Virus record (IMG/VR): IMGVR_UViG_3300045988_117571
Span: 1 to 41,554 of that record
DNA: 41,554 nt
Source: a virus
Reading direction: 5' to 3' (one strand)
In this document: in pieces, positions 1 through 41,554 of the stretch
Position numbering within the stretch: the stretch's first letter is position 1
Layout of the letters: each line of letters begins with the position of its first letter
Notes under the pieces: model-generated
Databases searched by the model: none
Seen by the model: the letters and a program-made list of their open reading frames with translations, nothing else
Told to the model about the DNA's origin: nothing
Made by a program: the position numbers and the translations under genes

Positions 1-99
1 ACTTTTTTGGAAAGGACGGTGGTTGATCATGGCAGGTGGAACCTGGACTGACCAGAATAAAGTGCGCCCCGGCGTATACATCCGCTTCACCACGGGCCG
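1..99. repeat. Terminal direct repeat, identical to 41456..41554 (circular-contig overlap)
   Basis: Read by eye. 'acttttttggaaaggacggtggttgatcatggcagg...cacgggccg' occurs at both ends, and ORFs run through the junction. Confidence 0.95.
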
Positions 100-1369
100 C
101 GACCTGGGCCTGACGGTGGGAGAGCGGGGCGTTGTGACCATCTGTGAGCCCCTGAGCTGGGGCCCTGTGGGTGAGGTCATGACCGTCGCCAACGGGGACA
201 ATATGATCCCCTTCACGGGCTACGACATCACCAATGAGAAAAACCGGTTCCTGCGGGAGATCTTCCGGGGGACCAACCGGACGAGCCCTCCCACCACGCT
301 GTACCTGTACCGGCCCACGGCGGCATCCAGCGCAAAGGCTACAGTGACCACCGGTGCGCTGACCGCCACCGCCAAGTATCCCGGTCTGCGGGGCAACGAC
401 ATCACGATCGTGGTCACGGAGGATGTGGACAGCGAGGCCGATGAGTTCTACGTCTCCACCGTGGTTGACGGTGAGGTCCAGGACCAGCAGCACGCCGCCG
501 TGGTGGGCGACCTGGTGGCGAACGACTGGGTGGACTGGAGCGGCACCGGGGCGCTGACAGCCACTGTGGGCGCTCCCCTGACGAGCGGCGCCGACGGCAC
601 CGTGGCGGCCTCCGCGTACTCCACCTATCTGGAGGCCATCGAGCCCTATAAGTTCGATGTGATCATCTATGACGGGACCGACAGCACCGTGCAGGACGCC
701 ATGGTGTCCTTCGTCAACCGCCTGGCCGATGAGAATGGCCAGTATACCCAGCTGGTGGCGGCCAACCTCACCGCACCGGACAGCCGCTTTGTGGTCAACG
801 TCATGAGCGGCGTGACCCTGGCGGACGGGACGGTGCTCACCCCGCAGCAGGTGACCTGGTGGGCCGGTGGCGCTACGGCGGGCGCGAAATACAACGAGAG
901 CCTGACCTACGCCAACTACCCCACGGCTGTGGCGGTGTCCCCGCTGCTGACCAATAACCAGATCATCTCCGCCCTCAACGCCGGGCAGTTCATCCTGGTG
1001 GCGGACTTCGACGAGGTACATATCGAGCAGGATATCGACAGCCTGACCACCTACACCACGGACATCGGCAAGGTGTACCGGAAAAACCGGGTGATCCGGC
1101 TGTGCAACACCATCGCCAACGACATCTACCAGCAGTTCAGCCAGAACTACATCGGCGTGGTCAACAACAACGAAGCCGGCCGGGCACGGTTCAAGGCGGC
1201 CATCGTGGGCTATCTGCTCCAGATCCAGGCGAATGAGGGCATCCAGAACTTCGACGCGGAGGATGTGGAGGTCCTGCCCGGGGAGGAGATCGACGCCATC
1301 GTGGTCAACCTGTCGATCTATGCCGTGGACGCGGTGGAAAAGATCTATATGACCATCGAGGTCTCTTAA
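29..1369 (+). CDS. Contractile tail sheath protein (PBSX XkdK-like)
   Basis: The 447-aa ORF sits directly upstream of tube and chaperone genes. The ATG at 29 follows the stop of the junction-spanning small ORF (TGAtcATG). The track start at 23 is a TTG. Length and order are typical of the sheath family. Confidence 0.85.
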   Translation: MAGGTWTDQNKVRPGVYIRFTTGRDLGLTVGERGVVTICEPLSWGPVGEVMTVANGDNMIPFTGYDITNEKNRFLREIFRGTNRTSPPTTLYLYRPTAASSAKATVTTGALTATAKYPGLRGNDITIVVTEDVDSEADEFYVSTVVDGEVQDQQHAAVVGDLVANDWVDWSGTGALTATVGAPLTSGADGTVAASAYSTYLEAIEPYKFDVIIYDGTDSTVQDAMVSFVNRLADENGQYTQLVAANLTAPDSRFVVNVMSGVTLADGTVLTPQQVTWWAGGATAGAKYNESLTYANYPTAVAVSPLLTNNQIISALNAGQFILVADFDEVHIEQDIDSLTTYTTDIGKVYRKNRVIRLCNTIANDIYQQFSQNYIGVVNNNEAGRARFKAAIVGYLLQIQANEGIQNFDAEDVEVLPGEEIDAIVVNLSIYAVDAVEKIYMTIEVS

Positions 1370-1383
1370 AGGAGGTGCGATAG

Positions 1384-1869
1384 ATGTCTTATTTGCTGGC
1401 GCGGGATACCGTCAATGGCGCGGAGGGCAAGATCTTCGTAACGAAGGATGGGCGAAACGTCGAAATAATCGGCATGCGGAACATCAAGCCGGGGGCGGAT
1501 ATCCAATCCAATGACATGCGGGTCATCGGCACCCGGAAGATCCAGGACAAACCCAACGGCGCGAAGCTGACCGCCACGGGAAACGTGTACTATGGGTCCA
1601 ACGCCTCCAATATGTGGCGGGACATGGTGCTGAAATATATCAAGACCGGTGTGATGGACGAGTTCGACGTGCAGATCACCAACCAAGACCCCACCACCAC
1701 CATCGGAAGCCAGATCATGGCCTATTACGGCTGTCACCTGACGGGGACCATCCCGCTGTCTGTTCTGGACAGCGAGGAGGCCATGCTGAACTATGACTTC
1801 AATTTCGTTTACACCGATGTGGCCATGCTTCAGGGCTTTACCGACCCCACCTCGGTGGGCAGCGACTAA
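1384..1869 (+). CDS. Tail tube protein (XkdM-like)
   Basis: 161 aa, with RBS AAAGGAGG 8 nt upstream. It lies between the sheath and chaperone genes. The N-terminal region (NGAEGKIFV..DGR) resembles the XkdM tube family. Confidence 0.8.
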   Translation: MSYLLARDTVNGAEGKIFVTKDGRNVEIIGMRNIKPGADIQSNDMRVIGTRKIQDKPNGAKLTATGNVYYGSNASNMWRDMVLKYIKTGVMDEFDVQITNQDPTTTIGSQIMAYYGCHLTGTIPLSVLDSEEAMLNYDFNFVYTDVAMLQGFTDPTSVGSD

Positions 1870-1884
1870 GGAGGATAAGAGAAC

Positions 1885-2295
1885 ATGAGCAGACTGAGCG
1901 CGTTTTTGCACCCCTCTACCACTCAGGTGGAGAGGGAGGTGATCGTCTCGGACCGCTTCCTGGATGAGGGCGGCAAGCCTGTCCCATTTAAGATCCGGGC
2001 CGTGACCCAGGCGGAGAACGAGGCCATCACAAAGCAGGCCACCCGGCGGGTCCGGGAGAACGGCCAGATGGTGGACCGGTTGGACAGCGTGGACTTCACC
2101 CGGCGGATGCTGGTGACCGCTGTTGTGGAGCCTGACTTTTCCAACACGGAGATGTGCCAGGCGTATGGGGTGCTGGACCCCCTGCTGGTCCCCGGCAGAA
2201 TGCTGCTGGCAGGGGAGAGCTCCAAGCTGATGCGGGAGATCATGGACCTGTCGGGGTTCAACGACGCCAACATCGAGGACACGGCAAAAAACTGA
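1885..2295 (+). CDS. Tail assembly chaperone, short form (XkdN-like, G-equivalent)
   Basis: 136 aa, immediately upstream of the tape measure gene, with RBS AAGGAGG. It ends in a slippery heptamer. Confidence 0.8.
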   Translation: MSRLSAFLHPSTTQVEREVIVSDRFLDEGGKPVPFKIRAVTQAENEAITKQATRRVRENGQMVDRLDSVDFTRRMLVTAVVEPDFSNTEMCQAYGVLDPLLVPGRMLLAGESSKLMREIMDLSGFNDANIEDTAKN

Positions 2296-2459
2296 TCAGT
2301 GGGGCCAGCCCTGACCCTGACACAATGGCGGCTTATTATTGCTTCGTGAATCTGGGCTGGCCCCCGTCCAAATACGCGGACCTGCCATACCGTGAGCGGG
2401 TCCTAATCACAGAGTTCATCCGAAAAGAGATCAAGTCCAGACCGCAGCCGAAGGGGTGA
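1885..2459 (+). CDS. Tail assembly chaperone, -1 frameshift-extended form (GT-equivalent)
   Basis: The -1 frame stays open from the slippery site to 2459. It encodes KKLISGASPDPDTMAAYYCFVNLGWPPSKYADLPYRERVLITEFIRKEIKSRPQPKG and ends 4 nt before the tape measure start. Confidence 0.7.
2286..2292 (+). promoter_or_regulatory. -1 programmed ribosomal frameshift slippery heptamer A_AAA_AAC
   Basis: Zero-frame codons are GCA AAA AAC TGA. The X_XXY_YYZ pattern sits directly before the stop codon, at the conserved chaperone/tape-measure position. Confidence 0.7.
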
Positions 2460-2463
2460 GAAC

Positions 2464-4377
2464 ATGGCGCAGATACGGGAAGAGCTGGTCCTATACGACA
2501 GCTTCACGAACACTTTCACGAAGTACATCCGGCAGTCTGAGCAGGCGGCAAATGTGACGGACCAGACCAAGCAGGCCACGCAGCAATTCGAGAGCAGCCA
2601 GCGGGCCGCAGCCACCGCCACAGACGGACTGACCGGAAGCATCAAGAGCTTGGTCGGGGGCTATCTCAGCTTGCAGGGGATCAAGGGCCTGTTCAACCTG
2701 TCTGACACCATCACCTCTACTACGGCACGTCTGGATATGATGAACGACGGCCTTCAGACCACGGCGGAACTGAACGACACGATCTGGCAGTCCGCCCAGC
2801 GGTCCAGGGGCGCCTATGCGAGCACCGCCAACCTGGTGGCCCAGCTGGGCAACCTGGCGGGGGAAGCCTTTGACAGCAGCCAGGAGGTCGTGGCCTTTGC
2901 CGAGCAGATCAACAAGCAGATCGCCCTGTCTGGGGCATCTGCCGCCGCCGCGGACGCGGCCCTGCTCCAGTTGACTCAGGGGCTGTCCTCGGGCGCTCTG
3001 CGCGGAGAGGAGCTTAACAGCATCCTGGAGCAGACCCCCACCATCGCCCGGACCATCGCAGACTACATGGGAGTGACCACTGGAGAAATGCGGGAGCTGG
3101 CCAGCGAGGGCGCGGTGACCGCCGAGGTGGTCAAAAACGCCATGCTGGCGGCAGCTGATGAGACCAACGCGGCCTTTGAGAGTATGCCCATGACCTGGAG
3201 CCAGGTGTGGACCTCCATGCAGAATGTGGCGCAAAAAGCCCTTCAGCCCATCCTCAACGGCGTTTCATGGCTGGCCAACAACCTGGAGATTGTGGGCCCG
3301 ATCGTGATTGGGGTAGCTGTGGCGTTTGGGCTGCTGGCGGTGGCCGTGCTGGCATACAACGCCCAGCAGAAGATAGCCAACACGCTGTCCGCAATCAGCG
3401 CGGCCCGGGCGGCGCTGGCCTCTGGAGCGACGCTTGCCCAGGCGGCGGCTACAACTACCGCCACGGGGGCACAGGTGGGGCTAAACGCGGCGCTGCTGGC
3501 CTGCCCCATCACCTGGATCGTGATAGGTTTCGTGGCGCTGGTAGCGGCGCTGTACGCCGTTGTGGGGGCCATCAACCAGGTGACCGGGTCCAGCATCTCC
3601 GCCACCGGGCTGATCACCGGCGCGGTGGCCACGGCGCTGGCATTCGTGGGCAATTTGTTCATCACACTGGTGAATGCGGTGGTGGACGTGTTCGTGGTCA
3701 TCTACAACGTGATCGCAATGGTGGCGAACTTTGTGGCCAATGTGTTTGTGGACCCCCTGGGCGCCGCGGCACGGCTGTTCTTTGATTTCGCTGACGTGGT
3801 GCTGTCCGTGCTCCAGGGCATTGCCTCCGCCATCGACACCATCTTCGGCTCCAACCTCGCCGGTGCTGTACAGGGCTGGCGTGACAGCCTGAGCGGCTGG
3901 GTGGACGAGAAGTTTGGGGCGGGCGTCGAGGTCATCCCGGAGATCAACGCGCAGGACTATCACCTGGACCGATTCCAGTATGGCGACGCATTTCAAGCGG
4001 GCTATGACTGGGGCAAGGACTTGAACCTCTTCGGCGGCGGGAGCGAATATGACCCCAGCTCCATCCTTGGGGAGATCCCCCTGTATGAAGAGATCGCGGC
4101 CAACACCGGGGACACAGCCAAGAGCGCGGCCAGCATCGAGAAGTCGGTCAACATGGCGGACGAGGACCTGAAAAACCTGGTGGACATGGCCGAGCGGCAG
4201 TACGTCAACCAGATCAACCTGACGGCGCAGACCCCGGTGATCACCATCAACGGGGCCAACACCGGCAACACCCAGGCCGACCGCAAGGCGCTGGGCGACG
4301 CCATCCGGGACATCATCCTGGAGCAGGCGGCGGCGGGCTCCTACAGGTCCACGGCCCGGGCGTATACAGGAGGCTGA
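2464..4377 (+). CDS. Tail tape measure protein
   Basis: 637 aa. The N-terminal part is helical with a TP901-type TMP core (LSGASAAAADAALLQLTQGLSSGALRGEELNSILEQTP). The middle is a long Ala/Gly/Val-rich hydrophobic segment. It lies after the chaperone pair. Confidence 0.9.
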   Translation: MAQIREELVLYDSFTNTFTKYIRQSEQAANVTDQTKQATQQFESSQRAAATATDGLTGSIKSLVGGYLSLQGIKGLFNLSDTITSTTARLDMMNDGLQTTAELNDTIWQSAQRSRGAYASTANLVAQLGNLAGEAFDSSQEVVAFAEQINKQIALSGASAAAADAALLQLTQGLSSGALRGEELNSILEQTPTIARTIADYMGVTTGEMRELASEGAVTAEVVKNAMLAAADETNAAFESMPMTWSQVWTSMQNVAQKALQPILNGVSWLANNLEIVGPIVIGVAVAFGLLAVAVLAYNAQQKIANTLSAISAARAALASGATLAQAAATTTATGAQVGLNAALLACPITWIVIGFVALVAALYAVVGAINQVTGSSISATGLITGAVATALAFVGNLFITLVNAVVDVFVVIYNVIAMVANFVANVFVDPLGAAARLFFDFADVVLSVLQGIASAIDTIFGSNLAGAVQGWRDSLSGWVDEKFGAGVEVIPEINAQDYHLDRFQYGDAFQAGYDWGKDLNLFGGGSEYDPSSILGEIPLYEEIAANTGDTAKSAASIEKSVNMADEDLKNLVDMAERQYVNQINLTAQTPVITINGANTGNTQADRKALGDAIRDIILEQAAAGSYRSTARAYTGG

Positions 4378-4378
4378 C

Positions 4379-5122
4379 ATGGCGATCAACTATGGATTGT
4401 TTTTCTCCCGGGACGGGCAGGTGCTGCGCCTGCCCCACAACCCGGAGAAGCTGCCTGTGAGCAAGGATAACGACAACGGGGAGTACAACGTGCTGGGCAT
4501 CGGTCCCATTACTATCCCCCGGGACCCAAAGCAGCAGGAGGTCACCATCTCCGGGTATTTCCCCGGACGGGCGGACGGCTATACGGTGACCCCAAACGGC
4601 TTCCTGGAGCCGGAGGTCTACATCCAGTTCTTTCAATCCGCGATGGACGACAAAGCGGTGCTGACCTATACCCCGGTCCGGTACTACGAGGATGGGACGC
4701 CATACTTTACCGCAGACGAGGGGTTTCAGTGCCTTGTCATGTCCTTCACATATGAGGAGAGGGGCGGCGAGACCGGGGACTTCTACTACGACCTGACCAT
4801 CCGGGAGTGGCGGGACTACTCGCCCCAGACGGTGACCACAGAGACCCAGGAGGATGGCACCACGGTGGTGACCCAGGAGCCCTCCCGGGATATCCCCCAG
4901 GGGCAACTCTATGTCGGGGCCACGGTGGTGGCCAACGGGCCGTATTACTACACGTCCTATGGCGACGAGCCCCACGGAAACGGCAATGGCCGGCGGGCGG
5001 TGGTATCCCGCATCGTGGCGGATGACCCCACCCGGCCCTGCCAGATCCACATCACTACGGAGGACGGGGGAGACCTGGGGTGGATCTCCGCTGACGGCGT
5101 GCAGGTGGTGAGCACGGCGTGA
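4379..5122 (+). CDS. Tail protein at the XkdP position (distal tail/baseplate-associated), without an obvious LysM domain
   Basis: 247 aa. The N-terminus (LRLPHNPEKLPVS...VLGIGPITIPRDPKQQEVTISGYFPG) matches the XkdP-like pattern. Synteny places it after the TMP. Confidence 0.55.
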   Translation: MAINYGLFFSRDGQVLRLPHNPEKLPVSKDNDNGEYNVLGIGPITIPRDPKQQEVTISGYFPGRADGYTVTPNGFLEPEVYIQFFQSAMDDKAVLTYTPVRYYEDGTPYFTADEGFQCLVMSFTYEERGGETGDFYYDLTIREWRDYSPQTVTTETQEDGTTVVTQEPSRDIPQGQLYVGATVVANGPYYYTSYGDEPHGNGNGRRAVVSRIVADDPTRPCQIHITTEDGGDLGWISADGVQVVSTA

Positions 5123-6087
5123 AAACAGAGCTGATCATCGGCGTCAAGAGCACCGGAAACATCTTTGAGGTGTCCAACTCCACCACCTCCGTCACCTACA
5201 CCACGGAGCGCACCGGAAGCCCCGGGAAGCTGACCTTCACAGTCATCAAATCCGGGGAACTGTCCTTTACCGAGGGGGACGTGGTGCGGTTCTCTGTGGA
5301 CGGGACTTTGGTGTTCTACGGTTGGGTGTTCACCAAAAGCAAGGACCGTTGGGGCCTCATCGAGGTGACCTGCTATGACCGTATCCGCTACCTGAAGGCC
5401 AACGCCTCCTATGCCTTCTATAACCAGACGGCGGCCCAGATCATTGCGCAGATCGCCGCCGACCTCCAGCTGGACACCAGCACCCTGGCAGACACCGGGT
5501 ATGCCATCCCGTCCCTTATCGAGACAGACCAGAGCTGCCTGGACATCATGCAGGGCGTGCTGGAGCAGACCCTGCTGAACACCGGGACCATCTACGTGCT
5601 GTATGACGACGGAAACGGCCTGGCCCTCCAGGCGGCGGGGGACATGGTTTCCAATGTGGTCATCGGGGACAAGTCCCTGCTCACCGACTACACCTATAAG
5701 ACCGACATCGACGAGCAGACCTATAACTCAGTCAAACTGGTACGGCCCAACGAGGAGACCGGCCGGGCGGATGTGGTGGTGGCGGAGGACAGCGCCACCA
5801 TCGGGCAGTGGGGGCTACTCCAGCTCTACCAGCAGGTGGACGGCGATCTGAACACCGCCCAAATGACAGCCCAGGCCCAGGCCACGCTGGCCTTCTACAA
5901 CCGCCGGATGCGGACGCTCAAGGTCCAGTCTCTGGGAGTGGTCGGCCTCCGGGCGGGGCAGATGGTCCGCATGAAGGTGGACGGGCTGGGAGACATAGAC
6001 CTTGACCAGCTGGTGCTGCTGGAGAAGGTCACCCACACCTGGGAGAACGAGGTGCACACGATGGAATTTGAGACGATGGAGATCTGA
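5119..6087 (+). CDS. Baseplate hub / late-control-D-like protein (XkdQ-like)
   Basis: 322 aa. The GTG start overlaps the upstream stop (GTGA). Called from its syntenic position in the Xkd-type tail module. Confidence 0.6.
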   Translation: MKTELIIGVKSTGNIFEVSNSTTSVTYTTERTGSPGKLTFTVIKSGELSFTEGDVVRFSVDGTLVFYGWVFTKSKDRWGLIEVTCYDRIRYLKANASYAFYNQTAAQIIAQIAADLQLDTSTLADTGYAIPSLIETDQSCLDIMQGVLEQTLLNTGTIYVLYDDGNGLALQAAGDMVSNVVIGDKSLLTDYTYKTDIDEQTYNSVKLVRPNEETGRADVVVAEDSATIGQWGLLQLYQQVDGDLNTAQMTAQAQATLAFYNRRMRTLKVQSLGVVGLRAGQMVRMKVDGLGDIDLDQLVLLEKVTHTWENEVHTMEFETMEI

Positions 6088-6090
6088 GCT

Positions 6091-6579
6091 ATGAATTTGA
6101 TGGACGCGCTCAACCAGGTCATCTCGCAGAATCAATCCGCGATGCAGCTTACGGACCTGGAGACCGGGACAGTCACGGCGGTGGACCCGCTGGAGATCAC
6201 CAAAGACGTACACCAGCAAGCCCTCCGGCAGGAAGTGCTGTACCTGACGGAGAGCGTGGTGGAAAAGAAGATCCCCGTCCTCGAACACAATCACTATGCC
6301 ATCAACCTGGGGCACACCCACACATGCCCAGACGGGACCACGTCGGAGGCCCTGACGGGGAGGTATCTGACCGAGGCGTACAGCCTTGTGAGCGAGGGCT
6401 TTGACAGCACGGAGCAGGCCCAGGATATCGTCTGCTGGGAGCACGGAGAGAAGCTGCCCATCGAGGACGGCTTCATCATCCTCAACCGAAAGCTCGAGGT
6501 GGGGGACAAGGTGCTGCTCCTCTCTGTGGCCCACGGGCAGAAGTACATCATCCTGTCCCGCATCTTTGAGCACAAATAG
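6091..6579 (+). CDS. Baseplate spike-like protein (XkdR / DUF2577-like)
   Basis: 162 aa. Called from synteny and the N-terminal pattern LTDLETGTVTAVDPLEI. Confidence 0.55.
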   Translation: MNLMDALNQVISQNQSAMQLTDLETGTVTAVDPLEITKDVHQQALRQEVLYLTESVVEKKIPVLEHNHYAINLGHTHTCPDGTTSEALTGRYLTEAYSLVSEGFDSTEQAQDIVCWEHGEKLPIEDGFIILNRKLEVGDKVLLLSVAHGQKYIILSRIFEHK

Positions 6580-6590
6580 GGGGCGAGCAC

Positions 6591-6998
6591 ATGGCAGTAT
6601 TGCCCACCGACAATTTGGATCTGAGCGGCGCGGTCCGGTATGAGGACCAGCCCGGGCGGACCTGGAAGATCGACCGGGAGAAGGGCCGGATCGTGGGGGA
6701 GTGCGACAACTGGGAGGCGGCCCGCCAGGCGGTGGAGATCATCCTCTGGACGGAGCGCTTTCGGTGGCAGATCTACTCCCCATACTCTGGGGTACAGTAT
6801 GACGGGCTCATCGGCCTGGACCCCGGGTATGTGGCGGCGGAGCTCAAGCGCCGGGTCCGGGCGGCCCTGATGATGGACAGCCGGGTCACCGGGATCGAGA
6901 ACTACTCCTATACCTTTTCCGAGGGCATTTTGCACGCTGAGTTCACCGTGATCACGGTGTTCGGCGGCATCGACCAGAGCGTGGAGGTGACGATTTGA
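6591..6998 (+). CDS. Baseplate wedge protein (XkdS / DUF2634, gp25-like)
   Basis: 135 aa. Contains the motif TWKIDREKGRIVG..D..EA..QAVEIILWTERF and lies directly before the baseplate J gene. Confidence 0.6.
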   Translation: MAVLPTDNLDLSGAVRYEDQPGRTWKIDREKGRIVGECDNWEAARQAVEIILWTERFRWQIYSPYSGVQYDGLIGLDPGYVAAELKRRVRAALMMDSRVTGIENYSYTFSEGILHAEFTVITVFGGIDQSVEVTI

Positions 6999-8140
6999 TC
7001 GATTTCAGCAGCAGGACCTATGCCAACATCCTGAAAGCCATGCTGGCCCAGGTCCCCAATATTTACGACAAGCGGGACACCTCACCCATCCAGACGGCCC
7101 TGGGGCCTGCGGCTTACGCTCTAGAGGAATACTACCTGAGCTTGGACCAGGTGCAGCGGTCTGCCTTCGTCCAGACAGCGGTGGGCAGCGACCTGGACCT
7201 GCTGGCGGTGATCGCCGGGCTGACCCGGTATCCCGCCTCCGACGCGGTGCGGCTGGGCATCTTTGACGCCGCCGTGCCCACCGGCTCCCGGTTCTCCACC
7301 ATCAACGGGTCCAACTCCATCAACTTCATCGTGACGGAGACCGCCACGGTGGAGGACCCCACGGAGGGGGATTTTTACTACCAGCTGACGGCGGAGACCC
7401 CCGGCACCATCGGCAACGACTACGCCGGGCCCATCCTGCCCATCAACACCATACCGGGGCTGGCGTCGGCGCAGATCACCGACATCCTGGTCCCCGGCGA
7501 CGATACGGAGACTGATGACAGCTTCCGGGAGCGGATCATCGAGGCGCTGAACGAGCGGCCCTTCGGCGGCAACATCGCCTCCTACAGGCAATTCGTTCCC
7601 TCCGTCGACGGGGTAGGCAGTGTACAAGTCTATCCCACCTGGAACGGCGGCGGCACGGTGAAGCTCAGCATCCTGGGCTCCGACTGGCTGCCGGCCACCA
7701 GCGAGGTGGTGGAGGACGTGCAGAACGCCGTGGACCCCCCGCCTAACCAGGGGCTGGGATTGGGCATGGCCCCCATTGGAGCGCAGGTGACCGTGGTGGC
7801 CCCCACCAGCCTGACGGTGAACGTGACAGCCACGCTGATGCTGGCCTCCGGGTACCAGATCGGGCAGGTGCAGCAGCCCATCGAGGAGGCCCTGGAGGCG
7901 TATCTGCTGGACGTGCGGAAGGAGTGGGACACCAACACATCCACCACGTCGGTGCAGTACGCCGCCGATGTGTACCTGGCCCGGATAACCGCCGCCATCG
8001 TGGGCGTGCAGGGCGTGGTCAACGCCACCAACGTACAGCTCAATGGGGCGGCGGCAGACCTCACCCTGACAGAGACCGGCACCACGCAGCAGGTGCCCAT
8101 ACTGGGGACGGTGACGCTCAGTGAACAGAGTACAACTTGA
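6995..8140 (+). CDS. Baseplate J-like protein (XkdT-like)
   Basis: 381 aa. The TTG start overlaps the upstream stop, with GGAGG 7 nt upstream. Size and synteny fit the baseplate J family. Confidence 0.75.
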   Translation: MIDFSSRTYANILKAMLAQVPNIYDKRDTSPIQTALGPAAYALEEYYLSLDQVQRSAFVQTAVGSDLDLLAVIAGLTRYPASDAVRLGIFDAAVPTGSRFSTINGSNSINFIVTETATVEDPTEGDFYYQLTAETPGTIGNDYAGPILPINTIPGLASAQITDILVPGDDTETDDSFRERIIEALNERPFGGNIASYRQFVPSVDGVGSVQVYPTWNGGGTVKLSILGSDWLPATSEVVEDVQNAVDPPPNQGLGLGMAPIGAQVTVVAPTSLTVNVTATLMLASGYQIGQVQQPIEEALEAYLLDVRKEWDTNTSTTSVQYAADVYLARITAAIVGVQGVVNATNVQLNGAAADLTLTETGTTQQVPILGTVTLSEQSTT

Positions 8141-9029
8141 CCCGCAGATCTGTAAGTATCTCCCCACCTGGTACAAGCCGGTGGAGGAGTACCAGCAGAT
8201 CTGTCAGACGGAGACGGCCCAACTGGAAGTCCTGGCGGCCGCTATCCATGCGGTGAAAGAGAACTTCTACTTCCAGACCATGAGCCTGCCCGGGGTGGAG
8301 ATGTGGGAGGATGTGCTGCGCATCATCCCCAACCCCAGCACGGAGGACCTGGACTTCCGGCGGGCCAGGGTGCTCAACCGCATCACCACCAAGCCGCCCT
8401 TCACCCTGGGCTTCCTCTATCAGAAGCTGGACGAGCTCATCGGCCCGGGGGAGTGGTCCGTGACGGTGGACTACGCCAACTACACCCTGTACATCGAGAG
8501 CGCCGCCCAGAACTTCAACTACTCCACCGAGGTGGCCTTTACCATCAACCGCATCAAGCCCGCCCACATCGTCTTCGTGTCCTCGCCCTATGTAAAGAGC
8601 GGCCTGCTGCTCAGCGAGACGATCTCCCACGGGCTTCGGACCTACAACTACCACATGGCGAGCTGGCAGCTGGGGCTGCTGCCCTTCGCCACCGACACCG
8701 ACCTGGGGGTGATCAAAACGGCTGAGACACCGAGCATCCAAGAGGCCCTGCTGAACGGCACGGCGGGCTTTGTCATGGGGGACATCGCGTCCGCCCGCAT
8801 CAACGGCACCACGGCCATTTCGGCCATATCCAAGAGCCAGGAGGGGAGCACGGTCACCATCACCTATACCGTCACTGAGGCCACGGCCTCCAGCGTGACC
8901 CAGGTGGAGCTGCTGGATAGCGAGGGGAACGTGCTGACCAGCTCCACGGTGTACATCCCGGTGAGCGGCTCTGTCCTGATGAAGCATACCATACCTGTCT
9001 CGGAAGGAGTGTTACCAGATGGCGACTAA
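8121..9029 (+). CDS. Baseplate/tail protein (XkdU / YmfQ, DUF2313-like)
   Basis: 302 aa. The N-terminus (YLPTWYKPVEEYQQICQTETAQLEVL) is typical of the YmfQ family. It follows baseplate J. Confidence 0.6.
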   Translation: MNRVQLDPQICKYLPTWYKPVEEYQQICQTETAQLEVLAAAIHAVKENFYFQTMSLPGVEMWEDVLRIIPNPSTEDLDFRRARVLNRITTKPPFTLGFLYQKLDELIGPGEWSVTVDYANYTLYIESAAQNFNYSTEVAFTINRIKPAHIVFVSSPYVKSGLLLSETISHGLRTYNYHMASWQLGLLPFATDTDLGVIKTAETPSIQEALLNGTAGFVMGDIASARINGTTAISAISKSQEGSTVTITYTVTEATASSVTQVELLDSEGNVLTSSTVYIPVSGSVLMKHTIPVSEGVLPDGD

Positions 9030-9306
9030 ACCGATCCCGGCACCGCTGCTGGCGGACCTGCCGGAGGACTGGACCGTAGGCCAGACCGTGGCCCCCACCG
9101 GGGAGGAGGTGGGCCTCACCCAGCAGCACGGGTACAACTACCTGATGGAGAAGGTCAACGAGGCCATCCAGGCCATCAACGCCCTCAATGAGGGCTTTGA
9201 GGATGTGGGCGGCTTCATCGAGATGGAACAGAGCCTGCCAGTGGGCGACCGGGTGGAGAACACGCTGTATGGGCTCATCCTGGTGGATTTTTCAGCAGAT
9301 ATATAA
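9019..9306 (+). CDS. Short tail-fibre-N-terminus-like protein (hypothetical)
   Basis: 95 aa, with RBS GGAAGGAG. The GLTQQHGYNYLMEKVNEAIQAINAL pattern resembles fibre N-terminal anchor regions. It ends at an AT-rich intergenic break. Confidence 0.45.
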   Translation: MATKPIPAPLLADLPEDWTVGQTVAPTGEEVGLTQQHGYNYLMEKVNEAIQAINALNEGFEDVGGFIEMEQSLPVGDRVENTLYGLILVDFSADI

Positions 9307-9377
9307 TCTATATTGCTTTTAATCCAAACGTACCCAGTTGACAATTTTCATCACCCTTTCAAAAGGAGGTTTTGCCT

Positions 9378-11279
9378 ATGAGCACCCGCTATGTGTGGGG
9401 GAGATATAACGCAACACCAGGCCTGACCAGCACCGTATCCGGACATGTTTATGATGGAGAACAAGAAACGATTATTACAGCAGACGAGGGCAAATTGTCC
9501 GGTAATGTTGGAACAATTTATTTTGCTGAATTTTCGCTTTGGGACCAAAATGACGTGAGTGCGTTTAAGCCAACTGGTATTAAAAACATCAAAACGATCA
9601 ATCCAGGAAACACAACAATAGAGCTATTGGGGAATGGTTTATTTTTGTTTTCTAAATCTCCTATTAATACCAATTCTACGTTCCCTGTTGGATGCGAATT
9701 TTATGACTCCGATGAAACAAGCAGTATCACCATCAGTTGGAATAATATATCTGCGCAAAGCGCCACGATAAAGGTCCTACAATCGAAAATTTATTATTCC
9801 AAGGGTGCCCTCCTGGGCGATTCCACCAGCGCTTTATCTGGAGCGTATCCCCAGAACGGGGTCTCCGGTAGATATTGGTATACTTACCAGGGGAGCGATA
9901 ATATTGACCCCACCGCCGTCTCCATCCCCTCCACCATCAATGGCGGCACAGCTATCAACATCACCGTCACACCGGGCACCGGCAAGGTCTACGGCGGAAC
10001 GGTCTCCTACCAGTACCAGGTCAAGTTGGGGAGCGGCGAGTGGACCACTATCGCTACCACATCCGCCACAACTCGCTCTTACACCGTCCCATACGGCACA
10101 GCATCCATCCAAGTTCGGGTGCGGGCGAAGGACAACCTGGGATTCACTTCGACGACCTACGTCACCAGCGCCTCCGTTACGGTCATCAACAACCAGCCGC
10201 CCACGGCCCCCGGCAGTATCGATGTGGCCAACGTGGTGGCGGGACAGCAGGCCACTATCACCCTGACGGCGGCCACCGACCCGGACGGCACCATCGCCAG
10301 CTACATCTATGAGCGGAGCGTGGACGGCAGCGCATGGACGCAGATCGCCAACGTCAACATCCTGACGCAGACGGACACCATCAGCGCAGACTGGGGTACG
10401 GTGGCGTACCGGGCCTGCGCCGTGGACGATGACGGGGCGAGCGGCCCCTATGTGACCAGCGAGACCACCACGGTCAACTCCGGGTGGGTCATCATCTCCG
10501 GCCCGGCCAGCGACATGGGGAACAAGCCAGCGCCGTTTGATTTTGTGTTCAGCGTCAGCGTGACTGGCCAGGCAAGTGTGGACGCCATCAACGTGGCCGT
10601 GACCCTGGACGGGGAGAGTATCTACACCGGAACGCCCAACAGCGGCGTGGAGGTGTCCATCCCCATCGACACCCGGCTGCTGGCGGCTGGGGAGCACACT
10701 GTGGAGGTCCAAGCTACAAAGGAGAGCTACCTGGAGGCCAACGGAAGTTACACCTTCGACGTGCCCGCCATCACCCTGCCCGACGGTGGCAGGGCGGAGA
10801 TGCTGCAAAATCCCGAGGGGGACGTGGTGTTCCCGTATACGTTGGCCAGAATGGTCATCGGAAAGGGTGGGAAAGACCTGAACGCCCTACTGGAGCAGGC
10901 CATGTCCACTGTGGCCACACTGACCGGGGAGGTCGGGGGAATCACCGGGGAAGTGACTGAGCTAAAGGCCGGGGCGCTGAAAATGGCAACTGGAAGCTAT
11001 ACGGGGACGGGAACAAATCAAATGTCATTAACATTCGATTTTGCTGTGAAGTTTTTGTTTGTTTTGCAGACGAGCGATAGCTCTTCCGGCAATTTTAAGG
11101 TTGGCAATTTAGTTTGGGTAGGGCAATCACAAGATGCTGAAATTAATTCAGAATCTATTAGCTATACCGTGTCAAATAATGGAAAGACGCTAACATGGAA
11201 CGGACCAACACTTGGCGGTTTTGTTTCGAACCAGAATTACTCTGGTTATCGGTATAGTTACTTTGCCATTGGCCAATAA
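9378..11279 (+). CDS. Tail fibre / receptor-binding protein with two FN3-like repeats
   Basis: About 633 aa from the ATG at 9378 (GGAGG 8 nt upstream; the track start at 9372 is a TTG). Two Ig/FN3-like repeats are visible (PTAVSIP...VTV and PTAPGSIDV...TTTV). The N- and C-terminal segments have much lower GC than the centre. Confidence 0.7.
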   Translation: MSTRYVWGRYNATPGLTSTVSGHVYDGEQETIITADEGKLSGNVGTIYFAEFSLWDQNDVSAFKPTGIKNIKTINPGNTTIELLGNGLFLFSKSPINTNSTFPVGCEFYDSDETSSITISWNNISAQSATIKVLQSKIYYSKGALLGDSTSALSGAYPQNGVSGRYWYTYQGSDNIDPTAVSIPSTINGGTAINITVTPGTGKVYGGTVSYQYQVKLGSGEWTTIATTSATTRSYTVPYGTASIQVRVRAKDNLGFTSTTYVTSASVTVINNQPPTAPGSIDVANVVAGQQATITLTAATDPDGTIASYIYERSVDGSAWTQIANVNILTQTDTISADWGTVAYRACAVDDDGASGPYVTSETTTVNSGWVIISGPASDMGNKPAPFDFVFSVSVTGQASVDAINVAVTLDGESIYTGTPNSGVEVSIPIDTRLLAAGEHTVEVQATKESYLEANGSYTFDVPAITLPDGGRAEMLQNPEGDVVFPYTLARMVIGKGGKDLNALLEQAMSTVATLTGEVGGITGEVTELKAGALKMATGSYTGTGTNQMSLTFDFAVKFLFVLQTSDSSSGNFKVGNLVWVGQSQDAEINSESISYTVSNNGKTLTWNGPTLGGFVSNQNYSGYRYSYFAIGQ

Positions 11280-11290
11280 GGAGGGGCACC

Positions 11291-11581
11291 ATGAAGATCA
11301 TATCCAAAACCCCCGCTGAAAACGGGGCATACCCCGCACTCCAGGAGTGGCCGGGCCTGGTGGCACCAGAAAGCCATTATAAATGGCCGGACACCCTGGA
11401 GACGGAAACCTTTTACCAGTACAATGGCTTCGTGGCCCTCACCGTGGTCCGGAGCATGGTGCAGAGCTACCAGCCCAACGTGGAGGCGTGGGAGGCGTGG
11501 AAAGCCACGCTTCCCCCCGAGCCGGAGCCGGGCGCGAGCGATACAGACGTGCTAAATACTCTGCTGGGGGTGACAGAATGA
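11291..11581 (+). CDS. Hypothetical protein (possible XkdW-like fibre accessory)
   Basis: 96 aa with RBS AAGGAGG. The call rests on position only. Confidence 0.4.
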   Translation: MKIISKTPAENGAYPALQEWPGLVAPESHYKWPDTLETETFYQYNGFVALTVVRSMVQSYQPNVEAWEAWKATLPPEPEPGASDTDVLNTLLGVTE

Positions 11582-12219
11582 ATCGACTGCAAGCGGCGGA
11601 ACAGTTGAGAAAGGTGCTTCAAATTTTCGCGGCAACCTTGACGGATGAACAGGCGATGGTGGTGGCCACGGTGTACCCCACATGGACGGTGAACACGGCT
11701 TATGCTGTGGGGGATATCATCAGCTACGGTACCAACGACGTGGGCGACCCACAGTTATACAAGGTCGTACAGGCGCACACCTCCCAGGCCCAGTGGACAC
11801 CGGACACGGTGCCGAGCCTGTATGACGCATTTGGTTTGGACGAAAGCGGGTATCCCCTGTGGGTACAGCCCAGTGGGGCACACGACGCATACAACGCGGG
11901 GGATATCGTCAACTACAACGGGACGCTGTACCAGTCCACCATCAACGGCAATGTGTGGTCCCCGGACGTGTACCCGGCGGGCTGGACGGTGTATGAGGCG
12001 GCCACGGAGCCAGAGGAGCCCGAACCGGATCCTGAACCAGAACCGGACCCGGAGGAGCCCACCACCTATCCCGAGTGGGTACAGCCCAGTGGGGCACACG
12101 ACGCATACAACGCGGGGGCTGTGGTCACTTACAACGGCAAGGTGTATCAGTCCCTTGTAGACGGCAATGTGTGGAGCCCGGCGGACTACCCCCAGGGCTG
12201 GCAGGAGGTGGAGGCGTGA
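11578..12219 (+). CDS. Carbohydrate-binding protein with three CBM5/12-like (chitin-binding-type) repeats
   Basis: 213 aa from the ATG at 11578 (ATGA overlap with the upstream stop). It has three units of the pattern W..(T/S)..Y..GD.V.Y.G..Y....H.S...W.P. The last two are WVQPSGAHDAYNAG..V.YNG..YQS...GNVWSP..YP.GW, separated by a Pro/Glu/Asp linker. Confidence 0.65.
   Translation: MNRLQAAEQLRKVLQIFAATLTDEQAMVVATVYPTWTVNTAYAVGDIISYGTNDVGDPQLYKVVQAHTSQAQWTPDTVPSLYDAFGLDESGYPLWVQPSGAHDAYNAGDIVNYNGTLYQSTINGNVWSPDVYPAGWTVYEAATEPEEPEPDPEPEPDPEEPTTYPEWVQPSGAHDAYNAGAVVTYNGKVYQSLVDGNVWSPADYPQGWQEVEA
11859..11902 (+). repeat. 44-nt perfect direct repeat, copy 1 (within the CBM gene)
   Basis: gtgggtacagcccagtggggcacacgacgcatacaacgcggggg is identical at 12075..12118, an offset of 216 nt (72 codons). 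Confidence 0.9.
12075..12118 (+). repeat. 44-nt perfect direct repeat, copy 2
   Basis: Identical to 11859..11902. Confidence 0.9.
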
Positions 12220-12521
12220 TCGAGGTGGTCTGTGCACTGATCGCCGCCGTGGCCTCCATCCTGGCCGCCACGGCGGAGGTACGGTCCCGGCGGTCTGCTA
12301 CTCGGATGGAGCGCCGGGCGGATCGGCGGTCCCACGAGATGCGCCTGAGCATGGAGTTGATGTACGCCACCTGTGCCCTGTCCCTGACCACGGCCAAAAA
12401 GCTGGCCGGGATGCACACCAACGGGGACGTGGAGGAGGCTATGCGGGCGGCAGAGGAGGCCCAGGAGGCCTATATCAACTTCGCCCGGGACGAGGCAGCC
12501 AAGAACTTTACCAAGATGTAA
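12216..12521 (+). CDS. Small membrane protein (lysis-cassette associated, hypothetical)
   Basis: 101 aa from a GTG at 12216 (GTGA overlap with the upstream stop). The N-terminus is a hydrophobic helix (IEVVCALIAAVASILAATA), followed by a charged helical tail. Confidence 0.5.
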   Translation: MIEVVCALIAAVASILAATAEVRSRRSATRMERRADRRSHEMRLSMELMYATCALSLTTAKKLAGMHTNGDVEEAMRAAEEAQEAYINFARDEAAKNFTKM

Positions 12522-12546
12522 TATCCCTGAAGCAAGGAGGTATAAC

Positions 12547-12753
12547 ATGCAGAACATCATCAAACGACTGGCCACGCTGCTGAGCGTGAAGAGCCTGGTC
12601 ACCCTGGTGCTGACAGGGGTGTTCGCCTATATGGCGTGTACCGGCCAGATCAGCCAGGACTTCATGACCATCTATGCGGTGATCATCGCCTTCTACTTCG
12701 GCACCCAGAGCCAGAAGGTGCAGGACGCGATTGAGGCGGGGGATGGGCTATGA
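12547..12753 (+). CDS. Holin
   Basis: 68 aa with two predicted TM helices and a charged C-terminus. RBS AAGGAGG. Its stop overlaps the endolysin start (ATGA). Confidence 0.75.
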   Translation: MQNIIKRLATLLSVKSLVTLVLTGVFAYMACTGQISQDFMTIYAVIIAFYFGTQSQKVQDAIEAGDGL

Positions 12754-13517
12754 ACCTGCATCAGCTTATCCTGACGGAAAACGACTGCTATAAGGCGGGA
12801 CGGGCCATCATCCCCAAGGGGGTGATGGTCCACTCCACAGGGGCCAACAACCCAAATTTGAAGCGCTATGTGGGCCCGGATGACGGCCTGCTGGGGACCA
12901 ACCAGAACAACAACCACTGGAACCGCTCCGGGGTGGGGGCCTGCGTCCACGCCTTCATCGGCAAGCTGGCGGACGGGTCCATCGCCACCTACCAGACCCT
13001 ACCCTGGAATATGCGGGGTTGGCACTGCGGCAAGAACGGCAACAATACCCATATCAGCTTTGAAATTTGCGAGGACGACCTAACCGACGGGGACTACTTC
13101 AACGCCGTCTACCGGGAGGCGGTGGAGCTGACGGCTTACCTGTGTGAGATATACGGCCTTGACCCCCTGGATGATGGGGTGGTCATCTGCCACTCGGAAG
13201 GATACCGCAGGGGCATCGCCTCCGGCCACGCCGACGTAGAGCACTGGTTCCCCCGGTTCGGCAAGAGTATGGACGATTTCAGGGCCGACGTGGCCACAGA
13301 AATGGAGGAAAACATGAGCTACGAACAGTGGAAGGAATACATGGAGCGGTACCGGAAGGAGCTGAGAGAGTTGCCCGGTTCCGACTGGTCTCAGGATGCC
13401 CGAGATTGGGCCATCCAAAACGGCGTATTCCGGGGCGATGAGAAGGGCAACGCCATGTGGCAGGACTTCATTACACGGGAACAGGTGGCGCAGGTCATGG
13501 AGCGCCTGCACGAATGA
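12750..13517 (+). CDS. Endolysin, N-acetylmuramoyl-L-alanine amidase (Amidase_2/PGRP fold)
   Basis: 255 aa. Motifs: VMVHSTGANNP, GWHCG, ISFEICED, VICHSEG...GHADVEHW. It lies immediately after the holin. Confidence 0.85.
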   Translation: MNLHQLILTENDCYKAGRAIIPKGVMVHSTGANNPNLKRYVGPDDGLLGTNQNNNHWNRSGVGACVHAFIGKLADGSIATYQTLPWNMRGWHCGKNGNNTHISFEICEDDLTDGDYFNAVYREAVELTAYLCEIYGLDPLDDGVVICHSEGYRRGIASGHADVEHWFPRFGKSMDDFRADVATEMEENMSYEQWKEYMERYRKELRELPGSDWSQDARDWAIQNGVFRGDEKGNAMWQDFITREQVAQVMERLHE

Positions 13518-13807
13518 AGCGGAAGGTGGCGTTTTCAAAACGCCTGATTGCTGACATCCGGGTGCTGCTGTGGGTGGTCACTTTGGGCGGGCTCGCCCTG
13601 GCAGCCTACTGCATCTATCGGGGATTTACAGGGTCCCTGCCGTGGCTGTCCGCTATGGTGGGGCTGCCCTGGACGGCCCACGGGGTAGTGTGCTCCTTCT
13701 ACCTCAACATGGCCAAGAGCGACCACAAAGAGGGCGGCATCACCTTCGAGGCGGCCAAATCCAAGGACTTCCAGCCGGATACTTACACCGCGTCACCACC
13801 GATTTAG
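13514..13807 (+). CDS. Membrane protein downstream of the endolysin (hypothetical)
   Basis: 97 aa from an ATG with ATGA overlap. It has two hydrophobic helices. It is the last gene of the plus arm. Confidence 0.5.
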   Translation: MKRKVAFSKRLIADIRVLLWVVTLGGLALAAYCIYRGFTGSLPWLSAMVGLPWTAHGVVCSFYLNMAKSDHKEGGITFEAAKSKDFQPDTYTASPPI

Positions 13808-13876
13808 AGAGGAGGGCTACCATTGCTAGCGTGTGATATAGCAACGGATCGCAATAAATACACCATGTAGGGGCCA

Positions 13877-14191
13877 TCACTCAATAACCCCCATCAGGCG
13901 CAAAATCAGGTCCACCTGCCAGACATCAGAAACAGCCCCTACTACTGCTCCGGCGGTTATCCATTCGGATAACCGCCATTTCTGTATGTCTTCCGGGCTC
14001 TCCGAGGTGTCCCTCTTACACTCGAACGCCACCATACGCCCTTGTATACTTCCTATTATATCAGGTGTCCCCCGCTCAGAAAAGACGTTGCCGTGAATGT
14101 TGATCGCTTTGGCTCCTGGTATGGAGTTGAGGTAGTCCAACACAGGCCGGACTACCCCAGTATACTCCAACCGCTTGTCACGGTTTGGCAC
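13877..14191 (-). CDS. VRR-NUC domain nuclease
   Basis: 104 aa. PD-(D/E)xK signature GTPDIIG ... VAFECK. It is the last gene of the minus arm and overlaps the upstream gene by 14 nt. Confidence 0.7.
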   Translation of the reverse strand: MPNRDKRLEYTGVVRPVLDYLNSIPGAKAINIHGNVFSERGTPDIIGSIQGRMVAFECKRDTSESPEDIQKWRLSEWITAGAVVGAVSDVWQVDLILRLMGVIE

Positions 14192-14582
14192 GTCTGATAA
14201 GCCTCCCTACCTCGTCGCTAACAATTTTCATCTGCGCCTCTCTAGTGGGAATGTCCTGCATGTCGGGCTTTTTCTCCTCGGTCCACAGGGCCATGAGGAG
14301 GTTAGTGGCCGCCGCGGCCAAGTGATCCTCGTCTGTCCATCCATCCATATATTTGGCCATATGCCGCATCGCCGAATCAAGCATGGTATGCATGGGTATA
14401 CCTTTTTCCCAGTTGCGCTCAGGGTAGTGACCTGATGTTACAGAGTTTTCCATGTGCTTAGACACCCTGATCAACGCGCACCACGGGAGCAAGTCCATAC
14501 GACCCTTTCCTCCAGTGTCCCTGATGGCACCAGTCTCAAATTTCTCCACAACGTTACCTCCCCGTAGAACCAAATCCGGCAT
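14178..14582 (-). CDS. dATP/dGTP pyrophosphohydrolase N-domain-like protein (DUF5664 / MazZ-N-like)
   Basis: 134 aa. The pattern GKGRMDLLPW..L..V...ME......Y.ERNWEKG....M..SAMRHM..Y..G..DEDHLAAAATNLLMAL matches my memory of the DUF5664 (dGTP_diPhyd_N) family. It overlaps the dUTPase gene by 29 nt. Confidence 0.6.
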   Translation of the reverse strand: MPDLVLRGGNVVEKFETGAIRDTGGKGRMDLLPWCALIRVSKHMENSVTSGHYPERNWEKGIPMHTMLDSAMRHMAKYMDGWTDEDHLAAAATNLLMALWTEEKKPDMQDIPTREAQMKIVSDEVGRLIRRAKP

Positions 14583-14988
14583 CCCCGCGCTTGCCGGGCA
14601 CCGCCTTGATCTCGTCTACCTCAGACCATCGTACATCTTCGATAACGTGGAACAGAACCTGGGCCAGGCGCATACCTTGTTCCACGTGAAACATCTTATT
14701 CCCGAGATTGTGTACACACACGAATAACTCCCCGGTATACCCATTATCAATAATACCCTCATTAATTAGGAGACCGTGTTTTCTAAGACTACTGGATCGT
14801 CCGGTAATCCGAGCATACAGGAACGGGGGCATATCAATTCTAACACCTGTATGCACATCCACTGTCTCCCCAGGCGGAATATCACAAGGTTGTGACACGA
14901 ACAAGTCCCACCCGGCGTCCCCCTGGTGCTTCTTGAAGGGGCGCTTAGCGCCCTCTTCAAGTGTGTAACTAACGTACCTAGCCGCCAT
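14554..14988 (-). CDS. dut: Trimeric dUTPase-fold nucleotide pyrophosphatase
   Basis: About 144 aa. Motifs: AGWDL, GRSS, GIIDNGYTGEL, RGDAGFGSTGR. Its ATG overlaps the stop of the upstream AdSS-like gene (TGATG). Confidence 0.85.
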   Translation of the reverse strand: MAARYVSYTLEEGAKRPFKKHQGDAGWDLFVSQPCDIPPGETVDVHTGVRIDMPPFLYARITGRSSSLRKHGLLINEGIIDNGYTGELFVCVHNLGNKMFHVEQGMRLAQVLFHVIEDVRWSEVDEIKAVPGKRGDAGFGSTGR

Positions 14989-16037
14989 CACCGCACCTCC
15001 ACCATGGTATCAGGGCCAGTACCGATGTACTTAACCATACCAAGTACACCAACTTCTTTCATGAACTCAAACAGGATTCTGGAGTTCATAACCGCCTTGG
15101 GATCCTCACACCCATACAGGCTAGGGTCCACATAGTCAACAAACATCAGGGCCACTTCTGTGGGGGAGTTCAGCATGCACGACTGTTCAAACAGCTCGTG
15201 GTCCCATTCTGCGATTCTGCGGATTTTCTTGGTTACCGTAGTTCTTTCGGACACCTCTTTACCGATCCGTCTGGACAGCTCCTCCCAGGAGATTTCATTC
15301 TTCATGGGGCCGGAGTTGCCCGCAACTCGGATGGGGTAGGTGCGGCACACCATCAAAACGTTGGTAACACGGGAGGGAGCAATACCCACTTCAGAGATGA
15401 TGCCCGCTGCGTTGGTATCGATGCTGGTACAGTACGGCCAGTGACTGTGCAGCAGGGACAGCGCAGACCCCTGTGTACCCTCTATTAAGATGTTGGCTCC
15501 TTCGTCCTGGAAGCTTGCGATCAGCGCTGGGGTATTGCTGCGCATACACTCGCAGAGACCGTACTCCTCGGCAACATCCTTAAACTGACGGAATTTGCTG
15601 GGGTCTCTCTGCAGTCTGGCGATGCGGGCCGGTCCAACACCCTCGCCGGTGGAACCGATGCGGCGATGCATCTCGCCACTGGTCCCTCCCTCCTCTTCGT
15701 GGAACTTCTCGTCCAAAATACCTGCTTCGGGATCCACGATCAGACGACCGAGGAAATCAGGGTAATGTCTCATAATGTGTACCAGCTCTTTCATGAACTG
15801 CTTCATGTTGAGCAGAGCCCCACGCCCAATAATGACAGTAGCATTAGGGTTAATCCATCCGCACGGGATGGACTGCATCACGTGTTTCTCCCCATTCCAA
15901 TAAATGGTGTGACCGGCGTTGGGGGAGCCTACCCTCACATGGACCTGGTATTCGTTGGCCACGTGTGCCGCTACCGCGCCTTTACCCTCGGATCCGTACT
16001 GGCCACCAACCAGCACTGTCAGTTTTCCTCGTTCCAT
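14988..16037 (-). CDS. purZ: Adenylosuccinate synthetase homologue, short phage type (PurZ-like candidate)
   Basis: 349 aa. Motifs: GGQYGSEGKG P-loop, NAGHT, IGSTGEGVGPA, IEGTQG, YPIRVAGNSGP, TTVTKKIRR. It is much shorter than bacterial PurA. It is flanked by a pyrophosphatase, a dUTPase, a HAD phosphatase and PolA. Confidence 0.7.
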   Translation of the reverse strand: MERGKLTVLVGGQYGSEGKGAVAAHVANEYQVHVRVGSPNAGHTIYWNGEKHVMQSIPCGWINPNATVIIGRGALLNMKQFMKELVHIMRHYPDFLGRLIVDPEAGILDEKFHEEEGGTSGEMHRRIGSTGEGVGPARIARLQRDPSKFRQFKDVAEEYGLCECMRSNTPALIASFQDEGANILIEGTQGSALSLLHSHWPYCTSIDTNAAGIISEVGIAPSRVTNVLMVCRTYPIRVAGNSGPMKNEISWEELSRRIGKEVSERTTVTKKIRRIAEWDHELFEQSCMLNSPTEVALMFVDYVDPSLYGCEDPKAVMNSRILFEFMKEVGVLGMVKYIGTGPDTMVEVR

Positions 16038-16426
16038 TCCAAAATTCTCCTTACATTTTTAATGGTTATGTCCACAGCGGTCCCCGTGGAAAAAACGTCT
16101 TGCACCACCACAAAATTGGGATTGTGGTCATCAATGTAGACATCCGCGTACACCTTTCTTGTGCCGCTGGGGTATTTCGCCTTATACTTAGCAATATTGC
16201 TGGGCGCATTTTCGTTCACGGCGCAGAAGTGGATCCCCCGCACCTCACACCAATCAACCGCTGCCGTGAGTTCTTCTCCAACTCTGGAGGTCCATAGAAC
16301 GACCTCGTGTCCTTTATCAATCACTTCCCGAATGAAGGACACCATTTCGTCATGCTGGGGGCCGATTTCAGGAAATCGGTTCTCACATAAAATTCCGTCA
16401 AAATCCACTGCTATGATCACTGACAT
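16019..16426 (-). CDS. HAD-superfamily phosphatase (nucleotidase-like)
   Basis: 135 aa from the ATG at 16426, with GGAGG upstream. The track ORF extends to 16558, but that part has no RBS and is Arg-rich and implausible. Motifs: I AVDFDGIL, II WTSR, IV YIDDH. It overlaps the purZ-like start by 19 nt. Confidence 0.65.
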   Translation of the reverse strand: MSVIIAVDFDGILCENRFPEIGPQHDEMVSFIREVIDKGHEVVLWTSRVGEELTAAVDWCEVRGIHFCAVNENAPSNIAKYKAKYPSGTRKVYADVYIDDHNPNFVVVQDVFSTGTAVDITIKNVRRILEWNEEN

Positions 16427-16494
16427 ACCTTCTTTCTGGCCTCCCGTGGCCTCTTCCTTGCGCTTGAGGCCACGGGGGTACTCACATACCGACC

Positions 16495-18315
16495 TCACCC
16501 GTCTGAGCCAACGGAGCGCAACGGAGGGGGCACGACGATGTCTTCTCCTGGCTTCCACTTCTTGAATGTTCCCCAGGACCTACCGTACTCAACGTCCACA
16601 CCTACTGCCGGAACAAAGTCGAAGTCTTCCATGATAGTCTTGATGGCGGGTATGGCCACCTTCAGTTGGTCGTCCGGGACCTCAAACATCACGGAGTCGT
16701 GTACCTGCAGTAGCATATACCCTCCAATGTCCAGCATGGCCGGGAACAGTCTAGATATTGCCACTCTGACGATCTCAGCAACACCACCCTGAATTAAGTT
16801 GGACATCGCCTTGTGGGGGTCAGCCTCCGGAACGTTAAAATGCCGGGTTCTGCCGGTCCACATCTTGATGTACCCGTTTTGCTTGGCAAAATCCTCACAT
16901 TGATACATCAGCTTGCGGAATCCGGGGTACAGCTTGTGGTACCGTTCCAAGTAGTCCCGCGCCACTTCTTGCTCCACCCGCAAGTTTTCGGCTAGGTGCT
17001 TATATCCTATACCATAAATTACCGAGAAATTGATCCGCTTAGCCGCATTACGAGGAATCCCCAACAACTCAGCGGTTGCGGAGTGTAGGTCCGCGTCCTG
17101 CTCGATCAACCCCCGCATTGTAGCATCCTTGGTGTAGTGGGTCACCAGTCGCATTTCAGCTTGCTTGTAGTCTGCCTGGATCATCGTATATCCGGACCTG
17201 GCCTCAAACACATCCTTCACCTTGAACACCTCAGTGTGCTTTGCCACTGCCTGCAGATTCGGGTTACTACACGACAGACGTCCAGTGTACGTACCGATTA
17301 GGTTTAAGGAACAATGGAGAGCATTGTCAGAATCCATAGCCTCGATATACGGCGTGTAGTACCTGCTGTCCACCGACAACCACCCACGGGCCTCCTGCAC
17401 CAATTTAGCCCGTTCGGCTCCCTCCCCACCAGCATCAATCAACTCCTGCAGACGCTCTGCTGCCGAGGACTTTACTCCAAGGAACTCGCACACTTTCTTC
17501 GACGAATTTGGGTTGAGATCGAACCCAGCTTTGGTGTTCAGTCTCTCTTTAGCATCTTTAGAGTGCTGTACTGCTTCATTCCTATACTTGGAAATGGTGT
17601 CGGGGTTGATAAGCATCCCGCGCTGCTCCATCAGCATCACCACGTAACTGTAGTAGTTTACCTGTCTCCAGATATCATACAAACCGTGATATTGCAAAGC
17701 TGGCCTGACGAGTTCCAACAGCGCCCTGGTGAGCCTAACATCGTCACAAGCGTACGGTTCCACGTCTGCCGGATCCAACACATACATCATAGATTTTACG
17801 TTGTTTTCAGATTTCGGATTCCTACTGCATGGGAGCCCTAGGCGCTGGCACTCTTCGAATACCTTATCCTCAAGGATGGATTCTTGTAGGGATCCTTCCC
17901 CAATACCATATCGGTCACATATCTCTTTCAATTTGAACGATGGTTCATTCTCGTTAAGTAGATGTACTGCCAGCATGGCATCTTCAAAATTGGGGGCTGG
18001 GACAATTCCATCTGTAGACATCATATGTTCGTCGAAACTGTAGTTAAACCCGCCATACGTCCTATGCGGATCCGACAGGTACCCTCGGAAGAATTTCATA
18101 CACTCTATCGGCAAGTTGGTTCCCTGTGCATGCCGGAAAGGAAAATAGTAGGCTTCTTCCCCTCGATCCACAGCAATACCTATCACTTTGTCCTGCTTTC
18201 TCTTGGAGTTGCCGAAGATGCACAAACCAGTGGTTTCGGTGTCCACACATGGGTCTGTGCAGGACAGGAGCAGGGGTTTGACCTTCTCCAGCATCTCCGG
18301 TGTGTTGACGAGCAT
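16495..18315 (-). CDS. Family A DNA polymerase with 3'-5' exonuclease domain (DpoZ candidate)
   Basis: 606 aa. Exo motifs: DTETTGL, FNYSFDEHM, YACDDV. Pol motifs: A DYKQAEMRL, B RNAAKRINFSVIYG, C QVHDSVMFE. Confidence 0.9.
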   Translation of the reverse strand: MLVNTPEMLEKVKPLLLSCTDPCVDTETTGLCIFGNSKRKQDKVIGIAVDRGEEAYYFPFRHAQGTNLPIECMKFFRGYLSDPHRTYGGFNYSFDEHMMSTDGIVPAPNFEDAMLAVHLLNENEPSFKLKEICDRYGIGEGSLQESILEDKVFEECQRLGLPCSRNPKSENNVKSMMYVLDPADVEPYACDDVRLTRALLELVRPALQYHGLYDIWRQVNYYSYVVMLMEQRGMLINPDTISKYRNEAVQHSKDAKERLNTKAGFDLNPNSSKKVCEFLGVKSSAAERLQELIDAGGEGAERAKLVQEARGWLSVDSRYYTPYIEAMDSDNALHCSLNLIGTYTGRLSCSNPNLQAVAKHTEVFKVKDVFEARSGYTMIQADYKQAEMRLVTHYTKDATMRGLIEQDADLHSATAELLGIPRNAAKRINFSVIYGIGYKHLAENLRVEQEVARDYLERYHKLYPGFRKLMYQCEDFAKQNGYIKMWTGRTRHFNVPEADPHKAMSNLIQGGVAEIVRVAISRLFPAMLDIGGYMLLQVHDSVMFEVPDDQLKVAIPAIKTIMEDFDFVPAVGVDVEYGRSWGTFKKWKPGEDIVVPPPLRSVGSDG

Positions 18316-18800
18316 CAGCCCTCTCTGGCCTCAGCCAGCTCCTTGAGAGTCATCACACGGGAGATTTGGGAGCGGGCTTGGCCGTTGTACTCAGTCACCT
18401 CAATAAGGGCGCCGCAGTCTTTACCAACCACATCAGACCGTTTGAATTTAACTACCTGACCTTGCTGTCCCACACCAAGGGCCATCACGGTTTCCGCTAC
18501 CTTCCACATAGCAGCAGGGGTGATGGCCGTAAACACCTTGAACTCCCGACCAGTGTAATTACCCTCTACCACTGCGAACGTCCAGACGAACATCGGGTTG
18601 CCGCTCTTAGAAACGGACTGCTCCACATCGTTGCAACACACCTTATACAAGCCATCTGGAACCTTAAAGTTGTCCTGTACATTGGTGAGATCAATCTCAA
18701 AAGCATCCGGAGAAGAAACGGAACTGTTACCGGGCATGGGGGACTGAGTGGAGGGAGCGGGGACTCCACCGGGGGCGGGCATAAAAGGGTTGTTAGTCAT
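18315..18800 (-). CDS. DUF669-like protein (SSB-like partner of the Sak4 ATPase)
   Basis: 161 aa. It lies directly downstream of the Sak4-like ATPase, as is usual. The core pattern is P.G.Y......VE...SK.G.PM.V..F.V.EG.Y.GR. Confidence 0.55.
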   Translation of the reverse strand: MTNNPFMPAPGGVPAPSTQSPMPGNSSVSSPDAFEIDLTNVQDNFKVPDGLYKVCCNDVEQSVSKSGNPMFVWTFAVVEGNYTGREFKVFTAITPAAMWKVAETVMALGVGQQGQVVKFKRSDVVGKDCGALIEVTEYNGQARSQISRVMTLKELAEAREG

Positions 18801-18815
18801 TTTGTTTTCCTCCTG

Positions 18816-19595
18816 TTAATTGTTTAAATACTTCCCCATGATATCAACCATGTTGGGATCTCGAATGATTGGACCAATACGCTGAGCAAACTCACTGCCA
18901 CGGGTTTTAGCAGCAAAGTTGTTCATAGGCTGGGTGAGAAGGTATCTATGTGTCTCGCTGCGGTACCCAACTTCCTCGTTACCGGCCTGCTCGTCAGCGG
19001 TGTACAGATACCACACAAAGTCCATATACCCCATCACTGCCGTGCAAAGCTTCTCGGTCAGGTTGGGTTTGGACTCTTCTAGGACGTTGGTGCCCTTGCG
19101 CATTTTGTCTTTCTTGTGGGCGATGTAGATGACGTGCATCGGAAGGTCCCTAAACCCCCGCAGGATTCGGGCAAGGCGTTTGCCAGACACCCCGTAGTCC
19201 TCCAAGTAGACTTCATCAATGGAGTAATTCTTGTCCTTCTTGCGCCGATTGGCGAACTCCTTAGTGGTGATCCCCTCCAGTACCAGGGTTTGCAGCTCAG
19301 TAATGTTGTCAATCACCACGGTTTTGGTGTTTTCATACTTCGGATCGTGACTAACAATCCGGAAAAGTTCTTGCTCCAGATCATCTGCTGTGTGGATGTC
19401 CGTTGCATGAATGTCCCCACGGCTGGCCAACGTCATGATACCACCATCGATGTTGAAAACGTGGACATCAGCCATTTCTGGCACATCTTGGGCGGTACCG
19501 GCCAGGTAAGTCTTCCCACTTCCTGGGTCCCCATAAATTAAAACGTTGAGCTTACTCAGAAAGATGCTAGGTGTAATCAAATAACCGTCATTCAT
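18816..19595 (-). CDS. AAA/RecA-like ATPase (Sak4-type recombination protein)
   Basis: 259 aa. Walker A is YGDPGSGKT and Walker B-like is VVIDNITEL. It is paired with a DUF669 gene. Confidence 0.7.
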   Translation of the reverse strand: MNDGYLITPSIFLSKLNVLIYGDPGSGKTYLAGTAQDVPEMADVHVFNIDGGIMTLASRGDIHATDIHTADDLEQELFRIVSHDPKYENTKTVVIDNITELQTLVLEGITTKEFANRRKKDKNYSIDEVYLEDYGVSGKRLARILRGFRDLPMHVIYIAHKKDKMRKGTNVLEESKPNLTEKLCTAVMGYMDFVWYLYTADEQAGNEEVGYRSETHRYLLTQPMNNFAAKTRGSEFAQRIGPIIRDPNMVDIMGKYLNN

Positions 19596-19599
19596 TTTA

Positions 19600-19992
19600 T
19601 CACCTTCTTAGTATGTTTCCTTCCCAATCTACTACGCCCGTCCTAATTAGCTCAGGTATAGTCTTGTTGTTCCATCTACTGTGCAAAATGTGTAAGTGAC
19701 ACCTTTCGCACAGACACACAAGATTAGAAAATTCGTTATTGGTATTATCTTGGTCTTTATGGTGGATATGCAGTTCTACGCCATCATCACGGGTGGCTCC
19801 ACAATAGAAACATTCCCACACGCCACCTCCATCAGTATATGATCTCTTGTGAGGTAGCCCACGGTCTTGCATTCTGCGGTTGTTGCGTAGTCTCTGCTCC
19901 TCACTCAATTCGGATACCCTGTATTTGTGCTGATTGCGCCTTTTTGATTCTCTCTTGCATATCTTGGCTTTTTCAGGGTCTTTATACGGCAT
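19600..19992 (-). CDS. HNH endonuclease
   Basis: 130 aa. Motif: CFYCG...ELHIHHKD.D..NN...NLV.LC..CH..IH. Confidence 0.8.
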   Translation of the reverse strand: MPYKDPEKAKICKRESKRRNQHKYRVSELSEEQRLRNNRRMQDRGLPHKRSYTDGGGVWECFYCGATRDDGVELHIHHKDQDNTNNEFSNLVCLCERCHLHILHSRWNNKTIPELIRTGVVDWEGNILRR

Positions 19993-20001
19993 ACTTCCTC
20001 C

Positions 20002-20571
20002 TCATGTCTTATCGATGTAGGTTGCGGCTTCATCTGCCACATGAAGCAGCCACGCCAGCCGGTTGTGCTCGAACACTTCCCCGGGCTTTCCGTAGTCCTG
20101 CCGGTCCCACGGCCCCATATGGCAATTGATAGCGGCGGCCTCAAACGGCTCCAGGCTCATAAAATGCTGGACCAGGTATACAGACTTGGACCCGTGTCCA
20201 CCGAACGGAAAACTCTCCTCGAATTTGTAGAAGGGCACCTTCTCCCATTGGCCGGTTTGGTCGTTCTTCACATTACGGGTGGACACTTTGTAGCACCCCA
20301 CCTTACACAGGTCGTGAAACAGGGCCACAATGGCCTCGGACTCCCGGCTGCACCTAGCTCCTTCCATGTCATAGAATTCGTTAAGGTCTTTCAATCGCCG
20401 GTATACGTTCAGACTGTGCATCGCTAATCCACCCTCGAACGCGCCATGGTACCGGCTGGACGCCGGAGCGGTGAAGAAATCAGTGGCCTGAATCCATTCG
20501 AGTAGCTTGTCAATCCCATCGCGGTGAATCCCCCGCTTGGCTATGGTCAAAAATTCATCCTTGATGTTCAT
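20002..20571 (-). CDS. HD-domain phosphohydrolase (DatZ-like dNTP hydrolase candidate)
   Basis: 189 aa. Metal-binding pattern: RYHG...H..., LFHDLCK, HGSKS, HVADEAA. Confidence 0.6.
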   Translation of the reverse strand: MNIKDEFLTIAKRGIHRDGIDKLLEWIQATDFFTAPASSRYHGAFEGGLAMHSLNVYRRLKDLNEFYDMEGARCSRESEAIVALFHDLCKVGCYKVSTRNVKNDQTGQWEKVPFYKFEESFPFGGHGSKSVYLVQHFMSLEPFEAAAINCHMGPWDRQDYGKPGEVFEHNRLAWLLHVADEAATYIDKT

Positions 20572-20591
20572 TTCGTCACCTCCTATATATA

Positions 20592-21716
20592 TTATACCAT
20601 GTTAGTGGGGGTGTTGTCAACACCCTTATTGTCATTCCTACCGCGAACGGTGTACTCACGTAGTCGGATCTCCTTTGCGTCGTAGTCTCTCAGCTCCGCC
20701 TGGCATAAGGATTGATATTGGCACATCTTGCAATTCCAGGGGTACATAAACCGCTTGTTTCCTCCCTTGTGGGACCTCTTCACGGCCCAGGATGCCGGTA
20801 CCACTACTTCGTCCCAGATTCTTTTCACGGTGGAGTCGTTGCGGTACTCGTAGGTTGCACGGAACCACTCAATATCAGCCAGCTTAGGCTCCATCTCTTC
20901 CCGGTATGGTTCCGGGTCCACCCCTTGGGCGGCACAAAATCGTGCGTAATGATTCCAGGTAGTCTTAATCTTGGTCCGGCTGATAGTCCCGTTCTTGTTC
21001 ACTGCCGGGTCTGCGGCCGGAGTGTTGCAGTGCTGCCAGGTCATGGTACCTGTGATCTTGATACCCATTTTGCTGCAAGCATGAGTATACACCGCGTTCT
21101 GGACGTTGTACGCTTCCTCGGTGTCGTCCGACAGGGATTTTCGGAATTTGTAATCAGTACACCATGTAAACCCCGTTTCCTTATCCCTGAGAATCGCATC
21201 AATATACCCATGTAGCCCCCCGGAGCCGGGACAAGGCACCAGAAAATGGAGCTCCAGCGCCGGTACGGGTTTGCCGCCCTTCTGCATCGTCACCACTTCA
21301 TACTTCCACGGCTCAAATTCATTAAACGCCTGAGTAAACACCGACACCGCGTCAGTCAAAATCTGCTCCTGGTCCGGGATCTCCTCTACCAAGAACTCGT
21401 TGTTCCTCATATACGTATCCCACTCGGCCACCATGGCGTCCACCCCGTTAGCCCTCCAGGACCCGTACAGCCCGCACTCATAGGAAGTATCTAGTCCATC
21501 TTGCTGGTCCTTCCACGCTTCCTGCATGGCGGTTTGCATTCCCTTGTGGCAGAGCTTACCTACCGTCAGGAACGGTCGTTCTACACGGGGCTTGAGGTTC
21601 TCAATGTAGTTGTACTCCCACTTCTTGGGGCAGCTCATATGCGTCATGAGCTGGGATACTGACACCATCCCCTCAGGGGTCGTCCCTTCCGGGAACAGGC
21701 ACTTGGTATTTTTCAT
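20592..21716 (-). CDS. PD-(D/E)XK / Cas4-RecB-like exonuclease with C-terminal Cys cluster
   Basis: 374 aa from the ATG at 21716 (GGAGG 8 nt upstream); the longer track ORF crosses the intergenic inverted repeat. Nuclease-core pattern: GYIDAIL..., TDYKF. C-terminal Cys cluster: CKMCQYQSLC. Confidence 0.65.
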   Translation of the reverse strand: MKNTKCLFPEGTTPEGMVSVSQLMTHMSCPKKWEYNYIENLKPRVERPFLTVGKLCHKGMQTAMQEAWKDQQDGLDTSYECGLYGSWRANGVDAMVAEWDTYMRNNEFLVEEIPDQEQILTDAVSVFTQAFNEFEPWKYEVVTMQKGGKPVPALELHFLVPCPGSGGLHGYIDAILRDKETGFTWCTDYKFRKSLSDDTEEAYNVQNAVYTHACSKMGIKITGTMTWQHCNTPAADPAVNKNGTISRTKIKTTWNHYARFCAAQGVDPEPYREEMEPKLADIEWFRATYEYRNDSTVKRIWDEVVVPASWAVKRSHKGGNKRFMYPWNCKMCQYQSLCQAELRDYDAKEIRLREYTVRGRNDNKGVDNTPTNMV

Positions 21717-21746
21717 GTTGTAACCTCCTGTTGTAGCCGCTCGGGT

Positions 21747-21792
21747 GTTGTATTGCATTGCACTCCCAAGGGAGATGCAATACAATACAACA
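21747..21792. repeat. Imperfect inverted repeat IR-1 (arms GTTGTATTGCATTGCACTCCC / GGGAGATGCAATACAATACAAC)
   Basis: Read by eye. It lies in the 141-nt gap between the primase-helicase stop and the nuclease start. The 19-nt core atgcaatacaatacaacaa (21775..21793) is identical to 31140..31158. Further TACAA/TTGTA half-sites lie at 21812..21848. Confidence 0.85.
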
Positions 21793-21857
21793 ACCTCGCC
21801 AACGGCCCGCACAATACAAGTTGTAGTTGTTGTATACCGTGTTGTAATGGCGCAACA

Positions 21858-23672
21858 TCACTCTACCCCTTTTCTCTTGTACCTCCCGTCGGGCATCTTC
21901 TCCACCATTCCAGCAGCCTCTAGTTGTCTGATCTGCCGGGAAATAGTGGAGCGGGTCTTGCCTGCCTTGCTGCACAGGTCCCCCTGGGACATTGGACCTT
22001 CCTGCATGAGGTCCAGCAAATTGGCCTGGGCGGGTTGTCGGTTCTCGGTGTTGGATAGGGCTTGATACTGGTTGGATACTACCTGATACTGCATGGGGTA
22101 CTTGGTGCTGATGTTGAAGGTCAACGAGATGGGGGGCTGGTTGCCCATCACCTTGGAATGGCGGCGCACTACTATTTCATTCGAGGCTAGGCGCGGATTG
22201 CGTCGCACCTGCCAACCGGCCTCCAGGAATGCGTTAAGAAATTGGGACCCCCAGGAATCCTCACGGGCCGTACTGTCCGGGTCCAGATTCTTCTTGGAGT
22301 GGTGGGCCAGCACAAACGAGCATCCATACTTGTCGCGCCATGTTTTCAGTACCATCATCTGGTTAGCTAGATCGGCCATGTAGTTGTCCACGGCTGCCGT
22401 GGTGGAGTATAGCGGGTCAATCATAATTACCTTGGGTCGGATCGTAGCGATCTGTTGCTCCAGCTCCTCCAGGACCTTTTTGTTGTCGAATCGTAGCATA
22501 CGGGACGGATGCACGTAAATCGGCAGGTCTGGCATACAAGGAACTTGCCATATATCCCCGTCAATGTTAGTCGTGGCCCCCAATTTCTGTTCCACAATTA
22601 GAGCTAAACGATCAGTTAGCCCGGTGTGGCTATCTTCCTGCTGGATGATTATAGTGGGACCTTTGTCGTTAACAGGATACCTTCCCAAGAATGGGACCCC
22701 GGAAGATATCGACACGGCTAGGTCTAGCAGTATCCAAGTCTTGTAGCTCTCAGGTGGAGAGATCAGGAAGGTAATACTTTTGTCCGGCAACCAGTCCTCC
22801 ACCAACCAGGAGACCCCCTCACCGCCGTATCCTTTGACATAGTCGGCCATACGCATGACATCAAATGTGGAGTGCTTTTGCTGCTGTTCCTTCTCTACGG
22901 CGGTCCGGTCGTCCTCAAACTGGACAGACGTAAACTGAGTTTCCTCAATTGCGTGGTTGCGCTCTATAGACTTGATGGTTGTCCGTATTTCCCGAACCGG
23001 CAACGGGGGGTCGTTCCGCTCGTTCCATTCCATCAATAGGGTCTCCACTATATCGGAGTTGATCCCCTTCTTGAAGAAATACCCGGCCAGTCGCGCACAG
23101 GCATCGTTCCTGCCGCCTTCGGAGACACCTCGGAGCGTTTCTGTTATCCACCCGTCATTTTGTACCCGGGGTTGTGCCTGAAGCTCAAGAAGAGCCACTG
23201 GGAACGCCCCGAGAGGCCCTCTCTTAACCCATTCGTACCTGTTGCCGTTCGGGTGAATTGTGGGGGGCAGTACGATGAACCCCCCGTCTGCTCTCAGGTC
23301 TGCCCCGTCGAAAATTCTCACTCTGTTGGACACGTGAGGAACAGAGGTTGGGTACTGATAGAACAGGTGGTACCCACCGGACCCTGTACGGGAGTACATT
23401 TGGGTCGGATACCTTCTTAGCAGGTCCTCGATGGAGTATGGGCAGCTAGCCTCCACATCCAGCACCACCATGTTGGACACTCTTCCGGTCACAACACCGA
23501 CTCCCACACCTGACAAATTGACGAACCACGACGTTACCATCTCTTTGGTAGCTTTCGTCTTGGTATATTGCAGCCAGTTGGTCATGAACGGACGTTTCTC
23601 CTCGGGCTTTACAGGCAACACACTCCAGCCGCTGTCCACATACTCAGCCGCTAAATCAATCGTCGTTGCCAT
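21858..23672 (-). CDS. Primase-polymerase / helicase fusion with C-terminal winged-helix domain
   Basis: 604 aa. The N-terminal bifunctional Prim-Pol pattern is GWSVLPV...KRP...W, GVGVVTG...VVLDVE. A PriCT-like motif GGRNDACARLAGYF follows. The central RepA/AAA_25-like P-loop is SPPESYKT. The C-terminal wHTH is GDLCSKAGKTRSTISRQIRQLEAAGMV. Confidence 0.8.
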   Translation of the reverse strand: MATTIDLAAEYVDSGWSVLPVKPEEKRPFMTNWLQYTKTKATKEMVTSWFVNLSGVGVGVVTGRVSNMVVLDVEASCPYSIEDLLRRYPTQMYSRTGSGGYHLFYQYPTSVPHVSNRVRIFDGADLRADGGFIVLPPTIHPNGNRYEWVKRGPLGAFPVALLELQAQPRVQNDGWITETLRGVSEGGRNDACARLAGYFFKKGINSDIVETLLMEWNERNDPPLPVREIRTTIKSIERNHAIEETQFTSVQFEDDRTAVEKEQQQKHSTFDVMRMADYVKGYGGEGVSWLVEDWLPDKSITFLISPPESYKTWILLDLAVSISSGVPFLGRYPVNDKGPTIIIQQEDSHTGLTDRLALIVEQKLGATTNIDGDIWQVPCMPDLPIYVHPSRMLRFDNKKVLEELEQQIATIRPKVIMIDPLYSTTAAVDNYMADLANQMMVLKTWRDKYGCSFVLAHHSKKNLDPDSTAREDSWGSQFLNAFLEAGWQVRRNPRLASNEIVVRRHSKVMGNQPPISLTFNISTKYPMQYQVVSNQYQALSNTENRQPAQANLLDLMQEGPMSQGDLCSKAGKTRSTISRQIRQLEAAGMVEKMPDGRYKRKGVE

Positions 23673-23898
23673 CTTCTTCCTCCTTGTGTGCTACCATGAA
23701 CAGCTCATGGGTGTTGACCTTGTACAGGGCCGCGTACTTGAGGATCGCCTCTTCAGACAGGGTCCGACCACCGCTCTCATGGCGGGAAATAGCGGGGACA
23801 CTAAAACCGGTCAGGATGCTAACCTCTTGAAGGGTCAGCCGGGAGCGGTCCCGAAGCTCCTTGAGCCGGTTCTTGGGTGCGGAATTATCCTTCATCAT
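23656..23898 (-). CDS. XRE-family helix-turn-helix transcriptional regulator (Cro-like)
   Basis: 80 aa. HTH: LTLQEVSILTGFSVPAISRHESGGR. RBS AAAGGAGG. It is the first gene after a consensus promoter and overlaps the primase-helicase start. Confidence 0.8.
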   Translation of the reverse strand: MMKDNSAPKNRLKELRDRSRLTLQEVSILTGFSVPAISRHESGGRTLSEEAILKYAALYKVNTHELFMVAHKEEEDGNDD

Positions 23899-23915
23899 AT
23901 CACCTCCTTTCGTTT

Positions 23916-23945
23916 ATTATAACATGTTGACAAATCTCGTGTCAA
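23916..23945 (-). promoter_or_regulatory. Consensus sigma-A/sigma-70 type promoter (minus strand) with palindromic -35 region
   Basis: Minus strand reads TTGACA-18 nt-TATAAT, with TG at the extended -10 (catgtTATAAT). On the plus strand, 23927..23945 reads TTGACA-aatctcg-TGTCAA, a perfect palindrome. Confidence 0.7.
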
Positions 23946-24028
23946 TAGGCTTATTGTCAGTTCTCACTACCCCCAAAAACTTCTTGCACATGATGGCCAT
24001 CCAGACGGCCTCGTGGGTGGTACAGCGT

Positions 24029-24409
24029 TTATCCATCCTGCCCCCTCCGTAGTGCGGCCTCGGCTTCGTCTTTCGATTCTCTGAGGATATATTCCTCCAT
24101 ACAATCAACCACTTGAGACGGATATGCAAAATAAGCGCTTATGGCGTTTGGGTATTCCCTATTGCAGCACCATCCCCATCCTGGAACTTTAATCGGTAGC
24201 ACCACGCACCGCCCCTCCCGGTTAGCCTGGACCAGCTCTCGCAGTCCATCCAGGTCGTACTCATCGCCCAGGATGTCCTCGATCTTTTTGAGTCGGTTAT
24301 AAACCTTCTCAACGCTGGGTTTTTCCTCCATCAATATCCGCTTATATTTTTCTTCGGATACCACGGAAAATCCGGTCTCTGGAATTGTATACTCAGTTAG
24401 CCGTTTCAT
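24029..24409 (-). CDS. Hypothetical early protein (MKRLTE-type N-terminus)
   Basis: 126 aa from the ATG at 24409, with GGAGG 6 nt upstream. Confidence 0.55.
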   Translation of the reverse strand: MKRLTEYTIPETGFSVVSEEKYKRILMEEKPSVEKVYNRLKKIEDILGDEYDLDGLRELVQANREGRCVVLPIKVPGWGWCCNREYPNAISAYFAYPSQVVDCMEEYILRESKDEAEAALRRGQDG

Positions 24410-24614
24410 GTTCCCCTCCAATAATCGGTGTGTAGTGCGGGCAGTCAATACACATATACATCGTATTGTCCGACCTGTTATCACCACCCATCAGACCACA
24501 ACATCTCCCCTGCGAAGCATATCCCTTTTCTTCCATTTCATCGTAGCAACACTCACGGGATAGCCAATACTTTGCCTTTTCTACCCATGCAATCATCCTG
24601 CTTAATATGCTCAC
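24393..24614 (-). CDS. Small Cys-rich hypothetical protein
   Basis: 73 aa from a GTG start that overlaps the upstream stop, with GGAGGGG about 10 nt upstream. It contains CC, CC and CIDC motifs. Confidence 0.45.
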   Translation of the reverse strand: MSILSRMIAWVEKAKYWLSRECCYDEMEEKGYASQGRCCGLMGGDNRSDNTMYMCIDCPHYTPIIGGEHETAN

Positions 24615-24769
24615 TTCTCCAACCCCTCCATCCTTCCTTTCAGCTCGATAATCTCCTCCGGCTCCAGGCCGGTGTCCTCGTAGGCGGCGAGGCGGTCAAC
24701 TGCTCGTTCCTTCGTTTCGGACACGTTATAGACCGTTCTGTTTTTATATCGTTCCGTCAACCGTTTCAT
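24611..24769 (-). CDS. Small hypothetical protein (MKRLTE-type)
   Basis: 52 aa from the ATG at 24769, with GAAGGAGG upstream. The AAYEDTGLEPEEI motif is common in Firmicutes phage early proteins. Confidence 0.5.
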   Translation of the reverse strand: MKRLTERYKNRTVYNVSETKERAVDRLAAYEDTGLEPEEIIELKGRMEGLEK

Positions 24770-24770
24770 G

Positions 24771-25166
24771 TCAGTCCTCCTTCTGGCCGCTTGCAACGGA
24801 CGGATAAAATCCTTTGCAGTTTTTCCCGGTACACCATCCGCGCATATCGGTGCATTTATCACACCTGTTTTTGCAGAAGATAGCAGGGTTTGGAACACCG
24901 CTTGTTACATAATCGACGAAATCCTCAATTAAAGCATCCCTCTCGGCTTTCACCTGCTCCAGCTCGGCCCGCAGCTTCTCATTTTCGGCCTTTAAGGCCG
25001 CATTGTCCTTCCCGCGCCGTTCCGCCCTGTTCTCCGCTAGGTTTTTCTCCGCCAACAACCTTCCCAGCTCGTGGACGGTGTCTGCCATGACCTGCCTGTT
25101 ATATTCCGTGGCATTCTCGTTCAGGGCGTATTCCAGCAGCCGGTTGGCCAGTATCTCAATATCCAT
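24771..25166 (-). CDS. Coiled-coil hypothetical protein with Cys-rich C-terminus
   Basis: 131 aa. The ATG at 25166 overlaps the upstream stop (TGATG). C-terminal motif: CKNRCDKCTDMRGWCTGKNC. Confidence 0.5.
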   Translation of the reverse strand: MDIEILANRLLEYALNENATEYNRQVMADTVHELGRLLAEKNLAENRAERRGKDNAALKAENEKLRAELEQVKAERDALIEDFVDYVTSGVPNPAIFCKNRCDKCTDMRGWCTGKNCKGFYPSVASGQKED

Positions 25167-25462
25167 CAGGTGTCCTCCTCCGCTGGTTGCTGGAGCCATG
25201 CCAGATAACTGGTTTTCAGGTCATCGATAAGATTACTCACCCCACAACGTGGCTCTCCCAAAAGGGAGACAAATATACCTGCGACAAATTTTGCAGTCCA
25301 ATCCGCAAGCTTCTCATCACCCATGGTCCGGATTTGGTCGGCGTTGGATAGCTTCTGCTCTGAGCAAGGGCCTATCACACAGTAGCTAATGGCGGTATCG
25401 TCCGAAAACTTCCGGCACTTTCCGTCTTTCTCAAAATAGATACATGGGTATTCTCCGCTCAT
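25166..25462 (-). CDS. Hypothetical protein
   Basis: 98 aa, translationally coupled on both sides. Confidence 0.5.
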   Translation of the reverse strand: MSGEYPCIYFEKDGKCRKFSDDTAISYCVIGPCSEQKLSNADQIRTMGDEKLADWTAKFVAGIFVSLLGEPRCGVSNLIDDLKTSYLAWLQQPAEEDT

Positions 25463-25788
25463 GCGTCCTCCTCTCCCTCCGGCGGGCGGCGGTAAATGGT
25501 TAACCCATCATTTTGCAGTTCCTCATCTGAGTAGTACGCGCGCCACCCGCCACCTGACAGTCTAAAAATCACTCTATGCAAGCCGTTCGGTGAATTTACC
25601 AGCGCCCACCACTGCAGCGGCTCTAACCACACTGGCTGCCCACCCATCTCCTCCAACTCGGCAAATGTCAGCGGCTCGTTCGGCGGGGTGAGGGTGGGCA
25701 TGGTTGGTATCTCGCAATCTTTTCCCGTGCATATAGCCCCACTCGCTTTGCATCGCTCACAAACAGCGTCAGCGTCAATCAACCGCAT
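25459..25788 (-). CDS. Hypothetical protein (MRLIDADA-type N-terminus)
   Basis: 109 aa with an ATGA-type overlap. Confidence 0.5.
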   Translation of the reverse strand: MRLIDADAVCERCKASGAICTGKDCEIPTMPTLTPPNEPLTFAELEEMGGQPVWLEPLQWWALVNSPNGLHRVIFRLSGGGWRAYYSDEELQNDGLTIYRRPPEGEEDA

Positions 25789-26008
25789 CTTTCAGCGCCT
25801 CCTTCGCCTCGTATTTCCGCTGATACCCTTCGCACAGATAGCTCTCAGTTTTCATCTTGGCCAGCCCCTCACCACGCGCATACACCTGACAGTAGGAGCA
25901 CCGGCTGGATTCCATGCCATGTTCGTTATAGCAGCAGTTGCTCCCGGCTCCGCGCCACCGGCATTTTATGCATTTGCAGCCCTTACAGCGCTTAGGTGTC
26001 ACTTGCAT
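25775..26008 (-). CDS. Cys-rich small hypothetical protein
   Basis: 77 aa with 11 Cys residues, including CKGCKCIKC and CSYC. Confidence 0.45.
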   Translation of the reverse strand: MQVTPKRCKGCKCIKCRWRGAGSNCCYNEHGMESSRCSYCQVYARGEGLAKMKTESYLCEGYQRKYEAKEALKDAVD

Positions 26009-26189
26009 ACGGCGCCTCCAATCTCAACGCTTCAGTCAAAAGCGACTGCACTTCTTCACTGATTCTTGCGTTGCTTTTTGCTAAACAACTGTCCAGATAA
26101 TTTTTGTCGTGATACGCCAGTGTTTCAATTGCGAGTGCAACACGGACATATTCCTCTGGTGTCTTGCATACACATTCAGGAGTTTTCAT
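25992..26189 (-). CDS. Small hypothetical protein
   Basis: 65 aa, with GGAGGCGC just upstream of the ATG. Confidence 0.45.
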   Translation of the reverse strand: MKTPECVCKTPEEYVRVALAIETLAYHDKNYLDSCLAKSNARISEEVQSLLTEALRLEAPYASDT

Positions 26190-26439
26190 GCAGCGCCTCC
26201 AATCTCTCCATCACCATGTCCACTGCCTCCTCCGGTAAAATTCCGCTTGCCTCAAATAAATAGTTGCACCATGGTTTATCTTCCGGTATCCCCTCTGTCA
26301 CTATGTCTCCGTTCGTGTGGATGTCGCTACATCCCATTTCGGCCAGTACTTTGACTAATTGCAAAAGGAATATATAAGTACCATCGCAAAGGCAGAAAAT
26401 GTGAAGCCGGTTATTCTCGTCTATGTAAGGTTTATACAT
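26176..26439 (-). CDS. Small hypothetical protein
   Basis: 87 aa from the ATG at 26439. The upstream part of the track ORF is Arg/Gly-rich and overlaps other genes. The C-terminal EEAVDMVMERLEAL resembles the C-terminus of the preceding gene. Confidence 0.45.
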   Translation of the reverse strand: MYKPYIDENNRLHIFCLCDGTYIFLLQLVKVLAEMGCSDIHTNGDIVTEGIPEDKPWCNYLFEASGILPEEAVDMVMERLEALHENS

Positions 26440-26609
26440 TTGTCCATCCTCTCCATCACCATCTGCACGGCCTCGTCCGTCATAGGAGCGCCGCAATGGG
26501 GACAAAAATCGCACTTGTAGGGATAGCTTTTCTCGCACCTTGTACAGCGGAAGATACCGCCTTTTCCATTCTTTCCAGCGCCGTACAGCTCCCACGCCCC
26601 CCCCTCCAC
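26421..26609 (-). CDS. Zinc-ribbon small protein; probable downstream half of a frameshifted gene
   Basis: 62 aa. Motif: CTRC...CDFCPHCGAPM. Its apparent GTG start lies inside a G8 run and has no RBS. Confidence 0.5.
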   Translation of the reverse strand: MEGGAWELYGAGKNGKGGIFRCTRCEKSYPYKCDFCPHCGAPMTDEAVQMVMERMDKCINLT

Positions 26610-26740
26610 ACCTTCTCCAACTGCTCCCGGCTGACGGGGCGGAGAGCGGAGAGGGCAACTTCTAAAGCATCTCGATACTGCTCGCTGTATGTAGTTGCAT
26701 GTATCTGAGACAAATAGCTAAACGCTTCTTTCCGCGTCAT
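26480..26740 (-). CDS. Small hypothetical protein; probable upstream half of a frameshifted gene
   Basis: The ATG at 26740 has AAAGGAGG 7 nt upstream. After the G8 run, the frame continues as implausible sequence that overlaps the zinc-ribbon ORF by 130 nt. Confidence 0.5.
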   Translation of the reverse strand: MTRKEAFSYLSQIHATTYSEQYRDALEVALSALRPVSREQLEKVWRGGRGSCTALERMEKAVSSAVQGARKAIPTSAIFVPIAALL

Positions 26741-26754
26741 GCTAATTCCTCCTT

Positions 26755-28146
26755 TCACTTGATGAAACCAAAATCAAATGTCCCTCCTTTAATCTCCTCT
26801 ATAATATCCTTCTTCTTCGTCAGTGACTTGTATATAGACTCGTCGATAGTGCCCTCGGCAATCAGGTGGACGAAGGACACCGGACGAGTTTGGCCGGGGC
26901 GGTATAACCGGGCCTTGGACTGCTCGTACAGAGCCAGGGAGTACGGGAGTGAGAAGTACACGGCGTAGTTGGCTTGGGTCATATCCACACCCTCGGCTCC
27001 CGCCTGTATTTGGACAGCCAGTACGGCCCCCTCGGAAAACTGCCAGTGCTCCAGCTCGTTCACCATGCCGGACATCTCATACACCATTCTACCGGCCCTT
27101 TCAGCGGCACGGGCCACTGCTTGCAGGTCATGTTTAAACACGCAGAACACTACCACAGGTGTGCTGCTGGGGAGATCCTGCAACATATCTACCAGGGTAT
27201 CCTCCTTTGCAGTATTAAGCTCCTCTGTCCTTTTAGGTTCCAAGGGGCTGTCCTGTACCTGACAAAACCCGGCGGCAATCTGCTGCAACCTGAGCATCTT
27301 TACTAACACGTTACCTGCTACCACTACGCCAGTAAACCCACACTCGGCCTTAAACTCTTTGGCCAGCTTCTTGGAGGTGGTCATGTCCTTCCCCGGTATC
27401 CGTACAGTTCGTTTAACCGGTGGTAGATATTCGGGGAGCTTAAGGCGGGACACCACATCCACCATTCTGCAGGAATAGGCGATGGACTGGAACTTCTCCT
27501 TCAACTCCTTCTGGTTCTTATACCCCACCACAAACCGGCGCTCGGGGCCCCCCATGATGGCGTATTGCTGTAGGAACTGGTTGTGGTTGGTCCCGAAAAT
27601 GGTGTTGTCTAGGAATCTATACTGACCATATACGTCGAGCGGGGAGTTGGCCATGGCGGTTCCGGAGAGACACATCTTGTACTGGACCCGCTTCCCCAGC
27701 ATAGCCAGGTACTTACTCACCTTGGATCCCGCCGCCTTGGCCCGGTGGCTCTCATCCAACACCACCATGTTGAAACGCCCCTTGAGTACCATATCCCCCA
27801 TAGGATACCGCCATACTACATCGTAGTTCATTACGGCGATCTGCTTTGTGGCCGGGGTGTTGTGGAGCCATTTTTCGAATGACTCCGCCTTGGCTTTCAC
27901 GGATCCCTTCTGCTCGTCCCAGCAGACCCACCCCGAAATGGGGGCGAACTTCTCCAAGTTCTGCCGCCATACCGGCACTATTGCCTTTGGGCATACCACT
28001 AGAACACGGTATACATCCTTACGGGCGAACATGGTGTCAATAGCTACCCTGGTTTTACCAGTACCCATATCCATGTCCAACATGCAGGAGGAGTGCTGTA
28101 GTGCGAACTGCAGCGCCTCCTCCTGGTTTTGCCATCTTTCTTGCAT
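26755..28146 (-). CDS. SNF2/DEAD-like superfamily-2 helicase
   Basis: 463 aa from the ATG at 28146 (GGAG 8 nt upstream); the track extension crosses the upstream gene. Motif I is DMGTGKT and motif II is VLDESHRAK. The C-terminal helicase domain contains LYRPGQ. Confidence 0.85.
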   Translation of the reverse strand: MQERWQNQEEALQFALQHSSCMLDMDMGTGKTRVAIDTMFARKDVYRVLVVCPKAIVPVWRQNLEKFAPISGWVCWDEQKGSVKAKAESFEKWLHNTPATKQIAVMNYDVVWRYPMGDMVLKGRFNMVVLDESHRAKAAGSKVSKYLAMLGKRVQYKMCLSGTAMANSPLDVYGQYRFLDNTIFGTNHNQFLQQYAIMGGPERRFVVGYKNQKELKEKFQSIAYSCRMVDVVSRLKLPEYLPPVKRTVRIPGKDMTTSKKLAKEFKAECGFTGVVVAGNVLVKMLRLQQIAAGFCQVQDSPLEPKRTEELNTAKEDTLVDMLQDLPSSTPVVVFCVFKHDLQAVARAAERAGRMVYEMSGMVNELEHWQFSEGAVLAVQIQAGAEGVDMTQANYAVYFSLPYSLALYEQSKARLYRPGQTRPVSFVHLIAEGTIDESIYKSLTKKKDIIEEIKGGTFDFGFIK

Positions 28147-28147
28147 G

Positions 28148-28696
28148 TTAATACTCCTCTCTGAACCAGTTGTGCTGACCGTCTCCACCGAAGTACAGGT
28201 ACTCACTGGTGGTGGCGTAAGGTTCCAGCACGTCAGCCTCCCCGCCGGTTCTCCACTCCGCGAGAACGTCCTGTGCCACTTTAACGCACTCATCATCCTC
28301 AGGCCAACTCTCGTTGTACCCATAAAACGCGTTGGGATATGTTACTATGTCCTCGATGGTGTCTCCCCATGTACCGTCATCCACACGGTTGCAGATGCAC
28401 CACGCCACAAGTCTCTTCTCAGCTTCCGAGCAACCCCGGGCCTCCCCGTATATCGTCTTGGCCACGAGAGCCACTTCCTCTTGGCTGTACAGGGGTGGGG
28501 GGTCCTCCTGTACCTCCCCCTTCTCCTGTACGACGGAGGGGCTTTCTGTGGCCACGACTGCGGTTTCTTCGTACTGGGGGGACTCTACACCTTCCGGCTT
28601 CTCCCCCGTAGCCACCATGCACATCACACACACCACAGTAATCACCTGCAGTACCAGCATGGTGGCAATCATCCCTCGTATCGTAATTTTCATCAC
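28148..28696 (-). CDS. Membrane-anchored SleB-like cell-wall hydrolase (Hydrolase_2 family)
   Basis: 182 aa. The N-terminus is a TM/signal anchor (MIATMLVLQVITVVCVMCMVA). The catalytic-domain pattern is AKTIYGEARGCS..EKRLVAWCICNRVDD..WGDTIEDIV..PNAF. Confidence 0.65.
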   Translation of the reverse strand: MMKITIRGMIATMLVLQVITVVCVMCMVATGEKPEGVESPQYEETAVVATESPSVVQEKGEVQEDPPPLYSQEEVALVAKTIYGEARGCSEAEKRLVAWCICNRVDDGTWGDTIEDIVTYPNAFYGYNESWPEDDECVKVAQDVLAEWRTGGEADVLEPYATTSEYLYFGGDGQHNWFREEY

Positions 28697-28742
28697 TCGT
28701 CCTCCTTTGCCCTCGTGACCTCCGGGGCGGGTTGGTGGTTTA

Positions 28743-28934
28743 TTATTTTACAGTTGCAACCCATTTTCCAGATTCGTCCCATGTGTAACTCCACTTCACA
28801 CCGAAGACCTGTAGCGTTTCGTCGATGGCTTTGATCTCCCGATCCGCCGGACTCCATCCAAATGGATCACCGCCCTGGATGCTCTCGGCTTTCAGTTTGG
28901 TCAGACGGTCCATGATTTCATTGATGCTTTTCAT
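28743..28934 (-). CDS. Small hypothetical protein
   Basis: 63 aa from the ATG at 28934, with GGGAGGG upstream. Confidence 0.45.
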   Translation of the reverse strand: MKSINEIMDRLTKLKAESIQGGDPFGWSPADREIKAIDETLQVFGVKWSYTWDESGKWVATVK

Positions 28935-28971
28935 TTTCTTTCCCTCCCGGACTGTCCTGTGGCCCCGGGGC

Positions 28972-29781
28972 TTAGAGCCCCAGGACCTTGGCCACGACCT
29001 TCTTACCCAGCTCGGTAAAAGCGATGTATTTGGCCTTCTTACCGTTGTCGTAGCTCCCAACGCTCACCACCAGGAGGTGTTTCTCGCGGAGGGTGCTGAC
29101 CATTGCCCCAATGGTCATAGGGCCCATTTTGTCGGAAAGCTCGTCGCACAGGATGTCGATCCAGAGGGCGCTGTCCAGCCCCCCAGTCCAGAACTGAGTT
29201 CTGGGGAGTTCCTTGATGAAGGCCACCTGCTTGGCGGTGAGGATCACACCCATGCCGTCCTCGACAAACTCTATGCCGCCAACCCGGACCTTCTTCTTGC
29301 GGGGGGCCTTGGTGCGTTGTTCCGCGTCGGCTCTGGAGTCGGCGTCACACCCGAAAATACTCATGGCCACCTTGCGGGTAATAGGGCCAAACTGTTCGAC
29401 GTAGGTGTTGTAGGTGTTGATGTCCCAGCACTCCACGGTGCTGTCCCCACCCTTGGAGTAGTGTTTCTTGGCCAACTCAATGAGCTCCTCGTAGGTGAGG
29501 CCCTTCTTGGTCTTCTCGGTCTTCATCATCTCTTTTTGGATGGCGGCAACCTCGGCATCCTCTTCCTCCTGGACCAAGCGCTCAATGGCCTCGTGCATCT
29601 TGGCGTCCATCCGGTCATCATGCTCCTGCATGGCTTTGGCGAACTCGTTCTTGCTGATGCGAGTGCTCTGTCGGTGCATCTTGCCGCCCTCCACAGGGTA
29701 AACGACGGTCTTGGTGCAGTAGCCGGTCTCGGGGTTCATGACGTACTCGATGTTGTCGATGGTGAACTTGTTGGTGTTCAT
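28972..29781 (-). CDS. Hypothetical early protein, first gene after a consensus promoter; possible C-terminal winged helix
   Basis: 269 aa with RBS TAGGAGG. The middle contains a basic patch (KAPRKKKVR). The C-terminus is MarR-like (MTIGAMVSTLREKHLLVV...YIAFTELGKKV). Confidence 0.55.
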   Translation of the reverse strand: MNTNKFTIDNIEYVMNPETGYCTKTVVYPVEGGKMHRQSTRISKNEFAKAMQEHDDRMDAKMHEAIERLVQEEEDAEVAAIQKEMMKTEKTKKGLTYEELIELAKKHYSKGGDSTVECWDINTYNTYVEQFGPITRKVAMSIFGCDADSRADAEQRTKAPRKKKVRVGGIEFVEDGMGVILTAKQVAFIKELPRTQFWTGGLDSALWIDILCDELSDKMGPMTIGAMVSTLREKHLLVVSVGSYDNGKKAKYIAFTELGKKVVAKVLGL

Positions 29782-29797
29782 TTTGTTGTCCTCCTAT

Positions 29798-29862
29798 TTG
29801 TCAAATGGGTGTTTTCCGTTCCTTCTATAAAAATTATAACACGGAAAATGCCCATTTGTCAA
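29798..29862. repeat. 22-bp inverted repeat flanking the -10 box (operator-like)
   Basis: The arms are TTGTCAAATGGGTGTTTTCCGT (29798..29819) and ACGGAAAATGCCCATTTGTCAA (29841..29862). 19 of 22 positions are complementary. The 21-nt spacer contains the -10 hexamer. Confidence 0.8.
29833..29862 (-). promoter_or_regulatory. Consensus promoter (minus strand) for the 28972..29781 operon
   Basis: Minus strand reads TTGACA-18 nt-TATAAT with an extended -10 (gtgtTATAAT). Confidence 0.7.
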
Positions 29863-29910
29863 TTGGCGGGTTGCACAAAGTTTTGGCCTCAAGTTTGGGC
29901 AAATTGCTAA

Positions 29911-30903
29911 TTACCAATCCCTGACTTGGAAAGCATCTCCCAGCTGCTCAATGTCCGGGAAGTTGTGGCACGCGGTTTTAATAGCATACTTATCTATTTC
30001 AGTAGCCCGGTATCTCTCTATGCGAACTCCGAGTTTGTTCAAGGCAATATGACCACAAGCCATCCCATCGTACATAGACAGCACGTCCAACCGTTCGGTG
30101 GTGATTCCGGGGCAGTGCGAGAGGATGTGCGCTATTACATCAACCGTCCAGCCGTTGCCCAGCATCTTGTACGCCTGCGTGTCGCTCACCGGAAATACGT
30201 AACTGTCCGGCACCGTCTGGAGGCGCTTGCACTCGGTCAAAGTTAAATGTCTGATGTACCAATAACCATCAAGTAAGTTTACCTTGAACTTTTCACCAGA
30301 AATCGAGATTTCACCATCACTTACCAGGTAAGTGCTTGTAATCTCACACCCATAGTTTTGAAGAACGAACGGAGAAATTGGTAGAATAACCATCTCGTCT
30401 TTTGCGTGTGCGGCCAGAAGTGTATTTGACTTTTCTGCATTCGGAAAATAAACATATGTTCCTTGCCTTGAGCCTCTTTTGTTTGCTTGGCGCATTCTGT
30501 CTTTTGTGGACATCAATGTTTGACCATCAATGATCTCGTACCGAACAGTCTCAAACGATTCCGGGATTTCTTCCAAAATGTCCCGCAGCAGAATGCCCTT
30601 ATTCTCCGGATGTTGTACGCCCGGAATATTCGTCCAGTACAGCCTTTGCCGGTTCTGCGCCGACACCAGCGCGGAGTTGATGCAGATAGGTTCCACACCC
30701 AGGCGCTTGGTGATCTCCTCCCGGATAGCCGCGGACATGCTCTTGTTGTTCTCGTACAGGAAATAGTTCGGCTTAAACTTGCCCAGGGCGATCAGGTAAT
30801 TTTCAAACAATTCCCATCCTATGCCGCTCGGCTCTGTTTCCCGGTTCTTGGTCTGCGCGATACTCCAGTGTGTACAAGGGGACCCGCCGATCAAAAGTCT
30901 CAT
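29911..30903 (-). CDS. DNA (cytosine-5) methyltransferase, circularly permuted motif order (IV-X then I-III)
   Basis: 330 aa from the ATG at 30903, with TAGGAGG upstream. Motif order from the N-terminus: IV GGSPCTHWS, VI FLYENNKSM, VIII SAQNRQRLYWTNIPG, IX LTLTECKRLQTVPDSY, X MLGNGWTVDVIAHIL. These are followed by I VLSMYDGMACG, II ATEIDKYAI and III QLGDAFQV at the C-terminus. Confidence 0.8.
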   Translation of the reverse strand: MRLLIGGSPCTHWSIAQTKNRETEPSGIGWELFENYLIALGKFKPNYFLYENNKSMSAAIREEITKRLGVEPICINSALVSAQNRQRLYWTNIPGVQHPENKGILLRDILEEIPESFETVRYEIIDGQTLMSTKDRMRQANKRGSRQGTYVYFPNAEKSNTLLAAHAKDEMVILPISPFVLQNYGCEITSTYLVSDGEISISGEKFKVNLLDGYWYIRHLTLTECKRLQTVPDSYVFPVSDTQAYKMLGNGWTVDVIAHILSHCPGITTERLDVLSMYDGMACGHIALNKLGVRIERYRATEIDKYAIKTACHNFPDIEQLGDAFQVRDW

Positions 30904-30930
30904 TATTGCACCTCCTAATGTGATACTGCA

Positions 30931-30960
30931 ATTATAACATGACAACCCGGCGTTTGTCAA
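30931..30960 (-). promoter_or_regulatory. Consensus promoter (minus strand) for the methyltransferase / leftward arm
   Basis: Minus strand reads TTGACA-18 nt-TATAAT with an extended -10 (catgtTATAAT). The spacer contains TGACAA-N8-TTGTCA. Confidence 0.7.
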
Positions 30961-31025
30961 GTACTCTTGCGTTGCAACACGCATTCGTGTTGTAATAATA
31001 CAACAACTGGTACAACTGACAAATC

Positions 31026-31063
31026 ATTCAAAAACGAGAGGCCCCGTCGTACGGGCACTCTCG
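31026..31063 (-). terminator. Candidate Rho-independent terminator, oriented for the minus strand
   Basis: Stem CGAGAG..CCCG / CGGG..CTCTCG (31035..31063) with a 5-nt loop. On the minus strand it is followed by TTTTTGAATGA. No T-run follows on the plus strand. Confidence 0.4.
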
Positions 31064-31111
31064 GGTTCGTGTGGTAATACAATATTGGTTGCAACCACGT
31101 TGGGTTGTGTT

Positions 31112-31156
31112 GTTGTATTGTATTGCAATTCTTTTTAGAATGCAATACAATACAAC
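31112..31156. repeat. Near-perfect inverted repeat IR-2 (arms GTTGTATTGTATTGCAATTCT / AGAATGCAATACAATACAAC, loop TTTT)
   Basis: Read by eye. It has a one-base bulge. It shares the 19-nt core atgcaatacaatacaacaa with IR-1. It lies about 40 nt upstream of the late promoter -35. Confidence 0.9.
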
Positions 31157-31194
31157 AATGCAACGTCGATATTACAACAAATACAATAACTATA

Positions 31195-31223
31195 TTGACA
31201 GAAGCCGCCGAGTGTGGTATAAT
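31195..31223 (+). promoter_or_regulatory. Consensus promoter (plus strand) for the terminase/structural arm
   Basis: TTGACA (31195..31200), a 17-nt spacer, then TATAAT (31218..31223), preceded by TGg (extended -10). Confidence 0.75.
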
Positions 31224-31332
31224 AAAAATAAAAAAGGAATGCAAGCAGTTCTAGATGTTGGAAGACGAGACCATTCCTGGTGGGACCCGTTCAAGAGAAT
31301 GTTTAAGGGGTATTTGAAGTAGGTGGGGTAAT

Positions 31333-31728
31333 ATGCCAAATGAACAGAATATTATCCCGTATCAGTTTGATAGCAACCAAAACCGGGAACAAGCCGCGAA
31401 GAATGGCGCAGCTGGCGGCCGTGCGTCTGCCGAAGCCCGCAGAAGAAGGAAAAGTCTGAGAGAAGCGGCGGAACTATACCTCTCCCTCCCCGTTGTTGAC
31501 ACGCGGGCGTGGAACAAATTGTCCCGTGATGGAGTAGACCCAGAAGACGTGAACAACCAGATGGCCGTTATTGCGGGTTTGACGATTAAAGCGGTCAAAG
31601 GCGATGCCAAAGCCGCGAAATTGTTGTTCGACCTGTTGCCGTCTGATGGGAAAGCGCCTCTGGAACAGGTGGAGGATGACCCGATCACTAGGAGTTTGAA
31701 AGAGGAGGCGGAGCGTGGCCTTTTCTGA
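31333..31728 (+). CDS. terS: Terminase small subunit
   Basis: 131 aa. The N-terminal basic motif is REQAAKNGAAGGRASAEARRRRKS. It lies immediately upstream of, and overlaps, the large-subunit gene. Confidence 0.75.
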   Translation: MPNEQNIIPYQFDSNQNREQAAKNGAAGGRASAEARRRRKSLREAAELYLSLPVVDTRAWNKLSRDGVDPEDVNNQMAVIAGLTIKAVKGDAKAAKLLFDLLPSDGKAPLEQVEDDPITRSLKEEAERGLF

Positions 31729-32929
31729 CAAGCAACGAAAAATCATGCGTTTTCCATACACTGGATACGACGCTTTGATCTGTGATGGTGCTGTCCGTTC
31801 TGGCAAGACCTCCATTATGTCGCTGTCCTTCTTTTTGTGGGCTATGGGGAACTTCAACAACTGCGCCTTCGCGTTTTGTGGGAAATCCGTGGGCGCGGTG
31901 GAGAGAAACATCGTAACCCCGCTTTTGTCTGTGGTGTACCTGAAACAGAACTTTGATATCCGGTACAACCGAGGGGACCATGTGTTGATTGCTAGACGGG
32001 GAAACCGGGAGAACCGCTTTTATTTGTTTGGGGGCAAGGACGAATCTAGTTACATGCTCATCCAGGGCGTAACCCTGGCGGGGGTTATGCTGGACGAGGT
32101 GGCGCTGATGCCCCGGTCCTTTGTGGAGCAGGCGTTGGCCCGGTGCAGCGTAAACGGGTCAAAATTTTGGTTCAACTGTAACCCGGAAAATCCCCTCCAC
32201 TGGTTTCGGCAGGAATGGATTTTGAAAGCGACTGAAAAGAACGCCCTGCATCTCCACTTCCTGATGGATGACAACCCTTCTCTCAGCGAGGAGACCAGGA
32301 ACCGATACAAAAATATGTACACCGGCGTGTTTTACCAGAGGTACATTCTGGGCCAGTGGGTCATGTCGGAAGGGCTGATCTACGACATGTTCGACCACAC
32401 GGCCAACACCTACCGGGGGGAGATTCCCAGCCTCCCGTATACCTGCCAGCACTACATTGCCTGCGACTACGGAACAACCAATCCCACCGTGTTCCTGGAT
32501 ATCTACGACGACGGAGAAGTTATCCGGGTGGACCGGGAATACCGGTGGGACAGCCGGAAAGCACACCGGCAGAAAACGGACCAGGAGTACGCGGACGATT
32601 TTATGGAGTTTATCGGGGAACATTCCGCCACCGTTCTGGTGGACCCGTCCGCGGCATCATTTATCGTGGCACTACGGCAACGTGGAGTGTACGTCCGAGA
32701 AGCGGACAACGAAGTCCTAGACGGTATCCGCAAGGTGGGCGTGCTGTTTAAGCGCGGGGCACTGCTGATAAACGAACGGTGTGCTGGCCTGCTGGATGAA
32801 CTCGGGACCTACTTGTGGGACGACAAGGCGGCCATGAGGGGTGAGGAAAAACCTGTAAAGCAGCAGGACCATGGGCCGGACGCCCTGCGATATTTTGTGA
32901 ACAGTCTCCCGGATTGGAGGTTTGAGTAG
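31715..32929 (+). CDS. terL: Terminase large subunit (PBSX / Terminase_3-like, headful type)
   Basis: 404 aa from a GTG start with GGAGG 6 nt upstream. Walker A is CDGAVRSGKT and Walker B-like is VMLDEV. The C-terminal nuclease region follows. Confidence 0.9.
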   Translation: MAFSDKQRKIMRFPYTGYDALICDGAVRSGKTSIMSLSFFLWAMGNFNNCAFAFCGKSVGAVERNIVTPLLSVVYLKQNFDIRYNRGDHVLIARRGNRENRFYLFGGKDESSYMLIQGVTLAGVMLDEVALMPRSFVEQALARCSVNGSKFWFNCNPENPLHWFRQEWILKATEKNALHLHFLMDDNPSLSEETRNRYKNMYTGVFYQRYILGQWVMSEGLIYDMFDHTANTYRGEIPSLPYTCQHYIACDYGTTNPTVFLDIYDDGEVIRVDREYRWDSRKAHRQKTDQEYADDFMEFIGEHSATVLVDPSAASFIVALRQRGVYVREADNEVLDGIRKVGVLFKRGALLINERCAGLLDELGTYLWDDKAAMRGEEKPVKQQDHGPDALRYFVNSLPDWRFE

Positions 32930-34363
32930 GTGTCCAGACGCAACAAGAACCGCCCGGCGGGCGCACAAGTGAATACTGAGGCGGTGGCCGTTCAGGACGC
33001 TTTCAGCAACCCCTTGTTCCGCCTGGGCTACGGCTCCCAGTCTCCCCTGGAGGCCACGGAATACCCCCTAACTCGGATGACCGACAACTACGCCCTGCTT
33101 AATTCTCTGTATCGAGATAACTGGGTGGTTCAGAACGTGGTCGGCCTGATGGTGGACGATATGCTGCGGGAGTGGTATAAGCTCAAAGGTGGCCACACTC
33201 CGGAAGCCTTGGACGCCTTAGGTAAGGTGGAACGAGACACCAGACTGCGGGAGCGAATCAATGAGGGCTTGCGCTGGGGCCGCTTGTACGGTGGTGCCGC
33301 TGGTCTTATCGTGATCGACGGGCAGGACGACCTCTCCAAACCTCTGGACGTAGATATGATCTATCCTGGTAGTTTTAAGGGGCTGTACATTCTGGACCGC
33401 TGGCAGGGTGTGACACCCAACATGGGGCTTGTGTTCGAGGGTGGAGATCCGGTGCCGGAAAGCTACTCCATCACCGACGCCAAAGGGAACACAGTGGCTA
33501 ATGTTCACCACTCTCGCGTAGTGCGCTTCATTGGACGGGATCTGCCGTATTTGGAGCGTGTGGCGGAGATGTACTGGGGCGAATCCGAGGTAGAGGCCCT
33601 GTACAAGGACGTGGTGGCCCACGACAACGTGAGCGCAAACATGGCGGCCCTAACCTTTCAGGCCAACATCAACACGATGGAAGTCCCCGGACTGGAGCAG
33701 TTGTTTTCCATCGGTGCAACCCAAGCCCAGTGGCGCTTTTGGAAAACCATGCAAGCCCAGAGCGTATTGCGTTCCAACTTCGGTGTGCAGCTTGTAGAGA
33801 AGGACACAAAGTTCACCAACACCCAGTACCATTTCAACGGGCTCCAGGAGGTCTACGAGTCCATGTGCCTAAACCTCTGCGGTGCCTCCCACTACCCCAT
33901 GACGAAACTCTTCGGCCGCTCCCCTGCTGGTATGAACGCCACCGGGGAAAGCGACCTGAAAAACTATTACGACTATGTGGACAGCCAGCGGGAGGCGAAA
34001 CTGAGGCCCGCCCTGCAAAAGCTTCTTCCGGTGCTATGCATGAGCGCCTGGGGCTTCGTGCCGGACGACCTTGATTTTACGTTCCCGCCGCTGTGGACGC
34101 CCACGGCGACGGAGACGGCGGAAATTGCCCTGAAAAAGGCGCAGGCCATCCGGGACACCTTCCAGGCCGGTCTATTCCAGGCGGACACCGCCATGAAGGA
34201 GCTGAAGAAGCTAGAGGACGAGACTGGTATGTTTGGCAGCATCACCGACGAGGAGATCGCGGCCAACGCCGGGAAGTCGTACACAGATGTTACAGCTTTG
34301 CGGGACCCCTTGATGGGGCTGGGATATGGTGATTTGAATGTCAACACTGAACCGGGCGCCTAA
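32930..34363 (+). CDS. Portal protein (DUF1073-type)
   Basis: 477 aa from a GTG start with GGAGG upstream. It lies directly after TerL. The N-terminal pattern is FSNPLFRLGYGSQSPLEATEYPLTR...YRDNWVVQNVV. Confidence 0.8.
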   Translation: MSRRNKNRPAGAQVNTEAVAVQDAFSNPLFRLGYGSQSPLEATEYPLTRMTDNYALLNSLYRDNWVVQNVVGLMVDDMLREWYKLKGGHTPEALDALGKVERDTRLRERINEGLRWGRLYGGAAGLIVIDGQDDLSKPLDVDMIYPGSFKGLYILDRWQGVTPNMGLVFEGGDPVPESYSITDAKGNTVANVHHSRVVRFIGRDLPYLERVAEMYWGESEVEALYKDVVAHDNVSANMAALTFQANINTMEVPGLEQLFSIGATQAQWRFWKTMQAQSVLRSNFGVQLVEKDTKFTNTQYHFNGLQEVYESMCLNLCGASHYPMTKLFGRSPAGMNATGESDLKNYYDYVDSQREAKLRPALQKLLPVLCMSAWGFVPDDLDFTFPPLWTPTATETAEIALKKAQAIRDTFQAGLFQADTAMKELKKLEDETGMFGSITDEEIAANAGKSYTDVTALRDPLMGLGYGDLNVNTEPGA

Positions 34364-35507
34364 TTCAAGGGAGCTGGAAAAGCTCATCCAGATATTCCTT
34401 AAGGCTGAGACTGACATCATCAACGAGATCGGGCGGCTACGCTCACAGGGGCTGGTGGACTATCACGCGGTAGCCGCCTTGGAGCGGGTGCAGGTGATCC
34501 TCCGCAAGATGGAGAGCGATAGCTGGGAATATGTGCCGCGGATGGTGGGAAAACAATTTTACGTCCGCGTGCCGGAGGCCCGCAAGGCGTTGGAGATACC
34601 AGAGACTGCGAGGAAACATGCTGTGGGATACGCTAATGCCGTAGTGCTGACCGGAGAGCAGCATACAGTGGTGGACCAGTTGGTGGCGGCTTTGATGGGT
34701 GAGATCACCGACGCTTCTATAACGGCGCTGGAGACGGTCCAGAGCGCTCTGCTGGGGCCGGTGACACCCGGGGTATACCGCAGGGTGGGCCTTGAGCAGG
34801 TGGCCGCCATACAGGCCACTGGGCGGGGTATCAACAAAGCCGTACCCCAGTATGTAGAAGCCCTACGCCGGGAAGGAATCACCGCATTTGTGGATAAGGC
34901 GGGTCGCAACTGGTCCTTGCATACATATTGCACGATGGCGGCTAGGACCACATCCCGGCAGGCGGAGGTCATGGCGGTGCTGACAGCAGACCCGGAGCAC
35001 GACCTCTACAAGATAAGCAGCCACGGGACCACCTGCGCGCTATGCGCCCCCTATGAGGGGCGGGTATATTCCCGCAGCGGCACGGACCCGGATTTCCCGC
35101 CTCTGGCTGATGCCTTTGGTAAACGGGATCCGAGCGGCCCGAACACACTGGCCAACACCTGGCTAAATATCCACCCGAATTGTCTTCATGTTCTGGTGCC
35201 CTGGACACCAGCAGGGCGGACGCCGGAGGAGATCCAGAAGATCAAAGATTTCTCTGACCCCAGAAAGAATCCGTATAGCCGGGACCCACGGACAGAGAAT
35301 CGGATCAAAGCTTATCGGAACAAGGAGAAGGCCAGGGCGCAGTGGCTGCGCAACTACCGCCAGTGGGAGCGGTACCGCATGACCCTGGGCGACAAGGTGC
35401 CCAAGACCTTTGCCACCTGGCAGAAGCACAAGGCGGCGGATGATGAGAAGTATAAAAATTGGCAGAGACTGTACAGGGAGGCAAACCGTGACACCGGAAC
35501 TGATTAA
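34338..35507 (+). CDS. Head morphogenesis / minor capsid protein (SPP1 gp7 / Mu F-like)
   Basis: 389 aa. Motif: TTCALCAPYEGRVY...IHPNCLHVL (C..C...G...HPNC.H). It lies after the portal gene. Confidence 0.75.
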   Translation: MSTLNRAPNSRELEKLIQIFLKAETDIINEIGRLRSQGLVDYHAVAALERVQVILRKMESDSWEYVPRMVGKQFYVRVPEARKALEIPETARKHAVGYANAVVLTGEQHTVVDQLVAALMGEITDASITALETVQSALLGPVTPGVYRRVGLEQVAAIQATGRGINKAVPQYVEALRREGITAFVDKAGRNWSLHTYCTMAARTTSRQAEVMAVLTADPEHDLYKISSHGTTCALCAPYEGRVYSRSGTDPDFPPLADAFGKRDPSGPNTLANTWLNIHPNCLHVLVPWTPAGRTPEEIQKIKDFSDPRKNPYSRDPRTENRIKAYRNKEKARAQWLRNYRQWERYRMTLGDKVPKTFATWQKHKAADDEKYKNWQRLYREANRDTGTD

Positions 35508-35556
35508 AGCAATCCATACCGCCCTGGACAAGGGATGACTTCTTTTTGTTTGCGAG

Positions 35557-35799
35557 GTGATTTGCATGGACCATAATGCGGAATACATCGACCTGTTGAA
35601 AAAAGCTTTGGCCGCCGAGACAGAGACCGTGCGGCTGTACCTGGCCATTATGGCTATCGCGCCGAACAGCGCGCTCAAGCGACTGCTAGAGGTCAATACC
35701 GACGAGACGGACCACCAGGCAATCTTGGCGGACCTTCTGCTGGAGGCTGTGGCAGGCGAGAGCGCCGACCAGGAAGAGCTGGTCCCGGGGGTGGAGTGA
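35557..35799 (+). CDS. Small acidic hypothetical protein
   Basis: 80 aa (or 77 aa from the ATG at 35566). It lies in the head module. Its stop overlaps the next start. Confidence 0.45.
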   Translation: MICMDHNAEYIDLLKKALAAETETVRLYLAIMAIAPNSALKRLLEVNTDETDHQAILADLLLEAVAGESADQEELVPGVE

Positions 35800-36998
35800 T
35801 GCCCATTGCATACTATGGCTCCCAGATCAGCCCCCACCTGGTGGACACGCCGGAAGGGTTCCTAATCTGCAAGGACGTGCCCATTGCCCGAACCGGCCCC
35901 CAGGACTATTTGGCCCGTGAACTGATGCTGGACGGGGACCCGGACCGGCTCGTTACTGTGCAGAGGCATCCAGAGGATGTGTTCGAGGAGGCCACCCTTG
36001 CCAGCTTTGAGGGGAAGCCCATTTGTGACGGCCACCCCCCGGAGAACGTGGGCCCCGGGAACTACGCCGCATACACCAAAGGACACATACAGAACGTGCG
36101 GCGGGACGGGGAATACATTGTGGCCGACCTGTACATCAACGACGCGAACCTTGCCAATGAGGTAAGGAACAACGTCAAGCGGGAGGTCTCCTGTGGGTAC
36201 CTGTGCAACTATATCCCAGACGGGGTGGGGTACCGGCAGGAGCGTATCAGAGGCAATCACGTGGCAGTGGTCCCCAAAGGGCGGGCCGGTGCTGCGGTTG
36301 CAATACATGACACCGCCCCTGAGGCGGAGAAAGGCAGGAACAAACACGTGAGCGATTTTTGGAAGTCTGTCCTGACCGCCTTCGGCATGGCGGCAAAGGA
36401 CGCGAGCCCCGAGGAGCTGAACACGATGGTGGAGACTACCGCCGCCGCGCTGGATGCGGAACCCGTGAAAACGCCGGACGCAGAACCCGTGGAGGAGGAT
36501 CCCGCCGAGGAGAAGCCCACCGAGGACGCTGAGGTCATTGAGGAACCGAAGGGGGACAATATCGGCTCTAAGCTGGACCGCATCCTGGAGATGTTGGAAG
36601 CGAAAGCCAGAGGCGGCCGGGGTGAGCATCGTCTCCACGACGAAAGCGATCTGGACGAAATGATCGAGAAATTGTCCGGTGGCGAGAGTGCCATCACCGT
36701 CCCCGTGGAGGAGACCGACTGCATGACCGGCCCGGCCAAGGACGCTGCGGTGGAGCTGCTGCGCAAGGTACGCCCCGCTGTGGCCGCCATTGAGGACAAG
36801 CAGACCCGGGCCAAGGTAACCGACGCCCTGCTGTCTGCCATCCAGGGCAAGGACGTGATGCAGGACATCGCGAAGGCGGCTCTGGACAGCGCAAGAGCAA
36901 ATGCGGAGCAGACCAAGAAGACCAGCTACGAAAAGATCTGCGCCGATTCCTCCGCCGCTTACGCGGAGCGCAATCCTCACACGAAGAAGGAGGGCTGA
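35799..36998 (+). CDS. DUF2213-type scaffold/prohead-core protein
   Basis: About 399 aa. The N-terminal pattern is GFLICKDVPIARTGPQDY...FEGKPICDGHP...VSCGY. The C-terminal half is acidic and helical. It lies upstream of the capsid genes. Confidence 0.65.
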   Translation: MPIAYYGSQISPHLVDTPEGFLICKDVPIARTGPQDYLARELMLDGDPDRLVTVQRHPEDVFEEATLASFEGKPICDGHPPENVGPGNYAAYTKGHIQNVRRDGEYIVADLYINDANLANEVRNNVKREVSCGYLCNYIPDGVGYRQERIRGNHVAVVPKGRAGAAVAIHDTAPEAEKGRNKHVSDFWKSVLTAFGMAAKDASPEELNTMVETTAAALDAEPVKTPDAEPVEEDPAEEKPTEDAEVIEEPKGDNIGSKLDRILEMLEAKARGGRGEHRLHDESDLDEMIEKLSGGESAITVPVEETDCMTGPAKDAAVELLRKVRPAVAAIEDKQTRAKVTDALLSAIQGKDVMQDIAKAALDSARANAEQTKKTSYEKICADSSAAYAERNPHTKKEG

Positions 36999-37000
36999 AC

Positions 37001-37660
37001 ATGGCCCTTACCCCTCAGACCATTGGCCTGAATATGTCCCATGGATTTTCCGGGAGCTACGCCAGACAGCCGGATATGATCGTCAACACCGCCCCGCTGG
37101 GCGGGACGGAGATTATCCCTTTTGGCACCCCTCTGGTCAGGGGGGAGAACGGTGTGGTGCTCCCCATGGGTACCGGAAATACCGGAAATCAGTTCATCGG
37201 CGTAGCAGGCCGTGAAGTCAAGATCCCGGCGGAGTTTTTCAGCCAGAACGTGGGCCAATACACCCCGGAGGAGCCGGTTTCCGTGTTCCAGCGGGGGTGT
37301 ATTAACGTCAAGTGCCAGAAGGGTTCCCCCTCCATCGACGGGACAGTGTACGTCCGTGTCACTGCGTCTGGCAACTATGTTGTGGGTGGCTTCGAGGCCG
37401 AGGCGGACGGTACAAACACGGTTGCCCTCTCCAACGCCCAGTGGAACGGCCCGGCGGACAACCACGGCGTGGCGGAGCTGCGGATCACCTATGTGGGCCC
37501 CGCAGGCCCCAGCTATACCCTCCCAAACGCCACCACATCGACGAGAGGCGGTGTGCTTCAGATGGCCGCTATTGCGGACCTGACCGCAGCCCCCACGCAA
37601 CAAGATTTTAACAATCTTCTGGCCGCTCTCCGCACGGCGGGGATGTTGGCAAATTCGTAA
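37001..37660 (+). CDS. Capsid cement/decoration-like protein, paralog 1 (with C-terminal extension)
   Basis: 219 aa. It shares blocks with the next ORF: QPDMIV, IPFG.PLV, PVSVFQRG.INVK, GTVYVR, GVAEL. An extra C-terminal tail reads ATTSTRGGVLQMAA...DFNNLLAALRTAGML. Confidence 0.55.
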   Translation: MALTPQTIGLNMSHGFSGSYARQPDMIVNTAPLGGTEIIPFGTPLVRGENGVVLPMGTGNTGNQFIGVAGREVKIPAEFFSQNVGQYTPEEPVSVFQRGCINVKCQKGSPSIDGTVYVRVTASGNYVVGGFEAEADGTNTVALSNAQWNGPADNHGVAELRITYVGPAGPSYTLPNATTSTRGGVLQMAAIADLTAAPTQQDFNNLLAALRTAGMLANS

Positions 37661-37674
37661 AGGAGTGATTTTGT

Positions 37675-38187
37675 ATGGGACTGAATCCCCAGGTAATTGG
37701 CAAGGAAATGCCCCACGGGTTCGCAGGCTGCTATGCCCGCCAGCCCGATATGATCGTCGAAACCAGACCTGCCGGTGGAGAGGCCGCAATCCCCTTCGGC
37801 GCACCCCTTGTCTATGATGATGGTGCTGTAGTCCAGGCCGGTGCCAGCTTTACTGCCACTACTTTTGTAGGTGTGGCCGGTTGCGAGATCAAGAGCGCTC
37901 TGACTTATCTGGACCAGCAGGCGGGCCAGTACGCCCCCGGTGAGCCTGTGAGCGTGTTCCAGCGCGGCTCCATCAACGTGAAAGCATACGGCACTCCTGC
38001 CCTGGGCGGTACGGTGTATGTGCGCACCGTGGCCAGCGACGGGGCGTATACCTCTGAGCCTGTTGGTGCATTTACGGCCACCAATGAGAGCGGAAAGACT
38101 ATCGCGCTGACCAACTGCCAGTGGGGCGGCGCTGCGGATGCAAACGGCGTTGCCGAACTGGTCATCCTGACCAAGCTGAACGCCTGA
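37675..38187 (+). CDS. Capsid cement/decoration-like protein, paralog 2
   Basis: 170 aa, clearly paralogous to 37001..37660. It lies immediately upstream of the major capsid gene. Confidence 0.55.
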   Translation: MGLNPQVIGKEMPHGFAGCYARQPDMIVETRPAGGEAAIPFGAPLVYDDGAVVQAGASFTATTFVGVAGCEIKSALTYLDQQAGQYAPGEPVSVFQRGSINVKAYGTPALGGTVYVRTVASDGAYTSEPVGAFTATNESGKTIALTNCQWGGAADANGVAELVILTKLNA

Positions 38188-38202
38188 GAGGAGGAATAAC
38201 GA

Positions 38203-39234
38203 ATGAGCTTTACCAATGTCGGCACTACCAATGCCGGAACCTTTACCATGAAATCCACCGCTCCCGTGACTGGCGTCCCCACCATGGACGCTGACGGTAT
38301 CGCCACCGGCGGTGCGTTTCTTATTTCCGAGCTGGAGAAGCGGGACCCCATGATCCGCAAGCCCCTGACCAGCTTTACCTATCCCCGGGACATCGTGATC
38401 GAGACCGGTGGCGGATGGGTGGACTATGTGTCCGCTATGGCCGTAAGCTACGGCATTACCGGCGGGGCCACCAACTCCCCCGTCACTGCTGGTGGGGCCA
38501 ACGGCATCCCCACCGTGCAGGCCTCTGTGGACAAGGGCGTATACAAGGCCCACGTGTTTGCCGCCGCCCTGCGGGTCATGTTCCAGGATATGCAGCGGGC
38601 CAACTACATTGGCCGCAGCCTGGACAACCTGCTCCAGGACGGTGTCCGCATGGCCTACGACAAGCACATGGACGCCAACGTCTATGTGGGCCTCACCGAC
38701 TACGGCACCACCGGCCTGGTCAACAACCCCGACGCCACCGAGACCACCGCCGCCAACGGCGCGGCCGGCACCGCCACCTGGGCCACCAAGACCCCGGATG
38801 AGATCCTGAAGGACGTGAACGACGCCCTGGCCGCTGGCTGGGCTGCCAACGAGTATGACGAGACCGCCATCCCCAACCACATCCTGATCCCCTATGAGCA
38901 GTATCTGTACATCATGACCACTAAGGTGACTGACCTGGCCACCGAGACCATCTATGACTTCCTGATGAAGAACAACGCGGCCACCAAGGCGGGCGGCGAT
39001 CTGTTCATCGGGGCCACCCGGTGGTGCAAGGGCGCAGGCACCGGAAGCAAGGACCGCATGGTGGTGTACAACAACGACCGCCGGTTCGTGAAGATGGACG
39101 AGCTTGTCCCCATGAGCCGGATCATGTCCCAGCCCAATGTGGCTAACGTGTGCTATGACACCGCTTATATGGCCAACATCTCCGAGGTGCAGATCTTCTA
39201 CCCCACCTCTATCCGATACGTGGACGGAATTTAA
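38203..39234 (+). CDS. Major capsid protein (DUF2184-type, HK97-like fold)
   Basis: 343 aa with RBS GAGGAGG. Called from size, position and the pattern GGAFLISELEKRDP...L....YPRDI....GGGW. Confidence 0.8.
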   Translation: MSFTNVGTTNAGTFTMKSTAPVTGVPTMDADGIATGGAFLISELEKRDPMIRKPLTSFTYPRDIVIETGGGWVDYVSAMAVSYGITGGATNSPVTAGGANGIPTVQASVDKGVYKAHVFAAALRVMFQDMQRANYIGRSLDNLLQDGVRMAYDKHMDANVYVGLTDYGTTGLVNNPDATETTAANGAAGTATWATKTPDEILKDVNDALAAGWAANEYDETAIPNHILIPYEQYLYIMTTKVTDLATETIYDFLMKNNAATKAGGDLFIGATRWCKGAGTGSKDRMVVYNNDRRFVKMDELVPMSRIMSQPNVANVCYDTAYMANISEVQIFYPTSIRYVDGI

Positions 39235-39247
39235 GGGGGACCTGGAA

Positions 39248-39484
39248 ATGCTGGTTCTTTCCAAGCGGAACATTGTCATCCCCGCGCCGGACGGCTCCAC
39301 CTCTGTCCGGTTGCGGGCGGGCCTAATGGAGACTGTGCCAGACTGGGTGGCCAACACTGAATATTTCAAGGCGCTAGTAGCCGACGGCAAGGTGGTCCCC
39401 AGCGGCAGGAGCGACAAGGAGGCTCAAGCGGCCTCCGAGAAGAAGGTCAAGACCCGCCGGGGCAAGGAAGTAACTGAGGAGTAA
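39248..39484 (+). CDS. Small hypothetical head-module protein
   Basis: 78 aa from the ATG at 39248, with GGGGGA upstream. The longer track ORF overlaps the end of the capsid gene. Confidence 0.45.
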   Translation: MLVLSKRNIVIPAPDGSTSVRLRAGLMETVPDWVANTEYFKALVADGKVVPSGRSDKEAQAASEKKVKTRRGKEVTEE

Positions 39485-39499
39485 AGGAGGACTGCGGGC

Positions 39500-39988
39500 A
39501 TGTACTACTGGGGACACCCTCAATTTTTCGGGGTAAAAGCGGCGGCGGCCAACATCGGGACCGGTGTGGGCGACTATACCGTGGAGCAGTTCCGGGAGGA
39601 CTACCCGCAGTTTTTCAACGCTGAGGGTTACTTCTTGGGCTCCCTCCCCATGCTGGAGCAGATCATTCAGATGGCCAACGTCTCCATTCAGCCGGACAAG
39701 TGGCTGGACTCCTGGCGGTACGCGGTGGGGCTGTATGTGGCCCATTACGCCACCCTGTCCCTGCGGGGATATGCAGAGAGCAACGAGACACCCCAGCAGG
39801 CCGCAGCCTCTGGGGCGCTGGTGGGCATGGTCAAGTCCGCCACCCTGGGGGATGCGTCGGTCACTTACGATACCGCCGCAATCACAGCGGGCACCGAGGA
39901 CTGGGGCGACCTGAACAGCACCACCTACGGGCAGATTCTAGCGAACCGGGCCAAGCTCATTGGGCTTGCTGGCAGCTATGTGATCTGA
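39500..39988 (+). CDS. Head-tail connector protein (DUF4054-like)
   Basis: 162 aa with RBS AAGGAGG. Called from the pattern EQFREDYPQF...W..A.GLYVAHY and from position. Confidence 0.5.
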   Translation: MYYWGHPQFFGVKAAAANIGTGVGDYTVEQFREDYPQFFNAEGYFLGSLPMLEQIIQMANVSIQPDKWLDSWRYAVGLYVAHYATLSLRGYAESNETPQQAAASGALVGMVKSATLGDASVTYDTAAITAGTEDWGDLNSTTYGQILANRAKLIGLAGSYVI

Positions 39989-39998
39989 GGTGTGCGGT

Positions 39999-40412
39999 AT
40001 GAACTGGACGGATTGGTATACGGACACTGTGGACATCTACCGGGTGACCGCCGCCACCCAGAACAACCTGACCACCCACACCCGGGGGCTGGTGCGGCAA
40101 GGCGTGGCATGCCGGGTCTACCAGAACAGCCCGAAGGTCATCAACATGACCCAGACGGCGGCCAACACCAACGATGACAGTATGCTGGCCTGCGACAATT
40201 CTGTGGATATCCGGGCGGGGGATGAGCTCATCATCCACCGGGGCGGCCTGCCGCACGCCATCCGGGCTTTTGCCGGGGAACCCCACTACTACACCGAGCC
40301 GTTTGGCGCGGTCATGCCGGGGCTGGCCCACCAGCAGATCAAGCTGCTCAATCAGGAGCGGGTAAAGGATGGTGAGCGGGATGGATCTCAGGGAACGGGC
40401 GGCACAGCTTAA
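39999..40412 (+). CDS. Head closure / head-tail adaptor protein
   Basis: 137 aa from the ATG at 39999, with GAGG 8 nt upstream. The call rests on position. Confidence 0.45.
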   Translation: MNWTDWYTDTVDIYRVTAATQNNLTTHTRGLVRQGVACRVYQNSPKVINMTQTAANTNDDSMLACDNSVDIRAGDELIIHRGGLPHAIRAFAGEPHYYTEPFGAVMPGLAHQQIKLLNQERVKDGERDGSQGTGGTA

Positions 40413-40866
40413 GAAGATCGAGGCGCAGCTGCCGGGAAAGCTCAGGTCTGCTGCGTTCAACGCCACGCTGCGGGCCATCGAGACGGCGGTCGATGAGACG
40501 CCGCCTGTGACGGACAACCTGAAGGGCACAAACACCCGAACAGGAGAGATGAAGGAGCATTGGGTGACGGACAGCAAGCCCGCGCCGCAAAAGAAGGGCG
40601 GAGCTTATACCAGCACCCTGGCCAACGACAAGGAGTACGCCTCTTATGTGGACCAGGGCCACCGGATGGACCGCCACTTTGTGCCTGGACTTGTGGCAAA
40701 TGAGGCGTCCGGGATGTTGGAGTACAACCCAGACGAAAAGGGCGGCATCGTGGTGGGAACTAAGACCAAGTACGTCCGGGGCCTGCACATCGTGGATAAG
40801 GCCAAAGAGCAGTACGAGAAAACCCTGAAAAAGGAACTGGAGGGACTGAGGGAGATGATCGAGTGA
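40369..40866 (+). CDS. HK97 gp10-like tail-completion / neck protein
   Basis: 165 aa. Called from position and the loose family pattern TG.M...W. An alternative ATG lies at 40381. Confidence 0.45.
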   Translation: MVSGMDLRERAAQLKKIEAQLPGKLRSAAFNATLRAIETAVDETPPVTDNLKGTNTRTGEMKEHWVTDSKPAPQKKGGAYTSTLANDKEYASYVDQGHRMDRHFVPGLVANEASGMLEYNPDEKGGIVVGTKTKYVRGLHIVDKAKEQYEKTLKKELEGLREMIE

Positions 40867-41333
40867 ATTTTACAGTTTCAACGATCGCCCAGTCCCTCGC
40901 GGCGTATCTGGCCGACGTGCTGCCTGGGGTGACCATGTATGAGGACCCTAACCAGCAGGACAGCCAGTGCCCCTGCATGTTCCTTCAGCAGCGGTTTTCC
41001 TACCTCACCCGGGAGACCGGGACGGACTGGTTTCTGCGGCGGATCGGGCTGGACCTGACCTATCTGGTGGACTATAACCTGCCGGATATGCAGCGGCAGT
41101 ACCAGCAGGCGGCGGAAGCCCTGGACCTGGTGATGGAGACCTTTCCCTACACGGACGGGACGGAGGGAGGCGCGCCGGCGCTCCTGCGCACCTACGAACG
41201 GGAGTGGACCATCGACCTGGACGCCATGCACTACAAATTCGAGCTGCGGGAGCGGGTCCACATCCCGCGGCAGTACGCCAAGATGAGGACGATGGACTAT
41301 GACGAGGAGGTCCTGATCAATGGACAAGACTAA
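40863..41333 (+). CDS. Tail terminator / sheath-initiator-side protein (XkdJ position)
   Basis: 156 aa. GTGA overlap with the upstream stop. It is the last sizeable gene before the sheath gene. Confidence 0.4.
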   Translation: MNFTVSTIAQSLAAYLADVLPGVTMYEDPNQQDSQCPCMFLQQRFSYLTRETGTDWFLRRIGLDLTYLVDYNLPDMQRQYQQAAEALDLVMETFPYTDGTEGGAPALLRTYEREWTIDLDAMHYKFELRERVHIPRQYAKMRTMDYDEEVLINGQD

Positions 41334-41481
41334 GAAATACACTCGGGAGGCCCTGCTGCAAAGCAAGAGGTTTGCGGGGTATCAGCGGGATTTCCTCGCT
41401 GTGGTCCTGAGCAAGCCCGAGTACACCCTGAAAGAGGCCGAGAAGGCCGTGCAAGACTTTTTTGGAAAGGACGGTGGTTGA
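41320..41481 (+). CDS. Small hypothetical protein spanning into the terminal repeat (53 aa, below the ORF-track cutoff)
   Basis: The ATG at 41320 overlaps the end of the upstream gene. Hand translation gives MDKTKKYTREALLQSKRFAGYQRDFLAVVLSKPEYTLKEAEKAVQDFFGKDGG, with the stop TGA at 41479..41481, 2 nt before the sheath ATG. Confidence 0.5.
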   Translation: MDKTKKYTREALLQSKRFAGYQRDFLAVVLSKPEYTLKEAEKAVQDFFGKDGG

Positions 41482-41554
41482 TCATGGCAGGTGGAACCTG
41501 GACTGACCAGAATAAAGTGCGCCCCGGCGTATACATCCGCTTCACCACGGGCCG
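41456..41554. repeat. Terminal direct repeat, identical to 1..99
   Basis: Same 99 nt as the window start. Confidence 0.95.

Follow-up and report, generated by a model that had tools for sequence, protein, structure and literature searches.

A divergent PurZ0-type gene set for 2-aminoadenine nucleotide synthesis is predicted in a contractile-tailed phage

A contractile-tailed phage probably encodes its own pathway for 2-aminoadenine (Z) nucleotides, and this pathway appears to be of the PurZ0 type. The stretch of DNA analysed here (41,554 nucleotides, IMG/VR record IMGVR_UViG_3300045988_117571; hereafter "the window") represents a complete, circular phage genome of ~41.5 kb. It contains a densely packed minus-strand run of genes encoding a family-A DNA polymerase (PolA), a small HAD phosphatase, a 349-amino-acid homologue of PurA, a dUTPase-fold enzyme (Dut) and a DUF5664 protein. 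The initial annotation had proposed a PurZ-like synthetase within a candidate 2-aminoadenine operon, a proposal supported by the diagnostic residues of the synthetase, its exclusion from the Asp13 PurA clades, the DutZ-type Dut and the DUF5664 protein. Gene content, residues, phylogeny and synteny were observed directly; judged by homology, the gene set represents a divergent form of the PurZ0/DutZ Z-DNA system already known. The pathway itself has been described before, and PurZ homology has already led to the prediction of more than 2000 viruses as dZ phages (PMC13128860).

All proposed minus-strand open reading frames were found at or near their expected positions, and the five family assignments (PolA, HAD, PurA homologue, dUTPase fold and DUF5664) were borne out by profile matches. 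The run is located in the phage replication module. Its description as translationally coupled holds in part: TGATG overlaps occur at the DUF669/PolA and synthetase/Dut junctions, the HAD and synthetase genes overlap by 19 nt and the DUF5664 gene shares 14 nt with the ORF that follows, whereas a gap of 68 nt leaves PolA and HAD uncoupled. The order PolA-HAD-synthetase-Dut-DUF5664 was identical across the close loci in IMG/VR (19/19), with DUF5664 found at 18 of the 19, each time downstream of Dut. Linkage of these genes was also seen on a siphovirus-type contig encoding a synthetase of 51% identity, and in another relative a NUDIX hydrolase takes the place of Dut, which fits the need for a dNTP pyrophosphatase. 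The minus-strand ORF at 13877-14191, previously labelled as a VRR-NUC nuclease, had no Pfam match; its similarity to PHROG 93 (E = 2e-10) supports a putative endonuclease of generic type rather than VRR-NUC itself.

Sheath, tube, tape measure, baseplate J and YqbQ-like proteins are encoded in the window, in agreement with the contractile-tailed morphology suggested at the outset. The host, as we infer it, is probably a member of the gut Clostridia. A contractile-tailed carrier with a probable Firmicute-type host, differing from the classic Z-phages, is consistent with our results.

The predicted core enzyme is the synthetase (14988..16037, minus strand, 349 aa), a putative PurZ0-like succino-amino-deoxyadenylate synthase matching PF00709 (E = 2e-50) and PHROG 1211, the PurZ family (E = 1.4e-73). 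It shows all the PurA scaffold motifs noted earlier (GSEGKG, NAGHT, IGSTGEGVGP, EGTQG and TTVTKKIRR) together with intact catalytic residues (K19, N40, H43, T130, R144, Q189, T204 and R273), and at 349 vs 432 aa it falls 83 aa short of E. coli PurA, close to the difference of about 80 aa estimated before. The P-loop deviation was likewise confirmed: S16, within GSEGKG, occupies the position of the PurA catalytic base Asp13, and 14/14 PurA references read GDEGKG. In a previous study, all 147 phage PurZ (100%) carried Ser at this position and 99% of PurA carried Asp (PMC12884076), and the S14D mutation is reported to be one that abolishes substrate selectivity in phiVC8 PurZ by changing this Ser to Asp (bioRxiv 10.1101/2025.10.22.683976). 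Among the closest 150 cluster representatives (50% identity), Ser was present throughout except for one Gly and six fragments.

Further residues of the binding pocket point in the same direction. T266 lies at the PurA Gly298 position and corresponds to T273 of S-2L and T262 of phiVC8, K271 takes the position of Arg303, which contacts the IMP 2'-OH, and the segment RVAGNSGP carries a two-residue insertion after the conserved Val, where PurA reads RVG-AGP. All PurZ-specific pocket features (the Thr, the loss of Arg303 and the insertion; PMC8342488, bioRxiv 10.1101/2025.10.22.683976) are present in the synthetase. E17 (equivalent to Glu14) and D301 (equivalent to the guanine-binding Asp333), the residues that mark the PurZ0 subtype, are kept as in Ghobes, Wayne, Galactica and PurA, whereas PurZ carries Thr and Asn/Gln at these positions. 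An ATP-using PurZ of the S-2L/phiVC8 type was ruled out on the P-loop, which reads GSEGKG and not GSTGKG, and on D301, which is neither Asn nor Gln.

Several comparisons could be taken to indicate an ordinary auxiliary PurA of the short archaeal type, which would raise the AMP/ATP supply beside an ordinary dUTPase in a phage with canonical DNA. The best PDB sequence match of the synthetase was P. horikoshii PurA (E = 1.5e-51), its top NCBIfam score was obtained with the archaeal PurA model NF003295 (268.7 bits), and its TM-scores to 5k7x and 7vf6 were equal within error, with PurZ0 7vf6 ranked first in the fold search. JGI annotates the gene as adenylosuccinate synthase, and Dut scores above canonical dUTPase cutoffs. 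We nevertheless consider this explanation very unlikely, since Asp13, Arg303 and Gly298 are replaced by Ser, Lys and Thr, the NF003295 cutoff of 368 bits is missed by 100 bits, and the nearest relatives of Dut (the best 25 of 1216 phage records) are exclusively DutZ. Moreover, in a neighbour-joining tree (simple distances, 200 bootstraps; Ser13 sequences picked as best matches to the query), the Ser13 set parted from all 14 genuine PurAs (13 archaeal and that of E. coli) in 99.5% of the bootstraps, and the synthetase fell outside the archaeal PurA clade (100% bootstrap). It therefore does not nest within genuine PurA with an intact IMP ribose contact, the result that would have spoken against the original proposal. 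Ser and Lys at the Asp13 and Arg303 positions and the NF003295 score argue against a genuine archaeal short PurA, and by its sequence we do not count the synthetase among the genuine PurAs.

While profile and tree placement thus set the protein outside the Asp13 PurA clades, the PurZ cutoff was missed as well as the archaeal PurA one: with NF038379, the curated NCBI PurZ HMM, it reached 251.6 bits and so fell below the cutoff of 300, which Ghobes (346), Galactica (364) and phiVC8 (397) all pass. The clade of the window synthetase (100% bootstrap) is separate from the PurZ0 clade of Ghobes, Wayne and Galactica (98%), so that the protein is no member of a monophyletic PurZ0 clade in this tree, and it lies outside the PurZ clade, too; the deep branching order is not settled by neighbour joining. 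Since the synthetase falls outside both biochemically characterised clades, its substrate specificity is extrapolated. Such a position, together with low model confidence at residues 191-207 near the active site, leaves some room for a third Ser13 lineage that uses an acceptor other than dGMP (e.g. GMP or another purine monophosphate) and whose product would be no dZ precursor. This is, however, hardly probable, given that the synthetase has the PurZ0 and PurZ residues where the guanine 2-amino group and the deoxyribose are contacted, that the partner enzymes act on deoxynucleotides, with the Dut fold barring ribose via the conserved Tyr of IDxGY, and that the gene adjoins a DNA polymerase.

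Coupled to the synthetase is Dut (14554..14988, minus strand, 144 aa; PF00692, E = 2e-27), a predicted DutZ-like dUTPase-fold dNTP diphosphatase. Its best 25 matches among 1216 phage records all came from PurZ0 actinophages (39-47% identity), and it is 46% identical to DutZ of Ghobes, Archimedes and Goodman compared to 34-39% for the E. coli and vaccinia Dut. The derived motifs DAG, RSSxLRK and IDxGY are common to Dut and the characterised DutZ of Ghobes and Wayne, and canonical Dut enzymes lack them. A DutZ-like Dut was found beside a Ser13 synthetase at 56/80 IMG/VR loci, even where the synthetases were only 35-38% identical. Best matches, identity and motifs place Dut with the characterised DutZ enzymes, which hydrolyse dATP and dGTP. 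Its activity on purine dNTPs is a prediction, because it lies just above the canonical dUTPase equivalog cutoffs and DutZ enzymes retain dUTPase activity.

The DUF5664 protein (14178..14549, minus strand) is a second candidate dNTP hydrolase, matching PF18909 with E = 8e-18 and 65 bits (gathering cutoff 27). Its gene had been drawn as 14178..14582, but we prefer the GTG start at 14549, preceded at a distance of 7 nt by a GGAGG ribosome-binding site, over the less likely ATG at 14582. Across the whole domain it is 27% identical to the biochemically characterised gp51 of Wayne, which hydrolyses dATP, dGTP and dUTP (PMC12884076). Its closest phage relatives are found in non-PurZ Firmicute phages.

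The ORF directly upstream of the synthetase (16019..16426, minus strand, 135 aa, the same length as in the JGI gene call) had no Pfam match and was assigned as a capless HAD phosphatase of the BT0820 type based on NF046079 (E = 4.9e-26), PDB 2obb (E = 3.5e-18) and a fold search (E = 3.4e-11) with its predicted model (pLDDT 95). No variation was seen at the catalytic DxD, T, K and DD residues. The gene keeps its position next to the synthetase at 19/19 close loci and in the relative with 51% synthetase identity, and among the IMG/VR loci examined it never occurred together with an NDT/DmtZ-like gene. Its closest relatives reside in phages without PurZ. Speculatively, HAD may remove the phosphate from dAMP or from some other unwanted nucleotide, the clearance role taken by DmtZ or DatZ elsewhere.

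PolA (16495..18315, minus strand, 606 aa) combines a family-A polymerase domain (PF00476) with a 3'-5' exonuclease domain (PF01612). Found beside the synthetase at 19/19 close loci, it is a predicted replicative polymerase co-varying with the synthetase; the phage proteins nearest to it are polymerases of non-Z actinophages (27-30% identity). It scored below the cutoffs of both DpoZ families (NF038380, phiVC8-type, 164.8 vs 500 bits; NF038381, Wayne-type, 58.9 vs 350 bits), for which reference DpoZ enzymes reach 434-1145 bits. Motif B reads NFSVIYG in PolA and its relatives, with Tyr at position B4, and NFSLIFG in Ghobes, Wayne and Goodman; Phe at B4 is common to both DpoZ clades (PMC10201439). 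On the failed models and the Tyr, DpoZ identity was rejected. In terms of the earlier view, the pyrophosphatases would act as functional stand-ins for DatZ and MazZ, PolA belongs to neither DpoZ family and DatZ is absent.

An HD-domain phosphohydrolase is encoded further away (20002..20571, minus strand, 189 aa; PF01966, E = 5e-6; PHROG 28876). It was rejected as DatZ (PF12917), as neither BLASTP nor the PDB comparison gave a significant match to DatZ of S-2L or phiVC8. The family also occurs in non-Z phages (Dp-1, FP_Epona, Saumur and Lak phages), and the gene is present at only 14/19 close loci and absent from the 51-64% relatives; we place it outside the core set, as a possible accessory nucleotide hydrolase. 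Like DUF5664 and HAD, the HD protein is most closely related to proteins of phages that lack PurZ, a point that weighs against the Z reading of the locus. No DatZ homologue was found anywhere in the window; tblastn with S-2L MazZ, the PMBT28 DUF550 fusion, Wayne and Ghobes NDT, and DUF4406 detected no MazZ/DUF550/DmtZ homologue, and Pfam scans of the small ORFs for MazZ/DUF550 and DmtZ (NDT-like) were negative.

A window devoid of a DatZ-type triphosphohydrolase and of DmtZ is what one might expect if dZ nucleotides were made but the genome were only partly substituted, or if the products perturbed host replication or defence instead. With PolA outside the DpoZ families and lacking the B4 Phe, adenine may be excluded less fully than in the Z-phages characterised so far. 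We regard such an outcome as improbable: the window encodes two conserved dATP-hydrolysing candidates (DutZ-like and DUF5664), DpoZ is dispensable in S-2L, where full substitution is reached without a Z-specific polymerase (PMC10201439), and full substitution is described for all characterised PurZ/PurZ0 phages (PMC12884076).

In the phage-encoded PurZ0-type pathway that we favour, dATP would be depleted and dGMP supplied in a first step. The Ser13 synthetase would then join dGMP and aspartate to N6-succino-2-amino-2'-deoxyadenylate, with GTP as the probable phosphate donor because the equivalent of the guanine-binding Asp333 is kept. Host PurB, nucleoside-monophosphate kinase and NDK would turn this product into dZTP; the window encodes no phage PurB and neither of the two kinases. 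Finally, the adjacent PolA would copy the genome, placing Z opposite T. All these enzyme activities, and Z in the DNA, are deduced from similarity to characterised enzymes. Z appears as A in sequencing; its presence in the virion DNA is therefore predicted here from the genes, and we consider it likely.

A more far-reaching interpretation, which we put forward tentatively and consider rather unlikely, is that of a third, independently assembled Z-DNA system in a large, widespread clade of contractile-tailed phages of gut Clostridia, in which HAD would stand in for DmtZ or DatZ by removing dAMP or some other competing nucleotide, and a non-DpoZ PolA would have become convergently adapted to Z. 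If true, the range of Z-genomes would include Firmicute gut viromes, and a new enzyme class would be added to the pathway.

Comparing the locus to known systems, the synthetase resembles the archaeal short PurA (P. horikoshii, PDB 5k7x/2d7u) in length (~340 aa), fold (TMq 0.83) and the Asp of the GTP pocket. It differs in Asp13 to Ser, Gly298 to Thr, Arg303 to Lys and the two-residue insertion after RV(G/A), and in being phage-encoded next to a DutZ-like gene. The phages S-2L, phiVC8 and SH-Ab 15497, with their set of PurZ, DatZ, MazZ and DpoZ, had been named as the reference; the appropriate comparison is the PurZ0/DutZ/DUF5664 set of the actinophages Ghobes and Wayne (PMC12884076). In common with the S-2L/phiVC8 type, the window has a PurA homologue with Ser13, Thr273 and a lost Arg303, linked to replication genes and a PolA, and a DUF5664 domain also occurs in the fusion proteins of SH-Ab 15497 and PMBT28. 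Unlike that type, its P-loop reads GSEGKG instead of GSTGKG, the 333 position holds Asp instead of the Asn or Gln of ATP-using PurZ, DatZ, MazZ and DUF550 are missing, and PolA fails the phiVC8-type DpoZ model.

The actinophage PurZ0 Z-cluster of the Gordonia phages Ghobes and Archimedes (PDB 7vf6) and the Arthrobacter phage Wayne comprises PurZ0 and DutZ, with or without DmtZ and DUF5664-1, and a Wayne-type DpoZ. The window shares with it Ser13, Glu14, the Thr at S-2L position 273, Lys303, Asp333 and the RVAGNSGP insertion of the synthetase, a DutZ-type Dut close downstream, a PolA just upstream and the absence of DatZ and MazZ, as well as, with Wayne gp51, a stand-alone DUF5664 beside the synthetase. 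It departs from this cluster in a synthetase of only 32-36% identity that forms its own clade below the NF038379 cutoff, in lacking a DmtZ/NDT gene and a phage PurB, and in a PolA that is no Wayne-type DpoZ and a DUF5664 from a different sub-lineage. Whereas this cluster has an actinobacterial siphovirus background, the present phage is contractile-tailed and probably infects gut Clostridia, and its BT0820-type HAD phosphatase sets it apart from every described Z-cluster.

The reading best supported by our analysis is that the window encodes a PurZ0-type pathway for 2-aminoadenine (Z), which we consider likely, with the enzyme activities deduced from homology and Z in the DNA as a prediction. 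In the direction of transcription on the minus strand, the ORF listing combined with Pfam and PHROG scans gave DUF669 (18315-18800), PolA (16495-18315; PF00476 and PF01612 in the Pfam scan), a small HAD-like protein (16019-16426; NF046079, E=4.9e-26; PDB 2obb, E=3.5e-18), the 349-aa PurA homologue (14988-16037; PF00709; PHROG 1211, the PurZ family), a dUTPase-fold protein (Dut; 14554-14988; PF00692), a DUF5664 protein (PF18909) and a small endonuclease-like ORF (13877-14191). The run from PolA to DUF5664 had already been described in the initial annotation as translationally coupled. In a direct reading of the junctions, TGATG stop/start overlaps join DUF669 to PolA and the synthetase to Dut, the HAD and synthetase genes overlap by 19 nt, and PolA and HAD, 68 nt apart, are not coupled. 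The extent of the DUF5664 gene was revised: the ORF proposed at 14178-14582 is present, but its best start is a GTG at 14549, preceded by a GGAGG ribosome-binding site. A homologue search of the window found no MazZ, DUF550, DatZ, NDT/DmtZ, NUDIX or PurB.

At the residues highlighted by structural papers (E. coli PurA numbering), a curated alignment set the synthetase against two PurA, from E. coli and P. horikoshii, and against three enzymes each of the PurZ0 and PurZ types. Asp13 of PurA is replaced by Ser (S16), as in PurZ and PurZ0 alike (hereafter Ser13), and Glu14 is retained (E17), as in PurZ0, where PurZ has Thr. Gly298 is exchanged for T266, corresponding to T273 of S-2L, and Arg303 for K271, as in PurZ0 and phiVC8. 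After a conserved Val, the RVG-AGP of PurA reads RVAGNSGP, as in PurZ0, and the guanine-binding Asp333 is kept (D301), again as in PurZ0, while the ATP-using PurZ have Asn or Gln. At the Asp13 position, each of 147 phage PurZ (100%) has Ser, and 99% of PurA have Asp (PMC12884076); an S14D mutation abolishes selectivity (bioRxiv 10.1101/2025.10.22.683976). All remaining catalytic residues are intact. We consider it very unlikely that the synthetase acts on a different acceptor nucleotide. Judged by its residues, the window synthetase is of the PurZ type and not a PurA; the most fitting description is a third lineage with Ser13, whose active site resembles that of PurZ0 and whose phosphate donor is probably GTP. 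PurZ0 is reportedly a GTP user as well, according to Tong et al. 2023. The same is stated in the introduction of bioRxiv 10.1101/2025.10.22.683976, whereas section 24 of PMC12884076 has PurZ0 and PurZ prefer "ATP and GTP, respectively", at odds with that paper's own introduction, in which PurZ uses ATP. The two nucleotides were probably swapped in section 24.

An ordinary PurA kept as an auxiliary gene would fit the best PDB sequence match of the synthetase, an archaeal PurA (E=1.5e-51), with PurZ0 7vf6 in second place (E=1.4e-45). For the AlphaFold model (pLDDT 83), the matches to 7vf6 (E=2.8e-27, TMq 0.81) and to 5k7x (E=8.7e-27, TMq 0.83) are of nearly equal quality. Among the NCBI curated models, the synthetase missed both archaeal PurA (268.7 bits, cutoff 368) and PurZ (251.6 bits, cutoff 300), the latter being passed by Ghobes, Galactica and phiVC8. 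Taken together, these comparisons point to a divergent lineage. When 1.84 billion cluster representatives were searched exhaustively, all of the 150 best matches, which were kept, carry Ser at the Asp13 position except one with Gly and six fragments. A neighbour-joining tree (167 sequences, among them E. coli PurA and 13 archaeal PurAs encoded on chromosomes; 200 bootstraps) placed every Ser13 sequence apart from every Asp13 PurA with 99.5% bootstrap. Because of this separation, the synthetase does not nest inside genuine PurA clades, the outcome that the initial annotation had named as speaking against a PurZ-like enzyme, and we regard the PurA alternative as highly unlikely. Clade support was 100% for archaeal PurA, the window clade and PurZ and 98% for actinophage PurZ0, with no resolved branching order among them in this tree. 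At least 120 distinct 90%-identity synthetase clusters of the window lineage (≥74% identity) occur in public assemblies.

Further indications come from the genes downstream. For Dut, HMM scores do not discriminate from canonical dUTPase because characterised DutZ score like the canonical enzyme. However, among the 1216 phage records in which Dut has a homologue, the best 25 are all PurZ0-carrying actinophages, and identity is 46% to the DutZ of Ghobes, Archimedes and Goodman versus 34-39% to E. coli and vaccinia Dut. Dut and DutZ also have in common the derived motifs DAG, RSSxLRK and IDxGY (canonical S/A-AG, RSG and IDxDY). A dutZ gene is present in every PurZ0 genome, and the Ghobes and Wayne enzymes convert dATP and dGTP to dNMPs (PMC12884076). 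The DUF5664 protein is a clear member of PF18909 and shares 27% identity, across the whole domain, with Wayne gp51, whose gene lies directly downstream of PurZ0. The Wayne DUF5664 enzyme, which the Pfam match identifies as probably gp51, hydrolyses dATP, dGTP and dUTP (PMC12884076). As the nearest phage relatives of the window protein come from non-PurZ Firmicute phages, local recruitment is suggested.

The gene order PolA-HAD-synthetase-Dut(-DUF5664) is repeated in relatives whose synthetases are 77%, 64% and 51% identical to that of the window, the 51% relative lying on a siphovirus-type contig, and is invariant in 19/19 close IMG/VR loci. In the 77% relative (L013, NCBI MAG contig VKOL010000281.1), a radical-SAM gene (L013:3250-4101) that the window lacks lies between PrimPol and the PD-(D/E)xK exonuclease. 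More distant loci vary in composition. At 47% synthetase identity, one locus has a NUDIX hydrolase (L018:9068-9538) directly downstream of the synthetase in Dut's place and lacks HAD and DUF5664, and some other Ser13 lineages carry DUF550. In some loci (L019:7807-10769, L065-L067 and L071), an N-terminal P-loop nucleotide-kinase-like domain (AAA_18/AAA_33/CPT) is fused to the Ser13 synthetase and a DUF4406 (NDT-like) gene comes next; these may point to a version of the Z pathway that uses a kinase::PurZ fusion. A DutZ-like Dut was found in 56 of the 80 IMG/VR loci (L023-L102); Ser13 in these loci was not counted as evidence, since the scan pattern contained QYGSEGK and thus already specified it.

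Within the same 80 loci, a BT0820-type HAD accompanies the Ser13 synthetase in 20 and an NDT/DmtZ-like gene in 25, but both together in none. The window HAD had no match in the Pfam scan. Its DxD, Thr, Lys and DD motifs are invariant across 33 homologues, and the confident structure model gave no hint of a substrate, its sole significant match being BT0820, itself uncharacterised; the literature on BT0820 and 2OBB was searched with no relevant result. The overlap of the HAD gene with that of the synthetase is conserved, and HAD and DmtZ-like genes exclude each other; on these grounds we hypothesise a role of this HAD in nucleotide clearance. A putative HD-domain phosphohydrolase (20002-20571, minus strand) was rejected as DatZ, as its sequence does not resemble the DatZ of S-2L or phiVC8 and DatZ is absent from its PDB matches. 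Members of its family occur in non-Z phages, the family being shared with Streptococcus phages Dp-1 and MS1, Faecalibacterium phage FP_Epona, Clostridium phage Saumur and Lak megaphages, and relatives with 51-64% synthetase identity lack it. PolA was not supported as DpoZ, missing both DpoZ models (164.8 bits against a cutoff of 500 and 58.9 against 350), and it comes closest to polymerases of non-Z actinophages (27-30% identity).

At motif-B position B4, PolA has Tyr where DpoZ has a specific Phe. Such a polymerase could fit a substitution that is partial, or a product put to another use; we regard this as unlikely. Under the favoured PurZ0-type pathway, the DutZ-like enzyme and DUF5664 would deplete dATP and generate dGMP, from which the Ser13 synthetase would make dSMP with GTP as probable donor. 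Host PurB and kinases would complete dZTP for polymerisation by the phage PolA. Adenylosuccinate lyase (PurB) is encoded by Ghobes (L004:413-1546) and Galactica (L007:11844-13113), whereas the window would rely on the host enzyme.

The exact 99-bp direct repeat at the window ends (1-99 and 41456-41554) is a k=99 assembly overlap, so that the genome is complete and circular (~41,455 bp). The contractile tail noticed initially is confirmed by sheath, tube, tape measure, baseplate J, YqbQ-like and Mu-gp48-like proteins. Large terminase, portal and major head protein are also encoded, together with a replication module of PrimPol-helicase, SNF2 helicase, PD-(D/E)xK exonuclease, Sak4-like ATPase and PolA; no integrase was found in the window. 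The structural and packaging genes (1-13800 and 31333-41455) have 58-63% GC and 74-87% GC3, the replication/Z module (13877-31244) 49-54% and 55-68%, with a sharp boundary. This split suggests a mosaic genome with halves of different evolutionary origin. A C5-cytosine DNA methyltransferase (29911-30984, minus strand; PF00145, E=3.6e-26) would add a second DNA-protection function beside the putative Z substitution. Megablast revealed no DNA-level relatives among deposited phages, and a prophage-based host search of GTDB representative genomes gave one spurious weak match only. Sample accessions, looked up in the literature for a habitat, yielded no match. The portal is closest to a human-faecal phage fragment (74%) and Agathobaculum phages (37%), and the HD, DUF5664 and HAD proteins to human-faecal, Faecalibacterium, Enterocloster and Bacillus phages, from which we infer a gut Clostridia host.

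Many restriction enzymes are resisted by Z-DNA, which bears on gut phage-host arms races and on virome methods using enzymatic DNA handling. Current curated annotation misses synthetases like this one, which fall under the PurZ HMM cutoff and are named adenylosuccinate synthase. If the DNA truly holds Z, the conserved HAD phosphatase could provide a new accessory activity that helps to control Z-nucleotide pools, a candidate role open to testing, and PolA would represent a third lineage of such polymerases possibly able to handle Z. Tong et al. 2023 are said to have published the PurZ0 form of the pathway. Its PurZ0/DutZ/DUF5664 form is likewise published (PMC12884076), and more than 2000 viruses are predicted as dZ phages by PurZ homology (PMC13128860). 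New compared with these systems are the distinct synthetase lineage scoring under the curated cutoff, the conserved HAD in place of DmtZ, the PolA outside both DpoZ families and the background of a contractile-tailed phage with a probable gut Clostridia host. To our knowledge, the phages with demonstrated 2-aminoadenine genomes have so far been siphoviruses and podoviruses, and their hosts Cyanobacteria, Proteobacteria and Actinobacteria; Z in the DNA of this phage would widen that range to contractile-tailed phages of gut Clostridia.

Follow-up and report, generated by a model that had tools for sequence, protein, structure and literature searches.

Phages with 2-aminoadenine (Z) in their genomes are a model for the rewiring of nucleotide pools by viruses, and laboratory production of Z-DNA draws on their enzymes. 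When the PurZ0-type systems were described in 2026, emphasis was laid on functional convergence, in which unrelated tools edit the nucleotide pool to the same end (PMC12884076). The stretch of viral DNA analysed here (41,554 nucleotides, referred to as the window) raises the question of whether yet another enzyme has been drawn into this job, as the gene for a HAD-type phosphatase runs into the start of a purZ-like gene. The initial annotation of the locus placed the HAD phosphatase outside the described Z triad DatZ/MazZ/PurZ, and full-text literature searches likewise found none in any described Z-genome gene set.

A probable PurZ0-type module

The 41.5-kb window is a complete phage genome, with direct terminal repeats and a 100% estimate from CheckV; the phage is contractile-tailed, and its host is probably among the gut Firmicutes. 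The genes of interest lie on the minus strand in a conserved block that opens with PolA, a family-A DNA polymerase with a 3'-5' exonuclease (16495..18315; PF00476, E 2.4e-63; PF01612, E 1.4e-9) and a candidate DpoZ-type polymerase, which is found upstream of the HAD gene in 17/17 loci of the clade. It is followed by the HAD phosphatase (16019..16426, 135 aa, ATG at 16426; matches to PDB 2OBB and NF046079), the PurZ-like synthetase (14988..16037, 349 aa; PF00709, E 2e-50; PHROG 1211), a trimeric dUTPase homologue of the DutZ clade, here Dut (14554..14988, 144 aa; PF00692, E 2e-27), and DUF5664 (dGTP_diPhyd_N), of the dATP/dGTP pyrophosphohydrolase type (14178..14582 as the longest ORF; PF18909, E 8e-18). 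Judged by homology, PolA-HAD-PurZ-Dut-DUF5664 is very probably a PurZ0-type Z-DNA module.

The P-loop of the synthetase, GGQYGSEGKG, has Ser in place of the catalytic Asp of PurA (the Asp13 equivalent), the substitution that marks the PurZ group, and the protein also carries EGTQG and PurZ0-like indels and lacks the PurZ-type insert. It scores 251.6 bits with the PurZ exception model NF038379 (curated cut-off 300) and 268.7 bits with the archaeal-type PurA model NF003295 (cut-off 368), thus falling below both. It belongs to a 16-row clade of its own (support 96/98), apart from the reference PurZ0 and PurZ clades. It thus lies outside the clade of the PurZ0 references (Ghobes, Archimedes 7VF6, Wayne-like). 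A quick tree made the two sister groups with support of 84, and the backbone of a careful tree is a polytomy. By homology the protein would be an N6-succino-2-amino-2'-deoxyadenylate synthase of the PurZ group, and PurZ0-like.

Dut has all five motifs of the trimeric dUTPases (GDAGWDL, GRSS, GIIDNGYTGE, RLAQ and RGDAGFGSTG) and scores above the cut-off of TIGR00576 (107.7 compared to 102.55). In a search of 50,697 phage records, PurZ0 actinophages supplied every one of its best 60 matches. Its identity to the assayed DutZ of Ghobes is 46%, and it carries the signature GRSSxLRKxGL together with GELF. In a tree with limited background sampling it falls in a DutZ clade (SH-aLRT 94) of 55 purZ-linked Duts, including those of Ghobes, Supakev and Galactica, with 11 canonical Duts outside, and its gene adjoins purZ in all relatives. 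DutZ hydrolyses dATP, dGTP and dUTP, an activity assayed with the proteins from Ghobes and Wayne (Poubanne et al., NAR 2026, PMC12884076), with a kcat of 12.9 per second for Ghobes DutZ on dATP (PMC12884076). The choice between an ordinary dUTPase and one of shifted specificity, left standing in the initial annotation, is settled at the level of homology: the window Dut is a member of the DutZ clade, predicted to hydrolyse dATP, dGTP and dUTP. DUF5664 scores 64.6 bits with PF18909, well above the gathering cut-off of 27, and is 32% identical to DUF5664-1 of Supakev. DUF5664-1 also hydrolyses dATP, dGTP and dUTP, and with DutZ makes up the defining dATP/dGTP pyrophosphatases of PurZ0-type phages (PMC12884076). 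The view of the Dut-fold and DUF5664 genes as non-canonical accessories has therefore to be given up, both being known PurZ0-type components (PMC12884076).

Two other features of the region lie on the same strand. The spacer between PolA and HAD contains a GC-rich hairpin with an 11-bp perfect stem (16443..16476; fold dG -33.2 kcal/mol, z -3.9 against shuffles), with no U-tract after the stem and no call from a terminator scan; a promoter and terminator scan of 13.7-20 kb found sites no more numerous than in shuffles. An HD-domain phosphohydrolase of 189 aa (20002..20571; PF01966, E 5e-6; PHROG 28876) is encoded 4 kb upstream in the same direction of transcription and is confined to a 14-row subclade of the HAD lineage. 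It is possibly a further pool-editing enzyme; neither tblastn nor a PDB search found any likeness to DatZ.

Conserved and variable gene junctions

The HAD gene stops at TGA 16021-16019 and PurZ starts at ATG 16037, giving an overlap of 19 nt, with an AAGGAG Shine-Dalgarno site 8 nt upstream of the PurZ start. The PurZ/Dut junction reads gcggTGATGgcg, a 1-nt overlap with GGAGG upstream. Both overlaps, the second noted earlier as TGATG, were thus borne out when read base by base, and both are conserved: in 16 relatives the spacing ranges from -31 to +1 nt for HAD/PurZ and from -11 to +1 nt for PurZ/Dut, and the gene calls of ENA, Logan and NCBI assemblies independently concur on the junctions. 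The order HAD-PurZ-Dut is constant in 17/17 members of the lineage, at identities of 62-77% for PurZ and 43-67% for HAD; with proteins only 50-65% identical, synonymous sites have reached saturation. In every member the stop of HAD overlaps or directly adjoins the start of PurZ, and the Shine-Dalgarno site and translational coupling are conserved. The HAD gene is indeed physically wired to purZ throughout the lineage.

The third overlap, of 29 nt between Dut and DUF5664 (described earlier as MazZ-N-like), exists only if ATG 14582 is taken as the start of DUF5664. An in-frame GTG at 14549, 4 nt past the Dut stop, has a GGGGAGG Shine-Dalgarno site 7 nt upstream, the alignment to DUF5664 homologues begins only near residue 8-16, and the Dut/DUF5664 spacing varies from +2 to +168 nt in 16 relatives. 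For these reasons the overlap is probably an over-called ORF and GTG 14549 the likelier start. Overlap as such is also ordinary here: when longest ORFs are called, roughly every second junction between neighbours on one strand of the genome overlaps. What sets HAD/PurZ/Dut apart is conservation of the junctions. The spacer between PolA and HAD, for comparison, is 68 nt in the window and varies from 68 to 400 nt among relatives.

The HAD protein

The motifs reported for the HAD protein are present in its translation, as AVDFDGI, LWTSR and YIDDH, and the residues expected of the superfamily (D8-F-D10-G-I, T46, K91 and D99-D100) lie on a Rossmann-like core. Across 35 homologues, down to 29% identity, D8, D10, T46, K91, D99 and D100 show little or no variation, the ORF is intact in every clade member, and there are more than 100 metagenomic homologues at 55% identity or above. 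An AlphaFold2 model (pLDDT 97) is capless (C0), with a beta-hairpin, the flap, at residues 14-24 after motif I. From these residues and this model the protein is predicted to be an active Mg-dependent phosphomonoesterase.

The closest structure is PDB 2OBB (phmmer E 2e-18; Foldseek E 1.5e-10, 33% identity), which was deposited as a hypothetical protein, and a literature search on BT0820 and 2OBB gave nothing relevant. Further fold matches are to HAD phosphatases and, beyond 2OBB, are weak (TM about 0.4); AfhF (PDB 9IQW), for instance, was rejected as a family or functional template (Foldseek E 0.014, TM 0.43). The protein scores 92.4 bits (E 3e-26) with NF046079, the "BT0820 family HAD-type phosphatase", and does not reach the equivalog cut-off of 165, and is thus a relative of this curated family outside its membership. 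Pfam gave no match for the window protein at E up to 0.01 and only weak HAD-family matches among its relatives. Two more candidate families did not match: the NT5C/mdN-type deoxyribonucleotidases (PF06941), with no match in the window at E up to 1, a capless model and weak matches in 2/35 relatives, and the PNKP-type 3'-phosphatases (PF25109), again with no match in the window at E up to 1, and with no adjacent kinase gene. HADs of the mdN (NT5C) type have a cap, which the BT0820-like protein lacks. Members of the HAD family fused to HNH and DnaA-C-like domains exist.

Distribution of the HAD and DmtZ genes

A scan of IMG/VR for purZ matched at least 598 stretches (580 of them confirmed), of which the best 80 were kept. 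DmtZ was called at an HMM threshold of E < 1e-20, because fused DmtZ-Dut ORFs made the model match Duts at E 1e-4 to 1e-5. Among 81 purZ loci, HAD alone is present in 18, DmtZ alone in 38, neither in 25 and both in none. The corresponding Fisher p is 1.3e-6 for loci that are not phylogenetically independent, since the linkage of HAD to purZ traces to one gain and one distant case: a single 17-member lineage, where HAD is always fused to the purZ start, and one locus where it lies 5 kb from purZ. Co-occurrence of this HAD family with purZ in phages, which the initial annotation proposed to test, fails in general, with purZ in 0/29 HAD-bearing records and HAD in 1/48 purZ records outside the lineage, and holds invariably within one lineage that lacks DmtZ. 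Phages without purZ often carry the family (300 records, including Listeria, Bacillus, Klebsiella, Enterococcus, Salmonella and crAss-like phages). In some of them its neighbours are genes of nucleotide metabolism, as in an Enterococcus Schiekvirus with ribonucleotide reductase, a deoxynucleoside kinase and an NMN transporter.

No DmtZ was found in the window by a PF05014 search or by tblastn with three reference DmtZ proteins and the divergent type of locus L062, and DmtZ is absent across the HAD lineage. DmtZ-like genes are present in several of its sister groups, and in one relative (L071) such a gene lies 9 nt upstream of purZ, in the very slot held by HAD in the window. Other sister lineages (L067, L069, L070 and L074) have neither gene, and DmtZ is missing from 13/98 published PurZ0 genomes, and a dAMP sink is thus dispensable. 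The HAD gene is an undescribed, lineage-specific addition to the known PurZ0-type gene set.

Possible roles of the HAD protein

Gene identities, motif integrity, synteny, junction conservation and the absence of DmtZ and DatZ are all matters of observation, and it is from these that we infer a substrate for the HAD protein. DutZ and DUF5664 would split dGTP to dGMP, the substrate of PurZ, and dATP to dAMP, taking adenine from the dNTP pool; PurZ and host enzymes would convert the dGMP to dZTP, which the adjacent PolA would incorporate. In other PurZ0-type phages the NDT-family DmtZ cleaves the dAMP to adenine and so makes its removal irreversible. The HAD protein, recruited by one phage lineage without DmtZ and translationally coupled to purZ, may do the equivalent job by converting dAMP to deoxyadenosine and phosphate, so that the host's adenylate kinase could not turn the dAMP back into dATP. 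With DutZ or DUF5664 acting first and HAD second, the phage would achieve in two steps what DatZ does in one (dATP to deoxyadenosine).

That HAD is a dAMP or dNMP phosphatase replacing DmtZ rests on one evolutionary event, and we put it forward tentatively as the best of the readings. The narrower proposal, of a dAMP-selective 5'-nucleotidase acting after DutZ/DUF5664 and providing a third independent route of adenine exclusion beside DatZ and DmtZ, is somewhat unlikely. The idea of a dAMP nucleotidase is nevertheless plausible and better motivated than before. No other dAMP or dATP sink was found in the complete genome (no DmtZ or other NDT match, no DatZ), HAD and DmtZ exclude each other in the purZ loci, the family adjoins nucleotide-metabolism genes in some phages without purZ, and the dU-DNA phage PBS1 offers a precedent in Dtm, an mdN-like phosphatase that disposes of the canonical dTMP (PMC12697855). 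Against it, the nearest characterised folds are the sugar-phosphate phosphatases AfhF, KdsC and GmhB. The usual substrates of capless HADs are macromolecules or sugar phosphates, their selection of small substrates needs oligomerisation, and we know of no BT0820-like family member with a tested substrate. The selectivity called for is demanding, as HAD must leave dGMP, dZMP and the succinyl intermediate untouched; many phages without purZ have a member of the family, whose linkage to purZ amounts to one gain and one distant case; and the HD-domain protein of most clade members could be the real dATP/dAMP sink.

The HAD protein might instead be a small-molecule phosphatase with no role in Z metabolism, such as a general or pyrimidine nucleotidase, an AfhF/KdsC/GmhB-like sugar (bis)phosphate phosphatase or a pyrophosphatase, doing what it does in the many phages without purZ and inserted by chance upstream of purZ in one lineage, a reading that we regard as possible if doubtful. 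It agrees with the single gain, with the abundance of the family in phages without purZ, with the sugar-phosphate substrates of the closest characterised folds, and with Enterococcus phage 9183, in which a distant cousin (hhalign probability 97.9, 30% identity) lies between Dut and an NDP-sugar pyrophosphorylase. However, the fold matches in question are the weak ones other than 2OBB, and no glycosyltransferase or NDP-sugar gene was found in the 38/56 ORFs scanned by Pfam or PHROGs (the other 18 being mostly of the virion arm). Nor does chance insertion sit well with a stop/start fusion to purZ kept through about 40% protein divergence, or with the mutual exclusion of HAD and DmtZ. That the gene is a hitch-hiking or decaying insertion, functionless now, is very improbable: though HAD is missing from sister lineages with the same PolA-PurZ-Dut synteny, the invariant catalytic residues, the intact ORFs, the many close metagenomic homologues and the conserved Shine-Dalgarno site and coupling all speak for a working enzyme.

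The position directly after PolA suggests another role, that of a polynucleotide 3'-phosphatase for end-healing, like the phosphatase domain of T4 polynucleotide kinase, serving replication or repair with PolA and packed against purZ incidentally. HAD and PNKP share the capless C0 architecture, PF25109 (HAD_PNKP) has weak matches in 10/35 relatives (best E 0.0018), and "polynucleotide kinase" occurs among BFVD fold matches and GenBank names, though such names are assigned automatically. In FP_Epona and Porphyromonas phages the gene adjoins those of a helicase and a Gam-like DNA-end protein, and the fusions to HNH and DnaA-C-like domains point the same way. We nonetheless consider this role improbable, as the window protein itself has no PNKP match, the kinase partner is absent, the tight junction that is conserved lies on the purZ side and not on that of the variable PolA spacer, and the presence of HAD where DmtZ is absent would be left unexplained.

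If HAD does remove dAMP, it would represent one more independent solution and offer a simple phosphatase as a tool, and the PurZ0-type system would extend from soil actinophages to an abundant, probably gut-associated, contractile-tailed lineage; if it is dAMP-selective, a large family of HAD phosphatases from phages and Bacteroides would gain its first substrate. If HAD is unrelated to Z-DNA, what is left is a known system with a new and divergent member.

Comparison with known systems

[quoted passage not shown] The window shares with it the PurZ-group synthetase with Ser for the catalytic Asp, a DutZ-clade dUTPase homologue directly downstream of purZ, a stand-alone DUF5664, an adjacent family-A polymerase and the lack of both DatZ and MazZ. 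It differs in that its PurZ forms a separate clade (96/98), DmtZ is absent and a BT0820-like HAD gene is inserted and coupled upstream of purZ; the nearest homologues of its DUF5664 belong to Faecalibacterium and Bacillus phages rather than to actinophages, and the phage is contractile-tailed and would probably infect gut Firmicutes.

A similar comparison can be made for the HAD protein. DmtZ, an NDT-family dAMP N-glycosidase and deoxyribose-5-phosphate transferase, has in common with it the proposed irreversible removal of dAMP coming from DutZ/DUF5664 and, in one relative, the slot directly upstream of purZ. Fold and chemistry are unrelated, DmtZ being a glycosidase that yields adenine where HAD would be a phosphomonoesterase that yields deoxyadenosine, and HAD would have no Z-salvage transferase activity. 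With BT0820 of Bacteroides thetaiotaomicron (NF046079; 2OBB) the protein shares the capless core, the four motifs and a RKVYADVYIDDHN-type C-terminal motif, and differs in its score (92 bits against the cut-off of 165) and in an extra C-terminal helix of the window clade (residues 114-134). Dtm_PBS1, structurally similar to human mitochondrial deoxyribonucleotidase (PMC12697855), is a phage phosphatase that hydrolyses a canonical dNMP so that the replacement base fills the genome, the role proposed for HAD, though its target is dTMP and the window HAD has no NT5C match. Finally DatZ, the HD-domain dATP triphosphohydrolase of S-2L and phiVC8, which has no homologue in the window, is a single HD enzyme where two steps are proposed here, and the proposed net conversion, from dATP to deoxyadenosine, is the same.

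Gene order and junctions

The record, 41,554 bp long and bounded by direct terminal repeats, is a complete virus (CheckV completeness estimate 100%) and encodes a contractile tail with sheath, tape measure and baseplate J. Its minus-strand arm carries, in order, genes for a C5 DNA methylase (29911–30984), an SNF2 helicase (26755–28323), a PrimPol-helicase (21858–23672), a PD-(D/E)XK nuclease (20592–21812), an HD-domain protein of 189 aa (20002–20571; PF01966, PHROG 28876), HNH (19600–19992), AAA_24 (18816–19595), DUF669 (18315–18800), PolA (16495–18315), a HAD phosphatase of 135 aa (16019–16426), the PurZ-like synthetase (14988–16037), Dut (14554–14988), DUF5664 (14178–14582; PF18909) and a small nuclease-like protein (13877–14191).

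The motifs DFDG, WTSR and YIDDH that the initial annotation assigned to HAD are all present in its translation, and reading base by base bore out both the 19-nt HAD/PurZ overlap, with an AAGGAG SD site upstream, and the TGATG overlap of PurZ and Dut, preceded by GGAGG. The 29-nt overlap also claimed between Dut and DUF5664 depends on the ATG at 14582 and is probably an over-called ORF, because an in-frame GTG at 14549 lies 4 nt past the Dut stop with a GGGGAGG SD site 7 nt upstream, alignments of DUF5664 homologues begin only at residue 8–16, and across 16 relatives the spacing varies between +2 and +168 nt; the gene thus probably starts at the GTG, which removes the overlap. About half of the same-strand junctions in the window overlap when the longest ORFs are called, and overlap as such is ordinary here; the informative feature is conservation. 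The tight HAD–purZ coupling proposed initially is conserved, the HAD stop and PurZ start overlapping or abutting (−31 to +1 nt) in 16/16 relatives examined. PurZ/Dut spacing in relatives is −11 to +1, and independent gene calls (ENA, Logan, NCBI assemblies) agree on both junctions. The PolA–HAD spacer is variable, 68–400 nt in most relatives, with the two genes overlapping in a few. In the window this 68-nt spacer holds a perfect 11-bp GC-rich hairpin (16443–16476, minus strand; dG −33 kcal/mol, z −3.9). Since the window sequence has no U-tract after it, the hairpin does not qualify as a canonical terminator; lying ahead of the HAD–PurZ–Dut unit, it may instead serve in mRNA processing, stability or attenuation.

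The Dut, DUF5664 and PurZ-like proteins

In PurZ0 phages, Dut homologues (DutZ) hydrolyse dATP and dGTP besides dUTP (Poubanne et al., NAR 2026, PMC12884076); DUF5664-1 does likewise, and dutZ is found in 98/98 PurZ0 genomes examined by these authors (PMC12884076). The window Dut, with all five dUTPase motifs intact, shares 46% identity with the assayed DutZ of Ghobes, and in a comparison with 50,697 phage records PurZ0 actinophages account for all of its 60 best matches (93–114 bits, compared to 50–77 bits for canonical phage Duts). In a tree it groups with all purZ-linked Duts and three reference DutZ (SH-aLRT 94), in a clade that shuts out all 11 canonical Duts sampled and that shares with it GRSSxLRKxGL (PRSGL in most canonical Duts sampled) and GELF in motif III. 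Whether the enzyme is an ordinary dUTPase or has a shifted specificity is therefore answered, by homology, toward the latter, and it appears to be a further member of the relaxed-specificity DutZ clade. The closest isolate relatives of the window DUF5664 are in Faecalibacterium and Bacillus phages, in keeping with the published idea of repeated local recruitment of DUF5664. Dut and DUF5664 thus both appear to be known components of the PurZ0-type gene set.

The PurZ-like protein has GSEGKG, with Ser replacing the PurA catalytic Asp, and resembles PurZ0 in having EGTQG and in being without the phiVC8-type PurZ insert. Its best solved relatives are Pyrococcus PurA (1.5e-51), 7VF6 (1.4e-45; a PurZ0 that the tree places with Ghobes), phiVC8 PurZ (5e-40) and S-2L PurZ (5e-27), and it falls below the curated cut-offs of the NCBIfam PurZ and archaeal PurA models. 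When trees are rooted with Pyrococcus PurA, the window lies in a 17-row clade (99) nested in a larger clade (96/98), which is separate from the reference PurZ0 clade and from classical PurZ; a quick tree makes this larger clade sister to PurZ0 (84), while the backbone of a careful tree is a polytomy. Judged on these features the synthetase is best termed PurZ0-like, a label that carries no claim on the phosphate donor.

HAD alongside purZ, DmtZ and the HD-domain protein

Co-occurrence of the HAD family with purZ does not hold in general. Outside the lineage (the 17 loci with HAD joined to the purZ start), purZ is absent from all 29 HAD-bearing records, and one of 48 purZ-bearing records has HAD, in a search whose positive control scored 6e-53. 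This record, L099 (4369–12972), is a phage contig of low GC content; the genes flanking its purZ are a thymidylate-kinase-like gene and an anaerobic ribonucleotide reductase, and its divergent 103-aa HAD lies 5 kb upstream of purZ, the only case of both genes outside the lineage among the records examined. All other HAD-positive loci fall in one clade of the PurZ tree, so that essentially a single gain underlies the linkage. The order AAA24–DUF669–PolA–PurZ–Dut persists in sister lineages, which lack HAD. Of the two accessories that the initial annotation considered non-canonical, Dut was already known as DutZ (PMC12884076), and HAD is the undescribed one: an accessory specific to this lineage, whose tight coupling to purZ is conserved. 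Its putative role in Z-DNA is plausible.

PurZ0-phage DmtZ destroys the dAMP that DutZ produces. HMM searches over 81 purZ loci found HAD only in 18, DmtZ only in 38, both in 0 and neither in 25; a naive Fisher test of the exclusion gives p 1.3e-6, counting relatives rather than events. For loci with at least 3 kb either side of purZ the counts are 12, 17, 0 and 16. Several lineages carry neither gene. A divergent DmtZ-like gene occurs in several groups within the larger clade of the window (L062, L064, L066, L071, L072, L075, L078–L081, L083). Its identity to the DmtZ domains of Wayne and Galactica is only 27–30%, and the L071 copy sits 9 nt upstream of purZ, in the slot held by HAD in the window. 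These genes, such as L062 4947–5561, are NDT-fold and YLAGP-type and accompany PurZ0-like clusters that do not belong to the reference clade of actinophages.

The complete window genome contains no DmtZ or DatZ homologue. The HD-domain protein is present in a 14-row subclade (14/17 clade members) and missing from three basal HAD-bearing members and the sister lineages. Its sequence resembles neither DatZ nor YfbR and gives a faint YhaM-like match; the true sink for dATP or dAMP could be this protein.

The HAD family and its candidate roles

Across 35 homologues down to 29% identity, D8, D10, T46, K91 and D100 never vary and D99 hardly does. The model is capless (pLDDT 97). The sole close solved relative is 2OBB (BT_0820), and HAD scores under the cut-off of the NCBIfam BT0820 family; remaining fold matches are weak (TM about 0.4), mostly to capless sugar-phosphate phosphatases (phage AfhF, KdsC, GmhB). 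Database names of relatives are automatic and mutually inconsistent (phosphoheptose isomerase, polynucleotide kinase, 5′-nucleotidase, acid phosphatase). The family occurs in 300 phage records, mainly of Listeria, Bacillus, Klebsiella, Enterococcus, Salmonella, crAss-like and Porphyromonas phages.

The settings in phages without purZ are varied: some copies lie in a block of nucleotide-metabolism genes that includes ribonucleotide reductase and deoxynucleoside kinase, and others have a prohead protease, HNH domain or DnaA-C-like domain as fusion partner. In Lactobacillus phage LJ (NC_048680.1, 3989–4945) the HAD domain is the N-terminal part of an annotated head maturation protease (PHROG 24386), an unexpected union of phosphatase and virion-assembly protease. 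C-terminal fusions to an HNH-type zinc-finger nuclease motif (L016, 3891–4475) and to a DnaA-C-like helix-turn-helix (L028, 6004–6657) hint at a DNA-associated role for BT0820-like HADs in some phages. Enterococcus phage 9183 (NC_055907.1, 2505–6232) has the order Tmk–ThyA–Dut–small HAD–NDP-sugar pyrophosphorylase-like; its HAD is a distant cousin of the window's (hhalign probability 97.9), and the gene order recalls the AfhE/AfhF pair, which activates sugar for DNA glycosylation.

We tentatively consider HAD a dAMP or dNMP phosphatase replacing DmtZ. Against this stand the capless architecture, relatives that are un-assayed throughout, a family that is common in phages lacking purZ, linkage that traces to a single gain and the HD-domain protein shared by most of the clade. 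That HAD is a phosphatase unrelated to Z-DNA is only slightly less likely; the family is widespread among phages without purZ, though the window's copy belongs to a conserved unit with purZ. A DNA 3′-phosphatase is a fainter prospect; some copies in phages without purZ sit among replication genes, and one of the conflicting database names is polynucleotide kinase.

By homology, DutZ and DUF5664 convert dGTP to dGMP, feeding PurZ, and dATP to dAMP. If HAD is indeed a dAMP phosphatase, it would turn this dAMP into deoxyadenosine, blocking re-phosphorylation. HAD would then substitute for DmtZ, and the net reaction would mimic that of DatZ, the dATP triphosphohydrolase of classical PurZ phages. 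The PBS1 dTMP phosphatase, which resembles mitochondrial deoxyribonucleotidase (PMC12697855), is a precedent for such removal of a dNMP.

Follow-up and report, generated by a model that had tools for sequence, protein, structure and literature searches.

RSF1010 oriV combines RepC iterons with the ssiA/ssiB hairpins, which lie in an inverted repeat and are primed by RepB', and the helicase of the system is RepA. The polyomavirus core origin is the site of large T antigen and consists of GAGGC pentamers in a palindrome, situated in a divergent early/late control region. The iterons of P4 are octamers without a hairpin core. In SPP1, gp38 binds to oriL, which is located inside its own gene, and to oriR, which is located between gp7 (MuF) and gp11 (scaffold), and gp38-bound oriR has been proposed to stall forks and to trigger the switch to concatemer synthesis (PMC6316719, PMC3485210). 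The origin of pRN1 is a stem-loop of ~100 nt just 3' of the prim-pol/helicase/winged-helix gene, of which the structure is conserved and the sequence is not, and the same layout has been predicted in phages by the authors of that work (PMC4234260, PMC2777425).

The element described here lies in the complete IMG/VR virus record IMGVR_UViG_3300045988_117571, and "the window" denotes the whole stretch of DNA that was analysed, at its full length of 41,554 bp. The genes from ~13.9 to 30.9 kb are on the minus strand. This phage encodes PurZ, a MazZ-like N-domain protein, an HD (DatZ-like) hydrolase, a dUTPase-fold protein and a family-A polymerase, which together make up the gene set for a 2-aminoadenine (Z) genome. 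A near-identity DNA search against cultured phages gave no match and the closest cultured phages by protein are only 22-31% identical, so no annotated relative was usable. An HUH Rep domain was not found among the scanned genes. The genes surrounding the element, and those encoding the proteins that might bind it, are as follows:

21858..23672, minus strand: primase-helicase, the candidate initiator (604 aa; PrimPol, PriCT_1, AAA_25 (RepA-like) helicase and C-terminal winged helix)
21876..22034, minus strand: ArsR/MarR-type winged helix at the C-terminus of the primase-helicase (residues 547-599)
20592..21716, minus strand: PD-(D/E)XK nuclease gene, the first one downstream of the element
23656..23898, minus strand: XRE-family HTH gene, overlapping the start of the primase-helicase gene; an alternative candidate binder
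28972..29781, minus strand: early protein of 269 aa that ends in a PadR/MarR-like winged helix; likewise an alternative candidate binder

A preliminary description of this DNA had placed a gap of 141 nt between the primase-helicase stop and the nuclease start, and the gene coordinates agree (21717-21857). The imperfect inverted repeat that it had drawn in the gap is also present, with arms of 20 nt each (21743-21762 and 21776-21795) that are 90% complementary and an inner CTCCC/GGGAG pair. The features of the gap, which we call locus A, are:

21717..21857, no strand assigned: locus A, the non-coding gap of 141 nt with the palindrome and extra half-sites
21743..21795, no strand assigned: palindrome A, GTTGTA-TTGCA-TTGCA, CTCCC-AA-GGGAG, (A)TGCAA-TACAA-TACAAC
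21814..21846, no strand assigned: half-sites on the primase-helicase side, ATACAA/GTTGTA (21814-21825) and GTTGTA at 21829 and 21841; TACAAC on the minus strand
21717..21735, no strand assigned: two GTTGTA half-sites around the nuclease Shine-Dalgarno sequence, abutting the start codon; minus strand TACAACAGGAGGTTACAACATG

As a single strand, palindrome A forms a stem of ~25 bp with one bulged base and, on the minus strand, one U.G pair. The extra TACAA/TTGTA half-sites that had been reported beside it correspond to TACAAGTTGTA at 21814-21824 and to five GTTGTA sites beyond the palindrome (21717, 21730, 21820, 21829, and 21841), all five of which read TACAAC on the coding (minus) strand. The gap contains seven GTTGYA hexamers where 0.14 would be expected (Poisson P = 2e-10), and the 8-mer TTGTATTG has no occurrence elsewhere in the genome. 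The 19-nt core which the gap was said to have in common with the control-region palindrome, ATGCAATACAATACAACAA, is exact at 21775 and 31140 and, in a scan of the genome, at those two loci only, with a chance expectation of no matches; near copies are found on the opposite palindrome arms at 31110(-), with one mismatch, and at 21745(-), with three. Neither a consensus promoter nor a T-run terminator had been seen in the gap, and our scans came to the same result: the search of the coding (minus) strand for sigma-70-like promoters found none, and a T-run of the kind expected after the stem of an intrinsic terminator is absent from both strands of the gap. The best promoter candidate found by eye inside the gap, ATGCAA-N17-TACAAC, was rejected as it would initiate within the Shine-Dalgarno sequence.

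The second locus, locus B, is found in the divergent control region, where the features are:

30961..31194, no strand assigned: locus B, a TTGYA cluster of 11 hexamers between back-to-back consensus promoters
31105..31160, no strand assigned: palindrome B of the divergent control region, TTGTTGTATTGTATTGCA(A)TTCT-TTTT-AGAATGCAATACAATACAACAA
31195..31223, plus strand: perfect TTGACA-N17-TGgTATAAT promoter facing the terS/TerL genes
30931..30960, minus strand: perfect promoter with an extended -10, serving the early operon that runs leftward

The 429-nt control region contains 11 GTTGYA hexamers against 0.43 expected (P = 1.5e-12), and the clustering of this hexamer at two loci only, A and B, is statistically real. 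Perfect TTGACA-N17/18-TGnTATAAT promoters occur five times in the genome, once on the plus strand and four times on the minus strand (30960-30931, 29862-29833, 23945-23916, and 20620-20591). The two consensus promoters beside palindrome B point away from it and no identified promoter reads across it. Locus B also contains a terminator-like hairpin on the minus strand (31036-31068).

An AT-rich unwinding element is absent from locus A, with the lowest GC of any 40 nt within 200 nt being 0.35; the corresponding value beside the element in high-GC relatives is 0.38-0.45. A G/C-rich hairpin centre stands where the AT-rich tract would be. GC skew had been proposed as a check for an origin at 21.7 kb, however, no shift was seen there, nor at the scaffold-context copies of relatives described below. 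The skew shifts only at strand-switch points, for example at 31 kb, where gene orientation changes. It is therefore uninformative as an origin test, as it follows gene orientation and is confounded by transcription.

The primase-helicase was used to find 14 relatives (56-82% identity, 41-69% GC), all of which have the complete replication/Z module in common. With few exceptions, the gene that follows directly adjoins the primase-helicase stop and leaves no gap, and a long palindrome is found in their control regions together with TTGYA clusters. Two to three copies of the element were counted in each of the six complete or near-complete genomes that were checked. When whole records were searched, four complete relatives yielded two palindrome clusters apiece, and a 74%-complete fragment (G002) yielded one cluster and a single further match. 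A scan of IMG/VR with the pattern GTTGYATTGYA-N5-25-TRCAATRCAAC returned 47 stretches, ~39 of them in this PurZ/DpoZ phage family. Eight pattern matches (L062, L072, L078, L090, L096, L100, L101, and L092) match no protein of this phage and were discarded as unrelated.

Comparison with the proteins of this phage and with scaffold proteins places the element in three recurrent contexts, with one contig having all three. In the first, it belongs to the divergent early/late control region that separates the early genes from the terminase side. The second is found ~110-190 nt upstream of the scaffold gene with a consensus promoter between the two (G001, G002, G004, and G005), a position between the Phage_Mu_F and Phage_scaffold genes. 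The third is that of locus A, with the nuclease gene on one side and, on the other, the primase-helicase gene or small genes that are inserted behind it, and it was observed in six genomes (L060, L065, L069, L094, L097, and this phage). At least seven relatives have a copy adjacent to the primase-helicase (L060, L065, L069, L094, L097, L107, and L109), and in most close relatives the copies are located away from that gene.

The closest of these relatives are informative on the status of the copy at 21.7 kb. The 141-nt gap is kept in L107 and L109, in which the primase-helicase is 92% and 88% identical, with a compensatory change from CTCCC/GGGAG in this phage to TTCCC/GGGAA. L108 has lost the right arm of the gap palindrome and L110 has no palindrome copy after the primase-helicase, so the 21.7-kb copy cannot be essential; judged from these genomes, it would be an accessory and dispensable copy and not an obligatory origin. 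The copies of the third context share orthologous flanks, e.g., CACCGAGCGGCA-TRCAAC-AGGAGG, which indicates that the 21.7-kb copy was inherited and not recently copied from 31.1 kb. The 19-nt identity of the two loci is that of an arm conserved across the family, and not a private link between them.

The layout of the element consists of tandem TTGYA pentamers, a variable self-complementary centre and inverted pentamers. The arms, (G)TTGYA-TTGYA-TTGCA, are almost invariant over a GC range of 41-69%. The centres are of ~50 distinct kinds, differing between genomes and also between copies within one genome, and are self-complementary, with a paired fraction of 0.62 vs. 0.39 in shuffled centres. 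Their loops vary (AA, TT, TTTT, TAAG, and others), and a rolling-circle nick sequence of the geminivirus or pT181-like type is not conserved in them. The flanks outside the arms covary and extend the stem to ~35 bp; among the six sequences of the third context, double changes are present in 11 of 31 predicted pairs. The arms of L094 keep TTGYA yet lose pairing, with TTGCA opposite TACAA, which favors a sequence reading of the arms over mere stem formation. Taken together, the comparison points to arms that are read by a protein and a centre that serves structure.

Three DNA-binding candidates are conserved in all close relatives, namely the winged helix of the primase-helicase, the XRE protein and the 269-aa protein. 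Fifteen homologs of 53-75% identity show no change in the recognition helix of the primase-helicase, RSTISRQIRQLE, or in its wing, MPDG; the helix follows the pattern (R/K)ST(I/V)SRQ(I/L)(R/K)QLE, and helices 1-2 vary. ISRHE is invariant in the XRE protein of close relatives, as are the helices of the 269-aa winged helix in all close relatives. As the recognition helices of all three are invariant, conservation does not discriminate between them within the close family. By structure prediction, the C-terminus of the primase-helicase models as a generic ArsR/SmtB-type winged helix. The top 50 Foldseek matches to this region were generic ArsR/SmtB/MarR structures and did not include the P4 alpha origin-binding domain (PDB 1KA8), and a phmmer search of PDB sequences matched only the ORF904 prim-pol and ArsR/MarR proteins, with the P4 alpha domain again unmatched. 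The C-terminus of the 269-aa early protein models as a PadR/MarR-like winged helix, a prediction that adds a rival binder.

Distant homologs with 30-51% identity to the primase-helicase were sampled to separate the candidate binders, and nearly all occur in PurZ+PolA phages. Homologs with E < 1e-10 number ~13,700. In the sampled lineages the design is retained, as a C-run/G-run hairpin enclosed by short inverted iterons, and the iterons themselves differ. Iteron arrays in control or upstream regions consist of GTTGCA x16 (L128), TGTGTA x10 (L112), CGTGCA x12 (L149), GTGCGTGCAAC/TGCACA (L126 and L133), GTGCA (L131), TGCACA (L157), and GCTACA (L156), and arrays directly 3' of the primase-helicase consist of GTTCG x16 (L167), GAAAGC x14 (L169), GTCTCA x14 (L175), GTGCAC x6 (L177), and GTCCAC x10 (L179). 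No XRE-like gene was found within 10 kb in L167, L169, L175, L177, or L179, and L112 has no homolog of the 269-aa protein, which leaves the primase-helicase as the sole candidate common to every instance. At least seven iteron types are found across lineages with differing C-terminal domains, and the XRE protein co-varies where it is present. The residues STISR occur with GTTGYA, TGTGTA and GTGCAA, so that there is no clean residue-to-base rule and the tie between primase-helicase and iteron is an association and not proof. Over the distant lineages, covariation of residues and motif is suggestive at the level of the whole domain, without a clean rule.

The reading that we favor, with moderate confidence, is that the gap element is a site of the origin type at which the PrimPol-helicase docks, the copy at 21.7 kb being the gene-adjacent, accessory one. 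From the observed anatomy, conservation and covariation of the element and its observed association with the primase-helicase gene, we infer both the identity of the binder and the start of replication at the element. This reading is supported by the presence, in the same genomes, of an element sequence conserved over 41-69% GC and an invariant winged-helix reading surface, by the different iterons that distant lineages devoid of XRE carry directly behind the primase-helicase gene, and by a scaffold-context position that matches that of SPP1 oriR. The preliminary description had offered origin sites for the winged helix of the primase-helicase as one of two readings, and this is the better supported of the two after the comparison. 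It needs correcting in that the 21.7-kb copy is an accessory one, the 19-nt identity with the control region is not private, and GC skew lends no support to initiation at 21.7 kb.

Under this origin reading, the C-terminal winged helix of the primase-helicase would read the GTTGYA/TTGYA units, which are offered as three tandem pentamers per arm, inverted, and as single direct units on both flanks. Protomers concentrated on these units could then allow RepA-like helicase rings to assemble on either arm. The opened strands would fold back via the self-complementary centre and the extended flanks into a hairpin or cruciform, which may hold the site open for priming by the PrimPol domain. Opening through a hairpin would be well suited to a genome with Z substitution, in which A/T-rich DNA does not melt easily. 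The 21.7-kb copy could be a second origin, or the initiator bound to it may stall forks, as proposed for SPP1 oriR, or it may modulate read-through into the nuclease/DatZ/DpoZ/PurZ genes.

It is also conceivable, although in our view unlikely, that the TTGYA arrays are operators of the XRE or the 269-aa PadR/MarR-like regulator. The regulator would then coordinate the late promoters (terS and scaffold) with the flow from primase-helicase to nuclease/Z-cluster, acting as a roadblock or an autoregulator, and in a variant of this reading the primase-helicase itself could be the regulator besides its role at the origin. In two of the three contexts the palindrome does lie 35-250 nt upstream of a perfect consensus promoter facing late genes, however, the distance is not fixed (about -90 to -345), and the gap at 21.7 kb is without a promoter. 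Half-sites overlap a weak promoter, TTGTCA-16-TATTAT (31022-30995), and, among Shine-Dalgarno sequences, they flank only those of the nuclease and methylase genes. In L009, three TGCAAC units sit just after the promoter of the XRE/primase-helicase operon. TTGYA sites that reach the ribosome-binding sites of two genes, and that follow the L009 promoter, would suit the operator reading of the preliminary description, but such sites would also be explained by an initiator that regulates its own expression.

The operator reading is weakened by G001, a complete genome, and by the G002 fragment, whose control regions contain zero TTGYA sites and function without them. Other motifs linked to the promoters are present there, CTACACA as direct repeats and TTGACAA/TTGTCAA as inverted repeats within promoter spacers, and these are stronger candidates for operators. 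The palindromes of both genomes are found outside the control region (two in G001 and one in G002). It follows that the palindrome is not obligatory in the early/late promoter switch and, considering also the variable distance to the promoter, that the element is flexible in position, which fits a replication cis site better than a classical operator. While the XRE and 269-aa proteins and their invariant helices are retained by all close relatives, distant lineages without one or the other keep the design beside the primase-helicase gene. Moreover, an operator needs no self-complementary variable centre.

A second alternative, which we consider improbable, is that the transcribed copies act as an RNA hairpin in the polycistronic early mRNA. 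Such a hairpin may be an RNase III-type processing site, a 3' stabiliser of the primase-helicase message or a pause site or terminator lacking a U-tract, and would determine the level of the nuclease gene ~20 nt downstream, or its translation. The whole gap (21717-21857) folds as RNA with an MFE of -55.8 kcal/mol (z = -4.9) and as DNA with one of -28.6 kcal/mol (z = -3.9), the stem being 25 bp, or ~35 bp with the covarying flanks. The spacing from hairpin to Shine-Dalgarno sequence is fixed and the one-base bulge keeps to one side with respect to the gene downstream. Folding is more favorable for the sense than for the antisense strand in all six elements of the third context (mean -5.1 kcal/mol; G.U pairs 15 vs. 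5) and in 14 of 22 of the scaffold context (mean -2.5 kcal/mol, p = 0.011), while there is no bias in the control-region context. We take this as no more than a hint that one particular strand, either RNA or displaced DNA, also matters, and the strand bias is weak evidence given that the six sequences of the third context are related.

Several observations are at odds with a function in RNA. The control-region copy lies between outward promoters and the scaffold-context copy of G004 sits between a terminator and a promoter. As palindrome B is not read by the identified promoters and the G004 copy is behind a terminator, the function shared by all copies would act on DNA. The arm sequence is conserved over 41-69% GC, in L094 at the cost of pairing, and RNA structure leaves the dispersed single half-sites unexplained. 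There is no U-tract, and no Rfam family scored above its gathering threshold for the element; the sub-threshold matches were to miRNA precursors only, as expected of any long hairpin.

Finally, a boundary sequence or MITE-like mobile palindrome serving recombination and module exchange, or a terminase (pac/cos) site, is very improbable. In its favor, each of the three contexts is a module boundary and a hot spot of gene insertion, with variable small genes and methylases situated between the primase-helicase gene and the element, and copy number and position differ between genomes. However, the orthologous, context-specific flanks point to vertical descent rather than transposition, neither target-site duplications nor a transposase gene are present, and a second internal packaging site would be harmful. 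The packaging-site reading was rejected, as the motif is conserved although terS and the structural genes are not, motif-bearing relatives having a TerL that is ~30% identical and an undetectable terS. The roles of origin, operator, RNA hairpin and boundary need not be mutually exclusive.

Extending the origin reading to the PurZ/DpoZ (Z-genome) phages as a group is a more speculative step, which we regard as doubtful at present. Replication in the group would begin at lineage-specific inverted iterons flanking a G-run/C-run hairpin, with the iterons read by the C-terminal (w)HTH of the PrimPol/RepA-like helicase. The hairpin would replace the AT-rich unwinding element, as Z:T pairs remove the melting advantage of A/T-rich DNA, and the two or three copies per genome could represent an origin plus fork-stalling or auxiliary sites.

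The nucleotide metabolism and polymerases of Z-genome phages are already well-studied, and the phrase "origin of replication" is missing from three of the four main PurZ/PrimPol/DpoZ papers that a literature search gave. If the origin reading is true, this element would be the first candidate replication origin for aminoadenine phages. Binding by the C-terminal domain of the PrimPol-helicase could then be studied on a defined DNA of ~50 bp, the lineage-specific iterons are a natural series for specificity studies, and origin opening can be tested where A/T-rich DNA gives no melting advantage. The motif also marks module boundaries in a large family of uncultured phages, probably of the gut and of digesters. 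Should a rival explanation hold instead, the element would amount to an operator or mRNA hairpin of the usual kind, and its interest would be purely local.

When compared with the described systems, the element shares parts of its design with each. In polyomavirus, inverted pentamer pairs nucleate two helicase rings, the origin lies between divergent promoters, and transcription is likewise regulated by the initiator. Neither the proteins nor the hosts are related, however, and the analogy is one of design only. RSF1010 has a helicase of the RepA (AAA_25) type and an AEP-fold primase, and its palindromic arrangement gives a primable hairpin on each unwound strand, but three separate proteins and 20-bp direct iterons are involved. 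P4 alpha resembles the candidate initiator in uniting primase, helicase and a C-terminal winged-helix origin-binding domain in one polypeptide, and two P4 loci, ori and crr, carry the same short iterons in both orientations. The enzymes differ, with a DnaG/Toprim primase and SF3 helicase in P4 alpha and an AEP PrimPol and RepA-like AAA_25 helicase here.

The pRN1 protein ORF904 has its prim-pol, helicase and C-terminal winged helix in the same order as the primase-helicase of this phage, and a small repressor gene lies upstream in the operon in both (orf56 in pRN1 and XRE in this phage). In contrast to this phage, pRN1 uses an SF3 helicase and has no iterons, and specific binding was never shown (PMC4234260, PMC2777425). 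Here, the arms are sequence-conserved repeats and are present in several copies per genome.

SPP1 is alike in having two distant loci per genome that share repeat units, one in or next to the initiator gene and the other between the MuF and scaffold genes, as is the scaffold-context copy of the relatives. Its loci consist of direct repeats with an AT-rich unwinding element, whereas this phage has a pentamer palindrome and no marked AT-rich tract. The origin-binding protein, loader and DnaB-type helicase of SPP1 are also separate, while the candidate binder of this phage is fused to the PrimPol-helicase. Overall, the element stands apart from known initiator-plus-iteron origins in that its arms are built of tandem pentamers, a G/C-rich hairpin centre that covaries replaces the AT-rich element, two to three copies are placed at module boundaries that are fixed, and it is tied to Z-genome phages.

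In relatives of the window phage (L060, L065, L069, L094, and L107-L110), the stretch separating the primase-helicase gene from the nuclease gene is a hot spot for insertions. The cargo varies by relative: some have DNA methylases, others Lar-like proteins or small proteins of zinc-ribbon-like type, and in some the site is empty. Where the palindrome is present at this junction it is always the last element, immediately ahead of the next Shine-Dalgarno sequence. In contigs carrying distant PrimPol-helicase homologs, dense lineage-specific iteron arrays, each around G-run/C-run hairpins, lie directly 3' of the PrimPol-helicase gene:

L167, 11800-12070, GTTCG iterons
L175, 11676-12000, GTCTCA iterons
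L179, 11679-11990, GTCCAC iterons
L169, 6934-7300, GAAAGC iterons
L177, 5774-5950, GTGCAC iterons

PurZ and PolA genes are nearly always found beside primase-helicase homologs, down to 30% identity, and the window itself holds a complete Z-genome gene set at 13877-21716 (-), with the following members:

14178-14582 (-), MazZ-like N-domain protein
14988-16037 (-), PurZ-like adenylosuccinate synthetase
16495-18315 (-), family-A polymerase
20002-20571 (-), HD (DatZ-like) hydrolase
within 13877-21716 (-), dUTPase-fold protein

Five perfect (12/12) sigma-70 promoters were detected in the window, all of which have a TGn extended -10, and the same promoter style is seen in relatives:

31195-31223 (+)
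30960-30931 (-)
29862-29833 (-)
23945-23916 (-)
20620-20591 (-)

It is tempting to speculate that this promoter style could offset the greater difficulty of opening a -10 region rich in Z:T pairs. In many of these promoters, in the window and in relatives, the spacer that separates the -35 from the -10 also contains an inverted repeat, TTGACAA...TTGTCA (window 23945-23916 and 30960-30931; 27808 in the related genome G005; 1011 and 2108 in G001), and CTACACA/TGTGTAG direct repeats adjoin promoters in G001, G002, and G003. Both are operator-like motifs separate from the TTGYA units, and for XRE or PadR-like regulators they are better candidate sites than those units. The 269-aa early protein (28972-29781, -), which is without a Pfam match, is modeled (pLDDT 81) with an N-terminal beta domain joined by a helix of ~50 residues to a winged helix of PadR/MarR-like type at the C terminus. 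Its conservation is limited to the winged helix (GAMxSTLxEK), and some relatives encode two paralogs.

Inside the control region, a G+C-rich hairpin followed by GTTTTT (31036-31068, -) reads as an intrinsic terminator on the minus strand only, with no minus-strand gene upstream, and relatives have similar small hairpins at the same place. A short leftward RNA may exist.

Separately, the MuF-like minor head protein of the related contig L110 (880-2418, -) has a precomputed Pfam match to an ADP-ribosyltransferase exoenzyme domain (PF03496), in keeping with the SPP1 genome paper, which mentions gp7-like proteins fused to toxins.

Follow-up and report, generated by a model that had tools for sequence, protein, structure and literature searches.

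Gene and genome context

The window analysed here, a stretch of viral DNA of 41,554 nucleotides taken at its full length, carries on its minus strand a complete open reading frame for a protein of 330 amino acids, which runs from an ATG at 30903 to a TAA stop codon at 29911-29913 (Table 1). The original prediction had credited this gene with a strong ribosome-binding site, a consensus promoter and a position far from the contig junction, and all three are as described: the Shine-Dalgarno sequence is AGGAGG, the promoter-like element, recognised by its consensus match, agrees at 12 of 12 positions, and the junction is approximately 10.6 kb away. The ATG at 30903 is taken as the true start, because use of a second in-frame ATG upstream, at 30984, would engulf the promoter within the open reading frame, and because orthologs start 1-4 residues ahead of motif IV.

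An exact repeat of 99 bp at the two ends of the window indicates that it represents a circular or complete genome of 41,455 bp. Within this genome the methylase is the leading gene of a leftward (minus-strand) early/replication block that also encodes a helicase, a primase, an exonuclease, a family-A polymerase and a Sak4-like annealing protein. Next to the methylase lie the terminase genes, from which it diverges, and a divergent promoter/operator-like region. The phage also has a Z-genome (2-aminoadenine) gene set and appears to replace adenine with 2-aminoadenine. No other methylase fragments were found when the whole window was searched by tblastn with a canonical methylase, this gene being the sole match.

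Table 1. Features of the permuted methyltransferase gene and its product, with positions in the window and residues of the 330-aa protein.
Feature	Position	Residues	Strand	Remark
Complete CDS, circularly permuted, predicted C5 DNA methyltransferase	29911..30903		-	330 aa + stop; order IV-VI-VIII-TRD-IX-X-I-II-III
Shine-Dalgarno AGGAGG	30911..30916		-	7-nt spacer to ATG
Promoter-like TTGACA-N18-TGnTATAAT (TG extension)	30931..30960		-	12/12 match; consensus match only
Motif IV LLIGGSPCTHWS	30862..30897	3-14	-	Cys10 predicted catalytic nucleophile; chain opens with strand beta4
Motif VI FLYENNKS	30739..30762	48-55	-	ENN in place of ENV; Glu51 invariant
Motif VIII SAQNRQRLYWTN	30628..30663	81-92	-	QxRxR Arg85 and Arg87 invariant
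Variable region / target-recognition domain (TRD)	30250..30618	96-218	-	G+C 0.41 (low); length and sequence vary among homologs
Motif IX LTLTECKRLQTVPDSY	30199..30246	220-235	-	Alignment and homolog conservation
Motif X YKMLGNGWTVDVIAHIL	30121..30171	245-261	-	GNGW at residues 249-252; short linker to motif I
Motif I VLSMYDGMACG	30052..30084	274-284	-	AdoMet-binding loop following strand beta1
Motif II YRATEIDKYAI	29980..30012	298-308	-	Glu302 invariant
Motif III EQLGDAFQV	29923..29949	319-327	-	Stop codon 3 residues later (after residue 330)
Strand beta4		2-7		AlphaFold2 model
Strand beta5		47-53		AlphaFold2 model
Strand beta6		73-76		AlphaFold2 model
Strand beta7		86-91		AlphaFold2 model
Strand beta1		271-277		AlphaFold2 model
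Strand beta2		294-302		AlphaFold2 model
Strand beta3		318-323		AlphaFold2 model

Motif order and position of the break

The sole Pfam match of the protein is PF00145, which scores 93 bits against a gathering cut-off of 22 and aligns residues 3-263 to profile positions 64-321, with a second stretch also reported. The NCBIfam model TIGR00675 ("dcm"), which represents the canonical order, matches only residues 3-261, the I-III module being displaced, and its score of 72.6 bits falls under the curated cut-off of 100.65. The same displacement is visible when the protein is compared by phmmer with the PDB, where the alignment to Dnmt3a is split, query residues 3-112 corresponding to 86-200, residues 223-262 to 245-286, and residues 261-310 to 6-55. 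When the query was doubled, BLASTP instead returned a single colinear alignment, in which residues 272-330 followed by residues 1-261 match residues 1-297 of the methylase of the canonical Flavobacterium phage FPSV-S27 with 42% identity, an E-value of 2e-64 and a junction gap of only 4 residues.

These alignments place the breakpoint in the short III-IV loop, exactly where the original prediction had put it, and the order that it had proposed, motifs IV to X followed by I to III, holds for every motif named. The C-terminal segment, claimed to be a motif I-III module, aligns as such to Dnmt3a residues 6-55 and FPSV-S27 residues 1-57, and the canonical family that had been named for comparison (LSLFDG...ASEIDKYAI...LGDV...DLLIGGSPC) does exist, with FPSV-S27, Vibrio phage ICP1 and Bacteroides phage BC679P3 among its members. 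Motif X, which forms the C-terminal helix in canonical enzymes, is linked onward to motif I in the window protein.

In an alignment of 40 homologs the residues G6, G7, S8, P9 and C10 of motif IV are invariant, as are Glu51, Arg85, Arg87, the glycines of motif I, Glu302 and the GNGW of motif X. The window protein has PCTHWS in motif IV and ENN in motif VI, as against the textbook PCQxFS and ENV.

Predicted fold

An AlphaFold2 model built from a 40-sequence alignment has a mean pLDDT of 63 and a pTM of 0.65, with pLDDT mostly 76-94 in the core and below 50 in the variable domain (residues 103-219). All seven strands of the methyltransferase sheet are predicted in this model, and their chain order is permuted, beta4-beta7 being N-terminal and beta1-beta3 C-terminal. 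The Dnmt3 and M.HhaI folds, named at the outset as the appropriate yardstick, are recovered among the best PDB matches by Foldseek, which are DNMT3B, DNMT3C and DNMT3A (E about 1e-6), M.HhaI and the plant enzymes DRM2 and ntDRM; as the Foldseek alignment is sequential, it confirms the fold class and cannot alone demonstrate the permutation. The DRM enzymes have the highest query-normalised TM-scores among the PDB matches listed, 0.43-0.45, which is to be expected because DRM likewise joins motif X to motif I. A structure search of viral models (BFVD) gave only partial matches with low TM-scores.

Function and role in the phage

The product of the gene is very probably a working DNA (cytosine-5) methyltransferase, circularly permuted and belonging to the Dnmt3-like phage family. 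The catalytic Pro-Cys (P9-C10), the Glu of motif VI (E51, as ENN) and R85/R87 of the QxRxR motif are all present, together with the AdoMet-binding motifs I (xDGxxxG), II (acidic E302), III and X (GNGW). The chain would begin with beta4 and the catalytic Pro-Cys loop of motif IV, pass through motifs VI and VIII into the variable TRD and on to motifs IX and X, and close with beta1-beta3 and motifs I-III, the half of the Rossmann-like fold that binds AdoMet, terminating in what is usually the III-IV surface loop. In its folded state the enzyme should be equivalent to a canonical C5 methyltransferase and work by the same chemistry, in which Cys10 would attack C6 of the flipped-out cytosine, Glu51 with Arg85/Arg87 would activate the base, and the methyl donor AdoMet would be held by motifs I-III and X.

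The protein is best read as an orphan anti-restriction methylase, one that most likely methylates the phage DNA and thereby allows escape from host restriction; we infer its enzymatic activity, its possession of a target sequence and this protective role, and expect both chemistry and biology to be ordinary. Among the nearby open reading frames tested there was no match to a nuclease, defence or restriction-enzyme family, and, going by recognisable nuclease families, the gene lacks the adjacent cognate endonuclease of a Type II restriction-modification system. Orthologs of 83-96% identity occupy four unrelated phage replication modules in which no neighbour is conserved. No characterised enzyme was identified within the permuted clade to which the protein belongs, nor was one with a related TRD found.

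An active methylase could also serve mainly in something other than protection from restriction, such as the control of phage expression or packaging, modification of host DNA, one half of a cryptic restriction or defence pair, or the supply of 5mC as a precursor for hypermodification. The position of the gene beside the operator-like region and the terminase genes would suit such a role, as would the downstream 269-aa open reading frame, which has no match in PHROGs, Pfam or PADLOC, and the apparent use of 2-aminoadenine, which is itself a block to many restriction enzymes. However, the neighbours of the orthologs differ across the four phage backbones, no nuclease, TET-like or glycosyltransferase partner is present among the open reading frames scanned, and orphan C5 methylases of the Dnmt3-like phage family are usually taken to be anti-restriction proteins, so that a different main role is unlikely. 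The 269-aa open reading frame was also considered as a conserved partner and rejected, as it is unrelated to an open reading frame of the same length near one ortholog.

It is very unlikely that the protein is instead a decaying or dead remnant of a tandem duplication, or a pseudo-enzyme with a DNA-binding or regulatory part like that of Dnmt3L or DRM3. Its termini are unusually near the catalytic loop and the AdoMet pocket, and there has been speculation that a II|III break might weaken the binding of AdoMet by permutants (Albert et al. 2018; PMC5944983), but laboratory permutants of M.MpeI, M.SssI and M.HaeIII broken either there or between III and IV are active (PMC5944983). The catalytic and cofactor residues are, moreover, all invariant in homologs of 66-97% identity and kept in the consensus of the wider clade, and purifying selection acts on all three parts of the gene: against an ortholog of 96% identity, dN/dS is 0.05 for the whole gene and 0.034 in residues 215-330, where the relocated motifs I-III lie.

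Distribution, conservation and selection

The permuted order, which the original prediction proposed to seek in related phages, is shared by every one of the 120 closest clusters at 90% identity (JGI, ENA, Logan, NCBI), whose sequences are 299-572 aa long; GGxPC stands near residue 6 in all of them, and motif I lies 28 residues past GNGW in nearly all; the same X-to-I spacing of 28 aa is found in nearly all genome loci. Farther out, the best 150 representatives at 50% identity comprise about 85 permuted and 57 canonical sequences. At least 63 of 79 bacterial genome loci, with one genome taken per species, encode the permuted protein as a single open reading frame, and its cultured carriers, Oscillospiraceae and Lachnospiraceae among them, include Colidextribacter, Flavonifractor, Pseudoflavonifractor, Oscillibacter, Robinsoniella, Clostridium, Acutalibacter and Anaerotruncus. 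A permuted homolog of 559 aa in Phage nd4 (OR777945) is annotated just as "hypothetical protein". The window gene is one member of a large, conserved permuted clade carried by phages and prophages of gut Clostridia.

The ortholog of 96% identity (P0004) occurs on 13 contigs, the five places shown coming from five different samples, and sits in a different phage backbone, where it shares 4 bp at its start with an unrelated upstream gene. The TRDs of the two genes are nearly identical in DNA sequence, with a synonymous difference of 0.015 as against 0.33-0.55 in the flanking conserved parts, which points to a recent exchange of the specificity domain.

It is vanishingly improbable that the open reading frame is an assembly artefact absent from the real phage, a mis-collapsed tandem duplication or chimeric join, and this explanation is effectively refuted: although the window was assembled from short metagenomic reads and its ends overlap by 99 bp, and the public homolog MT835543 has a frameshift within the gene, the identical architecture recurs in all of the 120 closest clusters from four sources, in isolate genomes and in Phage nd4, the ortholog of 96% identity lies on 13 contigs against its own unrelated neighbour, the synonymous divergence at so low a dN/dS records long-term evolution as this open reading frame, and the window holds no second methylase fragment. 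The existence of a large conserved clade rules the artefact out, as had been anticipated, and moves the interest from a single gene to the clade as a whole.

Family tree and origin of the permutation

A neighbour-joining tree, which is approximate, was built from the concatenated I-III, IV-VIII and IX-X blocks of 143 units over about 220 columns. All 80 of the permuted representatives placed in it form one exclusive clade, whether all columns are used or just the I-III block; the exact clade was recovered in 22 of 40 bootstrap replicates, and at least 79 of its 80 members stayed together in 32 of 40. The permuted clade therefore seems to have had a single origin, for which the bootstrap support is moderate. 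It is nested in the Dnmt3-like phage family alongside canonical enzymes, tandem fusions and a BssHII-like permutant, and the nearest canonical sequences also carry PCTxWS and YENNKS, from which it follows that these variants predate the permutation.

Other architectures in the same family bear on how such an arrangement could arise. Two in-frame tandem fusions have the order I-X-I-X, one of 962 aa (P0121) and one of 618 aa whose halves are 46% identical (P0138); another member (P0219) is a partly truncated B-C-A-B form, and a further one (P0209) has the BssHII-like order IX-X-I-VIII. Several canonical members contain inserts of roughly 170-380 residues precisely between motifs III and IV. Because such inserts and tandem fusions exist, the III-IV loop can be considered tolerant, and the first step of a duplication, fusion and truncation route does occur in the family. 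In the tree neither tandem fusion is a sister of the permuted clade, so both stand as examples of how the route begins and not as ancestors of that clade.

By the inferred duplication route, the permutation would have arisen most likely in one event, in which two head-to-tail methylase genes were fused in frame; copy 1 would then have lost motifs I-III and copy 2 motifs IV-X, after which the TRD would have diversified. A candidate relic of the lost half, an in-frame "NGHFPC" that lies 20-24 codons past the stop and resembles motif IV, was judged coincidental, since it overlaps the next promoter, three orthologs lack it, its spacing is wrong, and the post-hoc probability of meeting it by chance is about 0.01 per 30 codons. 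The fullest form of the proposal is evenly poised between acceptance and rejection: that this is the first recognised natural clade of C5 enzymes permuted between III and IV, with the block order of class beta amino-methyltransferases, that it arose once through in-frame tandem fusion and radiated widely in phages of gut Clostridia, and that tandem-fusion forms and a second type of permutation are still extant beside it.

Implications

The evolution of protein topology has a textbook example in the circular permutation of DNA methyltransferases. Permutation of C5 methyltransferases is itself already known at other breakpoints, in the M.BssHII group and in plant DRM, and what the present clade contributes is a natural, selected and widespread C5 permutant whose breakpoint is unrecorded for natural enzymes in the literature searched. 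The full-text literature searched contains no description of a natural C5 enzyme permuted between III and IV; earlier notice elsewhere is possible. The only natural prokaryotic C5 breakpoint on record is the variable region, which has been read as evolution sparing both domains (PMC5944983). A large natural clade that is under selection and split at beta3/beta4 of the Rossmann fold shows that the constraint is weaker than believed. The fullest form of the proposal, if true, would overturn the published rule that nature permutes C5 methyltransferases only within the variable region, and would provide a natural counterpart of the laboratory "permutation by duplication" experiments.

The permuted clade and the extant tandem fusions together offer natural material on which the duplication, fusion and truncation route can be tested. 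The bearing is on the evolution of protein topologies and equally on the annotation of gut phage methylases: because models of canonical order under-score these proteins, with TIGR00675 falling under its cut-off, the Pfam match being partial and one homolog labelled a hypothetical protein, work on methylomes and restriction-modification systems in gut phages and Clostridia will miss or mis-describe the permutants. Permuted scaffolds that have been optimised naturally may also serve in split or fused methyltransferase tools.

Comparison with known systems

The closest comparison is with the canonical Dnmt3-like phage orphans (FPSV-S27 QCW20640.1, ICP1 ADX88273.1, BC679P3 WAX05885.1), which are about 37-43% identical to the window protein over the whole catalytic core and share its motifs, small size and phage setting without a restriction enzyme. 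They differ in running I-III, IV-VIII, TRD, IX-X, whereas the window protein has IV first and III last.

Among engineered enzymes, ten topological types of permuted M.MpeI and M.SssI were built by Albert et al. (2018; PMC5944983). Those whose N-terminus falls at the III|IV boundary (Type C) or at the II|III boundary (Type B) retained activity in M.MpeI, M.SssI and M.HaeIII (PMC5944983), and Type C was also reached for M.HaeIII through directed evolution (Peisajovich et al. 2006, as cited in PMC5944983). The same authors found no natural enzyme of Types B or C in a search of REBASE. Of the Type B permutants, which were very active, they remarked that these "do not seem to occur" in nature, and their conclusion was that paths sparing both domains are the ones favoured by evolution (PMC5944983). 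The window protein corresponds to Type C, as its chain begins just ahead of motif IV and ends just past motif III, and its doubled sequence is colinear with a canonical enzyme; but the Type C permutants are man-made, while the window protein is natural, widespread and a member of another C5 subfamily.

The natural permutants of Type H, M.BssHII, M.Alw26I, M2.Eco31I, M.Esp3I and M2.BsaI, have their break in the variable region and the order IX-X-I-VIII (PMC5944983). Like the window protein they are natural C5 permutants in which motif X is joined to motif I. However, motifs IV-VIII precede the TRD in the window protein, and where Type H keeps the two structural domains whole, the window protein splits the Rossmann-fold domain between beta3 and beta4.

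Plant DRM2 and ntDRM are Dnmt3-related and permuted; in them, as in the window protein, motif I comes directly after motif X, and DRM2 aligns in one stretch over the X-to-I junction (query 239-307). In DRM, however, the break falls after motif V, giving the order VI-X, I-V, with the ENV of DRM2 at 312-314 and its catalytic loop near 592-595, whereas motifs IV and VI are both N-terminal in the window protein. DRM proteins carry UBA domains (PMC2965745) at the N-terminus, and the window protein has none. The DRM enzymes are also eukaryotic and far more distant, at E about 5e-7 as against 2.5e-18 for Dnmt3a, and the two permutations are most likely independent events.

The last comparison is with the class beta amino-methyltransferases (M.PvuII, M.RsrI, CcrM, M.EcoGII), N6-adenine/N4-cytosine enzymes that have a DPPY-type motif IV without a Cys nucleophile and no family-level homology to PF00145. 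Their order of motif IV region, TRD and motif I region (PMC7544214) is nevertheless the linear block order of the window protein, a likeness of topology only.

Possible exchange of the target-recognition region
The variable region of the methylase that includes its target recognition (30250..30618, minus strand) is nearly identical in DNA to that of the ortholog at 4001..4996 of locus L085, with a synonymous difference of 0.015, whereas the conserved parts that flank it in the same gene differ between the two at 0.33-0.55. The L085 ortholog sits in the backbone of a different phage, and the G+C content of the shared segment is lower, at 0.41. The near identity of this segment between diverged flanks, together with its lower G+C, suggests that the specificity domain was recently exchanged.

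Surroundings of the methylase gene
The region 30985..31330, which separates the methylase from the small terminase gene, is of low G+C (0.40) and, judged by its sequence, is a putative divergent control region. It holds three copies of AATACAATA and its complement, which look like operator sites. The 269-aa ORF on the other side of the methylase matches none of the entries in PHROGs, Pfam or PADLOC.

Feature coordinates around the methylase and in the likely Z-genome set
Feature	Position	Strand	Remarks
Perfect consensus promoter	30960..30931	-	
Perfect consensus promoter	31195..31223	+	opposite direction
Inverted repeat	31097..31166		24-28 bp
Third perfect promoter	29833..29862	-	TTGACA-N18-TGnTATAAT; directly past methylase stop, upstream of 269-aa ORF
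269-aa ORF	28972..29781		downstream of third promoter
ORFs of likely Z-genome set	14178..14582, 14554..14991, 14988..16037, 16495..18315, 20002..20571	-	
PurZ-like short adenylosuccinate synthetase			likely Z-genome set; phrog_1211, E 1e-73
MazZ-like dATP/dGTP diphosphohydrolase			likely Z-genome set; PF18909
dUTPase			likely Z-genome set
HD phosphohydrolase, DatZ-like			likely Z-genome set
Family-A DNA polymerase			likely Z-genome set

The read-through translation contains “NGHFPC” (29839..29853, minus strand), in frame and 20-24 codons past the methylase stop, and this resembles motif IV (GGxPC). It might be what remains of a lost second methylase copy, but chance is the more likely source: such a match is expected at about 0.01 per 30 codons, and this one is absent in three orthologs and overlaps the next promoter.

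Likely Z-genome genes and genome ends
The stretch 14178..20571 (minus strand) likely carries a Z-genome (2-aminoadenine) gene set. Its PurZ-like protein matches the phage PurZ entries 6FKO, 7ODX and 7VF6 in the PDB; no PDB sequence match was found for the DatZ-like phosphohydrolase. The phage DNA may contain both 2-aminoadenine and 5mC.

The ends of the window form an exact 99-bp direct repeat (1..99 = 41456..41554), the mark of an assembly that is circular or complete, so that the real length is 41,455 bp. The structural-gene region holds a further direct repeat of 150 nt (11851..12000 and 12067..12216; 79% identity, 216 nt apart).

Permuted and rearranged relatives
Permuted homologs occur in two public phage records. 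That of MT835543.1 (UNVERIFIED Bacteriophage sp.; 3001..4622 of locus L004) is broken by a frameshift, and that of OR777945.1 (Phage nd4; 2998..4674 of locus L005), an ORF of 559 aa, is extended at its C-terminus and bears no annotation beyond “hypothetical protein”. The methylase family also includes in-frame tandem fusions of the order I-X-I-X (P0121 with 962 aa and P0138 with 618 aa), a fusion that is truncated in part (P0219) and a protein with the BssHII-like order IX-X-I-VIII (P0209). In canonical-order relatives (P0172, P0175, P0178, P0192, P0204, P0210, P0233 and others), motifs III and IV are separated by inserts of about 170-380 residues, placed exactly in the loop where the proteins of the permuted clade begin and end.
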